A stretch of DNA of 64,000 nucleotides from Tabrizicola sp. (GCF_016792905.1 NZ_JAEULP010000049.1:11338-75337), one strand, 5' to 3'; positions 1-64,000 are shown, counted from the stretch's first letter. Numbers and translations are program-made. The notes: a model not told the origin generated them from the letters alone.

Positions 1-2042
1 TCACCCGTTGCATCAGGCGCCATCGAATCGGCCACCTTGAGCCAAGGCTCGGGCAGCGCGGGATCGAGCCCTGCCCAATCGCCCGTCCAGGGGCTCACCC
101 GGGCCAGCGCCTCGGGATCGTTCGCCGCGGCGAGGGCCAGCTCGGCCGCAGAAAGATCGCCGAGTTTGAGCCAGGCATCTGCCCGCAGCACCTCGGCCCC
201 GGTATCATGCAGCCCGTCGATCAGGGCAATTGCGCTGCGGGCAGCGCCTTGCGCAAGCGCGCCCCGGGCCGCAAGCAGGCGCTTGTCGGCCGGATCGCCC
301 GGAGCGACCGGACCGATCCATGCCTGTGCCGCGTCGGGAAACCCCAAAGCCAGCAGCCGCTCGGCAATGCCAACGCCTACTTCGGGCGCAACGGCCGGGA
401 CAGGCTGTGCAGCGGCGACCACCGCGTGCTGCAGGAACTGATCGTCGGTGGCACGGTCCTGTGCGACCCGCCAGAGATCGGCCAGAACCTGCCCGGTCGC
501 GCCCTGCTGCCGGAAGGCAGCGTCGACCTGGCCAGAGAGCGCCATCGCCAGCACGATAGCCCGGTCCACTGCCGCCCGCGTATCACCCCCGGTTTCGCCT
601 TGCAGCGCAAGAAGCGCCTCCGCTGTCTCCGGACCGAGCGGGTCCAGCGTGCGGAAATGCGCGTCGACCAGCGTGACCAGGCTTCCGGCATCGTCGCCTG
701 CAAGGGCTACCGCGGTTTCGGCATGGGCTTGCGCGGCGCTCGCGTCGCCTTCGTGAAGATCGGCCTTCGCGTCCAGGAGGGCGACCGAGGCCTTGTCTAT
801 GTCCGGTGCGCGTTCCATCGCATCGCGGATGATCCGGGCTGCCTCGGCGTCATCCCGCGCGAGGAATTTCCCGGCCAGGGCGGGGCCGAGATGGTGTCGC
901 AGATGGGACGGAAGTGCCACGAAGCCCTGCAGGATCGCGTCACGGTTCACGCCCGGTCCGGCAGGAAGCCGATCACGCGCCAGCGCCGCCCAGAGCGACG
1001 CCGGGCCCTCGCAGTCCAGCATAGCGGCGAACGGGGTCTGCGGATCGCTTTCGCCGTCGATGATCCGAGCCATCGACCGGTACAGGCCAAGCGTGGCATC
1101 CGGCGTTTCAGGGCTGGCCAGGTTGGCGGTCTGTCCGGCCTCGGCGCCGAAACCGAGAAAAAGCAGCAGGCGGGTTGCATGCTGGATCGCGTCCGGGTCC
1201 GGTGCATCGAACTCGCCGTAGAGGCCGGAGTGGGCTTCGGTCAACAGGTCCTGTGGCGGCGTTGCCCCGCCCCAGGCGGGCAGGTCGAGAAGGGCCGGAT
1301 CGGCGCAGCCGCTGTCCGGCGCGGCGGCCGTCGCGGACCCGGCAGGGCTGGTGACGGCAATTCCAGGCGTTTCACCAAGATGGACATTTGACCAGGGCAG
1401 CACTCCCTGATCGAGATCGCTGGTCTTTCGCGTCTTGCCGGGCAGTTCCATGTCGACGGCGCCATCCGCTGCCCCGCGCGCAAGCTGTTCAAGCAGTTCC
1501 TGGCGCAGCGGTTCAAGCGACACGCTTCCCGTCGGCAGGGGAAATGGCAGCGGCGGCGTCGCCTCTTCAACCTCTCCGCGGCCGGTGGCGAGCCAGTCGT
1601 AGCCTTGCGGAGTCCTGCCGGTGCCGACCATCCCGGGTGGCGCCCCAGGTGCGGCAAACGCCGTCTCGAAGGCTGACCCCGCCGGGGCCGGGCCGGGCTT
1701 GATGTCGATGACGATGACACCGGGCTGGTATTCGAACGGGAAGACATGACATTCGCAGCCGAGCACCAGCGAGAGCGCCCCGGTTCCGGGATCGACCTCC
1801 AGCGCCGAAAGCCGGATGCGCGGGATACGTTGCCAGACGGACGAAAGATCGTAGCCCGGCTGGGTTTCCGCCTTTGCCGCAAAACCATACCCCGCTGCCG
1901 TGCGGCCCAGGGTCCAGCCTCCGGCCTCCGGCAGTTCGATGACCAGGCGGGTAAAGTCGCCATGCTCGCCAGAGAGAACGCGTGCCGTGTCGGCCGATGC
2001 AGGCAGGGCCAGGGACAGAAGCAACAGGACCGCGCGGATCAT
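1..2042 (-). CDS. Partial CDS whose C-terminus runs off the left edge. Secreted Ala-rich protein with an AMIN-like N-domain followed by helical repeats; associated with the flagellar cluster.
   Basis: My own translation of the minus frame. It is absent from the ORF track because it has no in-window stop. The ATG at 2042 overlaps the motA stop as ATGA. It begins MIRAVLLLLSLALPASA/DTARVLSGEHGDFTRLVIELP. The frame stays open for about 680 codons, and every listed minus ORF here lies in the other two frames. Confidence 0.6.
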   Translation of the reverse strand, partial: MIRAVLLLLSLALPASADTARVLSGEHGDFTRLVIELPEAGGWTLGRTAAGYGFAAKAETQPGYDLSSVWQRIPRIRLSALEVDPGTGALSLVLGCECHVFPFEYQPGVIVIDIKPGPAPAGSAFETAFAAPGAPPGMVGTGRTPQGYDWLATGRGEVEEATPPLPFPLPTGSVSLEPLRQELLEQLARGAADGAVDMELPGKTRKTSDLDQGVLPWSNVHLGETPGIAVTSPAGSATAAAPDSGCADPALLDLPAWGGATPPQDLLTEAHSGLYGEFDAPDPDAIQHATRLLLFLGFGAEAGQTANLASPETPDATLGLYRSMARIIDGESDPQTPFAAMLDCEGPASLWAALARDRLPAGPGVNRDAILQGFVALPSHLRHHLGPALAGKFLARDDAEAARIIRDAMERAPDIDKASVALLDAKADLHEGDASAAQAHAETAVALAGDDAGSLVTLVDAHFRTLDPLGPETAEALLALQGETGGDTRAAVDRAIVLAMALSGQVDAAFRQQGATGQVLADLWRVAQDRATDDQFLQHAVVAAAQPVPAVAPEVGVGIAERLLALGFPDAAQAWIGPVAPGDPADKRLLAARGALAQGAARSAIALIDGLHDTGAEVLRADAWLKLGDLSAAELALAAANDPEALARVSPWTGDWAGLDPALPEPWLKVADSMAPDATG

Positions 2043-2908
2043 GCGGCTTCCTGCTTCAGGTTGCGCATCGCCTCTTCCAGATCGCCAAAGCCGGGGCGCA
2101 GATGGTGTGGCGTGTTCTGGCGACCGACCTCGATGCAGATGTTGGCCGGATGGCGGTGCAGGTTTGCGATCAGCACTTCGCGGATCAGTTGATAGAAATG
2201 GATGTCTTCCTCGATCACGGTCTTCACCCGTGCCGCGAAGGGACCCATCAGGCCATAGGCCAGGAACACGCCAAGGAAGGTTCCGACCAGCGCGCCGCCG
2301 ATCATCTTGCCCAGCACTTCCGGTGGCTGGTCGATCGAGCCCATGGTCTTGATCACGCCCAGGACCGCCGCGACGATCCCGAGCGCGGGCAGACCGTCAG
2401 CCACGGTCTGCAGCGCGTGGCTTGAATGCATCGCATGGCTCAGCGTGGCGTCCATTCGCTTGTCCAGCACTTCTTCCACCTGATGCGGGTCGTCGTAGTT
2501 CATCGACGCGGCGCGCAACGTGTCGCAGATCAGCTCCATCGCCTCGTGGTCGTGCTGGATGCGGGGATATTTGCCGATGATCGCCGAGCTTTCCGGGGAT
2601 TCGACGTGTTCCTCCAGCGCGACGGGGTTGGCGCGGGCAAGGCGGATCAGTTCGAACAGCAGGCACAGGAGGTCGCGGTAGTCGCCAGGCTTCCATTTCG
2701 GGCCCTTGAAGACCTTGCCGATGTCCTTGAGCGTGTGCTTCACGGCGGAAATGTCATTCGAGATGAGGAATGCGCCGATGGCGGCGCCGCCGATCATGAT
2801 CATCTCGAAGGGCAGGGATTTGAGGATGATCCCCATCTTGCCGCCGGCAAGCACATAGCCGCCAAAGACCATGATGAGGATGACGGCGATGCCGACGAGG
2901 CCGAGCAT
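2039..2908 (-). CDS. motA: Flagellar motor stator protein MotA
   Basis: 289 aa from the MotA/TolQ/ExbB family. It has an N-terminal TM pair and a C-terminal TM pair (GLPALGIVAAVLGVIKTMG, GGALVGTFLGVFLAYG) and sits in flagellar context. Confidence 0.9.
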   Translation of the reverse strand: MLGLVGIAVILIMVFGGYVLAGGKMGIILKSLPFEMIMIGGAAIGAFLISNDISAVKHTLKDIGKVFKGPKWKPGDYRDLLCLLFELIRLARANPVALEEHVESPESSAIIGKYPRIQHDHEAMELICDTLRAASMNYDDPHQVEEVLDKRMDATLSHAMHSSHALQTVADGLPALGIVAAVLGVIKTMGSIDQPPEVLGKMIGGALVGTFLGVFLAYGLMGPFAARVKTVIEEDIHFYQLIREVLIANLHRHPANICIEVGRQNTPHHLRPGFGDLEEAMRNLKQEAA

Positions 2909-2991
2909 TTTGGCGTCCTGTTTCGCTTCTGGTGATGGAAGTATCCGCGCGCCGGGTTAAGACTCTCTGACCGGGCGCGCGAACGGGCGGC

Positions 2992-3555
2992 CTAGTCCTT
3001 CGGCGCCCCGGCATTTCGGCCTGCGACGATCACACTGACACCGTACGCAGCCTCCGAGGACATGCCCGACAGGATCGCCGCCGCCGATTCGGGGGGCATC
3101 CGGCCAAGGAAACCGGCGGCAAATTCGGGCGACATGGTTTCGAACAATGCGGCGGCGTCCTTCGGTTTCATCGCCTGGTAGACCGCTGTCAGCTTCTCGA
3201 CGTCGGCCTCGGCCGCGCCGTCAGCCAGGGCGAGCGTCGCCTTCAACTCGTCCTCCACCGCCTTCAGTTCCTCCATCCGCTTGGTGATCGCGGCATCGGC
3301 CAGGGCAAGTGCGGCCAGTCGATCCTTCAGCGAGGCCTCCTGCACCGCGACCCGGTCCTCGCGCAGGGTCAGCGCCTCGGCCAGCGCGCCTGGCATCTCG
3401 CAACTCGCAGGAGCGGCCGCTTCGCCGGGTGTGTCCTCCTCCCCGGCCTTGGCCAGCGCGGCGCCGATCCCTGATCCAAGCCGCAGCGCGCCGGACATGG
3501 CGAACAGCATCGCCACGACGAACAGGGCGCCCCGGCCAGCACGACGGCGGCTCAT
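2992..3555 (-). CDS. MotE/FlbB-like flagellar motility protein (MgtE_N-like helical domain)
   Basis: 187 aa with an N-terminal signal or anchor, a coiled-coil, and a C-terminal KPKDAAALFETMSPEFAAGFLGRMPPESAAAILSGM repeat typical of MotE-like proteins. Its ATG overlaps the upstream stop as ATGA. Confidence 0.6.
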   Translation of the reverse strand: MSRRRAGRGALFVVAMLFAMSGALRLGSGIGAALAKAGEEDTPGEAAAPASCEMPGALAEALTLREDRVAVQEASLKDRLAALALADAAITKRMEELKAVEDELKATLALADGAAEADVEKLTAVYQAMKPKDAAALFETMSPEFAAGFLGRMPPESAAAILSGMSSEAAYGVSVIVAGRNAGAPKD

Positions 3556-3941
3556 TCGGCGGCCTCCAGCGTGTCGCGCGGGGCGCGGCGGCGCACGAAT
3601 CGCAGGCGGCGGTCCTCGGCGACGGGCTCGTCCTCTACGGGTCGCGGGGCCGCAGGATCGGGCAGATCGTGCAGCGAGGCGACCAGCAGTTCCAGTTTCC
3701 GTGCCACGGCCTCACCCCGCGCCGTCAGCACCTCCAGGCTTTCGGCCGAGCCGTTCGCGGCGCCCCGCGCCTTGTCCAGCGCGACCGTCATGTCGTCGAC
3801 CTGCGCCGACAGGACGGCAATCGCCCCGCCCATCCCGGTTTCCAGTGTGGTGAAGCGCTTCAGCCGGGTGGAGAGAACATAGCAATACGTGGCAGCCCCG
3901 AACGAGCCCGCCATCAGAAGGATATCGGAGATCAGCTCCAT
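3552..3941 (-). CDS. Flagellar-cluster hypothetical protein with an N-terminal TM helix and a coiled-coil
   Basis: 129 aa beginning MELISDILLMAGSFGAATYCYVL. It sits between fliL and the motE-like gene and is translationally coupled to the downstream gene. Confidence 0.55.
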   Translation of the reverse strand: MELISDILLMAGSFGAATYCYVLSTRLKRFTTLETGMGGAIAVLSAQVDDMTVALDKARGAANGSAESLEVLTARGEAVARKLELLVASLHDLPDPAAPRPVEDEPVAEDRRLRFVRRRAPRDTLEAAE

Positions 3942-3950
3942 GGGTCAGCC

Positions 3951-4433
3951 TCAGTTCAATACGAATTCGGTGATCAGCAGATCGCGCACCCGGCCCTCGC
4001 CGACGACGATCTGGATGCGCCGCAACATCTGCGCCCGCAGTCTTGCCATGGCGTGCGGGTCTTCTATCGAGGCGGTGTCGATCGCGCGCAGGTAGCTGTT
4101 GATCACGTCCAGGATGCGCGGTGTCAGAGTGGTCACGTCCGATGCCGCCGTATCGACCACTTCCAGCTGCGCGGTGAATCGCAGGTGCTCGCTGCCCGAA
4201 TCGGGTCCGAGCGAAATGACGATGGTTTCCAGCGGCACGAAGGCGATGCCCATCAGCGGGCCAGGACCGTGTTCGGCCTCCGCGCCGTCCTCTCCGCCCG
4301 CGAAGAGTAGACCGGAATAGGTGGCGTAGAAGCCGCCGCCGCCGAGTATCAGAGCCAGGACAAGCCCGAAAAGAAGCGGCTTCTTCGACCGCTTCTTCGG
4401 AACATCTTCCAGAATGGCTTCTGCCGTTGCCAT
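3951..4433 (-). CDS. fliL: Flagellar basal-body-associated protein FliL
   Basis: Has the FliL architecture: one TM helix (LLFGLVLALILGGGGF) followed by a periplasmic domain (LRFTAQLEV...INSYLR). I trimmed the start to the ATG at 4433, which has a GGAGAGG RBS; the track ORF extends to 4475. Confidence 0.8.
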   Translation of the reverse strand: MATAEAILEDVPKKRSKKPLLFGLVLALILGGGGFYATYSGLLFAGGEDGAEAEHGPGPLMGIAFVPLETIVISLGPDSGSEHLRFTAQLEVVDTAASDVTTLTPRILDVINSYLRAIDTASIEDPHAMARLRAQMLRRIQIVVGEGRVRDLLITEFVLN

Positions 4434-4481
4434 GTTCCTCTCCACCCGCTTCGGACGAGAACGAACATAGTCCAAAGGTCA

Positions 4482-4497
4482 CTAACCGATTGTTAAG
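4482..4497. promoter_or_regulatory. Imperfect CtrA-type box (CTAA-N7-TTAAG versus the TTAA-N7-TTAAC consensus) in the fliL/fliF divergent region
   Basis: The sequence ctaaccgattgttaag is read directly from the window. The assignment rests only on consensus similarity. Confidence 0.3.
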
Positions 4498-4559
4498 GCG
4501 AACCGATGAAATCTGGCGACACGGCAGAACGCCGGTGCCGGAGAATCGTCTTGCAAAAC

Positions 4560-6149
4560 ATGATCGCCGTCTGGACCTCGCTTGACCTTCGGCGCCGCAT
4601 CATCATCGTCGGCGCCACGCTGGCGATGTTCGCCGCCATCCTCGGCCTCAGCCGCATGGCCGGTCAGGCGGAGATGGGACTTCTCTACGCCGGGCTGGAA
4701 CCGGCGGCTGCCGGTGAGGTGATTGCGGCGCTCGACCAGCGTGGCGTGACTTACGAGATCAGCGGCGATTCGATTCTTGTCGATGTGACGCAGCGCGACG
4801 CCTTGCGCATGGCGCTGGCTTCCGAGGGACTGCCTGCGGCGGGCGGCGGCGGCTATGAACTCCTCGATTCGCTCTCGGGCTTCGGCACGACCTCGCAGAT
4901 GTTCGATGCAGCCTACTGGCGCGCGAAGGAAGGCGAGATCGCCCGCACGCTTCTGGCGATGCCCGAGGTGAAGGCTGCCCGCGTTCACATTGCAAGTGCG
5001 CCGACCCGGGCTTTCCAGCCGGAAGCCAAGCCCACCGCGTCGGTCACGCTGACCACGGTTTCGGGTTCGCTTAGCGAGGCGCAGGCCCGGGCGATCCGGC
5101 ATCTGGTGGCGAGCGCGGTTGCCGGAATGACGCCGGATGGGGTGCAGATCATCGACACGGTCGCCGGTCTGATCGGCGGTGAGGACGGGCAGGCCTTCGA
5201 TACAGGCGATGCCGAGGACCGGGCAGCCGCAATCAAGGGCAGCGTGGAGCGCCTTCTGGCCGCGCGTGTGGGTGCCGGGAAAGCGGTGGTTGAGGTTTCC
5301 ATCGACCTCGTTTCGGAACGCGAGGCGATCACCGAGCGCAAGTTCGACCCGCAGGGCCGGGTGGCGATTTCGTCCGAAACCGAGGAGCGCAGCGGGTCCA
5401 GCACCGAACCCGGCGGCGAGGTGACAGTGGCCTCCAACCTGCCCGAGGGCGATGCCGCGGCAGGCGGGCAGGGCAAGAGCCAGACTGCCGAGACAAAGGA
5501 GCGGGTGAACTACGAGGTGTCGGAAACCCAGCGCGAGATCCTGCGCAATCCGGGGTCTGTACGGCGGATGACCGTGGCGGTGATGGTCGACGGTGTGGTG
5601 ACGACCGCCGCCGACGGCACCCGGACTTGGGCCGCGCGCCCCGAGGAAGAGCTTGCCACCCTGCGCGAACTGGTTGCCTCGGCTGTCGGGCTGGACGAAG
5701 ATCGCGGCGATGTGCTGACGCTGAAGTCGCTGGAATTCCAGGAGCTTTCGGCCCCGCTAGGCACCGAGGCGACCGCAGGCCTCCTGCCGCAGATCGGACG
5801 GATCGACCTGATGACGATGATCCAGACCGCTGTGCTCGCGCTTGTCGCGCTGGTGCTTGGCCTGTTCGTGATCCGCCCCGTGCTGACCTCGGCGAACCGT
5901 GCGGCGCTCGCCGCCCCGGACGTGCCGTTGGCCCTGCCGCCCGCGACGCTCTCCAGAACCGTGGCGCTGAACGGCGAACTGGAGGACGGCTTCGACTACG
6001 GCGCCTTCGCCAGCACGCGCGGCGAGCAGGTCGAGGGCGAGGCGACCGAGGAAGACCCGGCTGCCCGGCTGCGCCGCCTGATCGAGCAGCGCCAGACCGA
6101 GTCCATCGAGATTCTGCGCGGCTGGATGGAAGAGGAGGAGCACGCCTGA
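4560..6149 (+). CDS. fliF: Flagellar M-ring protein FliF
   Basis: MIAVWTSLDLRRRIIIVGATLAMFAAILG is the typical FliF N-terminus with its TM helix. A second TM helix lies near the C-terminus (LMTMIQTAVLALVALVLGLFVI). The start could instead be TTG 4551 or ATG 4506. Confidence 0.9.
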   Translation: MIAVWTSLDLRRRIIIVGATLAMFAAILGLSRMAGQAEMGLLYAGLEPAAAGEVIAALDQRGVTYEISGDSILVDVTQRDALRMALASEGLPAAGGGGYELLDSLSGFGTTSQMFDAAYWRAKEGEIARTLLAMPEVKAARVHIASAPTRAFQPEAKPTASVTLTTVSGSLSEAQARAIRHLVASAVAGMTPDGVQIIDTVAGLIGGEDGQAFDTGDAEDRAAAIKGSVERLLAARVGAGKAVVEVSIDLVSEREAITERKFDPQGRVAISSETEERSGSSTEPGGEVTVASNLPEGDAAAGGQGKSQTAETKERVNYEVSETQREILRNPGSVRRMTVAVMVDGVVTTAADGTRTWAARPEEELATLRELVASAVGLDEDRGDVLTLKSLEFQELSAPLGTEATAGLLPQIGRIDLMTMIQTAVLALVALVLGLFVIRPVLTSANRAALAAPDVPLALPPATLSRTVALNGELEDGFDYGAFASTRGEQVEGEATEEDPAARLRRLIEQRQTESIEILRGWMEEEEHA

Positions 6150-6730
6150 TGCCTGCCCTGCGTCTTGAAGTGTTCGATACCGCCTATGCCGCCGACGGCT
6201 TGATGCAACCGCTGGTCGAGGCGACGGCCGTCGAGGAGGCCAAGGTTGCCTCTTTCGAGCAGGGCTATTCCGCCGGTTGGGACGATGCCGTGGCAGCCCA
6301 GCAGGGCGACCAGACCCGCATCCGGGCCGATCTGGCGCGAAACCTGCAAAGCCTGTCCTTCACCTTCCAGGACGCGCGCAGCCATGTGCTGCAAGCCATC
6401 CGTCCGCTGATCCTGCAGATCGTCAACCGTCTCCTCCCCGAAGTCGCGCGCGAGGCCCTGGCGCCGACCGTGCTGGAGGCGGTGATGCCTCTTGCCGAAG
6501 GGTTGGCCGACGCCCCGCTGACGCTGGTCCTGAACCCCGCCGTCCGTTCGCAAGTCGAGGATCTGCTGGCCCAGGCGACCGGCCTGCCGATGGTGATCGA
6601 CGAAGAACCGTCAATGCCCGAGGGTCAGGTCTACATCCGCTTCGGAGCCGCCGAGAGCAAGGTCGACCTCGCCCAGGTGACGACCGACATAGCCATCGCC
6701 GTCCGGGCCTTCTTCAACCTCAACAGCTGA
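6149..6730 (+). CDS. FliH-like flagellar export/assembly protein (called from position and composition)
   Basis: 193 codons. Its ATG overlaps the fliF TGA by 1 nt, and it lies between fliF and fliN as in alpha-type clusters. The track ORF 5627..6730 is an over-extension into fliF. Confidence 0.5.
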   Translation: MPALRLEVFDTAYAADGLMQPLVEATAVEEAKVASFEQGYSAGWDDAVAAQQGDQTRIRADLARNLQSLSFTFQDARSHVLQAIRPLILQIVNRLLPEVAREALAPTVLEAVMPLAEGLADAPLTLVLNPAVRSQVEDLLAQATGLPMVIDEEPSMPEGQVYIRFGAAESKVDLAQVTTDIAIAVRAFFNLNS

Positions 6731-6739
6731 GACAGTTCC

Positions 6740-7009
6740 ATGGAAGACATTACCGACACCAACCCCTTCAGCCAGGTTCCGATCGAGGTCACGATCTCGG
6801 TCGGTCGTGCGCGGCCCCTGGTGCGTGACCTTCTGCGGCTGTCGAAGGACGCCGTGTTGCAGCTCGACCGTCGGGTGGACGATCCGGTCGAGCTGTATGT
6901 CGGCGACCGGCTGATCGCGCGGGGGGAGTTGACCGAGCTGGAGGGCGACAATGCTGGGCAATTGGCCGTGCGGCTGACCGAGGTCGCCAATCTGCGGGGC
7001 GGGTTGTGA
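6740..7009 (+). CDS. fliN: Flagellar motor switch protein FliN
   Basis: 89 aa with a SpoA/FliN domain (VPIEVTISVGRARPLVRDLLRLSKDAVLQLDRRVDDPVELYVGDRLIARGEL). Confidence 0.9.
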   Translation: MEDITDTNPFSQVPIEVTISVGRARPLVRDLLRLSKDAVLQLDRRVDDPVELYVGDRLIARGELTELEGDNAGQLAVRLTEVANLRGGL

Positions 7010-7731
7010 GGCTTGGCCTTGCCCTTGCGATCGCGCTGACGCTGCTGGCCGGACCGGCGCTGGCGCAGCAGATGTCGATCGACTTCGGCGGCGGGGCGGG
7101 GGAGTCGCTGTCGCTGCGGTCGGTGCAACTCTTGCTGCTGGTCACGGTCCTCTCCATCGTGCCGGGGCTGGCGGTGATGGTCACCTGCTTTCCCTTCATC
7201 GTCACGGTGCTGTCTATCCTGCGGCAGGCCATCGGGTTGCAGCAGGCGCCGCCCAACATGCTGATCATCTCGCTGTCGCTGTTCCTGACCTGGTTCGTGA
7301 TGGATCCGGTGTTTACCGAAGCCTGGGTCAAGGGCATCGAGCCGATGACGAACGGGACGCTGGAGGTCGGTCCGGGATTGCAGGCGGCGATCGCGCCCTT
7401 CCGGGTGTTCATGGCCGGGCGGGTCGATCCGGAGACGCTGCAGACCTTGCAGGACCTCCGTTCCACCGCCGCCGTCACCCCCGCCGATGCCCCGCTTTCG
7501 CTGCTTGTCCCGTCCTTCCTTCTGTCGGAGATCCAGCGGGCCTTCGAGATCGGGTTCATGATCTACCTGCCCTTCCTGATCATCGACCTGGTGGTCGCGG
7601 CGATCCTGATGTCGATGGGGATGATGATGGTGCCGCCCGCGGTCGTCTCGCTGCCGTTCAAGCTGATCTTCTTCGTGGTGGCCGACGGCTGGGCGCTGGT
7701 TTCGGGGGCACTGGTGAGGAGCTACTTCTGA
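7006..7731 (+). CDS. fliP: Flagellar type III export apparatus protein FliP
   Basis: 241 aa with a signal peptide and conserved FliP segments (PFIVTVLSILRQAIGLQQAPPN, FMIYLPFLIIDLVVAAILMSMGMMM). Its GTG start overlaps the fliN stop. Confidence 0.9.
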   Translation: MRLGLALAIALTLLAGPALAQQMSIDFGGGAGESLSLRSVQLLLLVTVLSIVPGLAVMVTCFPFIVTVLSILRQAIGLQQAPPNMLIISLSLFLTWFVMDPVFTEAWVKGIEPMTNGTLEVGPGLQAAIAPFRVFMAGRVDPETLQTLQDLRSTAAVTPADAPLSLLVPSFLLSEIQRAFEIGFMIYLPFLIIDLVVAAILMSMGMMMVPPAVVSLPFKLIFFVVADGWALVSGALVRSYF

Positions 7732-7746
7732 CCCGATGCGCGAGAG

Positions 7747-7819
7747 TGTCCACGGTGGACAAGAATTTCAGGTCAATAATTTCAATGGGTTGTTCGCGGA
7801 TATTCAGGATTGGTTTACC
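7747..7819 (+). repeat. Copy 1 of a conserved element of about 60-75 nt. It begins with the perfect 15-bp palindrome TGTCCACGGTGGACA, followed by lower-GC sequence, and lies immediately 3' of fliP.
   Basis: Read directly. It aligns with the reverse complement of 55240..55301. The palindrome is identical in both copies, and the tail shares CAAnGGGTTGnTCGCG...TTTACC. Confidence 0.6.
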
Positions 7820-7860
7820 AGGGTGCGACGGTCGGCGCGGTGGGTTTTCCCCACCCATGC

Positions 7861-8709
7861 CTAGGGGATTTTTCCCGAGGTGATCCACCAACCGGGATGC
7901 GCAGCGGCGAGGGACCGGGCGGCGGCCTCGGCGGCAGCGGCACTGGCAAAGAGGCCGAAATGGGTGCCGCCCGAGCCGGACATGCGGGCGAGCAGACAGG
8001 CGGGCGTTGCGGCGAGGGCGGACTGCACTTCCACCAGGACCGGGGCCACTGTGCTGGCCGGGGGGATGAGGTCATTGCGGGTGTGGTTCGCCAGCCAGGC
8101 GGCGAAGCTTTCGGCGGAGGCAAGCGCGGCGGGCGGCAGGTCGGGCAAGGGCGGGTTGTCGTGCCGGGCAAGGGCGGCGAAGACCTGGGGCGTCGGGACG
8201 GGCAGGCGCGGGTTGACCAAGACGCACCAGAGGGGCGGCAGGGGCGGAAGCGAAGCCAGCACCTCGCCGATACCGGACATCCGGGCCGGGCGCCCGGCGA
8301 GACAGACGGGCACATCAGCCCCGAGGCGCAGCACGTCCTCGCTTCCGGGCAGGGGCCGCCCGGTCAGCCGTGCAAGCGCCCGCAGCGTGGCCGCCGCATC
8401 CGCCGAGCCGCCGCCGATGCCCGAAGCGACCGGCAGCAGCTTTTCCAGGATCAGCGCCGCATCCGTCACTCCCATGGTGCGGGCCGCACGCAGGACCAGA
8501 TTGTCGGGCTCGGCGGCAAGCCCCGCGCCTTCCGGCCCTGTGACAGTCAGCGAAAGCCCCTGTCCCTGGGTCGCGCTGACGCGATCCGCGACATCGGCAA
8601 AGACCACCAGACTGTCCAGAAGGTGGTAGCCGTCCGCACGGCGGCCGGTGACGTGGAGGCAGAGGTTCAGCTTGGCCGGTGCGGCTTCGCCGACCGGATC
8701 AGTTGCCAT
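7861..8709 (-). CDS. ispE: 4-diphosphocytidyl-2-C-methyl-D-erythritol kinase
   Basis: Has a GHMP kinase motif ([15 protein letters not shown]) and the N-terminal [23 protein letters not shown]. Confidence 0.9.
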
Positions 8710-10414
8710 TCTCGGCAGCCTTGACCGGAGGCTTGGCGGTGCCCTCGTCGGCCATCACCGCATCAAGCCCGACATCCAGCTTGCGCAGGATACGGGCCTT
8801 GTCGGTCTCGGTCGGTTCAAAGGACAAGGCACGGCGCCACTGGAAGCGGGCCTCCAGCTTGCGGTCGTTCATCCAGTAGACGTCGCCCAGATGGTCGGTC
8901 ACGATGGGATCGACCGGTTCCAGCAGCGAGGCTTTTTCCATCGGCTCCAGCGCTTCGGCATAGTGGCCGAGCTTGAACCGGGCCCAGGCGAGGCTGTCGA
9001 TGATGTAGCCCTGTTCGGGGTCTGCGGCGACGGCCTTCTCGATCATCCCGAGGGCCTCGTCCAGGTTCTCGCCCCGGTCAACCATGCCGTAGCCGAGATA
9101 GTTCAGCACTTGCGGCTGGGTCGGGTTCAGGTCCAGCGCCTTGCGGAAGTCGGCCTCGGCCGGCGCCCAGTCATTCGACTGTTCATGGCAGATGCCGCGA
9201 TAGAAATAGAGCACCCAGTTCTCGGACTTGGCGGCCTTGGCCAGGTCGATGGCCGCGGAATAGGCGACCTCGGCCTCGTCGAATCGGTCTTCCGATCGCA
9301 GGAGATCGGCAAGCGCGAATTGCACGCCCAGGAGATCGCCATGCGACCGGGCGAGGGTCTGCAAGGCCTCGATGGCCGCATCAGACTTGCCTTGCGACCG
9401 CAGCGCCCCGGCCCGGCCGACTTCGGCGGTGACGAAGGACGGGTCTTCCGGCGGGAAGGCGGCAAAGGTTTCTGCCGCCAGGTCGTGCTGGCCAAGTTGT
9501 TCCAGCACATCGGCGGTCATCAGGAGGGCGTCGGAATGGTCGGGCCGCAGGTAGCCCGCGACGCGCAGGTGGAGGAGCGTGTAGACCGGATCGGCCTCGC
9601 CGTTCAAAGCGGTCGAAATGGTGAAGAAGACCTCGGCGATCCCGTCGCGGGCCGAGGTCACGGTGTCGAAGGGGATCGGCTCTCCGGCTTGCAAGCGGCG
9701 ACGCACGGGATCGACGACGGGGTCGGGCGCGGTGCCGAACGTCTTGTCGAGCAGTGCCACGGCATCGGCGTTGCGCTCCAGCTGGCTGAGGATCTGCGCA
9801 TGGGCGAAGACCCCGCGCCGCATCACGGTGATCGTGCCTGCGGCCTTGCCGGACAGGATTTCATCAGCCCCCTCGAAATCGCCGACCGAGGCCAGCGCCA
9901 GCGCCTTGTGATAGTATCCGAAGGCCTCGTAGCCCTTCTTCTTCGTCACGGCGTCGAAGTCTTCCAGCGCTTCGGACATCTTGCCCTCGCCGACCTTTGC
10001 CCAGGCGACGACCAGCGAATTGGCAAGATCGCCCATGTCGCGGCCGTCTCCGGCGGCGGCGATGATCGCGGCGTAATCCTCGCGCTTCGCCTCGTCGGCG
10101 ATCAGGGCCACTTCGGCCAGTTGGCTGGGGTCCCCGCCGAGCGACTTGCGCAGCTTGGCAGCGTCGATGGCAAGGCCAAAGTCACCGACGCCGATTTCCG
10201 CCAGGATCGCGCCGTCCAGAAGCTGGGGATTGCCGCTGTCGGCGATGATCGCCTTGCCGTACCAGGCCGACGCGGCGCGGAAGTCATTCTCGGATTCGGC
10301 GATCCGGGCCGCGAGGTAAGCCCCGCTGTCGGCCTTGTCCTCGGCGCGCAGGGGCGGTGCGAGCACGGCCGCCAGCAGCAGCGCAGTCAGGGTGCGGGAC
10401 ATGGCGGAACGCAT
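8699..10414 (-). CDS. Periplasmic tetratricopeptide-repeat protein
   Basis: Start trimmed to the ATG at 10414, which has an AGGAGA RBS. Begins with the signal peptide [24 protein letters not shown], followed by many TPR-like A/Y/L repeats. It overlaps the ispE start by 11 nt. Confidence 0.8.
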
Positions 10415-10541
10415 CGGCCTCTCCTTCAGGGTCGGGCGACGGTAGCCCGGCGCAGGCGCGCGTGCAATGCAGCGGGGCCCGACCTTGCGGCAGGGCCCCC
10501 GAGTTTCGGACAAGCTTTCGTGAGTCGCGCGGGTTCCGGCG

Positions 10542-12188
10542 TCACATGTTGGGGTAGTTGGGTCCGCCGCCGCCCATGGGGGTGGTCCAGGTGATGTTCT
10601 GGCTCGGGTCCTTGATGTCGCAGGTCTTGCAGTGGACGCAGTTCTGGAAGTTGATCCGGAACGTGGCGTCCTGGCCTTCGCCCAGCACTTCGTAGACGCC
10701 CGCCGGGCAATAGCGCTGTGCCGGTTCGGCATATTTCGGCAGGTTGACTGCGATCGGAATCGCCGGGTCCTTCAGCACCAGGTGGGCGGGCTGGTTCTCG
10801 TCATGGTTGGTGAAGGAGAAGGCGACGTTCGTCAGCCGGTCGAAGGACAGCTTGCCGTCGGGCCTGGGGTAGTCGATCGGCTTGAAATCCTTGGCAAGGC
10901 CGGTGGCGGCGGCGTCGGACTTCTTGTGCTTCAGCGTGCCGAAGGCGGTCAGGCCCACGGTGTTCAGCCACATGTCGAGCCCGCCGCCCATCAGGCTGGC
11001 GACCAGGCCGTAGCGCGACCACAGGGGTTTGACGTTGCGGACCTTCTTGAGGTCCTTGCCGATGGGTCCGCTGCGGACTTCGGTCTCGTAGGTGGTCAGT
11101 TCATCGCCCTGACGGCCTGCGGCGATGGCCGCATGCGCGGCCTCGGCGGCGGCCTTGCCGGAGAGCATGGCGTTGTGGTTGCCCTTGATGCGGGGCACGT
11201 TCACCAGACCGGCGGTGCAGCCCAGAAGGGCGACGCCGGGGGCGACCATCTTCGGGATCGACTGCCAGCCGCCCTCGGAGATCGCCCGGGCACCATAGGC
11301 CACGCGCTTGCCACCCTTCAGAAGGTCCGCGACCATCGGGTGATGCTTGAAGCGCTGGAATTCCATGTAGGGGTAGAGATGCGGGTTCGCGTAGTTCAGG
11401 TGGACGACGAAGCCGACATAAACCTGATTGTTTTCAAGGTGATAGATGAAAGACCCGCCACCCGCGTTCTTGCCGAGCGGCCAGCCCATCGTGTGGGTGA
11501 CGGTGCCCTCGCGGTGCTTCGCCGGGTCGATCTCCCAGATTTCCTTCATGCCGAGGCCGAATTTCTGCGGGCAGTGGCCGTTGGACAGCTGGTATTTGGC
11601 GATGACTTCCTTGGCGAGGCTGCCGCGCACGCCTTCCGACAGGAAGACATACTTGCCGCGCAGTTCCATGCCGGGCTCGTAGGAGGGGCCAGGTTCGCGC
11701 GTCTCGGGGTCGCGGCCGAATTCGCCGGCGACGACGCCGACGACGGTCTCGCCTTCATAGACGAGTTCCGAACAGGCCATGCCGGGGAAGATCTCCACGC
11801 CCAGGCCTTCCGCCACGCCCGCCATCCAGCGGCAGACGTTGGCCATCGAGACGATGTAGTTGCCGTGGTTCGACATCAGGGGCGGCATCGGCCAGTTCGG
11901 GATGCGGATTTTCCCCGCTTCGCCCAGCATGTAGAAATTGTCCTCGCGGACCGGCACCTTGATCGGCGCATCCATGCTGCGCCAGTCGGGCAGAAGCGCG
12001 TCCAGCCCCGACGGGTCCAGCACCGCGCCGGAGAGAATATGCGCGCCGACCTCGGAGCCCTTTTCCAGCACCACGACCGACCGTTCCGGGTCAAGCTGCT
12101 TCAGGCGGATCGCCGCCGACAGACCCGCCGGGCCCGCCCCGACGATCACCACGTCATAGTCCATCTTCTCGCGCTGGATCGCAGTCAT
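10542..12188 (-). CDS. Electron-transfer flavoprotein:ubiquinone oxidoreductase
   Basis: Has an FAD fingerprint (DVVIVGAGPAGLSAAIRL) and a C-terminal 4Fe-4S motif (NCVHCKTCDIKDP). 548 aa. Confidence 0.9.
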   Translation of the reverse strand: MTAIQREKMDYDVVIVGAGPAGLSAAIRLKQLDPERSVVVLEKGSEVGAHILSGAVLDPSGLDALLPDWRSMDAPIKVPVREDNFYMLGEAGKIRIPNWPMPPLMSNHGNYIVSMANVCRWMAGVAEGLGVEIFPGMACSELVYEGETVVGVVAGEFGRDPETREPGPSYEPGMELRGKYVFLSEGVRGSLAKEVIAKYQLSNGHCPQKFGLGMKEIWEIDPAKHREGTVTHTMGWPLGKNAGGGSFIYHLENNQVYVGFVVHLNYANPHLYPYMEFQRFKHHPMVADLLKGGKRVAYGARAISEGGWQSIPKMVAPGVALLGCTAGLVNVPRIKGNHNAMLSGKAAAEAAHAAIAAGRQGDELTTYETEVRSGPIGKDLKKVRNVKPLWSRYGLVASLMGGGLDMWLNTVGLTAFGTLKHKKSDAAATGLAKDFKPIDYPRPDGKLSFDRLTNVAFSFTNHDENQPAHLVLKDPAIPIAVNLPKYAEPAQRYCPAGVYEVLGEGQDATFRINFQNCVHCKTCDIKDPSQNITWTTPMGGGGPNYPNM

Positions 12189-12467
12189 CGCTTGTCCTTC
12201 CCCCGGGCAGCCCCGTCCCGCCCCGAAACACTGGCTTTTCGCGGCTTCCCTGTAGCCTTAGCGGCGACGCAAGGTCAACCGTGACGCAACATCAATCCAT
12301 GGGCGCAGCGGGCGGTGAAACATTCTGTCTTCCCCGCGACCGGCCATCGCCGATGCGCGCCATGCCCCTTGCAATTCGGGGCACCATCGGGTGAGGTGAG
12401 GGCGAACAAGTCCGAAGTCATGGGTCGTGCCCCGATCCGTGACTTCTTCTTTTACTGTGGAATGCCG

Positions 12468-12938
12468 ATGGAAAAGATTCCGATGACGCGGCGCGGTTTC
12501 GACGCGCTGGATGCCGAACTCAAGCAGCTGAAGACCGTGGACCGTCCGGCGATCATCCGCGACATTGCCGAGGCGCGCGAACATGGCGACCTGTCAGAAA
12601 ACGCCGAGTACCACGCCGCACGCGAGAAGCAGGGGTTCATCGAAGGCCGCATCAAGGAGCTTGAATGCACCCTGTCGCTGGCCGAGGTCATCGACCCGTC
12701 GCGGCTGTCCGGCGCGATCAAGTTCGGTGCCACGGTGACGCTGGTCGACGAGGACAGCGATGAGGAGAAGACCTACCAGATCGTCGGCGAAGTCGAGGCC
12801 GATATCGAGAACGGGCTTCTGAACATGCGCTCGCCGCTCGCCCGTGCCCTGATCGGCAAGGAGGACGGCGACTCGGTCGAGGTGAAGACCCCGGGCGGGA
12901 CCCGGTCCTATGAAGTGCTGTCGATCCGCTATATCTGA
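12468..12938 (+). CDS. greA: Transcript cleavage factor GreA
   Basis: [22 protein letters not shown]...[16 protein letters not shown], 156 aa. The track ORF from 12315 is an upstream over-extension. Confidence 0.9.
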
Positions 12939-12953
12939 CCGGGGGGCGCCGGG

Positions 12954-13988
12954 GTGAAACCGCCGGTCAAGGATCTGCCGAAGGGAGACGCCGGTCTGGC
13001 CGAGGGGCCGCTGGCGCAGCTGAACGATCCCCCGAAACGGGGGATGGAGGTCGCGGGCGTTGCCCTGAGCCTCGTCTGGGTGTTGTTGATTCTGGTCTAT
13101 GTGCTGGTAACGCCGCCCGGCAGCGAGACGCGGACCCTGGGCCTGGTGATGACCCTTCTGATGGTCTTCCTGCCCATCGCGCTGATCTGGGCGGTGGTGA
13201 TCACCCTGCGGTCGATCCGTGAGTTGCGGGCCGAGGCCAAGCGGTTGCAGGCCACGGTCGATGCGATGCGGTCCAGTTATGTGCAGGCGCAAGCCCAGGG
13301 TAGCGGACTGAAGCCCTCCGTCGAACGCAAGATTGATGAGATTGCCGCCTCGACCAAAGAGGCGCAGACGGTGCTGGCGACCTTTTCGTCGCGCCGCGAT
13401 GCGACGTTGTCGGTGCCCTCGGCGGACCGCAAGGCCGCGCTGGTGACGCCGCAAGCCGAGCCAACCGCCGAAGAGCCGACGCTGGCGCTTGGCACTCCGC
13501 CCGAAGATTTCCGCCCGCCCCTGTCGGTCGCCGACTTCATCCGGGCGCTGCAATTCCCCGAGACGCCCGAGGACAAGGAGGGCTTCCGCGCCCTGCGTCT
13601 GGCGCTGGAAGACCGGACCTCATCAAAGCTGATCCGGGCCGCACAGGACGTCCTGACCCTGCTCAGCCAGGACGGAATCTACATGGACGACCTGCAACCC
13701 GACCTCTGCCAACCGACGCTGTGGCGGCGGTTCGCGGGCGGCGAGCGGGGCCGGTCGATCGCAGCCCTGGGCGGTATCCGCGACCGGGCATCTCTCGCGC
13801 TTACCGCCGCACGGATGAAGTCCGACCCGGTGTTCCGCGACGCCGCGCACCATTTCCTGCGCAGCTTCGACAAGACCGTCGCGGCCTTCGAGCCGAACGC
13901 GACCGATGCGGAACTGGCCGACCTGGCCGATACCCGCACGGCGCGGGCCTTCATGCTGTTCGGTCGGGTGACGGGAACATTCGACTGA
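12954..13988 (+). CDS. Hypothetical membrane protein (two TM helices, a coiled-coil and a C-terminal soluble domain)
   Basis: 344 aa with coding-like composition. I recognise no family. The GTG start is uncertain; an alternative ATG lies at 13044. Confidence 0.6.
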   Translation: MKPPVKDLPKGDAGLAEGPLAQLNDPPKRGMEVAGVALSLVWVLLILVYVLVTPPGSETRTLGLVMTLLMVFLPIALIWAVVITLRSIRELRAEAKRLQATVDAMRSSYVQAQAQGSGLKPSVERKIDEIAASTKEAQTVLATFSSRRDATLSVPSADRKAALVTPQAEPTAEEPTLALGTPPEDFRPPLSVADFIRALQFPETPEDKEGFRALRLALEDRTSSKLIRAAQDVLTLLSQDGIYMDDLQPDLCQPTLWRRFAGGERGRSIAALGGIRDRASLALTAARMKSDPVFRDAAHHFLRSFDKTVAAFEPNATDAELADLADTRTARAFMLFGRVTGTFD

Positions 13989-14142
13989 CCTTGCGCGTTC
14001 CGCGACAGAACGTTCATGCTGTCGGGGGCGGGTTGTCTGGAACCGCTTTCCTATTTGACCGGTTGCCGATGCGGGGGGATGAAACCTTTTTCCGATAGGC
14101 ATATGTTCGCCCGCAGACAGGATTCCAACCGAAGAGGTTCCC

Positions 14143-14793
14143 ATGGCCGTCCGCATCAACGACATCGCCCCCGACTTCACCGCCGAAAGCACAGCCGGGA
14201 CGATCCGGTTCCACGAGTGGCTGGGTGACAGCTACGGCATCATCTTCAGCCACCCGCGCGACTTCACCCCGGTTTGCACCACGGAATTCGCTGCCGTCGC
14301 GCAGCTTGCGCCGGAATGGGCCAAGCGCAAGACCAAGGTGATCGGCGTGTCGGTGGACAGCACCTCTGATCATGACAAGTGGAAGCGCGACATCGAGGCC
14401 TTTGGTGGCGCCCCGGCCGATTTCCCGATCATCGACGACACTTCGCTGACGGTGGCCAAGGCCTATGACATGCTGCCCGCCGACCACTACCTGCCGACCG
14501 AAGGCCGCACGCCCGCCAACTCGGCCACGGTGCGGACGGTCTACATCATCGGGCCGGACAAGAAGATCCGCCTGTCGATGACCTATCCGATGTCGATCGG
14601 CCGCAACTTCGCCGAGATCCTGCGGGCGCTGGACGCGGTGCAGAAAACGGATGGCGTGCCGCTGGCGACCCCCGCCAACTGGGTGCCGGGGCAGGACGTG
14701 ATCGTGGCGCTGGCACTGAACAACGATCAGGCGAAGGAACGGTTCGGCGAGCTGGACATCAAGCTGCCCTACCTGCGGTTCGCCAAGGCGTAA
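14143..14793 (+). CDS. Peroxiredoxin (Prx6 / 1-Cys-like)
   Basis: IIFSHPRDFTPVCTTE active-site motif. 216 aa, with a GAAGAGG RBS. Confidence 0.85.
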   Translation: MAVRINDIAPDFTAESTAGTIRFHEWLGDSYGIIFSHPRDFTPVCTTEFAAVAQLAPEWAKRKTKVIGVSVDSTSDHDKWKRDIEAFGGAPADFPIIDDTSLTVAKAYDMLPADHYLPTEGRTPANSATVRTVYIIGPDKKIRLSMTYPMSIGRNFAEILRALDAVQKTDGVPLATPANWVPGQDVIVALALNNDQAKERFGELDIKLPYLRFAKA

Positions 14794-14804
14794 GCCGGAA
14801 ACGA

Positions 14805-14833
14805 AAAGGCCCCGGATGATCTCCGGGGCCTTT
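14805..14833. terminator. Bidirectional intrinsic terminator between the convergent peroxiredoxin and pnp genes
   Basis: aaaaGGCCCCGGAtgatcTCCGGGGCCttt: a 9-bp GC stem flanked by A and T runs. Confidence 0.7.
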
Positions 14834-14852
14834 GTCATTCAGGGGAAGCGGA

Positions 14853-16994
14853 TCAGCCCTCGGCGGGCTCTTCCTTCTTCTCGGTGATCTCTTCGCCGGT
14901 CTCCTGGTCGACCATCTTCATGCCAAGGCGGACCTTGCCGCGGTCGTCGAAGCCCAGAAGCTTGACCTTGACCTCCTGGCCTTCCTTCAGCAGCTCGTTC
15001 GGGTGGTTCAGGCGCTTGTTGGCGATCTGGGAGACGTGCACCAGACCGTCGCGCTTGCCGAAGAAGTTCACGAAGGCGCCGAAGTCGACCAGTTTCACCA
15101 CCTTGCCGGTGTAGATCTGGCCCTCTTCCGGTTCCGCCACGATCGACCAGATCATGTCATGCGCCTTCTTGATGGCCTTCTGGTCGTTCGAGGCGATCTT
15201 GATCATGCCGTCGTCGTTGATGTCGACCTTGGCGCCCGAGGTTTCCACGATCTCGCGGATGACCTTGCCACCCGAGCCGATCACTTCGCGGATCTTGTCG
15301 GTCGGGATCTGCATTGTCTCGATCTTCGGGGCGTATTCGCTGAAGCCCTGCGGGGCCGACAGCGCCTTGGCCATCTCGCCGAGGATATGCAGACGGCCGT
15401 CCTTCGCCTGGGCGAGAGCCTGCTTCATGATCTCGGGCGTGATCCCGGCGATCTTGATGTCCATCTGCAGGCTGGTGATGCCCGAAGCGGTGCCCGCGAC
15501 CTTGAAGTCCATGTCGCCGAGGTGATCCTCGTCGCCGAGGATGTCGGTCAGCACGGCCCATTTGCCGTCATCTTCCAGGATCAGGCCCATGGCGACACCG
15601 GCGACCGGAGCCTTCAGCGGCACGCCTGCGTCCATCATCGACAGGGAGCCGCCGCAGACCGAAGCCATCGAGGACGAACCGTTCGATTCGGTGATCTCGG
15701 ACACGACGCGGATCGTGTAGGGGAAGTCGGTCGGCGCCGGAAGCACCGCCTGCAGCGCGCGCCACGCCAGTTTCCCGTGGCCGATCTCGCGACGGCCGGG
15801 CGAACCCACGCGACCCACTTCGCCAACCGAATAGGGCGGGAAGTTGTAGTGCAGCAGGAAGTTCGAACGGTAGTTGCCGTTCAGCGCGTCGATGATCTGC
15901 TCATCCTCGCCGGTGCCGAGCGTGGTCACGACCAGGCCTTGCGTTTCACCCCGGGTGAACAGGGCCGAGCCGTGAGCGCGCGGCAGGACGCCGGTTTCCG
16001 AGATGATCGGGCGGACAGTCTTGGTGTCGCGGCCGTCGATCCGGGTGCCGTTCTTCACGACATCGCCGCGCAGGATCGAGGATTCCAGCTGCTTGATCGC
16101 CGGGCCGAGGTTGGCGTCGGCCTTGTCTTCGTCGGACATCGCGGCCTTGATCGCATCCACGGCGGCGTCGATGGCGTTGGTGCGGTCCTGCTTGTCGCGG
16201 ATCGCGAAGGCGGCGCGCATCTGCTTTTCACCGGCCTTCTTCACCTTGGCGTACAGCGCCGAATAGTCGGGCGGCGTGAAGTCGAATGGTTCCTTCGCAG
16301 ACGATTCGGCGAAGTCGATGATCAGGTCGATGACCGGCTGCATCTGTTCGTGGCCGAAGACCACGGCGCCGAGCATTTCCTCTTCCGTCAGCTCGTAAGC
16401 CTCGGATTCGACCATCATCACGGCGTCCTTGGTGCCCGCGACGACAAGGTCGAGCCGCTGCTCTGGCTTCAGGCGCAGCTGCGTCATGTCGTCCATCGCC
16501 GGGTTCAGCACATACTGGCCGTCGACGAAGCCGACACGCGCCGCGCCGATCGGGCCCATGAACGGCACGCCCGAGACGGTCAGGGCAGCCGAAGCTGCGA
16601 TCATCGCCACGATGTCGGGGTCGTTGACGAGGTCGCAGCTGAGCACGGTCGCCATGACCAGCACTTCGTTTCGGAAGCCGTCGACGAACAGCGGGCGGAT
16701 CGGCCGGTCGATCAGGCGGGAAACCAGCGTCTCTTTCTCGGACGGACGCGCCTCGCGCTTGAAGAAGCCGCCGGGGATCTTGCCGGCCGCGTAATATTTT
16801 TCCTGATAGTGAACGGTCAGCGGGAAGAAGTCCTGGCCGGGCTTCGCGGCGCGCGCGAAGGTCACGTTGGCCATCACCTGGGTCTCGCCCAGCGTCGCGA
16901 TCACCGACCCATCGGCCTGACGCGCAACTTTCCCCGTTTCCAGCGTGAGCGTTTCATTGCCCCACTGGATCGATTTCTTGGTCACATTGAACAT
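14853..16994 (-). CDS. pnp: Polyribonucleotide nucleotidyltransferase (PNPase)
   Basis: [29 protein letters not shown], two RNase PH domains, and a KH plus S1 C-terminus. Start trimmed to the ATG at 16994. Confidence 0.95.
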
Positions 16995-17159
16995 ATGTCG
17001 TTTCCTCTGGAGGTCCGGCCCCTGCCGGTGCCCCCGATGTCTGGCGGCCCCATTGCCGCCGATCCCCCAAATCCTTCGCACGGGCCCCGGGGGAGGGCCT
17101 CACGTCTCAGATGGCGGGGGCCATACAGGAAAACGGGAGGGTTGGGAAGCGGGAAGGCG

Positions 17160-17900
17160 TCAGGGTGCGGAAGTCGGGGTCGGCGTTGATGTTGCCGAAA
17201 AGGCCAGCATCTGGATGCCATCCACATCTGCGTAGCTTGAGCGTGGCAGCCAGTTCGGCATCGTCCGAACAAGCAGGGCATCGCCGGTCAGATAGAGACG
17301 ACCGGCTTCAATCTCACGCGCAATAGTAGAGCGGCCGAGAAACAGGGCGTGCCATGACGGCTTGGTCGTCTCGACATAAAGATCAATGTCGACATCCGGA
17401 ATGCTGACACAAACTTCAATCTCGGCCCCCGGATCAGCAACCAGCCAATAGTTCGGATACGGACCCGACTCGTCGGAGAAGTGGCAGCGGATGACGACGC
17501 GACGGGCAGGAAGCGCCTCGCGCTTAATGTGCTTCTGGAAAGCCCACATCATTTGCGACAGGTCGCTTTCGGCAAGGGCGATATCCGCGTCGATGTTGCG
17601 CTGCGCCCAGATCGAGAGCGCATCCATGATGGGCTCCAGATCAATCGCTTTCTGGGTGCGAACATAATCGACCGTGCCCTTGCCCGCGTCCTCAATCCGT
17701 TCGATCAACCCGGCATCCTTCAATTCCTCCAGCCGTTTCGACAGCACCCCGGGAGAGATGTTGCCGACTGCGCGTCGGATATCGCTGAAGTGGGTATAGC
17801 CGTTCCAGATCTGGTTGAGGATCAGGAGGGTCCAGCGCGGCTCGATCAGCGCACAACCCTTGGAGAGGGCACAGATTGATCCATAGGGCTTGGACGGCAT
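17160..17900 (-). CDS. HxlR-type winged-helix regulator with an extra C-terminal domain of about 140 aa
   Basis: CALSKGCALIEPRWTLLILNQIWNGYTHFSDIRRAVGNISPGVLSKRLEELKDAGLIER is an HxlR HTH. Start trimmed to the ATG at 17900; the upstream part of the track ORF is Arg/Ser-rich junk. Confidence 0.7.
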   Translation of the reverse strand: MPSKPYGSICALSKGCALIEPRWTLLILNQIWNGYTHFSDIRRAVGNISPGVLSKRLEELKDAGLIERIEDAGKGTVDYVRTQKAIDLEPIMDALSIWAQRNIDADIALAESDLSQMMWAFQKHIKREALPARRVVIRCHFSDESGPYPNYWLVADPGAEIEVCVSIPDVDIDLYVETTKPSWHALFLGRSTIAREIEAGRLYLTGDALLVRTMPNWLPRSSYADVDGIQMLAFSATSTPTPTSAP

Positions 17901-17962
17901 GGCGGCGCCTCCTGATCCCCGATCATAGCGGCGGGCCGCCCTGGCAGGCCAGTTCGAAATTC

Positions 17963-17977
17963 GTAGCGCCTTGCTAC
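17963..17977. promoter_or_regulatory. Inverted repeat GTAGC-N5-GCTAC between the divergent HxlR-type and DUF1127 genes; candidate operator
   Basis: gtagcgccttgctac is read directly. The function is inferred from its position. Confidence 0.3.
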
Positions 17978-18051
17978 AGTCCCTGCACTGGCCGCGGAAA
18001 GGCATGCAGGAGCAGGATTGTCCCAAGGTTTCCGGACGAAGGAGATGCAAA

Positions 18052-18300
18052 ATGGAAAAGATCGCAACAGGACGAAGCCCGGCACGGCTGCTCTCACCGG
18101 CGATGGATGTATTGCTGCGGTTGGGTGAATGGAGCCGTCGGCGGCACGTCAAGGCATCATGCGGGCCGCTGTCCGATGCGCTGCTGCGCGACATGGGCCT
18201 GATACGCGTGGACGTGGAGGCCGCGCTGGACATGCCGCTGGACCAGAACGCCTCGGACAAGATGATGCGCGAGGCCATGGCGCGGGCTGGGAACTGGTAA
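18052..18300 (+). CDS. DUF1127-family small protein
   Basis: 82 aa with an AGGAGA RBS. The core LSDALLRDMGLIRVDVE matches the DUF1127 signature (LSDxxLxDIGLxRxD). Confidence 0.7.
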   Translation: MEKIATGRSPARLLSPAMDVLLRLGEWSRRRHVKASCGPLSDALLRDMGLIRVDVEAALDMPLDQNASDKMMREAMARAGNW

Positions 18301-18305
18301 GAAAA

Positions 18306-18334
18306 GCGCCCAGTCCCTGGTGGGGACCGGGCGC
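18306..18334. terminator. Hairpin between the convergent DUF1127 and trxA genes
   Basis: GCGCCCAGTCCCtggtgGGGACCGGGCGC: a 12-bp stem with one mismatch. Confidence 0.55.
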
Positions 18335-18355
18335 TAGCTCAGACTATCGGACAGA

Positions 18356-18682
18356 TCAGATCGCCGACTTGATCCAGTTTTCCAGCGCGGCCTTGGGGGC
18401 GGCGCCGACCTTGTTCGAGATGACCTGGCCATCCTTGAACATGAACAGCGCCGGGATGCCGCGCACGCCGAGGACGGCGGGGCTGTCGGGGTTCTCGTCG
18501 ACGTTGACCTTCACGATCTTCACCTTGCCCGCGTATTGGGTCGCAAGCTCTTCCAGCGCCGGGCCGATCTGGCGGCAGGGGCCGCACCATTCGGCCCAGA
18601 AGTCCACGACGACCGGAATCGCCGATTTGCGGACTTCGGTGTCAAAGGTGGCGTCGGTGACTGCGACGGTGGCAGCGCCCAT
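18356..18682 (-). CDS. trxA: Thioredoxin
   Basis: WCGPC active site. 108 aa, with a GGAGA RBS. Confidence 0.95.
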
Positions 18683-18739
18683 GATCGTTCTCCTACGGGA
18701 TTTGTCGGGTAATGAAGGTATGGAGGCAGGGGCGGAACG

Positions 18740-21700
18740 TCAAGGGATCGTGGTTCGGGCAAAGGCCTGCCTCACGATCTCGGGATCGAGGCGCATCAGC
18801 CTTGGGGCTTTCGTCCAGAGCACGGCAGTTTCGATCCGGCGATCGGGGTAGATTTGCCCCAGCATGTGCGCATAGGCACCCATCTGGCGCAGGATGCCCT
18901 CGGGCGTGGCCTCGGGGCGGCCGGGAATCACAGCGTTCGACTTGTAGTCGATGACAAGGACCTGCCCGGCGGTGATGACCAGCCGGTCGATGGTTCCGGC
19001 AAGCGTGTGGTTGCCCCATGGCGCGGTGACGGCGACCTCGGCCAGGGTATCAGTGCCGAAATACGGGCAGAGATCCGGATGCCCCAGCACCAGCCGGGCC
19101 TCGGCCAGGGCGTCAGCGTGACGTAGTGGGTCGGCGACAAGCGTTGCCGCGAAGGTCTCCCACTTGCCGGGATCCAGCCCCGGCAAGCGTTCGAGCAGCA
19201 GGTGCAGCGCCGTGCCCCGCGCGCGGGCTTCGGCTTCGGGGAAGAGCGGCTCGCCAGGGAGGGCTTTGGCGCCGCCAAGAGCGGAGGGGGACAGGACTTG
19301 CCGCACGCGAACCGGGTCGGGGGCGGGAAGCCCGGTCCAGGCCGGAAGCGGTATGCTTTTCGCAGCGGGCGCGCCGGTCCGCGCCGGATCGGGCCAGTTT
19401 CCGAAGGCGTGGCGTTGCACCCCATCCTGGATCGCAACGGCCCCGGCCGCCCCGAGACCGGCAGTAACCAGGTTGTGCCAGCAGTCCGCCTGCGTTGTCT
19501 TGCCCGCCCCAGCGACCACCAGCCAGCAGCGGGCACGGGTCATTGCAACATAGAGAAGCCGAAGCCGCTCGGCCGCCTCGCGTTCCTTGCGGGCGGCTCG
19601 TTCGGCGGCGATCAGGGCAGGGCTTTCCTCGGTGCCGACCTTCCAGACCGGCGCACCGTCTGGCAGGCGATAGATCTGGTCCTGATCGCGCGGCGCGCGG
19701 TCACAGGTGTCGGGAAGAATGACGACCTCGGCTTCCAGCCCCTTGGCGCCATGGACGGTCATTACCCGGATGCGGCTGCCCTCGCCATCAAGCGGGCGCT
19801 TCACCTCGACCTCGTCCGTTTCCATCCATGTGAGAAAGCCTGTCAGGCTGGGGACGTCAGATGCCTCATAGGACAGGGCCTGCGAAAGAAGCTCGTCGAT
19901 GCCGTCCTCTGCCTCGGCCCCCAGACGGCCAACCAGCTTGCGGCGGCCGTCGTGGCGGTGCAGGACCCGCTCGATCAGGTCGTAGGGGCGCAGGAAATCG
20001 GCCTGCCGACGCATGTCATTCAGGAAGGTCTTCGTGGCGTCGTGGCCGGGATGGTCGCGCAGCGCTTCCCAGAGATAGCCCCTGCGCGGTTGCGCAAGCC
20101 GGAACAGGTCGGCCTCGGACCAGCCGCAGAGGGGCGAGCGCAGGACGGCAGCAAGCGACAGGTCATCCTCGGGCGTGTCGAGGAAGGCGAGGAGGGCGGA
20201 GAGGTCCTTGACCGCCAGTTCGCCACCCAGCTTCAGCCGATCGGCCCCGGCGATGGGAAGACCGAGCGCCTTGCAGGCACGGATGATCTCGCGGAACAAC
20301 TCGGACCGGCGCTGCACGAGGATGAGGAAGTCGCCGTAGTGGATCGGGCGGTCAGGCTTGCCGGCTTGGGGGATCTGCTCGCCGCTTTCGACACGGTCGC
20401 GGATCCAGCAGGCGATGCGTTCCGCCAGCGCGACCTGGGGATCCTCGGGATGCGGCGTGTCGAGCGGTTCGTACCAGGGGCCGGGCTCGGTCTTTCCCGC
20501 CTTCTCGATGACCGGCCAGACATCGACCCGTCCGGGCAGACCGGCGTTGTATGCCAAGTGGTGCGACCCGCCGCCAAGGGCATCGTGCTGGGCCGGGGTG
20601 AAGGTCCGGTCGACAACCGAAAGGATCGCGGACGAGGAGCGGAAGGAATGTTCCAGCGCGCCTTCCACCAGACCCGGCCCACCGGCAAGCCGGGTGCCGA
20701 AATGGCCGCGCATCCGGTCGAAGGCGGCGACATCGGCACCCTGGAAGGAATAGATCGACTGCTTCTTGTCGCCCACGACAAACAGCGTCCGCTCCCGCGT
20801 GGTTGCACCTTCCCCGGCGATCAGTTCGGCGGCCAGCGCCTCGATCAGCTGCCACTGGTCGGGACTGGTGTCCTGGGCTTCGTCAACAAGGATGTGGTCG
20901 ATGCCGCCGTCCAGCCGGTACAGCACCCAGGCGGCAAGTGACGGATCGGTGAGCAGGGCCTTGGCGCGGGTGATCAGGTCGTCGAAGTCGAGAAGACCGC
21001 GCGCGGCCTTGCGGGCGGCGTAGGCGGGCAGGAAGACGGCCGCGAAGTCGTGCAGGGCAAGGGTCTTCGCGGCGGCGGCAAGTGCCTTCTCGGCATCCCG
21101 GGCGTCGCCGACACGCTGCATGAAGTCGTCGAAGTCGTGGGCAAGATCGCCCATCGCGGTGCGCACCTTGGCTGTCGGGACCTTGGCGAAGTTGGGGCTG
21201 CCGTCCTTCTTCAGGAGCTGGGCGTAAAGCACCTCCAGATCGGTCCGGGCGGGGTTCTGTATATTGATCCCGGCGAGTGCGGCCGCCAGATCCTGCATCG
21301 TCTGCGACCCGGCGCGCATCAGCGGCAGGCATTGCGCGATCAGCCAGTCCTCCCCGCCATGGAAGGCGAGCTTCAGGAAGTGGTCGTCGGTCACATCCGC
21401 CGGAAGTCCGAACAGAGTCAGCGCGGCCTGTCGGGTCAGCGGCGTGCCGAAGGCGCTGCGGTGGCCTGCGATCTGATCGACAAGGTTGCCGAAATCCTCG
21501 CCGTTCTGCACTTCGGTCAGGCGGCGAACGACCTGCGCATGGCGACCGTCGGCCATTTCCTCGACGATCTCGGCCCGCATGAGCCTTGCGGCGCGGTCGT
21601 CCATCTCGGTGAAACCCGGGGGGACGCCGGCTTCGAGCGGGAAGCGGCGGAGCAGGCTGGCGCAGAAGCTGTGGATGGTCTGGATGCGGAGGCCGCCGGG

Positions 21701-22033
21701 CGTTTCGATGGCGCGGGCGAACAGCTGGCGCGCGCGGGACAGGCGCTCCGGCGGCAGGGCGTCTTCGCCCAGTGCCCCAAGGGCCAGGCGCAGGGCGGGC
21801 TCGGGCATCATGGCCCATTCGCCCAGCCGCTTGAACAGCCGGTTCTGCATCTCGGAAGCTGCGGCCTTCGTGTAGGTCAGGCACAGAATGTGTTGCGGTT
21901 CGACTCCGCCCAGCATCAGGCGCGCCACGCGGTCGGTCAGCACGCGGGTCTTTCCCGACCCGGCATTGGCCGAAAGCCAGGTGTTGCGGGCGGGATCGGC
22001 GGCGGCGATCTGGCGGGTGGAAGCGTCGTTCAT
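18740..22033 (-). CDS. addA: Double-strand break repair helicase-nuclease AddA (alphaproteobacterial type)
   Basis: UvrD-like Walker A (ANAGSGKTRVLTDR) and a C-terminal PD-(D/E)XK motif (GTIDRLV...VIDYKS). The ATG at 22033 overlaps the addB stop as ATGA. Confidence 0.9.
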   Translation of the reverse strand: MNDASTRQIAAADPARNTWLSANAGSGKTRVLTDRVARLMLGGVEPQHILCLTYTKAAASEMQNRLFKRLGEWAMMPEPALRLALGALGEDALPPERLSRARQLFARAIETPGGLRIQTIHSFCASLLRRFPLEAGVPPGFTEMDDRAARLMRAEIVEEMADGRHAQVVRRLTEVQNGEDFGNLVDQIAGHRSAFGTPLTRQAALTLFGLPADVTDDHFLKLAFHGGEDWLIAQCLPLMRAGSQTMQDLAAALAGINIQNPARTDLEVLYAQLLKKDGSPNFAKVPTAKVRTAMGDLAHDFDDFMQRVGDARDAEKALAAAAKTLALHDFAAVFLPAYAARKAARGLLDFDDLITRAKALLTDPSLAAWVLYRLDGGIDHILVDEAQDTSPDQWQLIEALAAELIAGEGATTRERTLFVVGDKKQSIYSFQGADVAAFDRMRGHFGTRLAGGPGLVEGALEHSFRSSSAILSVVDRTFTPAQHDALGGGSHHLAYNAGLPGRVDVWPVIEKAGKTEPGPWYEPLDTPHPEDPQVALAERIACWIRDRVESGEQIPQAGKPDRPIHYGDFLILVQRRSELFREIIRACKALGLPIAGADRLKLGGELAVKDLSALLAFLDTPEDDLSLAAVLRSPLCGWSEADLFRLAQPRRGYLWEALRDHPGHDATKTFLNDMRRQADFLRPYDLIERVLHRHDGRRKLVGRLGAEAEDGIDELLSQALSYEASDVPSLTGFLTWMETDEVEVKRPLDGEGSRIRVMTVHGAKGLEAEVVILPDTCDRAPRDQDQIYRLPDGAPVWKVGTEESPALIAAERAARKEREAAERLRLLYVAMTRARCWLVVAGAGKTTQADCWHNLVTAGLGAAGAVAIQDGVQRHAFGNWPDPARTGAPAAKSIPLPAWTGLPAPDPVRVRQVLSPSALGGAKALPGEPLFPEAEARARGTALHLLLERLPGLDPGKWETFAATLVADPLRHADALAEARLVLGHPDLCPYFGTDTLAEVAVTAPWGNHTLAGTIDRLVITAGQVLVIDYKSNAVIPGRPEATPEGILRQMGAYAHMLGQIYPDRRIETAVLWTKAPRLMRLDPEIVRQAFARTTIP

Positions 22034-24927
22034 GCCAGGTCCTCGGGTGACGGATCCTCGGTCATGTCCCATTCGCCGAAGCGCGAGAGATGATCGTAGT
22101 CGCTGACATCTCGCACGGATTCCAGCGCACGCCGGGCGGTGTAGCCCTGGCCGGGGCGGGAGTAGCTGGCCATGAGTCGGCCGAACTCGGACCAGATTTC
22201 CGTCACGTCGCCGGGGTCAAGCTCGGTGCTCTGGATGTCCAGCACGGCCTTCAGCCCGACATAGGACAGCCGTGCCACCTCTTGCGGGCCAAGCCCCGGG
22301 AAGCCGCCGCCCTCGGCCATCGCGGCGGTCAGGAACAGCTGCTTGTCGAAGTGCTTCTGCTGCGCGGGCGTCGGCGGCGTGCCGGTCTTGTAGTCGATCA
22401 GGTAAAGCCGCCCGTCCGGAAGCCGGTCGATCCGGTCGGGCTTGCCGGTCAGGGTGAAATCCAGGCCCGGCAACGTCACTGCGCCCTTTTCCTCCAGAAG
22501 GACCGGCGCCCCCCCGGTCGAGGCCGAGAAACCAAGGAAAGCATCGGCAGCCTTGGCGATGCGGCTGCGCCAGATCGTGCGCGCCAGGGGCCAGGCCACC
22601 CGCTTGGCAAGGACCGTATCGGTGATTGCCAGCAGGGTGTCGCGGTCGCCCCCGCCGCTGCGCAGGAAGATTTCGAGGATCTCGTGCAGCACGATCCCGC
22701 GGAGGCGAGGGTCGGCCTCGGGGCGCAGCGGGTCCAGCGGACGCAGCTTCAGGACATGGCGGGCGTAGATCGCATAGGGATCGCGGACCAGTGTCTTGAT
22801 TTCGGTAACGGAGAGCTTCTTCGGTCGGGACGCGACCGGCGGGCGCGGGGACGGGCGTCGCTCACGCGGCGTCTCGGGCGCCTGGTCGAAGGCTTCGGCC
22901 AAGTCCAGCCAATCGGTGCCCCGCGCACGCATCGCCTTCAGCGCCTCGGGGCCATCGCGTTCAGGCAGGCCCTCCATCAGGTTCATCAGCCGGTTCAGCC
23001 AGCGCGAGGGCACGGTTTCCGCCTCTGCCCCCCGCCTGGCGCGGGAAAGGACCACCCGCCTCGCCGCTACGGCCTGCTGGTAGTCATGTGCCGACAGGCC
23101 GATCCGGCGTTCGGGCAGCAAAAGCCCCGCCTCCTTCCGCATTGCCCGGTTCAGCCAGGGATCGGGCGTTGGCTGGGCGGGCCAGATGCCGTCGTTCAGC
23201 CCGCCAAGCACCACCAGATCGGCCCCCTGCACCCGGCTTTCCAGCGTCCCCCAGATCATTATGCCGGGATGCACGCTTTCCGTCTCGCGTACCTCGTGCC
23301 GGTTCAGCACGCCCAGGAACAGGCCCGCATAGTCGGCAGGCGTCATCTCGCCCCCGGCCCCGGCTTCGGCCTGAAGCTCGGTGACGGCCTTCAGCGCCTC
23401 TTCCCCTGCGGCCTTTTCCCACAGCTCGCCCGTTCCGGCCTCGGCAAAGCCGCGCGCCAGTGCTTCGGACAGCACCAGGTGCATGGCCACGAACTCTTCC
23501 AGCGACAGTCGCGAAACAGCCTCGTGCCCGCAAAGCGTGGCGGCAACGATCCGCGCCCAGTCGGCGGCGCGTTCGTGCGTCTGGGTCGCAGCCCAGGTTT
23601 GCACGCTCTCGGCCGTCGGGAATGCGGGACCGTGGCGCCGCAGGTGCAGCTCGAACTCGCGGGTCAGGATCAGGTGCGGGCCACGTCCCGGGCCGGAGAA
23701 AGCCAGCGGATGCTTGAGAAGCGCCAAGAGCGCATCGCCGGTCAGCTTCTGGCCGAACAGTGCCGCCACTTGCCGCAGCATTCGGCCCGGCGCCGACAGG
23801 GCCAGGGGACGCCCGGCGGAATCGTCGGGGCGGATGCCCCAGCGGTCGAGCGCCGCCGTCACCCGGCGGGCAAGGTTGCGGTCGGGCGAGATCAGCGCGG
23901 CACGGGTTCCGGTCTCGGCCGCCTCGCGCAGGACAAGGGCGATGGCAAGGGCCTCGGACCTTTCTCCGGGCGCCTCGATCAGCGTCAGGCCCTGGGTTGC
24001 AGCGGGCAGGTCGGGCAGCTTTGGTCCTTCGCTCAGCCACTGGTCGGTGATCGGCGCGGGCCGCAGCGACAGCGAAATCAGCCGGTTGCGGTCGGGATCG
24101 GGGGGCGGGGTCTCGGTCCAGCGACGGATCGCCCTGTGGTCGCAGCCAAAAAGGTCCATCACCCGGCGGAAGCGGTATTGCGGGTGATCCTCGGCGGTCA
24201 GCGCGTCGTCCATGCTGTCCCAGACGGGTGCGGGCAGGTCGAAATCGAAGCCGGGAAGGACAACCGCACCGTTCGGCAGGCGGGCGATGGCCTCTGCCAG
24301 AAGCGCCGTCGTCCCGCGCGAGGCGGTGGAACCGGCAAGGATCACCGGATGCGCCGGGGACGTCGTCGCCCATGTTTCGGCAAGCCGGGTCACGGCGCGG
24401 CGCAGGATGGCTTCCGCGTCGGGGCTTTCGTCCGACAGCGCTTCGGTCACGATGCCAAGGAAGGCCTGGGTCCGCGCCCAGTGCGCCGAATGGTTGGCAA
24501 CGTCGAGCGCCGCGATCCGCGCCGGACTGACGCCTTCGCCCTGCATCTCCTCCATCAGCGTGGCCAGGCTGTCGGCAAGGTCGTAGAGCGCCGTGCGAGG
24601 GAAATGCGTGGTCCCGGTCGCGAGCAGCCGGTCCAGCAGGACCGAAAGCTCCAGTCGCCGCCGCAGGGGCGAGATCGGCGCCGGGAGCGCAAGATCGGCC
24701 AGCGGGGCCGTCTCGGTGACAAGCAGGATGCGCGGCAGCAGCCGGGCGCCCGATGCCTGGAACACCTCGCCCACCCGGCGCCGCATGCGCTGGGTGTTGA
24801 CGATCAGCGTGACCCGCGCCAGCGCTTCGGGCGGCTGGCCATTCCCGCGCTGCAACAGGCCCGCGACCAGCTCGGCGGGGAAATCCGCGCCGGGCGGCAG
24901 GGCGAAGAGGTTCGGGGGCTCAGCCAT
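22030..24927 (-). CDS. addB: Double-strand break repair protein AddB
   Basis: 965 aa with a C-terminal nuclease motif (DRIDRLPDGRLYLIDYKTG). Paired with addA. Start trimmed to the ATG at 24927. Confidence 0.85.
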   Translation of the reverse strand: MAEPPNLFALPPGADFPAELVAGLLQRGNGQPPEALARVTLIVNTQRMRRRVGEVFQASGARLLPRILLVTETAPLADLALPAPISPLRRRLELSVLLDRLLATGTTHFPRTALYDLADSLATLMEEMQGEGVSPARIAALDVANHSAHWARTQAFLGIVTEALSDESPDAEAILRRAVTRLAETWATTSPAHPVILAGSTASRGTTALLAEAIARLPNGAVVLPGFDFDLPAPVWDSMDDALTAEDHPQYRFRRVMDLFGCDHRAIRRWTETPPPDPDRNRLISLSLRPAPITDQWLSEGPKLPDLPAATQGLTLIEAPGERSEALAIALVLREAAETGTRAALISPDRNLARRVTAALDRWGIRPDDSAGRPLALSAPGRMLRQVAALFGQKLTGDALLALLKHPLAFSGPGRGPHLILTREFELHLRRHGPAFPTAESVQTWAATQTHERAADWARIVAATLCGHEAVSRLSLEEFVAMHLVLSEALARGFAEAGTGELWEKAAGEEALKAVTELQAEAGAGGEMTPADYAGLFLGVLNRHEVRETESVHPGIMIWGTLESRVQGADLVVLGGLNDGIWPAQPTPDPWLNRAMRKEAGLLLPERRIGLSAHDYQQAVAARRVVLSRARRGAEAETVPSRWLNRLMNLMEGLPERDGPEALKAMRARGTDWLDLAEAFDQAPETPRERRPSPRPPVASRPKKLSVTEIKTLVRDPYAIYARHVLKLRPLDPLRPEADPRLRGIVLHEILEIFLRSGGGDRDTLLAITDTVLAKRVAWPLARTIWRSRIAKAADAFLGFSASTGGAPVLLEEKGAVTLPGLDFTLTGKPDRIDRLPDGRLYLIDYKTGTPPTPAQQKHFDKQLFLTAAMAEGGGFPGLGPQEVARLSYVGLKAVLDIQSTELDPGDVTEIWSEFGRLMASYSRPGQGYTARRALESVRDVSDYDHLSRFGEWDMTEDPSPEDLA

Positions 24928-25624
24928 GTCCGGCAGAATGGAGGAGCCGCTCGGCCGCCGCAATTCCCTCCGGCTGGCCGACATCGCACCAGCCGCCGCG
25001 ATGGACAAGACCGAACGCCGTCCCGGCGGCAATCATCGCGTTCCAGGGCAGGTTCAGCGAGAAGACTGCGTCGGGGGTGGCCCTGATCCGCGCGGGATGA
25101 ATGATCTGCGCGCCGATGTAGACGTGATCCTCGCCGCCCTGGCCCCGGGAAATCCGGCCGTCGGCGTCCAGCCGGAAATCGCCCTTCGGCCCATGGGCAA
25201 GCGTGTCCTCCAGGGGCAGGAGCAGCAAGAGCGCCTCCATCCGGCTGCCATCCCAGGCGGCGGACAGTTCCAGAAGCGGACTCGCCCCGGTCCAGATGCC
25301 GTCGCTGTTCAGGATTGCGACGGGACCATCGCCAAGCTGCGGAAGCGCCGCCTTCAACCCGCCCCCGGTTTCAAGGATCGGTCCGGGTTCATGGCTCAGG
25401 ATGACGCCCTTGCCGGCCAGGTGCGCGGCCATCTGCGCGGCACGGTAATGGGTGTTGACGATCGTGCGGCGCACGCCTGCGGCATGGGCGACGTCAAGGG
25501 CATGATCGATCAGCGGGCGGCCCGCGACCGGGATCAGCGGCTTGGGCATGTCCCGGGTCAGCGCGCCCATGCGGGTGCCGAAGCCCGCAGCGAAGATCAT
25601 CAGCGGGAAGGGGTAGTCGGGCAT
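24920..25624 (-). CDS. murU: Sugar-1-phosphate nucleotidyltransferase (MurU-like MurNAc-1-P uridylyltransferase)
   Basis: MIFAAGFGTRMGALTRDMPKPLIPVAGRPLIDH nucleotidyltransferase motif. 234 aa. It overlaps both neighbouring genes. Confidence 0.6.
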   Translation of the reverse strand: MPDYPFPLMIFAAGFGTRMGALTRDMPKPLIPVAGRPLIDHALDVAHAAGVRRTIVNTHYRAAQMAAHLAGKGVILSHEPGPILETGGGLKAALPQLGDGPVAILNSDGIWTGASPLLELSAAWDGSRMEALLLLLPLEDTLAHGPKGDFRLDADGRISRGQGGEDHVYIGAQIIHPARIRATPDAVFSLNLPWNAMIAAGTAFGLVHRGGWCDVGQPEGIAAAERLLHSAGHG

Positions 25625-26622
25625 TGGCGGGCGATCTTCTGCAATAGGTCGGGTGTGGGAGCGGGCAGGACGGCGTCGCAGACCGTGCGAAGCCCTGCAA
25701 GGGCGGGATGGGACAGGTTCTGCTGCAACTGGCCCCAGACGCGGGGGATCAGCGGCAGATACTGCGGCTTGCCCGCGACGAGGCAGAGCCGCGCAAAGAC
25801 GCCAAGGATGCGCAGGGCGCGCTGGGCCCCAAGCGTGGCGTAGTGGGCGGCAAAGGTCGCGGGGTCCGCCCCGGTGGCAGCGGCGAAACGGGCGACCATC
25901 GCGGCTTCGGTTGCGGTGGCGACATCGCGACGGGCGTCCTGCAGGAGGGAGACGAGGTCGTAGCCGGGCTGGCCGAGCTGGCCGAGCTGGAAGTCCAGCA
26001 ACCCGACCCGCGCCATGCCGCTTCGGCCGGGCAGCCAAAGCAGGTTCTCGGCATGGTAGTCGCGCAGGATCAGGACGCGGGGGCCGTCGGCATGCGCGCG
26101 CAGGGCGGTGGTCAGGGCCGAGCGGAAGGCGGCGGGGTCCGGCTTGGTGCCCGTCGCCGCAAAGGCATACCAGTCCAGCGCGAACCCCGCCCCGCGGGCC
26201 CAGTCCTCGGCCGAGAGGTTCGGCAGGCCGGGCGGGGGGCTCGCGCGTTGCAGACGCAGAAGCACGTCCACCGCCGGGGCGTACAGCTCCGCCTCGCGCG
26301 CGGGGTCGGAGGCAAGGAGGCGGGCGTAGAGATCATCGCCAAGGTCTTCCAGCAGGAGAAGGCCGCGCGGCAGGTCCTCGGCCAGGATCGCCGGGGCGGA
26401 CAGGCCAAGGGCGCGCAGGTGGCGGGCCATGCTGGCGAAGGCCACCGGGTCGTCCGCCCCGCCGGGCGGGTTGTCCATCAGCACCGCTGTCGACGCGCCG
26501 CGCTGTAGCCGTTCATAGCGGCGGTCCGACGCATCGCCCGCCAGGTGACGGCGCCTGGCCGCGCCCCAACCGGCTTGGGCCAGGAACCCGGCAATCTCGC
26601 TCGCCCGGTCAGCCATGGGCAA
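25600..26622 (-). CDS. amgK: Aminoglycoside-phosphotransferase-fold kinase (AmgK-like anomeric MurNAc/GlcNAc kinase)
   Basis: APH-fold catalytic loop (LRDYHAENLLWL) and a DFQ motif (GLLDFQ). Its position next to the murU-like gene follows the published AmgK-MurU pairing. Confidence 0.55.
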   Translation of the reverse strand: MPMADRASEIAGFLAQAGWGAARRRHLAGDASDRRYERLQRGASTAVLMDNPPGGADDPVAFASMARHLRALGLSAPAILAEDLPRGLLLLEDLGDDLYARLLASDPAREAELYAPAVDVLLRLQRASPPPGLPNLSAEDWARGAGFALDWYAFAATGTKPDPAAFRSALTTALRAHADGPRVLILRDYHAENLLWLPGRSGMARVGLLDFQLGQLGQPGYDLVSLLQDARRDVATATEAAMVARFAAATGADPATFAAHYATLGAQRALRILGVFARLCLVAGKPQYLPLIPRVWGQLQQNLSHPALAGLRTVCDAVLPAPTPDLLQKIARQCPTTPSR

Positions 26623-27073
26623 ATGCCCCGGCCAGGTGCGGCCGACCGCCGGTGATCATCGCCCGGCGTCCCTCGCCCGCCGTGTCGAGCCGGATGCGCA
26701 GCGCCTCGGGCGGCACATGTGCGCCCAGCCGGTCGGGCCATTCCACCAGACAGATCGCCGTTTCGAAGGCATCATCGAGACCCAGTTCCCAGACCTCGTC
26801 CGGGTGGGTGAGGCGATAGAGATCGGCGTGCCAGATCTCGACCGCCCCGGCCTCATAGACCTGAACCAGGGTGAAGGTCGGCGAAGGCACCTCTTCCTCG
26901 CGGCCCAGCCGGGCGCGGATGAAGGCGCGGGCGAGGCAGCTTTTCCCGGCGCCGATCGGGCCCTCCAGCAGGATGGTGTCGCCCGGCCGCGCCAGTCCGG
27001 CCAGCCGGCGACCGAGTGCTTCGGTCGCGTCGGGACCGGGCAGGTCAAGCGTGAATGCGGCGTCGGTCGGCAT
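26609..27073 (-). CDS. tsaE: tRNA t6A37 biosynthesis ATPase TsaE
   Basis: GPIGAGKS P-loop, SPTFTLVQ, and HADLYRL. 154 aa. Confidence 0.85.
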   Translation of the reverse strand: MPTDAAFTLDLPGPDATEALGRRLAGLARPGDTILLEGPIGAGKSCLARAFIRARLGREEEVPSPTFTLVQVYEAGAVEIWHADLYRLTHPDEVWELGLDDAFETAICLVEWPDRLGAHVPPEALRIRLDTAGEGRRAMITGGRPHLAGAFAHG

Positions 27074-27110
27074 GGCGCGACTGTAGCGGCGGGGCGGGCC
27101 GCCGCAAGCC

Positions 27111-28706
27111 TCAGGCCGAAAGAAGCCCCGCCCCGCCCGCGTCCTTCAGCCCGGCAACGGCGATGCTGCCCTGCATCCGAAAGGTGATCAGCGTCGCCCC
27201 CCCGGTCAGCGAGCGGAACCGGCACAGGACCAGCCGACCGTCGAGCAGCCGCACCTCGCCTTCCCAGGGCGTGCGATCCCCGGCACTGGTCACGAAATCG
27301 GTCGCGTCGTCCCACAGGAGCGTTGGCGCGGCATGCTCCCGCCACCAGGTGCAGAGCGTGGCGATGCTGGCTTCGGACAGAAGGACCTGGGGATCGTGTT
27401 GCCAAAGCTGGGCATAGGCATGGTTCGACATGACGAGCTGCCCCCGCGGCGAGAAGACCGCGACGGCATCCTCGACCGCGTCGATCACCGACTGGCCAAG
27501 TTCCAGGTCTGCCCGGTAGCGGCGCGTCCGCGACATTTCGTTCGAGATGTCCTCGAACATGAAGGCCAGCGCCCCGTTCGGGTGCGGGCGCCCGATGACA
27601 CGGTAGGTCTGGCCGCCCGGCAGGCTCCATGTCTCCTCGAACAGGCCCATGGTGGCCTCTTCCTCCAGCCGGGCAAGCTGCTTGCGCCAGCTGCGATAGT
27701 CACGCGGTTCCGGGATCATCGCCTTGGCGCGCATCGCATCGAGGAAGGCGTTGAGCGTCGGGCGCCCGATCAGCATTTCCGGGGCGAGCGTGGTGAGGTC
27801 GGCAAGGGCCGGGTTGAACATTTGCAAGGAGCGCGAGCGGTCGAAGATCGCAAGGCCGATGGGGAGGTCGGCAAAGGTCTTGGTCAGGGTCTGCATGAAC
27901 TCGCGCAGGGCCGTTTCCGCCTGCACCGCCTTGTCGGCGGCAAGCGCGTAGCACAGCATCTCGTCGCCCTGGGGCATCCGCACGAGGTCGAACCATTCCG
28001 TGCCGCTGGGCATCTGCAGCTTCAGTCGCGGCAGGCGGGACGAGGCGGGCACCGAGGCATCGAACATCTTCGGCAAGGGCCAGGACAGGTCCTCCCCCTC
28101 GGGCAGAAGTTCGACTGCGCGGATGAGATAGGCGTGATTCGCCCAGATCACCGCGCCGTCGGCGGCCTCTTTCCAGATCAGCACCGGGGCCCGGGACAGG
28201 ACTGCGCGCTGGGCCATCACCTCCTGCTGCAGGGCGGCGGCAGAGGCGGCGTCCCCCTGCCCGGACCGCATGACCGCCTCGCCACCGTCCACCGTCAGCC
28301 GGGTAAGGCCCGACAGGTGCTGCGCCTTCATGACCAGCGCCGGAGAGGTGCCAGGCTGCGAGGGGATCTGTAACTGGCCGATCCGGGGCAGGGCGGCCAG
28401 CCGTTCGGAAAGATTGGGAAAATCCGCGCCGAATCGGGCGACCAGCCGCGACCAGGCGCGGCTGTCCTCGCCATCCGGCAGCAGTGCCCGGGCGGCGGGC
28501 GTGGCATCGACCAGACGCTCGCCATCGAAGAGGAAGGCCACTTGCGACGGGCTTTGGTCGAAGATGCTGGGCGCCAGGACCGCGCGGCGCGATTGCCAGG
28601 CAGCCAGCAGTGCCAGCGCGGACATCGCCACCAAGAGCGCCGTCAGCACCTGTCCCAACGCCATCGACCATTCGCCCGTCATCTGGACCCCCCGGAGTGA
28701 ACGCAT
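27111..28706 (-). CDS. Membrane-anchored multi-PAS protein with no kinase or other output domain
   Basis: 531 aa with one TM helix (LGQVLTALLVAMSALALLAAW) and three PAS-like modules (VLIWKEAADGAVIWANHAY; LPIGLAIFDRSRSLQMFNPA; VEDAVAVFSPRGQLVMSNHAY). I see no H-box and no HATPase motifs. Confidence 0.7.
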   Translation of the reverse strand: MRSLRGVQMTGEWSMALGQVLTALLVAMSALALLAAWQSRRAVLAPSIFDQSPSQVAFLFDGERLVDATPAARALLPDGEDSRAWSRLVARFGADFPNLSERLAALPRIGQLQIPSQPGTSPALVMKAQHLSGLTRLTVDGGEAVMRSGQGDAASAAALQQEVMAQRAVLSRAPVLIWKEAADGAVIWANHAYLIRAVELLPEGEDLSWPLPKMFDASVPASSRLPRLKLQMPSGTEWFDLVRMPQGDEMLCYALAADKAVQAETALREFMQTLTKTFADLPIGLAIFDRSRSLQMFNPALADLTTLAPEMLIGRPTLNAFLDAMRAKAMIPEPRDYRSWRKQLARLEEEATMGLFEETWSLPGGQTYRVIGRPHPNGALAFMFEDISNEMSRTRRYRADLELGQSVIDAVEDAVAVFSPRGQLVMSNHAYAQLWQHDPQVLLSEASIATLCTWWREHAAPTLLWDDATDFVTSAGDRTPWEGEVRLLDGRLVLCRFRSLTGGATLITFRMQGSIAVAGLKDAGGAGLLSA

Positions 28707-28753
28707 CCCGGAAAGCCTAGGCCGCCAACGGTTAACCGCCCGTTAACCGCGCT

Positions 28754-30199
28754 TCAGCTTTCGATCCGGGTGTTCTCGCCGAGGCCGCCGGAACTGGCGG
28801 GCGGGACAAGATCGGTTGTTGCCCAGACCGCCTCGACCACGGCGCCGGAGCGCTCCGGCCGGTTCTCCGGCGCGAGGAACGGGTCGGTCGCATTGGCAAA
28901 GGACAGATCGGCGCCCGACCGCTCCAGCAGCGTCTTCGCGATGAACAGGCCAAGGCCCATGCCTTCGTAGCCGGGGCGTTTCTCGGCCTCCGTGTCGGCC
29001 CGCCGCGCGCGCACGAACGGGTCGCCGATCCTTCCGATCACGCTGGGGGGGAAGCCCTCGCCGTCATCGGTGATGCGGACGATGATGCGGCGCGAGGTCC
29101 ATTCTCCCTCGATCCAGATGGTCGAGCGGGCGAAGTCCACCGCGTTCTGCACCAGGTTTCGCAGGCCGTGGATGATCTCCGGGCGGCGCAGGATGGTGGG
29201 CTGGAAGTCTTCGCCGTCCTGTACCGGGACGAAGGAGAACTCCACCCGTTTGCCTCGCGCCAGGTGCGGTTCGGCAGCTTCGCGCAGGACGGCAGACAGG
29301 GGGGCCTGGCGCAGGTGGAGGTCGTCCTTTCCGGCCCGCCCCATGTCGCGCAGGATGTCGCGGCAGCGGTCGGCCTGTTCCCGGATCAGTCGGGCGTCCT
29401 CCTGCAGCTCGGGCTGGCCGGCCAGTTCCTCGATCAGCTCGGCGCTGACCAGCTTGATGGTGGCCAAGGGTGTGCCCAGCTCATGCGCGGCGGCGGCGAC
29501 AACTCCGGCCAGGTCGGTGAGCTTCTGCTCGCGCGCCAGCGCCATCTGGGTGGCAAGCAGCGCCTCGGACATGTGGCGCATCTCGGTGGCCACGCGGCGG
29601 GAGTAGAGGCCGAGGAACAGGATGCCGATGACGATCGAGAGCCAGAAGCCGAAGGCGAAAAGCCGCGGGATGACAAGCTCGGAGCCGTCCGCAAAGCGCA
29701 GGGGCAGATACCAGAAGACCGCAGCCGAAACGGCAAGGATCGCCAGCGCCCCAAGGACCACGGTCGAGCGCAGGCGCAGCGTGCTGGCAGAAATGGTGAC
29801 GGGGGCCAGCACCAGGATCGCGAACGGGTTGGTCAGCCCGCCGGTCAGGAACAAAAGGAACGCCAGCTGGCCAAGGTCGAAGAGCAGGGTCAGGAAAGCC
29901 TCGGCCTCGCTCAGCCGCCTGTTTTGCGGGAACAGCATGGAGAGGACGAGGTTGGCGATCACCGAAAGCCCGATCGCCAACATGCAAAGGCCAAGCGGCA
30001 GTTGCAGCCCGTAGGCCTGGCTGGCAACGAGGATCGCGGCGACCTGGCCGGCGATCGCCATCCAGCGCAGCAGGATCAACGTGCGCAGTCGGACCATGTT
30101 TGCCCCGGCGTCATGGGCCGGACTACCGGGTGTCGCAGTGACCATTCTGTGAGCAGGCATCTTGCTGGACGGGTTGACCATTGTTACGGGTCGGCGCAT
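28754..30199 (-). CDS. regB: Redox-responsive sensor histidine kinase RegB/PrrB
   Basis: Polytopic N-terminus carrying the GGLTNPF (GGXXNPF) quinone-site heptapeptide. H-box is AAAHELGTPLATI, followed by a HATPase C-terminus. The start is uncertain (30199, 30181 or 30160). Confidence 0.85.
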   Translation of the reverse strand: MRRPVTMVNPSSKMPAHRMVTATPGSPAHDAGANMVRLRTLILLRWMAIAGQVAAILVASQAYGLQLPLGLCMLAIGLSVIANLVLSMLFPQNRRLSEAEAFLTLLFDLGQLAFLLFLTGGLTNPFAILVLAPVTISASTLRLRSTVVLGALAILAVSAAVFWYLPLRFADGSELVIPRLFAFGFWLSIVIGILFLGLYSRRVATEMRHMSEALLATQMALAREQKLTDLAGVVAAAAHELGTPLATIKLVSAELIEELAGQPELQEDARLIREQADRCRDILRDMGRAGKDDLHLRQAPLSAVLREAAEPHLARGKRVEFSFVPVQDGEDFQPTILRRPEIIHGLRNLVQNAVDFARSTIWIEGEWTSRRIIVRITDDGEGFPPSVIGRIGDPFVRARRADTEAEKRPGYEGMGLGLFIAKTLLERSGADLSFANATDPFLAPENRPERSGAVVEAVWATTDLVPPASSGGLGENTRIES

Positions 30200-30239
30200 C
30201 TGAGATCAATGCGGCCCGACAGGCCCCGGAGGTATCATC

Positions 30240-30866
30240 ATGACAAAGCTCTATGCCGGCGTGGCCGCTGCCGCCGTTGCCGCCTTTCTGGGCGCCTCGG
30301 CCTGGTATGTGCTGGCCAACCGCGGCGACGACGCCTTTGCCGAATGCCGCCAGGGCCAGGTCGCGGGCGGTGACATCGGCGGTCCGTTCACGCTGGTCGA
30401 TACCTCGGGCAAGACCGTGACCGACAAGGACGTGCTGACCAAACCGGCGCTGGTCTATTTCGGCTACACCTTCTGTCCCGACGTCTGCCCGCTGGACATG
30501 GCCCGCAATGTCGAGGCGGTGGACAAGCTGGACGCCATGGGCCTGGACGTGACTCCGGTCTTCATCACCATCGACCCTGACCGGGACACCTCCGAAGCGC
30601 TGGGTGACTATGCGGCCAACATGCATCCGAAGCTCGTCGCCCTCACCGGCAGCGCCGATCAGATCAAGACGGCCTCGCAGGCCTACAAGACCTTCTACAA
30701 GAAGCGCGAGACGGGGGACGAATACTATCTGATGGACCATTCGACCTTCACTTATCTGATGCTCCCCGGCGAAGGTTTCGTGGATTTCTTCCGCCGCGAG
30801 ATTACGTCGGACCAGATGGCGGAAAGCGTTGCTTGTTTTGTTAAGGCAGGCAAAGCTGCACAATGA
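30240..30866 (+). CDS. senC: SCO1/SenC/PrrC copper chaperone
   Basis: CPDVCP motif, a single N-terminal TM helix, a GGAGG RBS, and a position between regB and regA. Confidence 0.85.
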   Translation: MTKLYAGVAAAAVAAFLGASAWYVLANRGDDAFAECRQGQVAGGDIGGPFTLVDTSGKTVTDKDVLTKPALVYFGYTFCPDVCPLDMARNVEAVDKLDAMGLDVTPVFITIDPDRDTSEALGDYAANMHPKLVALTGSADQIKTASQAYKTFYKKRETGDEYYLMDHSTFTYLMLPGEGFVDFFRREITSDQMAESVACFVKAGKAAQ

Positions 30867-30895
30867 ATCCCCGCGGCTGAGACCAGGAAAGACGC

Positions 30896-31447
30896 ATGAC
30901 CGAAGACCTCACCGATCTGGGACCGGACCCGACCCTTCTGCTTGTCGACGATGACGAGCCTTTCCTGAAGCGGCTGGCGAAGGCGATGGAAAAGCGCGGC
31001 TTCCTGACGGAAACCGCGCAAAGCGTGGCGGAGGGTCGGGCCAAGGCGATTGCGCGTCCTCCGGCCTATGCGGTGGTAGACCTGCGGCTGGAAGATGGCA
31101 ACGGGCTTGAGGTGATCGAGACGCTGCGGGAAAAGCGGCCCTCGTGCCGGATTGTCGTGCTGACCGGCTATGGCGCGATTGCGACCGCCGTTGCGGCAGT
31201 CAAGATCGGCGCGGTCGACTATCTTTCCAAACCCGCAGATGCCAATGATGTGACCAATGCGCTCCTGGCAAAGGGTGGCAATCTGCCCGAGCCTTCGGAA
31301 AACCCGATGTCCGCCGACCGGGTCCGGTGGGAACATATCCAGCGTGTCTATGAAATGTGCGACCGCAATGTTTCGGAAACCGCGCGCCGCCTTTCTATGC
31401 ATCGCCGCACCCTGCAGCGCATTCTTGCTAAACGAAGCCCAAGATAG
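30896..31447 (+). CDS. regA: Global redox response regulator RegA/PrrA
   Basis: Receiver domain (LLLVDDDEPFLKRL) and the near-invariant HTH NVSETARRLSMHRRTLQRILAKRSPR. Confidence 0.95.
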   Translation: MTEDLTDLGPDPTLLLVDDDEPFLKRLAKAMEKRGFLTETAQSVAEGRAKAIARPPAYAVVDLRLEDGNGLEVIETLREKRPSCRIVVLTGYGAIATAVAAVKIGAVDYLSKPADANDVTNALLAKGGNLPEPSENPMSADRVRWEHIQRVYEMCDRNVSETARRLSMHRRTLQRILAKRSPR

Positions 31448-31517
31448 ATATCTATTGTTGCGCATATGACCTAATGGCCCTATTCAAGTCATGTCTTTAT
31501 CCGAGGGGGATCAGACA

Positions 31518-31832
31518 TTGAACATCGACTTGAATACGCTTTCCCTGAAAGAGCTGAAGGACCTGCAATCGCAGGTGGCAAAGGCGATTGCCGGGTTTGA
31601 AGATCGGCGCAAGCGCGAGGCGCTTGCGGAGCTGGAAGAAAAAGCCAAGGCGATGGGCTTTTCGCTGGCCGAGTTGACGGGGGTCCCGGCCGGACGCAAA
31701 CGCTCGCCTTCGGTGGCGAAATACGCAAATCCGGCAAATGCTGCCGATACCTGGTCGGGCCGCGGACGCAAGCCGCGCTGGTTTTCCGAGGCGCTTGCCA
31801 AGGGAAAGAAGCCGGACGACATGGCGATCTGA
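31518..31832 (+). CDS. hvrA: H-NS-family nucleoid protein (HvrA-like)
   Basis: C-terminal TWSGRGRKPRWF H-NS DNA-binding motif. I prefer a TTG start at 31518 (MNIDLNTLSLKELKDL, preceded by GAGGGGGA); the track ATG is at 31491. Confidence 0.75.
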   Translation: MNIDLNTLSLKELKDLQSQVAKAIAGFEDRRKREALAELEEKAKAMGFSLAELTGVPAGRKRSPSVAKYANPANAADTWSGRGRKPRWFSEALAKGKKPDDMAI

Positions 31833-31835
31833 GCG

Positions 31836-32711
31836 TCAGCTCTGCGATTTGAGCCATTTCAGGAATGCCCGGGCCACAGCACGCTTTGGCCCGGGCAAAG
31901 TCACGATGAAATAGGCCGGAAGCTTTTCGCGGCTTTCATGAACGATGCGCAACCGCCCTTCGGCGACATCGGATTCCAGAAGCGCGACACTTTCGACGAC
32001 AAGCCCCAGCCCCTGACGCGCCGCCGCGATGGCCAGTTCCTCGCCGCTGATGTCGGTGCGGCTTAGCGCATCGGGATCAAGCTCCAGTTGCCGCAGATAG
32101 GCGTCCTGCTCCGCCCAGGTCCGCGACAGGATCCAGTCCATCTCGCGCATTTCGTCGGCAGTCAGCCGCTCGCGGTCGCCGATCAGCGAGGGTGCGCCGG
32201 CAATCACCAGCCGGGCCGAGGCAAGATAGCTCGTCTCCACTCCCGGCCAGTCGCCGTTGCCATAGCGGATCGCCAGGTCCATCCGTTCACGGTGCAGGTC
32301 GACGACCTTGCTGTCCGGATGCAGAGACAGGCCAATGTCCGGCTGCCGTTCCCAGAAATCCTTCAGCCGCGGCATCAGCCATTGTGCTGCAAAGCTGGCG
32401 GTCAGCGTGATCCTGACCGGGCGATCCGCTTCACCCGCCCGCAGGGCCTCCAGCCCGCGCTGGAAGGCGCCGAACCCTTCGGCCAGCGCCTCGGCCAGCT
32501 GCTCGCCATCGACCGTCAGGCTGACGCCGCGCCCCTCGCGCTGCACCAGCGGACGGCCCAGCTGATCCTCCAGCGCGCGGACCTGCTGGGCCACGGCGGC
32601 ATGGGTCACGTTCAGCGCCCGCGCGGCCTGGCTGAAGTTCCGCAACTCTGCCGTTGCCGCGAAAGCCCGCAGCGCGGTCAGGGACGGGATACTGCGCCAG
32701 TCTGTCGCCAT
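31836..32711 (-). CDS. hvrB: LysR-family transcriptional regulator (HvrB-like)
   Basis: LTALRAFAATAELRNFSQAARALNVTHAAVAQQVRALE HTH. 291 aa. The symbol is assigned from synteny with regA-hvrA and ahcY. Confidence 0.75.
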   Translation of the reverse strand: MATDWRSIPSLTALRAFAATAELRNFSQAARALNVTHAAVAQQVRALEDQLGRPLVQREGRGVSLTVDGEQLAEALAEGFGAFQRGLEALRAGEADRPVRITLTASFAAQWLMPRLKDFWERQPDIGLSLHPDSKVVDLHRERMDLAIRYGNGDWPGVETSYLASARLVIAGAPSLIGDRERLTADEMREMDWILSRTWAEQDAYLRQLELDPDALSRTDISGEELAIAAARQGLGLVVESVALLESDVAEGRLRIVHESREKLPAYFIVTLPGPKRAVARAFLKWLKSQS

Positions 32712-32713
32712 AT

Positions 32714-32728
32714 GTTAGCCTGCCTAAC
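32714..32728. promoter_or_regulatory. LTTR-type box (inverted repeat GTTAG-N5-CTAAC containing T-N11-A) abutting the hvrB start
   Basis: gttagcctgcctaac is read directly, 3 nt upstream of the hvrB ATG, in the lower-GC divergent region. Confidence 0.4.
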
Positions 32729-32808
32729 AGTCAATCAGCCTTAATGAATCGTATCATGCCAAGGTTTATGGCAAAAGAGATCATCGAAAGCCGAAAAGGA
32801 GAAAGGCC

Positions 32809-32967
32809 ATGTTGAATATCTTCGCCGACGCGCTGATGATCGCGACCCGCTTCGGGCGCGCATCCGAGGACTACCTGCCGCGCCATTACCCGCGCCGGTC
32901 CCCGCGCGAGTTCCAGGACGACGCGGGCCTGCGCACCGCCGATCACCTGCGGCACACGGGGCGCTGA
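32809..32967 (+). CDS. Small ORF (52 aa), divergent from hvrB and below the ORF-track size cutoff
   Basis: An AAGGAGAAAGG RBS lies 3 nt before the ATG. Translation: [52 protein letters not shown]. Confidence 0.4.
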
Positions 32968-32980
32968 TGCCCTGTCGCCG

Positions 32981-33571
32981 TCAGCAGGCGGCCAGCAGCC
33001 GCGCAACTGTCGAAACATAGTCCGTCCGCACCTCTGCGGGCGGACGAAGCCGTATTTCCAGCCGGTGAACCAGTTCCGGCACGGGCCGTCCGAACAGCTT
33101 GTCGGCCTCCGCCTCCCTGAACCCCGCGATCCGCACTGCCTCCAGCCAGGCCGAAACCTTGTCCGCCGCCTTGATCGCCTTCTTGATCGGCGCGGGCAGC
33201 ACCGCAGGCAGGCCAAAGCGCAGATGCACCGCCGCGGTCAGACGCCGGTCCAACTCGCCATAGCCGGGCCCCACGGCCGCCTTCACCGGGCTGATCATGT
33301 CGCCGATCACATATTCCGGCGCGTCATGCAGCACCGCCGCCAGCCGCCATTTCGCCGCGATGCCGGGATTGTCGCGGGCAAAGATCTCCTCGACCAGCAG
33401 CGAATGCTCGGCCACCGAATAGGGCCAGTCGCCCCGGGTCTGTCCGTTCCAGCGCGCCACGAAGGCCAGGCCATGCGCGATATCCTCGATCTCGATATCG
33501 ACCGGAGTGGGGTCCAGCAGGTCCAGCCTGCGGCCCGAGAGCATGCGTTGCCAGGCGCGGGGTTGTTTCAT
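32981..33571 (-). CDS. HD-domain phosphohydrolase (YfbR-like 5'-nucleotidase family)
   Basis: 196 aa with HSLLV...[17 protein letters not shown] motifs. Only the 3' third of track ORF 32981..35023 is real; the rest is antisense to ahcY. Confidence 0.7.
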
Positions 33572-33646
33572 TTGGCGGCCTTTGTTGTCTGCGTCGGTGA
33601 TCAATGCTATCTGCCCGCGCAACCCAGGATCAAGGAGAGCGCCAAG

Positions 33647-35035
33647 ATGGCGAAGGATTACATCGTCAAGGACATCGCCCTGGCCGACTTCGGCCGCAAG
33701 GAGCTGACCATCGCCGAAACCGAAATGCCGGGCCTGATGGCCTGCCGCGAGGAGTTCGGCGCGTCGAAGCCGCTGAAAGGCGCGCGCATCGTCGGCTCGC
33801 TGCACATGACGATCCAGACCGCCGCGCTGATCGAAACCCTGGTTGCGCTTGGCGCCGACGTGCGTTGGGCCTCTTGCAACATCTTCTCGACCCAGGACCA
33901 CGCCGCCGCCGCGATCGCCGCCGCCGGTATTCCGGTCTTTGCCGTCAAGGGCCAGACCCTGACCGAGCATTGGGATTACCTTGACCGCTCGTTCCTGTTC
34001 CCCGAAGGCGCGAACATGATCCTGGACGATGGCGGCGATGCGACGCTGTACGTCCTTCTCGGCGCGCGGATGGAGGCGGGCGAGGATGTCCTCGCCGTGC
34101 CGCAATCCGAGGAAGAAGAAGTCATCAAGCTGCAAATCCAGAAGCGGATGAAACAGTCGCCGGGCTGGTTCGCCAAGACCAAGGCCGCGATCCAGGGCGT
34201 GTCGGAAGAAACCACCACGGGCGTCCACCGCCTGTATGACCTGCACAAGCGGGGCCAGCTCCCGTTCCCGGCGATCAACGTCAATGACTCTGTGACGAAG
34301 TCGAAGTTCGACAACAAATACGGCTGCAAGGAATCGCTGGTCGACGGCATCCGCCGCGCCACCGACACGATGATGGCCGGCAAGGTCGCGGTTGTCTGCG
34401 GCTATGGTGACGTGGGCAAGGGCTCGGCGGCCTCGCTGCGCGGCGCTGGCGCCCGGGTGAAGGTGACGGAAGTCGACCCGATCTGCGCGCTGCAAGCCGC
34501 GATGGACGGCTATGAAGTCACCCTCCTGGAAGACGAGGTCGCCAGCGCCGACATCTTCATCACGACGACCGGCAACCGTGACGTCATCCGCATCGAGCAC
34601 CTGCGCGAGATGAAGGACATGGCCATCGTCGGCAACATCGGTCACTTCGACAACGAGATCCAGGTCGCCGCGCTCCGCAACCACAAATGGACCAACATCA
34701 AGGACCAGGTGGACATGGTGGAGATGCCCTCGGGCAGCCGCATCATCCTCCTGTCCGAAGGCCGCCTGCTGAACCTTGGCAACGCCACCGGCCACCCCAG
34801 CTTCGTGATGTCGGCCAGCTTCACCAACCAGGTGCTGGCGCAGATCGAGCTGTGGACCAAGGGCAAGGACTATGCGCCGGGCGTCTACATCCTGCCGAAG
34901 GCGCTGGACGAAAAGGTCGCGCGGCTGCACCTGAAGAAGATCGGCGTGAAGCTGACCGAACTGCGCAAGGAGCAGGCCGATTACATCGGCGTCAAAGTCG
35001 ACGGCCCGTTCAAGTCGGACCACTACCGTTATTGA
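33647..35035 (+). CDS. ahcY: Adenosylhomocysteinase
   Basis: [19 protein letters not shown]..., NAD site [13 protein letters not shown]-terminal DHYRY, and an AAGGAGAG RBS. Confidence 0.95.
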
Positions 35036-35053
35036 TTCGCGATCCGGCCCGGG

Positions 35054-35088
35054 GTCAGACGACGAAAGTCAGACGACGAAAGTCAGAC
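35054..35088. repeat. 2.5 tandem copies of the 14-mer GTCAGACGACGAAA
   Basis: Read directly. The last partial copy supplies the stop codon of the GT2 gene (35083-35085). Confidence 0.8.
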
Positions 35089-36267
35089 CTGGGCCGGTTC
35101 GCCTTCGGGCGACTTGGCCTCGACCGGAGCTTTCTGGGTCAGAAGCCCCCAGAGAAACCCGTTCGTCACCGACTGCATCCCCAGTGCCGCCAGCACCGCG
35201 ACCAGCGAGGCCGTGCGGGTGATCGTTCCCGCCTCCAGCGGGCCGAACCCGCGTGAGGCCCAGAAGCCCACGGACGCAACCGTGGCAAGGAACGCCATCA
35301 GCAGGAAGACCGCGCCGATCTGGCAGGCGGTATCGACCGACAGTTTCGCACGCAAACGCTCGAACCGGGGCGAGGTTGGCAGCAGGCCCATCCGCACCGC
35401 GAACAACCGCGCGAGGGCATGGAACCAGACCAGCTGGAACCCGGTCATGATGAAGGTCGCGGCAAAGATCAGCGTGCCGGTGTCCAGCGTCACCCCGCCC
35501 AGCGTCACCGGCGCGAACAGGAGCGGCAGGAACAGCGCCCCGCCCAGCGCCAGCAGCGCAAGGCCGGGATACAGGAAGATCGAGAACGGCGCGAAGGTCA
35601 GAAGCAGCTTCAGATGCCGCCAGCCATCCCGCCACGACCGCAGATGCGGCGGGCGCGACCGGCCGTCGGGTGACAGGGTTGTCGGAACCTCGGCAATGTT
35701 CAGCCCGGCTAGCGAGGCTTTCATCACCATTTCCGACGCGAACTCCATCCCCGGGCTGGTCAGCCCAAGCTTCAGAACGGCGGCACGCGAAAAGCCCCGC
35801 AGGCCGCAGTGGAAGTCGCCGACCGGCGTCCGGTACAGCACCCGACCGATGGTCGACAGGACCGGGTTGCCCAGATAGCGGTGCAGCGCAGGCATGGCGC
35901 CCTTGGCGATCCCGCCCTTGAAGCGGTTGCCCATGACCAGATCGGCCCCACCGCGCAGGCGGCTGACAAACCCGTCGAGCTGCGAGAAGTCATAGCTGTC
36001 GTCGCTGTCGCCCATGATCACGAACCGGCCCCGCGCCGCCGCGATCCCGGCACCCAGCGCCGCGCCATAGCCGCGCTGCGCCACCGGCACCACCACCGCG
36101 CCCAGCACCTGCGCAATCGCCTGGCTGCCATCGGTCGAGCCGTTGTCGGCCACGATGATCTCGCCCTTGATGCCGGACGTCTCCAGATATCCCCGCGCCT
36201 TTTCGATGCAGACGCCCAGCGTCTCCGCCTCGTTCAGGCAGGGCATCAGGATGGAAAGCTCGATCAT
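35083..36267 (-). CDS. Family-2 glycosyltransferase with a C-terminal membrane domain (GtrB/ArnC-like polyprenyl-phosphate sugar synthase)
   Basis: LSILMPCLNEAETL...ADNGSTDGS...GDSDDSYD (DXD) and about 4 C-terminal TM helices. 394 aa. Confidence 0.8.
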   Translation of the reverse strand: MIELSILMPCLNEAETLGVCIEKARGYLETSGIKGEIIVADNGSTDGSQAIAQVLGAVVVPVAQRGYGAALGAGIAAARGRFVIMGDSDDSYDFSQLDGFVSRLRGGADLVMGNRFKGGIAKGAMPALHRYLGNPVLSTIGRVLYRTPVGDFHCGLRGFSRAAVLKLGLTSPGMEFASEMVMKASLAGLNIAEVPTTLSPDGRSRPPHLRSWRDGWRHLKLLLTFAPFSIFLYPGLALLALGGALFLPLLFAPVTLGGVTLDTGTLIFAATFIMTGFQLVWFHALARLFAVRMGLLPTSPRFERLRAKLSVDTACQIGAVFLLMAFLATVASVGFWASRGFGPLEAGTITRTASLVAVLAALGMQSVTNGFLWGLLTQKAPVEAKSPEGEPAQV

Positions 36268-36485
36268 CGGGGATCCTTCGGGTCAATCGCGCGGGTAGCT
36301 GGCCGTTGCGAAGATTGAAGCCTGCAACTGTGCCCAAATTGGGGCGTGGAGCGGCTGCAAACTTGACGCCAAAGGCCAGAGGTCATGGAAGCGGAGGAAT
36401 TTCGTCACAGTCTTGACTGTTTCCGGAATAACAGATGATCCCAAGACAGGCGGCCATCGAAACATGAACACGGAAACAGCGTGAC

Positions 36486-38309
36486 GTGCAGTCCGACGTG
36501 ATATCCCGACCCGAATCGCGGTCGCCAATCCTCTGGTGGATCTGCCTCGCCGGTGTTGCGCTGGTGGCCCTGACGGCGCTGCGCAGCCTGCCACAGATTG
36601 CCGATCTGCTGGTTGATGCCGATGGCGACGACCAGATGCGCCTGGTCGAGGTGCGCGACTGGCTGGCCGGGCAGTCCTGGTTCGATACCCACCAGTATCG
36701 CGTGCTCCCCCCTGACGGCATTTCCATGCACTGGTCGCGCTATGTCGACGCCGGTATCGCAACTGTTCTCCTTGCGGCTTCGACCATGCTCGCCGCACCG
36801 CAGGCCGAGCTTGCGACAGTGATCCTGTGGCCCAGCCTTCTGGCCTGCGGGATGGTTCTCCTCCACGCCCATGGCGCGAACCGCCTTCTGGGTCCGGCCG
36901 GTGCCCTGGGGGCGCCGGCGGTCTTTCTAAGCTGGAGCAAGCTCGGCGGAGAGTTCGTTCCGCCACGGATTGACCACCACAACGTCCAGATGCTCTGCGG
37001 TACAGCGCTGTTCTACCTGTCCGTCGTGCCCGGGCGAGCGCGGCTTGCGGGGGCGATTGCCGGTGTGGTGACGGCCTTCTCCCTGGCCGTCGGACTGGAG
37101 ATGCTGCCCTATCTGGCGACGATCTGGGGCCTGATGGCGCTGCGCCATGCCTTCGGCGAAGACCGGACCGGCGACTGGCTCTTGGGTTTCGGAGCGGCGA
37201 TCACCCCGGCCGCGCCCCTGCTGATGGCGGGCCAGACACCGATGGCAGACTGGGGCGTCGGGCATTGCGATGTCCTGGCCCCGCCCGTGCTGACCCTGGG
37301 CGCCGTCGGGGTCGTGGCAACGCTGGTGCCGGTCCTGGCCGAGCGCGTCATTTCCAGCCCGGTTTCCCGCATCGTGACCATGGTGGTGATCACCTGCGTC
37401 GGGCTGTGGCTTGCCTCTCCGCTGCTCGTGCCCTGCCTGGCCGGTCCCTACTCCAACTTACCGCCAGCGGTCCGCAAGATCATCGAGACGAACGTGGTCG
37501 AGGCTTTGCCGGCCTCGAAACTGGTCTGGTCCAATCCCGCCCTGCTGGCCCGTGTCCTTCTGCCGCCGGTCGTGATTGCGACACTGGCAGTGGCGGCCTT
37601 CTGGCGCTTGCGAAAGCGGTTGTCACCGATGCAGGCAAAGGCCCTTTTGCAGGCATTCGTGGTCGTGGGGGTCGGGCTTGGCTTTGCCCTTGCACAGATC
37701 CGCGCAGCCAACCTGATGACCCCCGCGGTGCCGTTGCTGGGCGGCTTTCTGGTCTGGGCCTTCACCCTGATCCCGCGCGCCAGCCTGTGGCGCATTCCGG
37801 CTGTTCTCGTGCTCCTGCTTGCCCTGCCCGCCGTTGTCGAACACGGTGCGAAGGCGCTTCCCGGCAGGTCGGTGGCAGGCGGCGGCAAGGGGGTTTCAGG
37901 GCCCGGAACAGAGCCGCTTCAGACCTGCCGGACCGAACCCGCCATGGCCGAGATCGCCAGCCTGCCGAAATCTCTTATCTTCTCGACCCTGAACCTCGGT
38001 CCCACGATCCTTGCCTACACCCCGCATTCCGTTACCTCGGCGACGTATCACCGCAGCCCGGACGCCATATGGAACGGGCTTGGCGCCTTCGAAACCCTGG
38101 ACGCGTTGCATCAGGCGCTTGTCCGCTCGGGGGCGGACTATCTGGTTCTGTGCGTCGGGGGCGCGGTCGAACAGGCTAACCCGGACATCCGCGCGCTGAT
38201 GTCGGGCAGCCCGCCCGGCTGGCTGGTCGACGTGACCGCCGGTCGCACCCTGGTGCGGGTGTTCCAGGTGGGGAAAGCCTCGCTTCCCCGGGCGGGCGCC
38301 ACGCCATGA
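36486..38309 (+). CDS. Large polytopic membrane protein, candidate GT-C-type glycosyltransferase (GtrC/ArnT-like role)
   Basis: 607 aa with at least 10 predicted TM helices. It has an acidic first loop (VDADGDDQMRLVEVRDW) and a C-terminal soluble domain of about 150 aa. Its stop overlaps the gtrA-like ATG as ATGA. Confidence 0.55.
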   Translation: MQSDVISRPESRSPILWWICLAGVALVALTALRSLPQIADLLVDADGDDQMRLVEVRDWLAGQSWFDTHQYRVLPPDGISMHWSRYVDAGIATVLLAASTMLAAPQAELATVILWPSLLACGMVLLHAHGANRLLGPAGALGAPAVFLSWSKLGGEFVPPRIDHHNVQMLCGTALFYLSVVPGRARLAGAIAGVVTAFSLAVGLEMLPYLATIWGLMALRHAFGEDRTGDWLLGFGAAITPAAPLLMAGQTPMADWGVGHCDVLAPPVLTLGAVGVVATLVPVLAERVISSPVSRIVTMVVITCVGLWLASPLLVPCLAGPYSNLPPAVRKIIETNVVEALPASKLVWSNPALLARVLLPPVVIATLAVAAFWRLRKRLSPMQAKALLQAFVVVGVGLGFALAQIRAANLMTPAVPLLGGFLVWAFTLIPRASLWRIPAVLVLLLALPAVVEHGAKALPGRSVAGGGKGVSGPGTEPLQTCRTEPAMAEIASLPKSLIFSTLNLGPTILAYTPHSVTSATYHRSPDAIWNGLGAFETLDALHQALVRSGADYLVLCVGGAVEQANPDIRALMSGSPPGWLVDVTAGRTLVRVFQVGKASLPRAGATP

Positions 38310-38701
38310 TGCTGCCTCGCGACACCACCTTGCCCCGCTTTGTCGCGGTCGGCGGCGCGCTCGCCATGCTCTACGCCATGCTTGCCGCGCTGGCGACGTC
38401 GCAGTTGTCCCTGCCGAAGGCGGTGGCCTCGGGCCTCATATGGACGCTTTTCATCCCGGTCGGGTTCTGGATCCACCGGCGTTTCACCTTTGCCGCGCGT
38501 CGCCCGCATCGCCTGGGTCTGTGGCTTTATGCCGCGACACAGGTGCTGGGCATCGGGATCGTCGCCGCCGTCAGCTACCTTCTTGCCAGGGGCATGTTCT
38601 GGCCTGATCTTCTGGTGCATCTGCTTGCATCGGTGCTGGCGGCGATCACCAGCTACCTGATCACCCACTGGCTCGTCTTTCCCGACCGATCGGCAGACTG
38701 A
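38306..38701 (+). CDS. GtrA-family membrane protein (putative lipid-linked sugar translocase)
   Basis: 131 aa with 4 TM helices and a GtrA-like pattern (RFVAVGGALAMLYAML...HRRFTF). Confidence 0.7.
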   Translation: MMLPRDTTLPRFVAVGGALAMLYAMLAALATSQLSLPKAVASGLIWTLFIPVGFWIHRRFTFAARRPHRLGLWLYAATQVLGIGIVAAVSYLLARGMFWPDLLVHLLASVLAAITSYLITHWLVFPDRSAD

Positions 38702-38795
38702 CGGGCGTTCCAAGAATTTCCCCTTCCCGTAGCGGGCCTGGCAGACTACGGTCGCTCGCGTTAACGATCACCGTTCCAGTCAAGGGAGACAAAGG

Positions 38796-39137
38796 ATGGG
38801 CAAGAGGGACGATCTCATCGCCAAATATGCCGATGACCTGAAGAACAAGTGCAAGGTGACGCCGGACATGGCGCTTCTCACCAAAGTGACGATCGGCTGT
38901 GGCCCGTCGATCTATGACAACGACGCGCAGACCGTCGCGGCCTCCGACAAGGACGAGCTGGAGCGGATCAAGTCGAACTTCCTGATCAAGAAGCTGGGCC
39001 TCAAGGATGGCCCGAGCCTGATGGAAGGCATCAACGCCGCCATCGACACCTACGGCAAGTCCGAGCGCAACAAGTTCCGCGCGGTGTTCTACTACCTCCT
39101 CGTCAAGCATTTCGGTAAGGAAAAGGCCTACGCCTGA
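38796..39137 (+). CDS. DUF2853-family protein
   Basis: 113 aa. KYADDLKNKCKVTPDMALLTKVTIGCGPSIY...RAVFYYLLVKHFGKE matches my recollection of DUF2853. Confidence 0.65.
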   Translation: MGKRDDLIAKYADDLKNKCKVTPDMALLTKVTIGCGPSIYDNDAQTVAASDKDELERIKSNFLIKKLGLKDGPSLMEGINAAIDTYGKSERNKFRAVFYYLLVKHFGKEKAYA

Positions 39138-39213
39138 TCCCGGGCGCCCCGGCGGACATTGCCAATGCACAGGGGGCGGGTCATGTTGGCCCGCCCGCAC
39201 CTCATAGGCGATC

Positions 39214-40413
39214 ATGTCCGCACATCCCGAATCCGCCCAGACCGCCCCCGACTCGACCGTCGTCCAGGTCATCCTTGCCGTTGCGCTGGGGCATTTCCTC
39301 AATGACCTGATGCAGTCGCTGATTCCGGCGGCCTATCCGCTGCTCAAGACCAACCTGGCGCTCAGCTTCTCGCAGGTCGGGCTGATCACCTTCGTCTTCC
39401 AGGGCACCGCTTCGGTCCTTCAGCCGCTGGTCGGGCTCTACACCGACCGCAGGCCGCTGCCCTACGCCATGGCCGTCGGCATGGCCTCGACCGGGACCGG
39501 GCTTGTCCTCCTGGCTCGCGCCGACAGTTTCGGCACGGTGCTCCTTTCGGTCGCCATGATCGGCCTCGGCTCCTCCATCTTCCACCCCGAGGCCTCGCGC
39601 ATCGCCCGGCTTGCCGCCGGGATGCGACCCGGCTTCGCCCAGTCGCTGTTCCAGGTCGGCGGCAATGCCGGGTCGGCGCTTGGCCCCCTTGCCGCCGCCT
39701 TCGTGGTCATGCAGCGCGGCCAGCTTTCGATCGAATGGTTTGCCGCCGTTGCGATCGCGGGAATGGTCCTTCTCTGGGGCGTGGGACGCTGGTATGTCGC
39801 TGTCGGCGCGGCCCGTGCGCTCGCCCGCAAAAGCCGGGCCCGCTCTGCCACGCCCCTGCCCGCTGCCACCGTCCGGCTGGGGATGCTCCTCCTGATCCTC
39901 TTGATGCTGTCGAAATTCGTCTACTCGGTCTCGCTCTCCAGCTACTACACCTTCTACCTGATCGAGCAGTACGGGCTGACCGTGGGCCAGTCCCAGTTGT
40001 GCCTGTTCATCTTCCTCGCCTCGGTGGCCGTCGGCACCATCATCGGCGGCCCCATCGGCGACCGGATCGGGCGGCGGCGGGTGATCATGTCGTCGATCCT
40101 CGGCATCCTGCCCCTGACCCTGATGGTGCCCTGGCTGCCGCTGGTCCCCTCTGTGATCGCCGTCTCGCTGGCCGGGCTGATCCTCGCCTCGGCCTTCCCG
40201 GCCATGGTGGTCTATGCCCAGGACCTGATGCCGCAAAGCACCGGGATGGTGGCGGGCCTCCTCTTCGGGCTGGCCTTCGGCATCGCGGCGCTTGGCGCAG
40301 CGGGGCTTGGCGTGCTGGCCGACCATTGGGGCATCGTCGCGGTCTACCGGATCTGCGCCTTCCTGCCGCTTCTGGGCCTCGTGGCCTTCTTCCTGCCAAA
40401 CCCGCGGGACTGA
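39214..40413 (+). CDS. MFS transporter (Fsr-like)
   Basis: 399 aa with 12 TM helices and MFS motifs (GLYTDRRPLP, GPIGDRIGRRRV). Confidence 0.8.
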   Translation: MSAHPESAQTAPDSTVVQVILAVALGHFLNDLMQSLIPAAYPLLKTNLALSFSQVGLITFVFQGTASVLQPLVGLYTDRRPLPYAMAVGMASTGTGLVLLARADSFGTVLLSVAMIGLGSSIFHPEASRIARLAAGMRPGFAQSLFQVGGNAGSALGPLAAAFVVMQRGQLSIEWFAAVAIAGMVLLWGVGRWYVAVGAARALARKSRARSATPLPAATVRLGMLLLILLMLSKFVYSVSLSSYYTFYLIEQYGLTVGQSQLCLFIFLASVAVGTIIGGPIGDRIGRRRVIMSSILGILPLTLMVPWLPLVPSVIAVSLAGLILASAFPAMVVYAQDLMPQSTGMVAGLLFGLAFGIAALGAAGLGVLADHWGIVAVYRICAFLPLLGLVAFFLPNPRD

Positions 40414-40546
40414 CCGGATTTACCTTAAATGCCACGGGCTTCGCGTTTGCGCGGGGCCGGGCCTTCGGCTATCCATGAGCTTGTCAGGGCAGGACGCCCG
40501 GGACCCTTATACAGATCACGCGGTGCTTGGGGTGTGCGCGTGGGTT

Positions 40547-40585
40547 GGATGGAGGGTCCCGTAGGGGTGCGGGGCCCTCCATTCC
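40547..40585. terminator. Hairpin between the convergent MFS and arginase-family genes
   Basis: GGATGGAGGGTCCC...GGGGCCCTCCATTCC imperfect inverted repeat. Confidence 0.45.
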
Positions 40586-40603
40586 ATTCTTGGCACGCCC
40601 CGC

Positions 40604-41470
40604 TCAGCCGCCCGCGTTCAGCAGTGGCAGCTTGCGCAGCATGTCGCGCAGCGTTGCCGCGTCCCAGGGCAGGAACTCGGTGATCCCCAAACCCACCACC
40701 GGCACTTTTGCCGCCACCTCCGACAGAAGCCGCACCACCTCGTCGATTTTCATCCGCCCCTGGGGAATGCCGTCGAATGCCCCCGGGGGTGCATCGGGGC
40801 GGCTGAAATACAGGCTGCGCAACTGGGCCGGGTCCAGCACGTCCAGGTCAAGATGGATCGCCAGGTGCCGCGCGCCCGCGTCGCGCAGCCAGTCCAGCAC
40901 TATCCCCGACCCTTCGCGCAGATCGCCCGGAGTCGCCACCTGCGCCCCCAGCCGGTCCAGCGTGGCGCGCTCTACGGGCGACATGTCGTAAAGCCCGGCA
41001 TACATCACCCGCCCCGGCACCAGATGGCGCGGGACACGGGCCACGAACTCCGCGTCGCCCTCGCCCAGAAGCTGCGCCAGCACCATGGCATGAGCATTCG
41101 GCGTCTGCGCCATTCCCATCACATCGGGATGGGCATCGACCCAAAGCACGGCAAGGTCGTCATAGCGGTCAGCGAGATAGGCAAAGGGCGCAAGGTCCAC
41201 GCCGCAATCGCCGCCCAGCACCACCACCCGTGCGGGCTGATGCTGCCGCAGGGCCGCCATCGCCGCATCCGCCTGCGCCAGCACCGCACGCCGCGCGCGA
41301 ATGCCGCCCTCGACCGGCAACTCCGCACCCGAGGGCGGCGGCACGTCGATCTCCAGCACAGGCCCCGTCGCTTCTGGCGCAAGCCATGCCAGCAATAGCG
41401 CGCCAAGGTGATACAGTGGCAAGCCGCCGCCCTGCCATTGCGGGAAGACAAGACGCAGGGTGTCGGTCAT
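40604..41470 (-). CDS. Arginase/agmatinase/formiminoglutamase-family metallohydrolase
   Basis: Mn-ligand motifs: LGGDCGV, WVDAHPD, HLDLDVLDP. 288 aa. Confidence 0.75.
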   Translation of the reverse strand: MTDTLRLVFPQWQGGGLPLYHLGALLLAWLAPEATGPVLEIDVPPPSGAELPVEGGIRARRAVLAQADAAMAALRQHQPARVVVLGGDCGVDLAPFAYLADRYDDLAVLWVDAHPDVMGMAQTPNAHAMVLAQLLGEGDAEFVARVPRHLVPGRVMYAGLYDMSPVERATLDRLGAQVATPGDLREGSGIVLDWLRDAGARHLAIHLDLDVLDPAQLRSLYFSRPDAPPGAFDGIPQGRMKIDEVVRLLSEVAAKVPVVGLGITEFLPWDAATLRDMLRKLPLLNAGG

Positions 41471-41865
41471 CAGAACGCGTTCAGCATGGCGCCCATGATC
41501 GTGCAGCCGACGATGCTGTTCACCCCGTCGATCAGGGTCAGCGCCGGTTTCCGCATCCCGAAGGCATAGTTCATCGCGACCCAGGGCGTGATCAGGAAGG
41601 CTCCGATCCCGGACCCTCCCATCAACCCCTGTCCGACCGAGGCGAGCCCCGACATCGCGAAGACATGCCGCATCATCCCCGCAACGATGACCATCGCGAC
41701 CAGCCCGACGACGAAGGGCATCGCGCCGCCATTGCCCTGCGGCTTGCCCTTGGCGTCGACCGGAATTTCCGCCGCCGCGATCCAGGCTTTCGACATCGAC
41801 ATGTACCAGACTGCGCCGAAGGCGAAGGCGGCCAGCGCCGCCACGATGACGTTGAGGAATTCCAT
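41470..41865 (-). CDS. DUF1761-family membrane protein
   Basis: 131 aa beginning MEFLNVIVAALAAFAFGAVWY, with 4 TM helices. Its stop overlaps the arginase-family ATG by 1 nt. Confidence 0.6.
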   Translation of the reverse strand: MEFLNVIVAALAAFAFGAVWYMSMSKAWIAAAEIPVDAKGKPQGNGGAMPFVVGLVAMVIVAGMMRHVFAMSGLASVGQGLMGGSGIGAFLITPWVAMNYAFGMRKPALTLIDGVNSIVGCTIMGAMLNAF

Positions 41866-41922
41866 GACCGTCCCTTCCCGTTTTCCGGAAGGATGCCGCA
41901 AAACCGGTGCCGGGGAAAGCGT

Positions 41923-43023
41923 TCAGCCGATCCGGCCGCGCGCCCCGCCGGTCTGGCCCCGGTCGAGGAGCAGGTGATCCAGCAGGACGCAGGCCATCAT
42001 CGCCTCGCCCACCGGCACCGCCCGGATACCGACACAGGGATCATGGCGCCCCTTGGTGATCAGATCCACCTGGTCCCCGGCCCGGGTGATGGTCCGCCGT
42101 GGCGTCAGGATGCTCGACGTGGGTTTTACCGCGAACCGGCATACCACCGGCTGCCCGGTCGAAATGCCGCCAAGGATGCCCCCCGCGTGGTTCGACAGGA
42201 ACTCCGGCCCATCCGGTCCCATGCGGATCTCGTCGGCATTCTCCACCCCGGTCAGGGCCGCCGCCGCCATCCCCTCGCCGATCTCCACGCCCTTCACGGC
42301 ATTGATCGACATCATCGCGCTGGCAAGGTCGCTGTCGAGCTTGCCATAAAGCGGCGCCCCCAGCCCGGCAGGCACGCCCTCCGCGACCACCTCGATCACC
42401 GCGCCGACCGAGTTGTGCGAAAGCCGCAGCTCATCCAGATAGCTCGCCCAGTCCGTCGCTGCCTGTGCATCGGGGCACCAGAACGGGTTCCGCTCTATCT
42501 CGCCCGCATCGAACCGGCTGCGATCGATTTCCATCGCCCCCATCTGCACCATGTAGCCGGTGATCTTCAGCCCCGGCACCAGCATCGCCAGTACCTGCCG
42601 CGCAACCCCGCCCGCCGCCACGCGGCTGGCCGTTTCCCGCGCCGAGGAGCGACCGCCGCCGCGATGATCCCGCAGGCCGTATTTCTGGTAGTAGGTGATG
42701 TCCGCGTGCCCCGGCCGGAACGACTGCGCGATGTCGCCGTAATCCTTCGATCGCTGGTCGGTGTTCTCGATCATCAGCTGGATCGGGGTGCCCGTGGTCT
42801 GCCCCTCGAACACGCCCGACAGGATGCGGACCTCGTCGGCTTCCTGCCGCTGGGTGGTGAACTTCGACGTGCCGGGCTTGCGCCGGTCCAGCCAGGGCTG
42901 GATGTCGGCCTCGGAAAGGCGAACGCCCGGCGGGCAGCCATCCACCGTGCATCCGATCGCCGGACCGTGGCTTTCGCCCCAGGTGGTGACGCGGAAGAGA
43001 TGTCCGAAGGTGTTCAGGCTCAT
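41923..43023 (-). CDS. aroC: Chorismate synthase
   Basis: [31 protein letters not shown]... 366 aa. Confidence 0.95.
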
Positions 43024-43311
43024 GGCGGTCTCCTACGGATCGGGCATACAGGCCGCGCGACCCTCGCCACAAGCCTTGACCGACGGAAAATCCTCCCGAC
43101 GGCGTTGAACGGTCACGCCGCCGTGAAAATTCCGCCGCTCCGGGGGTTGAAATGCCACTCTCCCTTCCCACTTCCCCTTGGCGGGCCGGGCCCCTCTGAC
43201 GACGCCAGTCGTGATGTCGGACCGCATCGAGAAATCGTGCTCGATGTCAGCCCGGCGCCCTGCCCCTGAAAAGGCTGACCTCTCGACGCACCTATAGAGA
43301 GGCAAACGGGG

Positions 43312-44334
43312 ATGGAATTCCTCTTCCTGACATTCCTGGCCAAGCCCCTGTGGCTGTGGCTTCTGTTCCTGGCCATCGTCATCGCGCTGATGGTCTTCGA
43401 CCTGGGCGTCCTGCACAAGGACGACCATGAACTTGGCGTCGCGGAAAGCCTGAAGCTTTCCGCCTTCTACATCGGTATCGCGATCCTGTTCGGCGGCTAC
43501 ATCTGGTGGGCCTGGTCGAACGGCACGCTGGTGACAAGCGACGGCACCAATCCGGTCGCGGCCTATTTCCAAGGCTACATCATCGAGAAGGTGCTCTCGA
43601 TCGACAACGTCTTCGTCATCTCGCTGATCTTCGGCTACTTCGCCATTCCCCGGAAATACCAGTACCGCGCCCTCGTCTGGGGCATCATCGGCGTGATCAT
43701 CCTGCGCGGCATCATGATCGCCATCGGGGCCGAGCTGATCGCGGCCTACGACTGGGTGACGCTGGTCTTCGCCGCCTTCCTGGCCTTCACCGGCTTCAAG
43801 ATGCTGGTGGTGCCGGACAGCGATCCGGACCTGTCGCAGAACCCGGTCGTGCGTTTCATCTCGACCCACATGAACGTGACCAAGCGCCTGCACGGGCAAA
43901 GGTTCTTCGTCCGCCAGCCGAACCCCGTCACCGGCAAGCTGATGCTCTATGCCACGCCCCTCTTCGTGGCGCTGATCGTGATCAACTTCGCCGACCTGGT
44001 CTTCGCGGTCGACTCGGTGCCCGCGATCTTCCTGATCACCACCGACACCTTCATCGTCTACACCGCGAACATCATGGCGATCCTCGGCCTGCGCGCGCTC
44101 TACTTCGCGTTGGCGGCATTGGTCCACCGCTTCCACTACCTGAAATACGCACTGGCCGTGGTGCTGATCTTCATCGGCCTCAAGGGGTTCTACAGCTACT
44201 TCTTCGGCAAGTTTGACCCTTACCTGTCGCTGGCGATCACCGTGGGCATCATCGTCGCGGGCATCGTCTATTCGCTGTGGAAAACGCGTGGGGACGACGA
44301 TGGGCACGGGACCGCAGTCAAGGCGGCAGAGTAG
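43312..44334 (+). CDS. TerC/Alx-family integral membrane protein
   Basis: 340 aa with TerC repeats (EKVLSIDNVFVI, AVDSVPAIF). Confidence 0.85.
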   Translation: MEFLFLTFLAKPLWLWLLFLAIVIALMVFDLGVLHKDDHELGVAESLKLSAFYIGIAILFGGYIWWAWSNGTLVTSDGTNPVAAYFQGYIIEKVLSIDNVFVISLIFGYFAIPRKYQYRALVWGIIGVIILRGIMIAIGAELIAAYDWVTLVFAAFLAFTGFKMLVVPDSDPDLSQNPVVRFISTHMNVTKRLHGQRFFVRQPNPVTGKLMLYATPLFVALIVINFADLVFAVDSVPAIFLITTDTFIVYTANIMAILGLRALYFALAALVHRFHYLKYALAVVLIFIGLKGFYSYFFGKFDPYLSLAITVGIIVAGIVYSLWKTRGDDDGHGTAVKAAE

Positions 44335-46642
44335 CGCCGCCCTGCCTGATCTGGCTTGCAACATCGTGGTCGCCGGGCACCCCGGCGATCCGCAACACCG
44401 AAAGCCCCAGTGTCACGTCCACCAGCCCGTCCGGGCGGCGCGTGACCTGGGGCGGCTTCGGCCAGGCGGTCAGATCATAGACCTGCTCGGCCTGCCACTG
44501 GCTGACATGGGTCACCCCGCCATAGGCCAGGACGAAGACCACCGCCCCCGGCCCCGGATCGACATGGGTAACCCCGGTGCCCGCATGGATCGTGTCGTTC
44601 CCGCCCCCCAGTCGCACCCGGTTCCGCCCCGGCCCGGTATGGACCACCGAGGATCCGTCGCCGTCATGGATCTCGTCATTGCCGTGCCCGCCGAAAATCT
44701 TGTTCCGCGCCGCCGTACCGATGATCGTGTCATCGCCCGTGCCGCCGTCCAGCACATCGCGCCCGCCGCCACCGACCAGCCGGTCATTCCCCGCCCCGCC
44801 GTAGAAGTAATGCCGCGAGCTTTCGCTGGCCGAGATCGCCCGCAGCACATCGTCGCCCTCGCCGCCGTAGAACGTGGCCCCGCCATATATCGGACCGATC
44901 ATCACGTCGTTCCCGCGTGAGCCGCGGACGCTAACCATCACCCGCTCGGTGGTCTCGAAATGGATCGGGCTGTCCGGATGGGCCACGATCCGCAGCATGC
45001 GCGAGGATTTCTTCGCCGCCTCCGCATCCTCGTGCCGCGCCAGCACCGTGGCGATGCGGATGTTCTCGACGTTCATCGGGCAGTGCAGGACATAGCCATC
45101 CGGCCCGCCCAGATACCACAGCGTATCGGTCCCGCCCTCCTTGGTTTCCCTGATCTTCTCGGCCTCGGCCCCGTAGGCCCAATAGTTGTCGTTGCCCCGA
45201 CGCCCCTCCAGCACGACCGAGCCATCGACCGCCATCATCGCGTTCACGCCATCCGCCGGGTTCTCGAACCCGCGCAGGTCCAGGCCCAGCTCCAGCGCCC
45301 CCTTCACCAGCTCGCCCCGCAGCACATCCATGGGCGCCGTCGCGATCAGGTTCTCGGTCTCACCGGGGTCGGCGACCACGTCGTAGACATGCTCCTCGCC
45401 GTTCGGATAGCGGAAATAGCGGAACTGCCGGTAGCCCTCGATGGAGGGCCTGACCGACAGCGTTCCGAAGACCGAGGTAATCGGTGATTTCGTGTCGTCG
45501 AAGCTGCCGAAACTCGCGTCGACCAGCGGGAGCAGGCTTTGCCCCGAGGTCCAGTCCGGTCGCGGCGGCAATCCGGCCAGCTGCATCACCGTCTTGGGAA
45601 AGTTGTGCAGAGACACTGGCAGGTCCACCACCCGGCCCTCCGTCATCCGGGGCGACCAGATCGCCAGCGGCACATGCGCCGCCGAATCCCACTGGCTCAT
45701 CTTGTGGAAACTGTCGTGGTTCCCAAGGTTGAAGCCGTTGTCCGACAGGAAGATCACCGTGGTCCTACCGCCCAGAGGCGATGCCGCCAGCGCGTCCAGG
45801 AACCGCCCGATCTCATGGTCCACATGGCTGATCGCGGCGAAGTAGGCGCGGACGACCTGCCGCCAGCCGTCGTCCCCGCCCTTTTCCGGCGTCCAGTTGC
45901 CATTGGCGATATAGGCCGCTTCATAGACCGCAAAACCCGGCGGCGGGCCGTAGTAATCCTCCGGCGCCGCGATGTCGGGCCAGCGGATCGCGGCGGGATC
46001 GTACAGCTGGTAGAAGCGGTCCGGGCATTCCAGGTTGTAATGCGGGTGCTTGAACCCGAGCTGGATCAGGTGCCGCCGCTTCGGGTCCGCCCTCCCGAGG
46101 AAATCAATCGCATTCTGAGCGACGGTGAAATCGTAGAACAGATGGTCCTGCGATCCGTCATCGTCCGGATAGTTGATGCCCTTGATCCCCGGTCCACGGT
46201 CCAGATAGACCTTTTCCCCCGGTCGCGGGCCGCTGTCCTGCGCGGGCACATCCTCGTGGAACAGCACCCGGCGATAACGCTCCGGCATCGGCTTGTAGGT
46301 CGCATCCACCTTGCCGGTGGTAAAGGTGTAGAACCCCGCCCGGCGCAGGTCATAGGCCCAGGCCTTCTCGGGCGGCAGCACCTGGCGCCAGAAGCGGTTC
46401 AGGTCGACAAGCCCGGTGCGGAACGGCGACAGCCCCGTGGCCAGTTCCGCCCGGCAGGGCGCGCACAAGGGGATCGTGGCATAGGCGTTGCCGAACCGCA
46501 CTCCCGCATTCAGCAGCCGGTCGAGGTTCGGGGTCTGGATGGTGATCCCGAACGTGTCGCGCCAGGTGAAGACGTCGATCATGTCATCCACCCAGATGAC
46601 ACAGATGTTGTCGCCCGCGATGCTGTCCGCCGTGAAACCCAT
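44318..46642 (-). CDS. Cys-type sulfatase fused to C-terminal RTX (hemolysin-type Ca-binding) repeats
   Basis: CAPCR (C-x-P-x-R) follows an N-terminal VIWVDDM segment; FLSDNG is also present. The C-terminus carries GGEGDDVL, GGAGNDRL, GGGRDVL, GTGDDTI, GGHGNDEI and GGGNDTI nonapeptides. There is no signal peptide. Confidence 0.8.
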   Translation of the reverse strand: MGFTADSIAGDNICVIWVDDMIDVFTWRDTFGITIQTPNLDRLLNAGVRFGNAYATIPLCAPCRAELATGLSPFRTGLVDLNRFWRQVLPPEKAWAYDLRRAGFYTFTTGKVDATYKPMPERYRRVLFHEDVPAQDSGPRPGEKVYLDRGPGIKGINYPDDDGSQDHLFYDFTVAQNAIDFLGRADPKRRHLIQLGFKHPHYNLECPDRFYQLYDPAAIRWPDIAAPEDYYGPPPGFAVYEAAYIANGNWTPEKGGDDGWRQVVRAYFAAISHVDHEIGRFLDALAASPLGGRTTVIFLSDNGFNLGNHDSFHKMSQWDSAAHVPLAIWSPRMTEGRVVDLPVSLHNFPKTVMQLAGLPPRPDWTSGQSLLPLVDASFGSFDDTKSPITSVFGTLSVRPSIEGYRQFRYFRYPNGEEHVYDVVADPGETENLIATAPMDVLRGELVKGALELGLDLRGFENPADGVNAMMAVDGSVVLEGRRGNDNYWAYGAEAEKIRETKEGGTDTLWYLGGPDGYVLHCPMNVENIRIATVLARHEDAEAAKKSSRMLRIVAHPDSPIHFETTERVMVSVRGSRGNDVMIGPIYGGATFYGGEGDDVLRAISASESSRHYFYGGAGNDRLVGGGGRDVLDGGTGDDTIIGTAARNKIFGGHGNDEIHDGDGSSVVHTGPGRNRVRLGGGNDTIHAGTGVTHVDPGPGAVVFVLAYGGVTHVSQWQAEQVYDLTAWPKPPQVTRRPDGLVDVTLGLSVLRIAGVPGDHDVASQIRQGGATLPP

Positions 46643-48061
46643 CTAGAGGCCCGTCAGCTTCAACCGTGCCGGCAGCGCCCAGCGTCGCACCGCGCCCTCG
46701 CCGAAATCCCCGCGCAGGGCCCCCCGGTTCGCAGGATAGGGCCCGTCGCCGGGGGCCGACGCATGGGCATAGGTCACGAAGACCTCGCCCTCGGGCCGTT
46801 TCGAGCATTTCAGCACCACGACCTTCGCGTCGTCCTTGTCGATCCCGACCCCGGTGATCCGCGCCCCGTTCGTCACCCCGTCCAGCGCGAAGCCCGCCAA
46901 CTTGCCCGCGACGAAGGGATCACCGCCGTCGATCACCAGCCCCTCCTGCGCCTCGCAGATCAGACGGATACCGCCCTCGGACCACTCCGCCAGCTGGATC
47001 ACCGGACACAGCCAGCGGCCCCCGCCCTGCACCGCCAGCAGCGCCTCGGCCAAGAGCACCGCCTTCTCCGCCCGGCCTTCGTCGGTCAGCCGCCCGGTGT
47101 CGTCGATCCGGAACGCATAGGAGGGTGCTGCAAAGACCAGCTGGTGATCGCCGTGGTTCCAGGACAGTTCCCACTGCCCCTCCAGCCCCGGCCCGCGCGT
47201 CACGCTCAGGGTTCCGCAGTCGAACGCCGACAGGAACACCGGCCGCGCCAGCCCCTGCCTGGCCATGCCCCGGGTGATCCGCTCCATCAGCGCGATCATC
47301 CCGTCGCGGTAGGCCGTCGCGTCGCCGGTCAGGTCCTCCAGCGTATAGTCCAGCACCACCGCCAGAACCTGCGCCCCCACCCCCAGCCGGGCGGAGGCCG
47401 CCACCAGATTGGCAAAGCACTGGTCCAGATTGGCCATTGCCGCCTCGGTCCCCAGATCATGCGCGGTCGCCGCCGTGTCCGTCTCGGTCCGCACGACCAG
47501 CACGGGCAACGGCTGGTGCGCAACCCGCCGCCGGGCCAGCAACTCGTCCGCAACCAGCGCCTCGACCGTCAGCTCGCGCAAGGGCTCCAGCTCGGCCGTC
47601 GCCACCGCCTCGCCTTCGCCCCCCATGCCCACCGCGCCGATGTCGTCGCCCGGGGTCAGCACATGCCAGCGGAACCGCGCCGGACCGGGCGAGCCCAGCC
47701 CCGCCCGCGCCCCGCCGATGCCCAGCACCGCCATGAGCGGCCCCCGCGCCTCGGCGATGACCGCGCCCCCGGACACATGCCGCCGATAGCCCCGCGCAGA
47801 GTCCGCGCCCGGCAGGTTGGCCTGGAAGAACAGCCAGTCCCCCTCGCGCCGGGGGGCCCAGAGGTCGATACCCTCGGGCAGATCGGGCAGCGGCAGCGTC
47901 TCGCCCACCACCGCCTGCGGCTTCAACTCCAGCCGCGCGGCGATGTCGGCGATCACCTTGTCGGACAGGCGCAGCACCAGCCCCGTCTCGTCATAGCCGA
48001 TCACGTCGCCGTTCTCGGCCCGGATGATCACGCCTTCGGGGGGGATCGGTTTTTCCGCCAT
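46643..48061 (-). CDS. Hypothetical protein of 472 aa, no family recognised
   Basis: Coding-like composition. Its ATG overlaps the upstream stop by 1 nt (TGATG), and its TAG abuts the sulfatase ATG. Confidence 0.6.
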   Translation of the reverse strand: MAEKPIPPEGVIIRAENGDVIGYDETGLVLRLSDKVIADIAARLELKPQAVVGETLPLPDLPEGIDLWAPRREGDWLFFQANLPGADSARGYRRHVSGGAVIAEARGPLMAVLGIGGARAGLGSPGPARFRWHVLTPGDDIGAVGMGGEGEAVATAELEPLRELTVEALVADELLARRRVAHQPLPVLVVRTETDTAATAHDLGTEAAMANLDQCFANLVAASARLGVGAQVLAVVLDYTLEDLTGDATAYRDGMIALMERITRGMARQGLARPVFLSAFDCGTLSVTRGPGLEGQWELSWNHGDHQLVFAAPSYAFRIDDTGRLTDEGRAEKAVLLAEALLAVQGGGRWLCPVIQLAEWSEGGIRLICEAQEGLVIDGGDPFVAGKLAGFALDGVTNGARITGVGIDKDDAKVVVLKCSKRPEGEVFVTYAHASAPGDGPYPANRGALRGDFGEGAVRRWALPARLKLTGL

Positions 48062-48951
48062 CAGAACAACGCCTTGAAACGCTCGGGCAGCCGGTAGACG
48101 CCCTTGGGCCGCGCCCCGCCGGGCGAGAAATAGACCACCTTCTTCTCGCGCCAGCCCTCGACCATCTCCTTGCGGAACTCGGGGAAATCCACCGTTTCGG
48201 CCCGGGGCTTCTCCTTCGACAGCGCCTGATAGGTATCCCAGGCGGTGTCCCAGCCGGTCTTCTGGCGTTCCACCTCTTCCAGCGCCCCGCTCTGGATCAC
48301 GCGCTGGGCGCGTCGTGTGGCAAGCCGTCCTTCCGTCATGTCGTGGTCGATGAAACGCAGGTGGAAAAGGTAGAGATGCGGGTCGAGATGCAGCTTCGGA
48401 TGGTTGGCGAAATGCCCGCCCGGCGCCATGTCGATCTTGTCGCAGGTGATGCAGGGCTTGGCGTAATTCGCGTTCAGCCGGAAGATGCGCCGCACGTCCA
48501 GGATATTGCGCCCCGCGCTGATCGGCTCCGGCTCCAGCGTCGGGTTGTGCACCATCTCGATCGCGAAGGGCGTGATCACCCGCGGCCCGCCCCTGACGGC
48601 ATACTGCTCCAGATAGTCCGGCAGGCTGTCCGACACGGCCGGATCGACACAGACGATCTCGTCCACATCCCCCACCAGCACCCAGTTGTAGAAATTGGTG
48701 AACCCCGTGGTCAGCCGCGACAGCATCTGCCAGCGGCGCTGGTTGAAGCAGTTCCGCGTCTCGTCAAAAGGCAGATAGATGACATTGCAGCCTTCGGCGA
48801 TCTTCCTGTGCTCGGGGTCGCCGCCGTGGCTCAGGACGAACAGGTTCTCGCGGCCCAGCTGGCGACCGTAATATCCGACCCAGCGCGAGAGGAAGAAGTG
48901 ATCCCCCCCGACCATGGTCATCGCCATCATCCGGCCGCGTGTCTGGTCCAT
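48061..48951 (-). CDS. GT-A-like glycosyltransferase-family protein (DXD)
   Basis: FFLSRWVGYYGRQLGRENLFVLSHGGD...VLVGDVDEIV. The start is uncertain (48951 preferred; the track start at 49083 lies inside repeat A). Confidence 0.5.
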   Translation of the reverse strand: MDQTRGRMMAMTMVGGDHFFLSRWVGYYGRQLGRENLFVLSHGGDPEHRKIAEGCNVIYLPFDETRNCFNQRRWQMLSRLTTGFTNFYNWVLVGDVDEIVCVDPAVSDSLPDYLEQYAVRGGPRVITPFAIEMVHNPTLEPEPISAGRNILDVRRIFRLNANYAKPCITCDKIDMAPGGHFANHPKLHLDPHLYLFHLRFIDHDMTEGRLATRRAQRVIQSGALEEVERQKTGWDTAWDTYQALSKEKPRAETVDFPEFRKEMVEGWREKKVVYFSPGGARPKGVYRLPERFKALF

Positions 48952-49030
48952 GTCCCCGCCCTGCCCATGGCCCCGCATAGCATGAGGTCGAAGCCGGGGC
49001 CTAGAGGGGAGCCGAGAGGAAACTCCCAAG

Positions 49031-49154
49031 CCTTTCACATTTGCCCAAGTATCCTCGGGGGTTTGGGGGTGGAAAACCCCCAATTGCCCGAGCCGGTTGC
49101 GCGTTCTTCACGCGCAGAGGCGAGACAAGGAGTCTTCGCGCGTCAGCGCTCAAT
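49031..49154 (-). repeat. Intergenic composite repeat, copy A (REP/MITE-like)
   Basis: The 40-nt core 49115-49154 matches 55092-55131 at 39/40 positions. It also shares GCCCGAGCyGGTTG and a CTTTCAC...AAnTATCC arm, and carries an extra hairpin GGGGGTTT...AAACCCCC. Confidence 0.8.
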
Positions 49155-49183
49155 CTGAAAACCGCCCGCACTGGGCACGACGG

Positions 49184-50146
49184 TCAGGTCGCAGCCCCCA
49201 CCTTCCGCGCGTTCACCGCGCCGCGCCGCGCGCGGCGGATGAAGACCTTCTCCTCGTCAGGCAGGTCCTGCCCCAGCCGCAGCATCGCGTCCGCCGCCTG
49301 GATCACCAGCTGGTGCCGCCCCCGGTTCGCTGCCGCCGCCAGCACTGCCCGCTGCCATTTCGTCACCGCCCGCCGCGCGCGGTAGGCCTGCCAGAACGCA
49401 TGCCCCGCGCCATTGCCCTCGACCAGCGCGTCGATCAGCAGCGGGAAGGTCCCGGTCTTCAGCACCACCCGGATCGCCTCATGCGTGGCGAAGGGCAGCC
49501 GCAGAAGCTGCACGTTCGCCCCGGCAAGCCGTGCGGCATGGGCGCGGTCCTCGGGCACCATCGGGTCAAAGACCACCACCGCCCGGCGGATGTAGGGTAC
49601 CGCCGCCGCCGCATCGAGAAACGGCATCCCTTCCCAGTTCGACCGCTTGACCGAATAGGGAAACCGCGCCTCGAAGGGTGCGATCACCCGGTTCATCGTG
49701 GTCTGGGGCGAGAAGGCCAGCACCCGCGCCTCGGGGATCAGCGGCGCGAAATTCAACGCCGCGAACCCCCCCATCGAGGCGCCCGTCAGCACCACCCGGC
49801 GGAAGCGGCGAAAGAAGCCCCGCTCCTCCAGTCCCCGCAGCAGGGCAGGGGCGGTCGGCTGGCGGAACCAGTCCTTGGCATGGCTCTGCACCCCCAGCAC
49901 CGAATGCCCCATCGGCTCCAGCCGCTTCCAGGCCCAGGGCCCGCGCGGCCAGCCCTCGTCGATCGTGGCGAGGTTGTCGAAGGACACCACCAGCGCCCCG
50001 TCCAGCGCCCCGTCCTGATCCGGTCCCCGGCCCTCGAACCACAGGTTCGCATGCTCGCCCCGGATCAGGAAGCGCCGCGCAGCCACGGCCTCGTCCAACC
50101 CCATCTCGGGCGGAGTATCCAGTGGCGGTGGGGCTTCGGCGTCCAC
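49184..50146 (-). CDS. Alpha/beta-hydrolase-like protein (GxSxG)
   Basis: VVLTGASMGGFAALNF nucleophile elbow. 320 aa. The GTG start abuts the upstream stop; an alternative ATG lies at 50104. Confidence 0.55.
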   Translation of the reverse strand: MDAEAPPPLDTPPEMGLDEAVAARRFLIRGEHANLWFEGRGPDQDGALDGALVVSFDNLATIDEGWPRGPWAWKRLEPMGHSVLGVQSHAKDWFRQPTAPALLRGLEERGFFRRFRRVVLTGASMGGFAALNFAPLIPEARVLAFSPQTTMNRVIAPFEARFPYSVKRSNWEGMPFLDAAAAVPYIRRAVVVFDPMVPEDRAHAARLAGANVQLLRLPFATHEAIRVVLKTGTFPLLIDALVEGNGAGHAFWQAYRARRAVTKWQRAVLAAAANRGRHQLVIQAADAMLRLGQDLPDEEKVFIRRARRGAVNARKVGAAT

Positions 50147-50893
50147 TCAAAAGGCCCAGCGCAGATAGCGGCGCAGCGCCGACAGCGTCGCCCGGTCCCC
50201 CGGATCGACCGAGCCCTGCAGGCACCGGTCGGGCCAGAAGATCACCTCGTGCAGCAACGACTGGCCCAGCATCTTCGCAAGCCCGCTCCGGTTTGACCGG
50301 CAGCCGATGAAGAAATCCGCCCGGTGCGCCAGCCCCGGCACATTGGCGCTGGCCTTTGCCTCCTCCTCGCCCATCCCCAGGCGCAGGCTGCGCCCGTCGA
50401 AGGACATCAGCGCCAGCTTCACTCCGCGCCCCTTCGGCACCGGCAAGGACAGCGACACCGAGTTCATCTTGTCCTTCGCCAGAAGCCGTCCCTCGCCCTC
50501 GGTCAGGAAGATCATGTTGTGCGCCTGCCCGGTGAAGACCGACGCCAGCGTCTTGGCCTCGCCGTCCGAGGTGTAGACCACCGCCATGGTGAAGGCCTCG
50601 ACCTCGGGCGCAAAGCCCGGCAGGGTGAAGCCGCAGTTCATCCCGTCGCGGCAAAGCAGCGCGCCCGGCGGCCCCGGCTCGAACCGACTGTTTCCCGTGT
50701 TCGGACCTGCCGCCACCGCCTCGACCGCCATCCGCGATTCCCGCCAGCCGGTGATCGCCTCGCCCGTCCGGACCAGATCCTTTTCGCGGGCGATGAACCG
50801 CGCGCCGCCGCTGCGCAGGACCATCTCCGAAAGCAGCCGGTCCTCGCCTCCGATCAGGGCGCCGGGTGGCAGCCTCATCGCGATTTCAAGCAT
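50147..50893 (-). CDS. Hypothetical beta-rich protein (possible LamG / concanavalin-like fold)
   Basis: I prefer the ATG at 50893 because it overlaps the upstream TGA by 1 nt (the track TTG start is at 50929). The fold guess rests only on alternating hydrophobic patterns. Confidence 0.5.
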   Translation of the reverse strand: MLEIAMRLPPGALIGGEDRLLSEMVLRSGGARFIAREKDLVRTGEAITGWRESRMAVEAVAAGPNTGNSRFEPGPPGALLCRDGMNCGFTLPGFAPEVEAFTMAVVYTSDGEAKTLASVFTGQAHNMIFLTEGEGRLLAKDKMNSVSLSLPVPKGRGVKLALMSFDGRSLRLGMGEEEAKASANVPGLAHRADFFIGCRSNRSGLAKMLGQSLLHEVIFWPDRCLQGSVDPGDRATLSALRRYLRWAF

Positions 50894-51699
50894 CACGCCT
50901 CCCCCTCCTGGCCATCTTGCCGGGGGCAAGGACCTGCCGCAAGCCCGCGCGCCCGGCCCCCGGTCGCAACCCCGCGGACAATCGGCATCACCTGCGACAG
51001 CACCGCCGCACCGAAAGCCGCATTGTGGTGCTCGAAATCCTGCTTTCTCAGATGGTCGTCCACCGCATATTCAACGCCGGTGAAGATGCCATCGACCACC
51101 GTCTGTTCCGGCTGGCGCAACAGCGTGATGCCGTCCTCTGCCGCAACCGCTTCCAGGATGCGCCAGAACCCCGGCACCCGCTCGGCGATCAGCACCGCGA
51201 CCTCGGGCGGAAAGGCCCTGGCCAGCTGCGGGGCATTCTCGGTGGCATAGGCGGTCGGCGCCAGCAGGATGCGGGCTGTCCCGTCCGCTGCCAGCCCCCG
51301 GGCCAGCTGATAGCCCTGAAGCCGACGCAGATCGTCGGTCAGGATGCGCCGCTGCAACCCCTCGCTCAGCAGCGGGCCGGCGGACAGCAGGGTCAACACC
51401 CGCTTGAACAGCGGCCAGACATAGACCCGCGCGCCCATCACCAGGATGACGTCGAAATCGGCGGCAGGCAGGAAGGTCCGCCCCTTCGCGTTGAACTTGG
51501 CAAAGCGCATCGCGGTGAACTCGTCCGTCGGATGGATCGCCCCGTCGCGGACCCGCAAAAAGCGGAACCGGCCCCCGACATGGCCCCAGTATTCCAGATC
51601 GACACCCGAGACATCGACCAGCCCCTGAACCTCGGCCTGTTTCAGGCAGGCATAGTGGCTGTCCCCGAAGATGCAGAACCGCGGCAGGCCCTCAGCCAT
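50893..51699 (-). CDS. Hypothetical protein with an N-terminal FGDSH motif (possible SGNH-like hydrolase)
   Basis: RFCIFGDSHYAC. 268 aa. Its start overlaps the GSCFA gene end by 8 nt. Confidence 0.5.
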   Translation of the reverse strand: MAEGLPRFCIFGDSHYACLKQAEVQGLVDVSGVDLEYWGHVGGRFRFLRVRDGAIHPTDEFTAMRFAKFNAKGRTFLPAADFDVILVMGARVYVWPLFKRVLTLLSAGPLLSEGLQRRILTDDLRRLQGYQLARGLAADGTARILLAPTAYATENAPQLARAFPPEVAVLIAERVPGFWRILEAVAAEDGITLLRQPEQTVVDGIFTGVEYAVDDHLRKQDFEHHNAAFGAAVLSQVMPIVRGVATGGRARGLAAGPCPRQDGQEGEA

Positions 51700-52792
51700 G
51701 GCGCCGATCCGGCGCGAAGGCGGCCAGGATCTCCTCTTCGCAGCGCAACTCCTCGGCTTCGCTCAATTCCGGCTCCGGCGCCTCTTCCGGCAACGGCACC
51801 AGGGCAGCGGGTGCGGGCGGCAGGGCCGCCACGGCACCGAAGGCCGCCGCCTGGTCGCGGAAGAACTGCGCCATCACATGATCCACCCCTTCCGGCAGCA
51901 CCGACCGCAGGTTCGATGCGAAGAAGCGCCCCCGATAGGCCGGATGGGTGATGATCTCATAGGAGGGAAAGTAGTCCACCCGCGGCTGCGCCCGCACCAG
52001 CTCGGACGCCACCGCGCGCAGAAGCGACTTGGAATGGCTGGTCGCCGTCAGCACATGGTTCCCCGAGGCTGTCGCCGTCAGCGGCACGGGCGAGACGGTC
52101 AGCAACACCTTCAGCCCCCGGTTCACCCGGAACAACAGCCGCAGGGCCGCCGTCATGTCCGCCATCAGCGCGGCGAAGCCATGGTTCACGAAGCCATGCG
52201 CCTCCGCATCGAACGTGCCCGCCACCGTGCCGGGGCAGACCGCGTATTCCACCCCGGTCGCGCGGTCCTGCCAGGCCTCGGTCAGCCCCATGGTGAAGAC
52301 GAAGACATGCGACCCCTTCACCGCCGCGGCAATCGCCGCCAGCGTTTCCCTGCGCGAGGCGCAAAGCTCCTCCGGGCTGACAAACCCTCCCGGCTCCACC
52401 CCCGGACGGAACGGGTCGTAGAACCGGCCGTCCTTCTCCCAGACGGCCTCGGGAACCGGCACATCGGTCAGCGCCCAGCTCAGCCACTGGTGCAGCATCC
52501 GGGGCGTGTAGATGTTGCCGGTGCGGAAGCTGAAGGTGCCGTAGTGATAGTCCTTCCGCTGCTCGGCCGTCAGCCCTGCCGGTCCGGGCTCGAAATCCAG
52601 CCAGCGATAGCGCCGCGCGACCAGCGCTTTCGCGAAATGCTGCGCAAAGCATGACCCCGCGGTGACAATCCGGGTTCGCCGCCTGATTTCATGCCGGGGC
52701 TTCCACAGGCCCGTGATCTCCATCGCATCCCGTTCGGCGACGGCGGTGCGCCAGAAGCGGTCCTCGGGCAAGGTCTCATAGGGGTGCGACAT
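51692..52792 (-). CDS. GSCFA-family protein
   Basis: The family-defining motif RIVTAGSCFAQHF. 366 aa with an acidic C-terminal tail. Confidence 0.7.
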   Translation of the reverse strand: MSHPYETLPEDRFWRTAVAERDAMEITGLWKPRHEIRRRTRIVTAGSCFAQHFAKALVARRYRWLDFEPGPAGLTAEQRKDYHYGTFSFRTGNIYTPRMLHQWLSWALTDVPVPEAVWEKDGRFYDPFRPGVEPGGFVSPEELCASRRETLAAIAAAVKGSHVFVFTMGLTEAWQDRATGVEYAVCPGTVAGTFDAEAHGFVNHGFAALMADMTAALRLLFRVNRGLKVLLTVSPVPLTATASGNHVLTATSHSKSLLRAVASELVRAQPRVDYFPSYEIITHPAYRGRFFASNLRSVLPEGVDHVMAQFFRDQAAAFGAVAALPPAPAALVPLPEEAPEPELSEAEELRCEEEILAAFAPDRRHG

Positions 52793-52904
52793 GCGCGGGC
52801 GGTCCTTGGGCTTTGACCGGAATAGGACGAACTGGCTGCGGGAAGGTCAACCGCTTTCCTTTGCCGCTCTCCACAGGCCTCCTGCGGCGTGGTAGCCTCG
52901 CCCC

Positions 52905-54161
52905 ATGCCCAGCCTCTGCCGCGACTGCCTGACCCTGACCGATGCGGCGCCCTCCCGCTGCCCCTCCTGCCGGTCGCCACGCATCGTGGCGCACGTTGAA
53001 CTGGCCCAACTCTCCATCGCCCACATGGACTGCGACGCCTTCTATGCCTCCGTCGAAAAACGCGACAACTCCGCCCTGCGCGACCAGGCGGTCATCGTCG
53101 GCGGCGGGCAGCGCGGCGTCGTCTCCACCTGCTGCTACATCGCCCGGATCAAGGGCGTCCGCTCCGCCATGCCGATGTTCCAGGCCCTGAAGCTCTGCCC
53201 CGAGGCGGTGGTGGTGAAACCCCGCTTCTCCGCCTATACCGAAGCCTCCCGCGCCATCCGCGCGATGATGGAGGAGCTGACGCCTTCCATCGAACCCCTC
53301 TCGCTGGACGAGGCTTTCCTCGATCTCACCGGCACCGCCCGCCTGCACGGCGCGCCCCCCGCCGTGCTGCTGGCAAGGTTGACCAAGCGGATGGAGGACG
53401 AGCTGGGCCTCACCGGCTCCATCGGCCTCTCCCACAACAAGTTCCTCGCGAAAATCGCCTCCGACCTCGACAAGCCGCGCGGCTTCTCGGTCATCGGCAA
53501 GGTCGAGACGGAAAGCTTCCTGAAGCCGAAACCCGTCCGGGTCATCTGGGGCGTCGGCACCGCCACCCAGACCGCGCTTGAATCCGCAGGCATCCGCACC
53601 ATCGCCGACCTCCTCCGCTGGGACCGCGCCGACCTGACCGCCCGGTTCGGCCAGATGGGCGACCGGCTCTGGCATCTGGCGCGGGGGATGGACACCCGCC
53701 GGGTGAACCGCGACGAAAAGCTGAAGTCGATCTCGAAAGAGACCACCTTCTTCGAGGACACCTCTGACCCCGACCTCCTCGACGGCCATATCTGGCGCTT
53801 GTCCGAACAGGTGGCGGACCGCGCCAAGGCCAAGCGCCTGTCGGGCCGCACCGTGACCCTCAAGCTGAAGAAGGGCGATTTCCAGCTCGTCACCCGCCGC
53901 CATGCCCTGACCGACCCCACCCAGCTCACCGACCGCATCTACCGCGCCGCGAAGGACCTCTTCGACCACGCAGGCACCACCGGCCCCTTCCGCCTGATCG
54001 GCGTCGGCATCTCCGACCTCGCCCCCGAGGACCAGGCCGATCTTTCGCAGGACCTCCTCGACCCCAACGCCACCAAACGCGCCGCCGCCGAACGCGCCAC
54101 CGACGCCATCCGCGCCAAGTTCGGCGCCGAGGCGATCATCAAGGGCCGCGCCCTCCGCTGA
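52905..54161 (+). CDS. dinB: DNA polymerase IV (Y-family) with an N-terminal Cys4 extension
   Basis: HMDCDAFYASVEKRDN and SLDEAFLDLTG catalytic motifs. The N-terminus reads CRDC-x12-CPSC. Confidence 0.9.
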   Translation: MPSLCRDCLTLTDAAPSRCPSCRSPRIVAHVELAQLSIAHMDCDAFYASVEKRDNSALRDQAVIVGGGQRGVVSTCCYIARIKGVRSAMPMFQALKLCPEAVVVKPRFSAYTEASRAIRAMMEELTPSIEPLSLDEAFLDLTGTARLHGAPPAVLLARLTKRMEDELGLTGSIGLSHNKFLAKIASDLDKPRGFSVIGKVETESFLKPKPVRVIWGVGTATQTALESAGIRTIADLLRWDRADLTARFGQMGDRLWHLARGMDTRRVNRDEKLKSISKETTFFEDTSDPDLLDGHIWRLSEQVADRAKAKRLSGRTVTLKLKKGDFQLVTRRHALTDPTQLTDRIYRAAKDLFDHAGTTGPFRLIGVGISDLAPEDQADLSQDLLDPNATKRAAAERATDAIRAKFGAEAIIKGRALR

Positions 54162-54260
54162 CCCGCTCCTCGCTTGCGTCCCGCATCGCTCCTCGCTGAT
54201 CGTCGGTCGCGACGGCGCGACACCGTAGGGTGCGCTACAGCGCACCACCGACGCGTCCAA

Positions 54261-54953
54261 TCAGGGCCGCCGGATGAAGTCGCCCATATGCACTTGACGA
54301 TAGAACGGTATGTTGTCTGCCCGCCCCGTTGCAGGCCCAAGTGCCGGTTCGGGATACGGCCCCAACCACCCCAACGGGCCCTCCACCACTCCCTCCGTCA
54401 CCGCCTCATCGGTCACCTCCACCACCACCGTCGTCAACCTCACCCCCGGCCCGAAACTGGCGGCAAGATCGCCCGGATCGACCAGCTTCACACTGGCCGG
54501 GTCCGCGATTTCGCCAAATGTCACCAGCATCGGATACTGACCCTCCGGCACCGTGATCACCCCCGCCGCCCGGTCGCGCTTGTCGCGGACCTCATCGAAC
54601 AGCGCCCCGTCGATCGCCCGCCCCTCGCGCCCGGCGATCGAGGCCCCGGCGACCGAGCCCATGTATTCCGTCGTCCCCGCCCCCTTGAGAAGCGCAAAGA
54701 GGAACCGCCCCGGCGCGACCTCCACCACCACCGCCTCGCCGGTCAGGTCGTAATACCAGCCCATGCCATCCCAACGGATCCATTGCTTGCGCCAACTGAC
54801 CGCGCTGACCGAGGAGGCCGAGACCTCTCCCGCCGGGGTCGCGACCGTGACGGTCAGCTTCTGGCGCCAAGCGTAGCGGTCCTTGTTGACCACCGCCCAG
54901 ACCAACGCAAACACGACCGAAGCAATCGCAGCAACAACGAGAACCTTCTTCAT
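54261..54953 (-). CDS. Hypothetical membrane-anchored protein
   Basis: 230 aa beginning MKKVLVVAAIASVVFALVWAVV (anchor). No family recognised. Confidence 0.55.
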   Translation of the reverse strand: MKKVLVVAAIASVVFALVWAVVNKDRYAWRQKLTVTVATPAGEVSASSVSAVSWRKQWIRWDGMGWYYDLTGEAVVVEVAPGRFLFALLKGAGTTEYMGSVAGASIAGREGRAIDGALFDEVRDKRDRAAGVITVPEGQYPMLVTFGEIADPASVKLVDPGDLAASFGPGVRLTTVVVEVTDEAVTEGVVEGPLGWLGPYPEPALGPATGRADNIPFYRQVHMGDFIRRP

Positions 54954-55028
54954 CCCGAACCACCCAACCTCAACCGCTCACCCCGACCCTACCACACCCC
55001 CGTCCCCCACTTCCTCCGAAACCCCATA

Positions 55029-55131
55029 GCTTTCACCTGGCACCAAATATCCCCGCCGGAGGCCCTTCGCCCGAGCTGGTTGGCCGAAGGCCAGAGGCGA
55101 GACAAAGAGTCTTCGCGCGTCAGCGCTCAAT
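55029..55131 (-). repeat. Intergenic composite repeat, copy B
   Basis: Same orientation as copy A. The 40-nt core matches at 39/40, and its hairpin is GGCCGAAGGCC instead of GCGCGTTCTTCACGCGC. Confidence 0.8.
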
Positions 55132-55239
55132 TCAACAGCCGCCCCAACCCGCGACACCATCGGGCAGGAAGCGCCTCCCCTCCCTCTCCGTGGGGAGGGG
55201 CCGGGGGTGGGGGGACGCGCGCCAGACATCCTAACATCC

Positions 55240-55301
55240 GGTAAATGTACGCGACCAACCCCTTGATTCCAAAGGATCGAAAAATCTGTCCACCGTGGAC
55301 A
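55240..55301 (-). repeat. Copy 2 of the palindrome-bearing 3'-end element (TGTCCACCGTGGACA on the plus strand)
   Basis: Lies 6 nt beyond the stop of the 55308..56144 gene, when read on that gene's strand. It aligns with 7747..7819. Confidence 0.6.
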
Positions 55302-55307
55302 GCCCCC

Positions 55308-56144
55308 TCACCCGTCGATGAACGCCCGGATCGCCGCCGTGTATTCCCCCGGCGCCTGAAGCATCGCGAAGTGGCTCGCCTCCGGCAGGATCACCAGCTT
55401 CGCCCCCGGAATCAGCGCGGCGATCTTCTCGGTATGGGCGGGCAGGATCGCCTCGTCATGGTCCCCCGCCACCACCGCGACCGGCACCGTGATCGCCGCC
55501 ACCTGATCGTCGGTCCAGTTCGGCTCTCTCGCCCACATCTCGGATATCTGCGCGACGAAGGCGTCGAACTGGTCCGGCGTCGGCGACAGCTTCGCATATT
55601 CCTCGCCCATCCAGGTCGCATAGATCCCCATGAACACCGGATCATCCCCCACCGTCGGGTCCACCCCGTCCGTGGTGATGTTGGCGGCATGGGCAAAGAG
55701 GTGATCCAGCCGCTCCGGGTGGGTCATCGCGATGTCCAGCCCGATGATCCCGCCATCCGACCAGCCCACCAGATCCACCTTATCTACCTTCAGGAAATCC
55801 AGCAGCGCCAGGTAGTCCGAGGCCATCAGGTCATAGCCGTAGGGCTCCTCCGTCCGGGTCGACCTTCCATGCCCCCGGCTGTCGGCCACGATCACCAGAT
55901 GGTCCTGCATCAGGTCGATCACCTGGTTCGCCCAGATGTCGGCATTCCCCAATCCCCCGTGGATCAGCAGGACCGGGTCCCCCGCGCCATAGGTGGCGTA
56001 GTACATCTCGATCCCGTTCACCGGCGCCATGCCGGAACTTGCCGCCGCGGGCATCTCGGGCGGCTTCGGGATCGTCATCCAGCGATCCTCGGCATGGGCA
56101 ATGGTCGCGACGGCGACAAGGGCGGCAGCAAGCGTCAGGCGCAT
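55308..56144 (-). CDS. Secreted alpha/beta hydrolase
   Basis: Signal peptide MRLTLAAALVAVATIAHA, LLIHGG, the nucleophile elbow GWSDGG, and an AGGAGG RBS. Start trimmed from 56198. Confidence 0.8.
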   Translation of the reverse strand: MRLTLAAALVAVATIAHAEDRWMTIPKPPEMPAAASSGMAPVNGIEMYYATYGAGDPVLLIHGGLGNADIWANQVIDLMQDHLVIVADSRGHGRSTRTEEPYGYDLMASDYLALLDFLKVDKVDLVGWSDGGIIGLDIAMTHPERLDHLFAHAANITTDGVDPTVGDDPVFMGIYATWMGEEYAKLSPTPDQFDAFVAQISEMWAREPNWTDDQVAAITVPVAVVAGDHDEAILPAHTEKIAALIPGAKLVILPEASHFAMLQAPGEYTAAIRAFIDG

Positions 56145-56207
56145 CGGCGTTCCTCCTCTGGGATCGGCAAAGACTGACGCCCCGCCCGCCACAGTCAACA
56201 GATTCGG

Positions 56208-57077
56208 CTATTCCGCCGCCAGCTGTCGCGCGGGGCCCGCGACCCCGACCAGTTCGGCCACCACGCCCTCCATCACCCTGCGAAAGCCCTCGAACCCCGC
56301 CAGCGGCGCGACCCGGACCTCGTCCATGTAGAGCGCCCGGTCGATCTCGACCTGCACCACATGCACCCCGCGCGAGGGGCGGCCATAGGCCTGCGCCACA
56401 TAGGCCCCCGCGAAAGGCGCATTCCGCCCCACCCTCAGCCCCGCGCCCGAGAACGCCGCCTCGACCCGCTCCATCACCTCGCGCCCTGCCGTCGCGCCGT
56501 AGCGGTCGCCCAGCACGACCTCCGGGCGCGGCTGGCCCGGCCTGGTATGCGCCTCGATCGCCTCGTGCGGCATGGAATGGCAGTCGATCAGCACCGCCTC
56601 GCCGAACTGGTCCCTTGTCTCTTCGACCAGCCCCGCCAGCGCCTGGTGGTAGGGATGCCAGAACCGCCTGAGCCGCCCTTCGACCTCTGCCAGCGGCAGC
56701 TTGCCGCGATAGATCGCCCGCCCACCCGCCACCACACGGGGAATCACCCCGAGGCCCGAGGAGATTCGCGGATTGTGCGGAGCCCGCGCGATGCCCTCGA
56801 TCACCGCCGGGTCCAGTTCGTCCGCTGCCCGGTTCAGGTCGATGAAGGCACGCGGCGCCCGCGCTGCCAGGAGCGGTGCGCCGAGCCCGGGAGCCATGTC
56901 GAACAGCCGGTCGACAAAAGCGTCTTCCGACGACCGTATCGTGTGGCGGTCCAGCATCGCCTGGTCCAGGAAATCCTGCGGATAGTCGCGCCCGGAATGC
57001 GGCGAGGCAAAGATCAGCGGGCTTGTCCGCGCGCGCGGATGGGTCAGCACATAGGCCTCGGTCTCGGTCCGCGACAA
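56208..57077 (-). CDS. N-formylglutamate amidohydrolase-family protein
   Basis: LIFASPHSGRDYP motif. The start is uncertain (TTG 57077 preferred). The track GTG at 57152 would overlap a sigma70-like promoter for tRNA-Val. Confidence 0.7.
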   Translation of the reverse strand: MSRTETEAYVLTHPRARTSPLIFASPHSGRDYPQDFLDQAMLDRHTIRSSEDAFVDRLFDMAPGLGAPLLAARAPRAFIDLNRAADELDPAVIEGIARAPHNPRISSGLGVIPRVVAGGRAIYRGKLPLAEVEGRLRRFWHPYHQALAGLVEETRDQFGEAVLIDCHSMPHEAIEAHTRPGQPRPEVVLGDRYGATAGREVMERVEAAFSGAGLRVGRNAPFAGAYVAQAYGRPSRGVHVVQVEIDRALYMDEVRVAPLAGFEGFRRVMEGVVAELVGVAGPARQLAAE

Positions 57078-57136
57078 GGGCAGGCTCCCACTTCCTCCCC
57101 TTGGTATAGCCGCAGAATCCGGAAAGCCAAAACCCC

Positions 57137-57165
57137 TTGCAGCCTGTGGCACTTGTCAGTATAGC
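57137..57165 (+). promoter_or_regulatory. Sigma70-like promoter candidate (TTGCAG-N17-TATAGC) upstream of tRNA-Val
   Basis: Read directly. The -10 element ends about 75 nt before the tRNA 5' end. Confidence 0.35.
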
Positions 57166-57240
57166 AGCCCCGACCGACGCGGTTCGCCCCGCGTCCTTTT
57201 CGTTTCACCGGAAGGGACGGGGTGGATGCAAGGCTCAAGT

Positions 57241-57315
57241 GGGCGGTTAGCTCAGCGGTAGAGCACTACGTTGACATCGTAGTGGCCACTGGTTCGATCC
57301 CAGTACCGCCCACCA
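57241..57315 (+). tRNA. tRNA-Val (anticodon GAC), with an encoded CCA end
   Basis: Cloverleaf read by hand: acceptor stem GGGCGGT/ACCGCCC, anticodon stem CTACG/CGTAG with loop TTGACAT, T-loop GGTTCGATCC, and a 3' CCA. Confidence 0.9.
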
Positions 57316-57385
57316 TTCGCCGCTCCCTCGCGGGGGCATGGGTTTCAATCTGGCGCATCTCGCGCCGCGTAGAAGGAGGACGACC

Positions 57386-57511
57386 ATGAAAGTCGCCAAC
57401 TCGCTCCGCTCGCTGAAGACGCGCCATCGCGATTGCCAGGTCGTGCGCCGCAAAGGCCGCGTCTATGTGATCAACAAGACGCAGAAGCGCTACAAGGCCC
57501 GCCAGGGCTGA
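57386..57511 (+). CDS. rpmJ: 50S ribosomal protein L36 (YkgO-like form lacking the zinc ribbon)
   Basis: [41 protein letters not shown]. 41 aa with a GAAGGAGGA RBS. It is below the ORF-track cutoff. Confidence 0.9.
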
Positions 57512-57536
57512 GCCTGCTTCAGCAGACTGGATCATG

Positions 57537-57566
57537 GGCCGCCCTGGGAAACCTCGGCGGCCTTTT
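57537..57566 (+). terminator. Intrinsic terminator after rpmJ
   Basis: GGCCGCC-N12-GGCGGCC followed by TTTT. Confidence 0.65.
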
Positions 57567-57664
57567 CCATTCCACCCGCTCGTCGGTGACTTCCTTGCTC
57601 CTCTCAGTTTCCCGCGACGAGAAGACGAAGTCGAACGGGGAGCCGTCACAGAAGGCCCGTCCCG

Positions 57665-58087
57665 ATGACCCTCCGCCCCTTCCTTTCCGCCGACATCGCT
57701 GCCGCCCGTGCGCTCTGGCAGGCAACGCCGGGTGTCGGCCTGTCGACCGCCGACGAACCCGCAGCCCTCGAATCCTTCCTCAACCGCAACCCCGGCACCA
57801 GCTTCGTCGCCGAGTCGGATGGGCGGATCACCGGCACGATTCTCGTCGGCCATGACGGGCGGCGCGGGCTGATCCACCACCTTGCCGTCGCCGCCGACTG
57901 TCGCCGCACCGGCCTTGGCCGCAGGCTGGTCGAGGTCGGTCTTGCCGCGCTGCATCAGGCGGGCATCGACAAATGTCACCTGATGGTCTTCACCGACAAC
58001 ACCGGGGGTGCCGCGTTCTGGACATCGGTTGGCGCCAAGCGACGCGACGAACTGGCGCTATACTCGCTTGCGACTACGCCCCACTGA
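57665..58087 (+). CDS. GNAT-family N-acetyltransferase
   Basis: LIHHLAVAADCRRTGLGRRLV acetyl-CoA motif. 140 aa. Confidence 0.8.
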   Translation: MTLRPFLSADIAAARALWQATPGVGLSTADEPAALESFLNRNPGTSFVAESDGRITGTILVGHDGRRGLIHHLAVAADCRRTGLGRRLVEVGLAALHQAGIDKCHLMVFTDNTGGAAFWTSVGAKRRDELALYSLATTPH

Positions 58088-58156
58088 TGTGCCGGGGCCA
58101 AATCCTTCGAAGGATGTTGTCCTGCCCCGACCCACCGCCCCGGAACGCCCAGACCC

Positions 58157-58783
58157 ATGCACCCCAATCCCGCCTTCCGCCAGGAACCCCGTGACCGCAA
58201 CCTTGCCTTCGCCCGCGACCGTGGCTTCGGCATCCTCACCGTCAACGGCGCAGAGGGCCCGCTTGCCGCGCATGTCCCCTTCCTTCTGAACGACGACGCG
58301 AGCTTCGCCGAGATGCATCTCGCCCGCTCGAACCCCATCGCCAGGGCGGGGCTGCCGCTGCCCGCGCTTCTCGCCATCTCCGGCCCGGATGCCTACATCT
58401 CGCCGGACTGGTACGGCCCGCATTCCGAAGTCCCCGACCAGGTTCCGACCTGGAACTACGTCGCCGTCCACCTGCGCGGCGTGCTGGAGCCCTTGCCGGA
58501 TGATGCGCTCCGCCCGCATGTCGATGCCCTTTCGGCAGAGCACGAAGGCCGAATCGAGGGTAAACAGCCCTGGACCAGCGCCAAGATGACCGAAGGCGCG
58601 ATGCCCCGGATGCTGCGGATGATCCTGCCGTTCCGCTTCCGCGTGGACTCGGTCGACGCTACCTGGAAGCTGAACCAGAACAAGGCCCCGGAAATCAGGG
58701 CCCGGGCCGCCGCGGTCCTGTCGCGGGGCAATGCCCCGGCGCAGCAGATTGCCGCGCTGATGCGCGACCTGCCCACCGAGTGA
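58157..58783 (+). CDS. PaiB-family FMN-binding protein / putative regulator
   Basis: MHPNPAFRQE... and WNYVAVHLRG. 208 aa. Confidence 0.7.
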   Translation: MHPNPAFRQEPRDRNLAFARDRGFGILTVNGAEGPLAAHVPFLLNDDASFAEMHLARSNPIARAGLPLPALLAISGPDAYISPDWYGPHSEVPDQVPTWNYVAVHLRGVLEPLPDDALRPHVDALSAEHEGRIEGKQPWTSAKMTEGAMPRMLRMILPFRFRVDSVDATWKLNQNKAPEIRARAAAVLSRGNAPAQQIAALMRDLPTE

Positions 58784-58862
58784 CGGCGTTGCGACGCACC
58801 GATGAAAACCCCGGCAAAGGCTGCTAGGATTGTCTGACGGGATCGACTGATGGGTGCTCAGC

Positions 58863-59366
58863 ATGAAGATCGTGGAAAAGACACCCGCCAAACTCCGGCT
58901 CAGTGCCTCGCCCTGGCTGATGGCGATTCTCTTCCTGGCCATCACGGTGACGATGCTGGCCGCCGCTCTCGACAAGCAGCGGCACGGCGCCAGCAACGAA
59001 GCAGGCGTGCTGTTCCTTGTGGGTCTTGCCGTGCTGATCGGAGGGCTGGTGTTCTGTGCCTTTGTCCGGCTGACCCTCGATCGCACCACGGGACGGCTCA
59101 CCTACAGCCGGTTCACCTTGCGCGGCTGGCAGCATCGGGATTGGGCATTGGCTGATCTGGCCGCGATCCGGGCAGCGACCGATCCGGCCGAAAAGATCGC
59201 GGAAGGCCGACCCTATCGGCGGCTGGAGCTTGTCTGGAAGACAGGCGAGCCACCCTTTCCGCTCCAGACCGCGTACCAAAGGCCATCGCGGGCAGCCTCC
59301 GGCAGCAAGTCACCGCTCGAAACCCTCGCGTCCTCGGTCAACTCCTGGCTGAACGGAAAGCGCTGA
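58863..59366 (+). CDS. Hypothetical membrane protein (two TM helices)
   Basis: I prefer the ATG at 58863 (the track GTG start is at 58854). TM helices are WLMAILFLAITVTMLAAAL and GVLFLVGLAVLIGGLVFCAF. Confidence 0.5.
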   Translation: MKIVEKTPAKLRLSASPWLMAILFLAITVTMLAAALDKQRHGASNEAGVLFLVGLAVLIGGLVFCAFVRLTLDRTTGRLTYSRFTLRGWQHRDWALADLAAIRAATDPAEKIAEGRPYRRLELVWKTGEPPFPLQTAYQRPSRAASGSKSPLETLASSVNSWLNGKR

Positions 59367-59424
59367 CCCGTTTACAGGCGCTGTCCCGCCCCCCTATCAT
59401 TCCTGCGTCGAAACGGAGGTTCCC

Positions 59425-59727
59425 ATGCCCCTGCCCCTCGCCCCCCTGCTGCCTCTTGCCCTTCGGTTCGGCGTCGTCGCGACCACGACCTTCGCCCTGA
59501 CCCGCCTCGTCGCCGCCACCCATCCCGGCCGCACCGACCAGCGGGCCGAGGATGCGCTGGATGACCTCGGCGAGGGCCTCTCGCTCCATCGTCCCGCCGA
59601 CCGGGCCGAAGACAGGCAGACCAACGCCACTGCCCGCCTGCGCCGGGTGATCCGATTCCGCGGCAAGACCTGGGAACTGGACGCCGGGGCCATGGCCCGC
59701 TTCCGACTGCGGCAGACCGGCAAATGA
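59425..59727 (+). CDS. Hypothetical small protein with an N-terminal hydrophobic segment
   Basis: 100 aa with an ACGGAGG RBS. Its stop overlaps the GST ATG as ATGA. Confidence 0.5.
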   Translation: MPLPLAPLLPLALRFGVVATTTFALTRLVAATHPGRTDQRAEDALDDLGEGLSLHRPADRAEDRQTNATARLRRVIRFRGKTWELDAGAMARFRLRQTGK

Positions 59728-60332
59728 AGCTCTACCACGCCCCCGCCTCGCCCTTCGTCCGCAAGGTGATGGTCCTCCTCCACGAGGCCGGAGCCGCTGA
59801 CCGCGTGGCCCTGGTCCCCGTCTCCGGCAACCCGCTGGACCCCGGAACGATCCCGGTGGACCGCAATCCCCTGGGCAAGATCCCGGCCCTGGAGCGCGAG
59901 GGCGGCCCGACCCTCTACGACAGCCGGGTGATCACTCGCTACCTTGACGACCTGCTGCAAGCGGGCCTCTACCCCGCCGCTCCCCGTCTCTGGGATACGC
60001 TGGTCATCGAGGCCACCGGCGACGGCATCGCCGAGGCCGCCGTCCTGATGCGGTACGAAATGCATGTCCGCCCCCAACCCTCGCGATCGCCAGACTGGGC
60101 CGAGGCACAGTGGCGGAAGATCGCCCGCGCCCTCGCCGCGCTGGAGGAGCGCTGGATCAGCCATCTCTCCGGCCCGGTCGACATGGGCCAGATCGCCATC
60201 GGCTGCGCGTTGGGCTACCTCGACTTCCGCCATGCCGATCGGGACTGGCGTGGCGCGCACCCGACGCTGACCGGCTGGTTTGCCAGCTTCGCAGCCCGTC
60301 CTGCTATGCAGGCCACCGCGCCAGACGCCTGA
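59724..60332 (+). CDS. Glutathione S-transferase
   Basis: Thioredoxin-like N-domain ([16 protein letters not shown]). 202 aa. Confidence 0.8.
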
Positions 60333-60525
60333 AGCCCGGGGGGTAACCCGCGACCCTTGCGACACACAGGACGAACTGCCGCACAGAAATGCGAAGCCCT
60401 GCGGCTTTGTCCGCTGGACGTGGCGGAAAGCCTTGGCTAGATACGCGGGCGGCGGGGTATGGTCTTCCATGGCCCCTCAAGTCATATGGGCCGGTATCCG
60501 ACGGCCTGATAGGGGAGAAGATCTC

Positions 60526-61098
60526 GTGTCCCACGTAGACGATCACGCAGGCACCGGCGAAGGCACTCGGCGGGATTTCCTGTACTACGCAACGGCAGGT
60601 GCCGGGGTGGTGGCCACTGGCGCCGCGGTCTGGCCGCTGGTCAACCAGATGAACCCCTCGGCCGACACCCGCGCCCTGGCGTCGATCATGGTCGATGTCT
60701 CGGCGGTCGAGGTCGGGACGCAGCTGACGGTCAAATGGCGCGGCAAGCCGGTCTTCATCCGCCGCCGCAGCCCCGAAGAGATCGAGGCCGGACGCGCCGT
60801 GAAGCTGGAAGAGCTGGTCGACACCAGTGCCGAGAACAGCAACAAGCCGGAGGCCGACGCCTCGGACGCGAACCGCACGCTGGATGAAGCGGGCGAGTGG
60901 CTGGTGATGATGGGCGTCTGCACCCACCTTGGCTGCGTGCCGCTGGGCGACGGTGCCGGGGATTTCGGCGGCTGGTTCTGCCCCTGCCACGGATCGCACT
61001 ACGACACCGCCGGTCGCATCCGCAAAGGGCCCGCCCCGCGCAACCTGCCTGTGCCCGTCACCGCCTTCTTCGACGAAACCACGATCAAGCTTGGGTAA
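60526..61098 (+). CDS. petA: Ubiquinol-cytochrome c reductase Rieske iron-sulfur subunit
   Basis: CTHLGC and CPCHGS boxes, a Tat-like RRDFLY, and a GTG start after AGGGGAGA. The track ORF from 60280 is over-extended. Confidence 0.95.
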
Positions 61099-61109
61099 GG
61101 ATCAGCATC

Positions 61110-62432
61110 ATGGCCGGAATCCCGCACGACCATTACGAGCCCAAGACCGCCGCCGAGCGCTGGGTTGACAAGCGCCTGCCGATCATCGGGCTTCTCTACG
61201 ACACCATCATGATCCCCACGCCCAAGAACCTGAACTGGATGTGGATCTGGGGTATCGTCCTCACCTTCTGCCTGGCGCTGCAGATCGTCACCGGCATCGT
61301 CCTGGCGATGCACTACACCCCGCATGTCGCCATGGCCTTCGCCTCGGTCGAGCATATCATGCGCGACGTGAACGGCGGCTACATGCTGCGCTACCTGCAT
61401 GCGAACGGCGCCTCGCTGTTCTTCTTCGCCGTCTACCTGCATATCTTCCGCGGCCTCTACTACGGCAGCTACAAGGCCCCGCGCGAGATCACCTGGATCG
61501 TCGGGATGATCATCTACCTCTGCATGATGGGCACCGCCTTCATGGGCTACGTCCTGCCCTGGGGCCAGATGTCGTTCTGGGGTGCCACGGTGATCACCGG
61601 TCTCTTCGGCGCGATCCCGGGCATCGGCGAGCCGATCCAGACCTGGCTCTTGGGCGGCCCGGCGGTGGACAACGCCACGCTGAACCGCTTCTTCTCGCTG
61701 CACTACCTGCTGCCCTTCGTGATCGCCGCGCTGGTCGCGGTCCACATCTGGGCCTTCCACACCACCGGCAACAACAACCCCACCGGGGTCGAGGTGCGCC
61801 GTGGCTCGAAGGAAGAGGCCGAGCGCGACACCGTGCCGTTCTGGCCCTACTATGTGATCAAGGACCTGTTCGCCCTGGCCATCATTCTGGCGATCTTTTT
61901 CGCCGTGGTCGGCTTCATGCCGAACTTCCTGGGCCACCCCGACAACTACACCGAGGCGAACCCGCTGGCGACGCCCGCGCATATCGTGCCGGAATGGTAT
62001 TTCCTGCCGTTCTACGCGATCCTGCGCGCCTTCACCGGCGATGTCTGGGTGGTGATCGCGGCCAACTGGCTGTCGTTCGGCATCATCGACGCGAAGTTCT
62101 TCGGCGTACTGGCGATGTTCGGCGCGATCGCGGTCATGGCGCTGACCCCGTGGCTCGACACCTCCTCCGTGCGGTCGGGCCGCTACCGGCCGATGTTCAA
62201 GTGGTGGTTCGCGCTTCTCTGCATCGACTTCGTCGTCCTGATGTGGTGTGGCGCGATGCCGGCGGAAGAACCCTATGCCACGATCAGCCTGATCGCGGCG
62301 GCCTACTGGTTCGCCTATTTCCTGGTCATCCTGCCGCTTCTGGGCGTGATCGAGAAGCCGCTGGCCCAACCGGCGACCATCGAGGAAGACTTCAACGCCC
62401 ATTACGGCTCCAAAGCCCATCCGGCCGAGTGA
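61110..62432 (+). CDS. petB: Cytochrome b
   Basis: 440 aa. [22 protein letters not shown] and [13 protein letters not shown]. Start at the ATG at 61110. Confidence 0.95.
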
Positions 62433-62445
62433 GAGGAAACCGACA

Positions 62446-63234
62446 ATGTTCCGCAAGATCGCACTCATCGCCGCATCGGTACTGGCTGTTGGCACGGGCG
62501 CAGCCGTTGCCGAAGGCACCGGGGGTCATATCGAGGACGTGGCCTTCGCCCATGAAGGCCCGTTCGGCAAGTTCGACCAGTTCCAGCTGCAGCGCGGCCT
62601 TCAGGTCTACACCGAGGTCTGTGCAGGCTGCCACGGTCTGAAGTATGTGCCCCTGCGCACCCTGTCCGACGAGGGTGGCCCCGGCCTGCCGGAAGATCAG
62701 GTCCGGGCCTATGCCAAGCAGTTCACCGTGACCGACAAGGAAACCGGCGAGGACCGCGAGGGCCTGCCGACCGACAACTTCCCGGCCAACACCGGGGCCG
62801 GCGCGCCCGACCTCAGCCTGATGGCCAAGGCGCGCGCCGGTTTCCACGGACCCTATGGCAGCGGGATCAACCAGCTGTTCCGCGGCATGGGCGGGCCGGA
62901 ATACATCCACGCGATCCTGACCGGCTATACCGGCGAGGAGAAGGAGGAGTTCGGCTCGACCTTCTACGAAAACCACGCCTTCGCAAGCGGCTGGATCCGC
63001 ATGCCACCGCCGCTGTCGGACGACCAGGTGACTTATGCCGACGGCACCAAGGCGACGGTGGACCAGATGTCGATGGACGTGGCTTCGTTCCTGATGTGGG
63101 CCGCCGAGCCGCACCTGATGGACCGGAAGAACGCAGGCTTTGTCAGCGTGATCTTCCTTCTGGTCCTGTCGACGCTGCTCTATCTGACCAACAAGCGGAT
63201 CTGGGCCGGGATCAAGGGCAAGAAGCACGCCTGA
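62446..63234 (+). CDS. petC: Cytochrome c1
   Basis: CAGCH heme site, a signal peptide, a C-terminal TM anchor, and a GAGAGGA RBS. Confidence 0.95.
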
Positions 63235-63256
63235 TCGGCCTGTTCCAGGCTTACGG

Positions 63257-63283
63257 AAAACCCCGCCATCGCGCGGGGTTTTT
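63257..63283. terminator. Bidirectional intrinsic terminator between petC and the convergent ABC ATPase gene
   Basis: aaaaCCCCGCcatcgcGCGGGGttttt. Confidence 0.65.
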
Positions 63284-63999
63284 CATTTGCGGCCGAGGTA
63301 ATCCTGCACGGCGGGCGGCGGGTCGGCGAGAAGCTCGACCGTCGGAACCGGGGGATGGACGACCCCCTCGGCGACGAAAGCCGTATCGCCGTCCAGCGCC
63401 AGGGCATCCTGCGGGTCATGCGTGACCATCAGCACCAGCGCCCCGGTTTCGTCCGCCACCTCGCGCACCAGATCCAGCATCTCGGCCCGAAGCGCGGGGC
63501 CAAGCGCGGCGAAGGGTTCGTCCAGCAAGAGCATCGGCCGGGAGCGAAGCAGCGCCCGCGCCAGCGCCGCCCGGCTGGCCTGGCCTCCCGAAAGCTGCGC
63601 TGGGCGGCGGGGGCCCAGGCCCTGAAGCCCGACACGCTCCAGCGCCTTGTCTATTTGATCATGATCGGCGCCTGTCAGGCGCAGGTCGGGGCGCAGGCCG
63701 AGGCCGAGGTTCTGTGCGACGCTGAGGTGCGGAAACAGGTTCTGGTCCTGGAACAGGATCGTCACCGGGCGCTCCCCCGGCGGGAGGACGGTCAGGTCCT
63801 GCCCCTGCCACAGCACCCGTCCCGAGGCCTGGGGGAAGAAGCCGGCGATCACCGACAGCAGCGTGGACTTGCCCGCGCCCGACGGCCCCATCACGGCGAT
63901 GCGGGCACCCGCGGCGGCGGACCAGTCGGCGGTCAGGTGGAAGTCGCCTTGGGTGATCGTCAGGCGGTCAAGCTGCAACACGGCGGCCTCCGGCGTCAA
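63283..63999 (-). CDS. ABC transporter ATP-binding protein (ThiQ-like). The start is at or near the window edge.
   Basis: Walker A GPSGAGKST, signature LSGGQ, and Walker B LLLDEP. The start may be TTG 63999 or GTG 63981. Confidence 0.8.
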   Translation of the reverse strand: MTPEAAVLQLDRLTITQGDFHLTADWSAAAGARIAVMGPSGAGKSTLLSVIAGFFPQASGRVLWQGQDLTVLPPGERPVTILFQDQNLFPHLSVAQNLGLGLRPDLRLTGADHDQIDKALERVGLQGLGPRRPAQLSGGQASRAALARALLRSRPMLLLDEPFAALGPALRAEMLDLVREVADETGALVLMVTHDPQDALALDGDTAFVAEGVVHPPVPTVELLADPPPAVQDYLGRK

Positions 64000-64000
64000 A

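Follow-up and report, generated by a model that had tools for sequence, protein, structure and literature searches.

A conserved seven-gene cluster of Paracoccaceae with an RTX sulfatase, a candidate module for surface-glycan tailoring

We analysed a stretch of 64,000 nucleotides from Tabrizicola sp. (NZ_JAEULP010000049.1:11338-75337), referred to as the window in this text. Between positions 44318 and 52792 it carries seven co-oriented genes on the minus strand, g1 to g7, flanked by dinB and terC. The seven minus-strand open reading frames that an earlier note had proposed were all recovered, their translations contain the motifs it had quoted (TAGSCFAQH, FGDSH, GASMGG, DVD, CAPCR and RTX repeats), and the five tight junctions between them are present as it had described. 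The features are listed below.

51692..52792 (-): g1, GSCFA-family protein (SGNH clan), 366 aa; full-length Pfam GSCFA match, 7.7e-47
51692-51699 (-): g1/g2 junction, 8-nt overlap
50893..51699 (-): g2, SGNH-motif protein, 268 aa; conserved blocks in 25 homologues
50893 (-): g2/g3 junction, TGATG 1-nt overlap
50147..50893 (-): g3, predicted LamG/ConA-like beta-sandwich of lectin type, 248 aa, core gene; AF2 and Foldseek
50147/50146 (-): g3/g4 junction, TGA-GTG abutting
49184..50146 (-): g4, alpha/beta-hydrolase-like, 320 aa, elbow G-A-S124-M-G; invariant residues
48952..49183 (-): g4-g5 spacer, 232 nt, holding a 40-nt dispersed repeat
48061..48951 (-): g5, GT-A glycosyltransferase-like, 296 aa, Glyco_tranf_2_4 (Pfam PF13704), DXD motif D95-V-D97
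48061 (-): g5/g6 junction, 1-nt overlap
46643..48061 (-): g6, 472 aa, predicted tailspike-like SASA/CE20 (SGNH) fold with beta domains, core gene; AF2 and Foldseek
46643/46642 (-): g6/g7 junction, TAG-ATG abutting
45293..46642 (-): g7, N-terminal domain (aa 1-450), Cys-type S1 sulfatase; Pfam Sulfatase, 4.3e-34
44483..44935 (-): g7, RTX nonapeptide repeats (aa ~570-720); Pfam HemolysinCabind in three stretches, 3.2e-12
44318..44482 (-): g7, C-terminal ~54 aa and stop, candidate T1SS targeting region; poorly conserved, D-L-x-x-W

The start of g5 is the ATG at 48951 (MDQTR..., conserved in 21 homologues) and not the TTG at 49083, so the spacer between g4 and g5 measures 232 nt; among relatives its length ranges from ~7 to 230 nt. 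It holds the element previously called Repeat A, a 40-nt dispersed repeat (49115-49154) with a second copy of 97.5% identity at 55092-55131 (blastn, window). By blastn, only the closest relatives have it in this spacer, and in other Tabrizicola loci it lies elsewhere. We therefore rejected a role for this repeat of varying location as a functional element or part of the module: it is an insertion and stands outside the module. The overlap between g2 and g3 is also particular to the window, since in relatives g2 stops 40–60 nt upstream of g3; g2 of the window has a C-terminal extension of ~24 aa that its relatives lack. Two further long ORFs, 52776-54260(-) and 43033-44364(-), proved to be antisense shadows of dinB and terC. 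A scan for promoters and terminators gave nothing above background, and no Rfam elements were found within the cluster. A terC RNA motif and a tRNA (Rfam) are located outside it. The flanks of the window cluster (dinB, terC and aroC) show no prophage hallmarks such as phage structural genes, an integrase or att-like features, its GC content is that of the surroundings, and g1-g6 have no structural matches among the PHROGs.

Co-conservation was counted in 56 Paracoccaceae loci with enough flanking sequence. Both g3 and g7 accompany g6 in 56/56 loci, g5 in 40/56, g4 in 39/56 and g1/g2 in 30/56, with g1 adjoining g2 each time. Because the full seven-gene order recurs in 24 of the 56 related loci and g3 and g7 are found with g6 in every one, the arrangement is far beyond chance. 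Seven distinct arrangements occur; there are inversions and reshuffling, and the genes still stay together. Their conservation as a group across Paracoccaceae genera is in favour of the earlier note. What the earlier note had overlooked is the modular structure: g6, g3 and g7 form the core, g4 is linked to g6 via gene fusion, and two pairs, g1/g2 and g4/g5, behave as accessories. In relatives where g6 is 41–46% and g3 32–39% identical to the window proteins, g7 reaches 67–70%; this higher identity points to strong purifying selection on g7.

The family guesses that had been made for g1 to g5 and g7 (a GSCFA protein, an SGNH-like FGDSH protein, a beta-rich protein, a GxSxG hydrolase with GASMGG, a DXD-containing GT-A-like protein and a Cys-type sulfatase with RTX repeats) agree in essence with the results of our searches. 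As had been supposed, none of the proteins matched a characterised enzyme from a described pathway, and g2, g3, g4 and g6 lack a match above threshold in Pfam, NCBIfam and the PDB sequences. With single sequences or family profiles of these four, PHROGs likewise gave no significant match. The first two genes both show the marks of SGNH hydrolases, g1 through the GSCFA HMM and g2, which has no HMM match, through the conserved blocks I, III and V. In an alignment of 25 g2 homologues, G12-D13-S14 of block I is invariant and H15 nearly so, and N70 of block III and D221/H224 of block V are invariant as well. The GSCFA family is without any characterised member (PMC9487903).

For g4, the family alignment shows G122-A-S124-M-G126, D194/D200 and H203/H222 to be invariant, and the Pfam Esterase match is weak (16.5 bits, under the cut-off of 22). 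An assignment of a g4-like protein as XcbB/CpsF capsule protein was discarded (NCBIfam E = 0.083, insufficient), as was the PGAP name 'PAPS reductase' for a Thioclava paralogue of g4, which no domain match backs. The GT-A assignment of g5 follows from the family HMM (PF13704, 3e-9, 37.7 bits versus a cut-off of 27.5) and the invariant DVD motif; mean column identity is 81%. Apart from the Pfam match, sequence searches with g5 against PDB, NCBIfam and PHROGs returned nothing significant. A homologue with 40% identity is present in a distant fusion-type locus (L084).

The AF2 model of g3 (pLDDT 85.6) was compared with the PDB by Foldseek. The matches are the trans-sialidase lectin domain and the LG domains of agrin, neurexin and perlecan (E 2e-7 to 1e-6, probability 1.0), so that g3 is predicted to adopt the LG beta-sandwich fold, with sugar binding a putative function. 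Its motif F-I-G-C-R-x-x-R is conserved to the extent that G-C-R and the second R are invariant.

The model of g6 (AF2, pLDDT 91.5) is closest to the tailspike of the cyanopodophage Pan3 (9vyh, 6e-19), followed by SIAE (8f9p, 1e-9) and the CE20 enzyme XAC1771 (4.5e-9). Against BFVD, Foldseek returned unnamed viral proteins down to 5e-19 as well as tail-fibre esterases. Block I reads G116-G117-x-R119 without a Ser in every member, the phage versions included, and a conserved block V His is not identifiable, the block positions being derived from the alignment and the secondary structure of the model and not from 3D superposition. The fold thus fits a SASA/CE20 acetylesterase, but the catalytic Ser and His are missing. 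Since the nucleophilic Ser is absent, g6 is probably not a serine hydrolase. Of the three or four serine-hydrolase folds that the earlier note had counted, the fourth esterase-like fold is there in g6; its nucleophile is not. The family is small, with 129 clusters at 50% identity among 1.84e9 proteins, and g6 also has no match above threshold in PHROGs.

The Sulfatase domain of g7 (PF00884, 118.6 bits versus a cut-off of 25) has its best PDB match in choline sulfatase 6fny (3e-33, phmmer), aligned over the full catalytic domain. The formylglycine site C60-A-P-C-R64 (C/S-x-P-x-R) is invariant in 29 family members, and D19, D20, D301-N302, K111, H199 and K314 are conserved. The full S1 catalytic set is incomplete, however, as the HisA position is taken by an invariant D113 (GKVD versus GKMH in 6fny). 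Because Asp replaces the catalytic HisA, the chemistry of g7 may be different from that of known sulfatases; the phage- and Thioclava-type relatives retain the His. The C-terminal repeats follow the GGxGxDxUx pattern (HemolysinCabind, 46.6 bits versus a cut-off of 23), and NCBIfam returned RTX_toxin and, weakly, an SMc04171-type Ca-repeat family and the EglC glycanase repeat region. In the tail behind the repeats 7% of the columns are invariant, versus 48% in the sulfatase domain, and the L/D/W motif of the tail is invariant in phage and Thioclava relatives.

Among the seven proteins, g7 alone has an export feature. The N-termini of g1-g6, as read from the translations, are not hydrophobic and signal-peptide-like; these proteins may therefore act in the cytoplasm and g7 outside. 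We found no FGE by tblastn in the 64-kb window or within 10 kb in 80 related loci, and the scanned window ORFs include no sulfotransferase, FGE/anSME, T1SS ABC/MFP pair or polysaccharide exporter. The same holds for sulfotransferase, FGE, T1SS and polysaccharide exporter genes in the scanned islands of related loci, and no T1SS component is among the conserved neighbours there. Genes for T1SS are often unlinked to their substrates.

The link between g4 and g6 is direct in several genomes, in which g4-like and g6-like domains are joined in a single polypeptide (Thioclava, BLASTP 2e-34; P0217, hhalign 1.7e-33; and others). On a Thioclava plasmid, the fusion gene lies directly upstream of a sulfatase gene whose product has an RTX-like C-terminal region. 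The sulfatases of fusion-type loci are only about 28% identical to g7. In metagenomic loci, the pair of fusion protein and sulfatase occurs together with F0-, F2- and g5-like glycosyltransferases. Further GT-A, GT61 and Rhamno_transf transferases, together with methyltransferases, lie beside the core in Roseicyclus, Gymnodinialimonas, Celeribacter and on a mobilizable Aliiroseovarius plasmid, where the island has transposases on its flanks. The additions in more distant loci include GT92-like, GT32-like and GT61 enzymes. The F0 and F2 glycosyltransferases found beside the core elsewhere are missing from the window and its closest relatives. The associated glycosyltransferases match no membrane or export domain and look soluble and cytoplasmic.

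Distant relatives of the cluster (L085-L087 and L090) are located in phage tail modules. Four viral or prophage contigs with a relationship to Paracoccus phages encode, in this order, a tail-fibre protein with a g6-like domain at its end, a ~250-aa protein and an RTX-sulfatase, and these genes lie downstream of those for tail sheath, tape measure and fibres. One of the tape-measure proteins is 75% identical to that of Paracoccus phage vB_PyeM_Pyei1. The cellular g7 and the phage sulfatases share 27–28% identity, and homology between g3 and the ~250-aa phage protein could not be demonstrated (hhalign probability below 3%). Viral matches came from a search with a narrower alignment; single-sequence scans of IMG/VR found nothing, and the isolated-phage genomes of INPHARED contain no g6-like protein and no such RTX-sulfatase covering at least 80% of the query. 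A literature search on RTX sulfatases in Rhodobacterales, phage tail sulfatases and PF13704 found nothing relevant.

From folds, motifs, synteny, the fusion and the phage context we propose a substrate, activities, an export route and a cooperation of the proteins as follows. The cluster may be an uncharacterised surface-glycan tailoring module of Paracoccaceae that has a sulfatase core and acts on a glycan also targeted by phages; we would give this an even chance of being right. The seven genes would constitute the tailoring part of a cell-surface glycan locus specific to Paracoccaceae. In it, g7, a predicted formylglycine-type sulfatase with a Ca2+-binding RTX beta-roll, would leave the cell, most simply through a type I secretion system encoded at an unlinked site, and would strip a surface polysaccharide of sulfate ester groups or a similar anionic ester. 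Recognition could be aided by g6, as a tailspike-like, esterase-derived glycan-recognition protein, and by g3 with its LamG lectin fold. The predicted Ser-Asp-His alpha/beta hydrolase g4 and the SGNH pair g1/g2 might remove or transfer O-acyl groups, and g5 might build or decorate the glycan, in other loci together with the GT92-like, GT32-like and GT61 enzymes and methyltransferases. That temperate Paracoccus-type phages carry a g6-like tail-fibre end followed by an RTX-sulfatase would be expected if the same glycan were a phage receptor or barrier. Several results speak against the model: the scans returned no genes for a sulfotransferase, FGE/anSME, T1SS or polysaccharide exporter in the window, g1-g6 show no signal-peptide-like N-termini, g6 lacks the SGNH nucleophile, g7 has Asp for HisA, the window is devoid of F0 and F2 enzymes, and the Thioclava locus has a catabolic and transport setting. 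Tailoring of a glycan, as suggested in the earlier note, gains from the transferase and methyltransferase neighbours and the phage tail homologues; the desulfation or deacylation of a sulfated polymer is kept here as a proposal.

Part of these data could also be explained by nutrient scavenging, with g7 as a secreted exo-sulfatase that, together with g4, g1, g2 and g6 as esterases, strips environmental organosulfates (sulfate and acyl groups of algal or mat polysaccharides) for sulfur or carbon, the glycosyltransferase link being incidental. Hydrolases that scavenge nutrients are common among RTX exo-enzymes. A 2010 survey predicted one RTX sulfatase (PMC3034196). The closest solved relatives of g7 are catabolic choline and ulvan sulfatases, and the Thioclava homologues adjoin an FGE gene (Pfam 1.2e-70) and genes for a LysR regulator, an ABC transporter, an amidase and aminotransferases, a catabolic and transport setting and not one of glycan synthesis. 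However, dozens of genomes tie the core to GT-A, GT61 and methyltransferase genes, fusion-type loci included, no uptake or sulfur-assimilation genes adjoin the cluster in the window, and the prophage tail-fibre neighbourhood is hard to account for, so we consider scavenging unlikely. That neighbourhood would be at home in a scenario where g6-g3-g7 is a domesticated tail-fibre or lysogenic-conversion cassette, by which the cell remodels its own glycan and alters its susceptibility to phages or GTAs (superinfection exclusion, receptor control). It would agree with the g6-like tail-fibre ends next to an RTX-sulfatase on the four viral contigs, the proximity of the g6 fold to a phage tailspike and to viral proteins including tail-fibre esterases, and the mobilizable Aliiroseovarius plasmid with its flanking transposases. 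Moreover, temperate phages commonly encode genes that modify surface glycans beside their tail-fibre genes. Yet the cluster of the window shows no phage structural genes, integrase, att-like features or deviating GC content, the identity of g7 to the phage sulfatases is low, and a cellular function of long standing agrees with the strong purifying selection and with chromosomal positions that are fixed across genera. Phages may just as likely have captured the genes from their hosts, and a phage origin of the trio appears improbable to us.

We regard it as still less probable that g4, g6, g3 and g7 form a cytoplasmic complex in which the RTX-like region acts as an interaction scaffold and not as an export signal. 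Such a complex would process a lipid- or nucleotide-linked glycan intermediate, or else the glycosyltransferases would modify g7 before export. Several observations point in this direction: none of the seven translations has a signal-peptide-like N-terminus, no T1SS genes are linked, the junctions are of the translational-coupling type, the g4-g6 fusion suggests physical association, and the associated glycosyltransferases look soluble. But RTX repeats need extracellular Ca2+ levels to fold, a C-terminal tail as poorly conserved as that of g7 is typical of T1SS substrates, and the phage tail association indicates an extracellular target. Glycosylated RTX sulfatases, moreover, are without a precedent in the literature that we found.

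The tailoring module can be extended to a bolder proposal, for which we see a small chance: g6-g3-g7 would be a new class of surface-glycan desulfating machinery common to Paracoccaceae cells and temperate phages. That the phages mount or co-express the sulfatase beside a receptor-binding domain, and so desulfate capsule or EPS at adsorption or in lysogenic conversion, is speculative and rather unlikely. The same low likelihood applies to the cellular side, on which the homologous trio would edit that glycan and thereby control susceptibility to phages and gene-transfer agents. If true, these would be the first tail-associated phage sulfatases, and a sulfated surface polymer would be widespread in Paracoccaceae.

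The cluster is a genetically tractable context for several orphan families, as g2, g3, g4 and g6 stand outside any described sequence family, the family of g1 has no characterised member, and partners, the g4-g6 fusion and phage tail relatives are now available for them. Should the tailoring module be real, it would imply that Paracoccaceae, a family abundant in fresh and marine waters, have a surface polymer with sulfate or other ester groups and an extracellular RTX-type sulfatase for editing it, and that a novel type of enzyme processes phage receptors. Testable questions of enzyme evolution are posed by the invariant His-to-Asp change of g7 and the esterase fold of g6 without Ser.

Several known systems resemble parts of the cluster. 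The Pan3 tailspike (9vyh), SIAE (8f9p) and XAC1771 (7kmm) share with the g6 model an SGNH core with beta-sandwich additions, and g6-like domains are indeed present at the C-terminus of phage tail-fibre proteins. The esterase families in Pfam and PHROG show no sequence-level match to g6, and at the place of the catalytic G-x-S-x of SASA/CE20 esterases the g6 family shows G-G-x-R; a block V His cannot be identified in it. Azotobacter AlgE mannuronan C-5 epimerases and Sinorhizobium ExsH are RTX/T1SS enzymes that tailor polysaccharides. In alphaproteobacteria, the Rhizobium glycanases PlyA/PlyB are further T1SS-exported polysaccharide-processing enzymes (PMC3034196). As in g7, an enzyme is combined with Ca2+-binding repeats and/or T1SS export and encoded near polysaccharide genes; all of these proteins act extracellularly on the finished polymer, and by analogy g7 may do so, too. 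They differ from g7 in their catalytic domain, an epimerase or glycanase instead of a formylglycine-type sulfatase, and their systems lack counterparts of g6, the LamG protein g3 and g4; T1SS genes are not linked to g7.

BetC and other S1 sulfatases (6FNY, 6HR5, 6HHM) have CxPxR, the metal ligands, LysA, HisB and LysB in common with g7. The similarity is distant (best phmmer E-value 3e-33), HisA is the invariant Asp113 in g7, and unlike these enzymes g7 has a C-terminal extension of ~320 aa with RTX repeats. BetC is encoded in the bet operon, whereas g7 is found in a glycan or phage gene context. Among phage cassettes for surface glycans beside tail-fibre genes are those for Gtr glucosylation and Oac O-acetylation. 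The prophages described here likewise have predicted surface-glycan-altering enzymes directly after the tail-fibre genes, but these would be predicted to take off a sulfate ester and not to add glucose or acetyl. In contrast to the Gtr/Oac cassettes, the cluster also exists in a chromosomal form that, with no prophage around it, is vertically conserved across genera.

The seven genes of the candidate tailoring module (g1 to g7) are minus-strand ORFs with high third-position GC that fill 44318-52792, with dinB at one border and terC, followed by aroC, at the other:
52905-54161, divergent, dinB
51692-52792, minus strand, g1 (ORF call)
50893-51699, minus strand, g2 (ORF call)
50147-50893, minus strand, g3 (ORF call)
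49184-50146, minus strand, g4 (ORF call)
49115-49154 and 55092-55131, same orientation, 40-nt dispersed repeat, copies 97.5% identical
48061-48951, minus strand, g5, start at a conserved ATG at 48951
46643-48061, minus strand, g6 (ORF call)
44318-46642, minus strand, g7 (ORF call)
43312-44334, convergent, terC

All seven ORFs named in the earlier note are present, but the start of g5 had to be moved to the conserved ATG. The tight junctions it listed were recovered: an 8-nt overlap, a TGATG overlap and an abutting TGA-GTG before the g4-g5 spacer, which is 232 nt long, and another TGATG overlap and an abutting TAG-ATG after it. The first TGATG overlap, between g2 and g3, is real in this strain, but it exists because g2 carries a C-terminal extension of ~24 aa (Gly/Ala/Arg-rich, 50893-50970, the 3' end of g2) that is absent from relatives, where g2 stops 40–60 nt before g3. 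Likewise, the element called 'Repeat A' does sit between g4 and g5, but it is the 40-nt dispersed repeat, and only the closest relatives have it at this place. Other Tabrizicola-like loci carry related copies at differing positions, for example upstream of a gene for a 230-aa protein, and the repeat is probably a small REP/MITE-like element. The GC content of the block is the same as that of its surroundings. Two long ORFs, 52776-54260(-) and 43033-44364(-) (494 and 443 aa), are antisense to dinB and terC; they were rejected as shadow ORFs, their translations being low-complexity and rich in Gly/Ala/Asp/Arg, of the kind typical of high-GC DNA. Immediately upstream of the TerC-family gene there is an Rfam terC RNA motif (43178-43229, plus strand), which scores 57.5 bits where the gathering score is 39.9. 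The 230-aa protein (54261-54953(-)) is hydrophobic in an N-terminal segment and matches nothing in Pfam; in related loci its gene stands beside dinB with variable conservation (43–81%).

Scanning genomes with g6 gave 80 loci, every one from Paracoccaceae or from unclassified Rhodobacterales, Alphaproteobacteria or Pseudomonadota MAGs. The closest relatives are found in Tabrizicola and an unclassified Rhodobacterales MAG (89%), followed by Rhodobacter sp. SY28-1 (86%), and the most distant in Roseicyclus, Gymnodinialimonas and Celeribacter (41–46%). Co-occurrence was counted only where the flank was long enough, in 56 loci: g3 and g7 were with g6 every time, g5 was present in 40 of them, g4 in 39 and the g1/g2 pair in 30. 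The full order g1-g7 is kept in 24 loci, g3-g7 in 9 and g6-g3-g7 in 13; in the remainder, accessory blocks are inverted or transposed with the genes still together. Where g6 is only 41–46% identical, g3 is at 32–39% and g7 at 67–70%. These counts, orders and identities define a core (g6, g3 and g7) with two accessory pairs (g4/g5 and g1/g2), and the synteny excludes chance adjacency. In the distant genera the core is embedded with a ~620-aa GT92-like/Glyco_tranf_2_4 protein whose C-terminal region is methyltransferase-like, and near a ~270-aa protein that is highly conserved and gives a weak GT32-type DXD match. Further neighbours there are GT61, more Glyco_tranf_2_4 proteins, a Rhamno_transf protein and small methyltransferases; none of these extra transferases occurs in the window. 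In Aliiroseovarius sp. M344 a mobilizable plasmid carries the entire island, a GT90 gene included, next to transposase genes.

The sulfatase g7 belongs to family S1 and has RTX repeats (Pfam 4.3e-34), its best solved relative being a choline sulfatase (3e-33). In g7, conservation extends to the CxPxR motif, metal ligands, LysA, HisB and LysB, and an invariant Asp113 stands at the HisA position. Its last ~50 residues are poorly conserved, and a poorly conserved C-terminal tail is usual in T1SS substrates. The g6 family is very small (129 clusters at 50% identity in a search of 1.84 billion proteins), and no cluster tested had a Pfam match. The AF2 model of g6 (pLDDT 91.5) resembles the cyanophage tailspike 9vyh (6e-19), a sialic-acid esterase, CE20 carbohydrate acetylesterases and viral proteins including tail-fibre esterases. 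Since every member has G116-G117-x-R119 at the SGNH nucleophile position and the block V His is not conserved in the family, g6 is probably a glycan-binding derivative and not a serine esterase. For g3, sequence relatives are confined to a family of about 260 proteins; its AF2 model (pLDDT 85.6) shows a beta-sandwich of LamG/ConA type that matches trans-sialidase lectin domains and agrin/neurexin LG domains. Among the accessory proteins, g1 is GSCFA along its full length (Pfam 7.7e-47), an SGNH-clan family with no characterised members (PMC9487903). There is no HMM match for g2, but SGNH blocks I (G-D-S), III (N70) and V (D221/H224) are invariant in an alignment of 25 homologues. An invariant G-A-S124-M-G with candidate Asp and His residues is present in g4, which matches Pfam Esterase below threshold only, and g5 is a GT-A protein of Glyco_tranf_2_4 type in which D95-V-D97 is invariant.

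On a Thioclava plasmid, a g4-like domain (34% identity, 2e-34) and a g6-like domain (1e-16) are fused in one 744-aa protein. The fusion gene and the start of a gene for a 703-aa sulfatase share 4 nt; the sulfatase is 33% identical to g7 and has an RTX-like C-terminal region. Two more g4 paralogues and an FGE gene are neighbours. The g4-g6 fusion recurs in at least four other representative clusters, and the fusion-type metagenomic loci again contain GT92-like, GT32-like and g5-like genes. Judging by these loci, the g4-g6-sulfatase-transferase association persists where the sulfatases are only ~28% identical to g7. One of the two extra g4 paralogues, gene RPE78_RS01980 on the plasmid of Thioclava sp. 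FTW29 (L083 7699-8631), is named 'phosphoadenosine phosphosulfate reductase'. This name looks wrong, because the protein is a g4 paralogue (31% identity, 7e-25) without a PAPS_reduct or any other Pfam/NCBIfam match.

Other long g6 relatives have tail-fibre-like N-termini. On one NCBI assembly contig (L085), major tail, chaperone, tape-measure and tail-fibre genes are followed by a three-gene unit. Its products are a 730-aa fibre with a terminal g6-like domain, a protein of 257 aa and a sulfatase of 741 aa that has HemolysinCabind repeats; the fibre is 34% identical to one of Paracoccus phage Pthi1. The fibre/~250-aa/RTX-sulfatase unit also occurs in three IMG/VR contigs (L086, L087 and L090), and a metagenomic contig (L093) ends after the fibre and ~250-aa genes. 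In L087 the genes upstream of the unit encode tail sheath, tube, tape-measure and tail proteins. The contig's tape-measure protein and the one in Paracoccus phage vB_PyeM_Pyei1 share 75% identity; in that phage there are an ordinary tail fibre and a 284-aa protein downstream of the tape-measure and tail genes. The phage sulfatases keep HisA, whereas the cellular g7 has Asp113, and no sequence similarity between the ~250-aa protein and g3 was detectable. Neither a g6-like protein nor an RTX-sulfatase of this type was found among the isolated phages of INPHARED, and a literature search found no paper on phage tail sulfatases. RTX repeats recur in Paracoccus-type phages independently of the sulfatase, since separate hemolysin-type Ca2+-binding (RTX) proteins lie near lysis genes in vB_PyeM_Pyei1 (p71, L092 16041-17186) and L087 (17483-18742). 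In L086, a 2582-aa DarB-like antirestriction protein (148-7896; PHROG 10089, 5.7e-257) is encoded immediately upstream of the 1109-aa tail-fibre with its terminal g6-like domain.

Elsewhere in the window, a Gtr-like trio is a possible second system for modifying surface glycans, unrelated to g1-g7:
35083-36267, -, GT2 gene
36486-38309, 607-aa ORF, no Pfam match, N-terminus looks hydrophobic
38306-38701, GtrA-family gene
The called AdoHcyase ORF (33065-35035) has about 190 codons too many at its 5' end. Housekeeping features include a FliF gene with neighbouring ORFs (2039-7731), an AddA/AddB-like UvrD-helicase/PD-(D/E)XK nuclease pair (18740-25032) and tRNA-Val (57241-57315).

We favour, at about an even chance and on computational evidence throughout, the reading of g1-g7 as a surface-glycan tailoring module; it is not proven. 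A surface glycan is the suggested target because four lines converge: the carbohydrate-type folds, the persistent linkage to glycosyltransferases and methyltransferases, the fusion joining an alpha/beta hydrolase to a tailspike-like protein, and the recurrence of the tailspike-like domain and the sulfatase within phage tail regions. The direction agrees with the glycan- or polymer-editing proposed earlier, on different and stronger evidence. In such a module g7 would be exported and would cleave off sulfate or a related ester, recognition would come from g6 and g3, and g4, g1 and g2 would handle acyl substituents.

Three findings weaken this reading: key catalytic positions of g6 and g7 hold non-canonical residues, the N-termini of g1 to g6 are not signal-peptide-like, and no sulfotransferase, FGE, T1SS or exporter genes were found in the window ORFs or islands scanned (the Thioclava FGE apart). 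Among the rivals, a phage-derived function in receptor editing or exclusion and nutrient scavenging are equally unlikely, and an intracellular complex is less probable still. As a lead the cluster is solid and testable, and several orphan protein families gain a context from it. Polymer-tailoring enzymes of the extracellular RTX type and tailspike esterases of phages are kinds already known, but a sulfatase-centred version with these partner families, common to chromosomal glycan islands and prophage tail modules, is undescribed in the literature searched.
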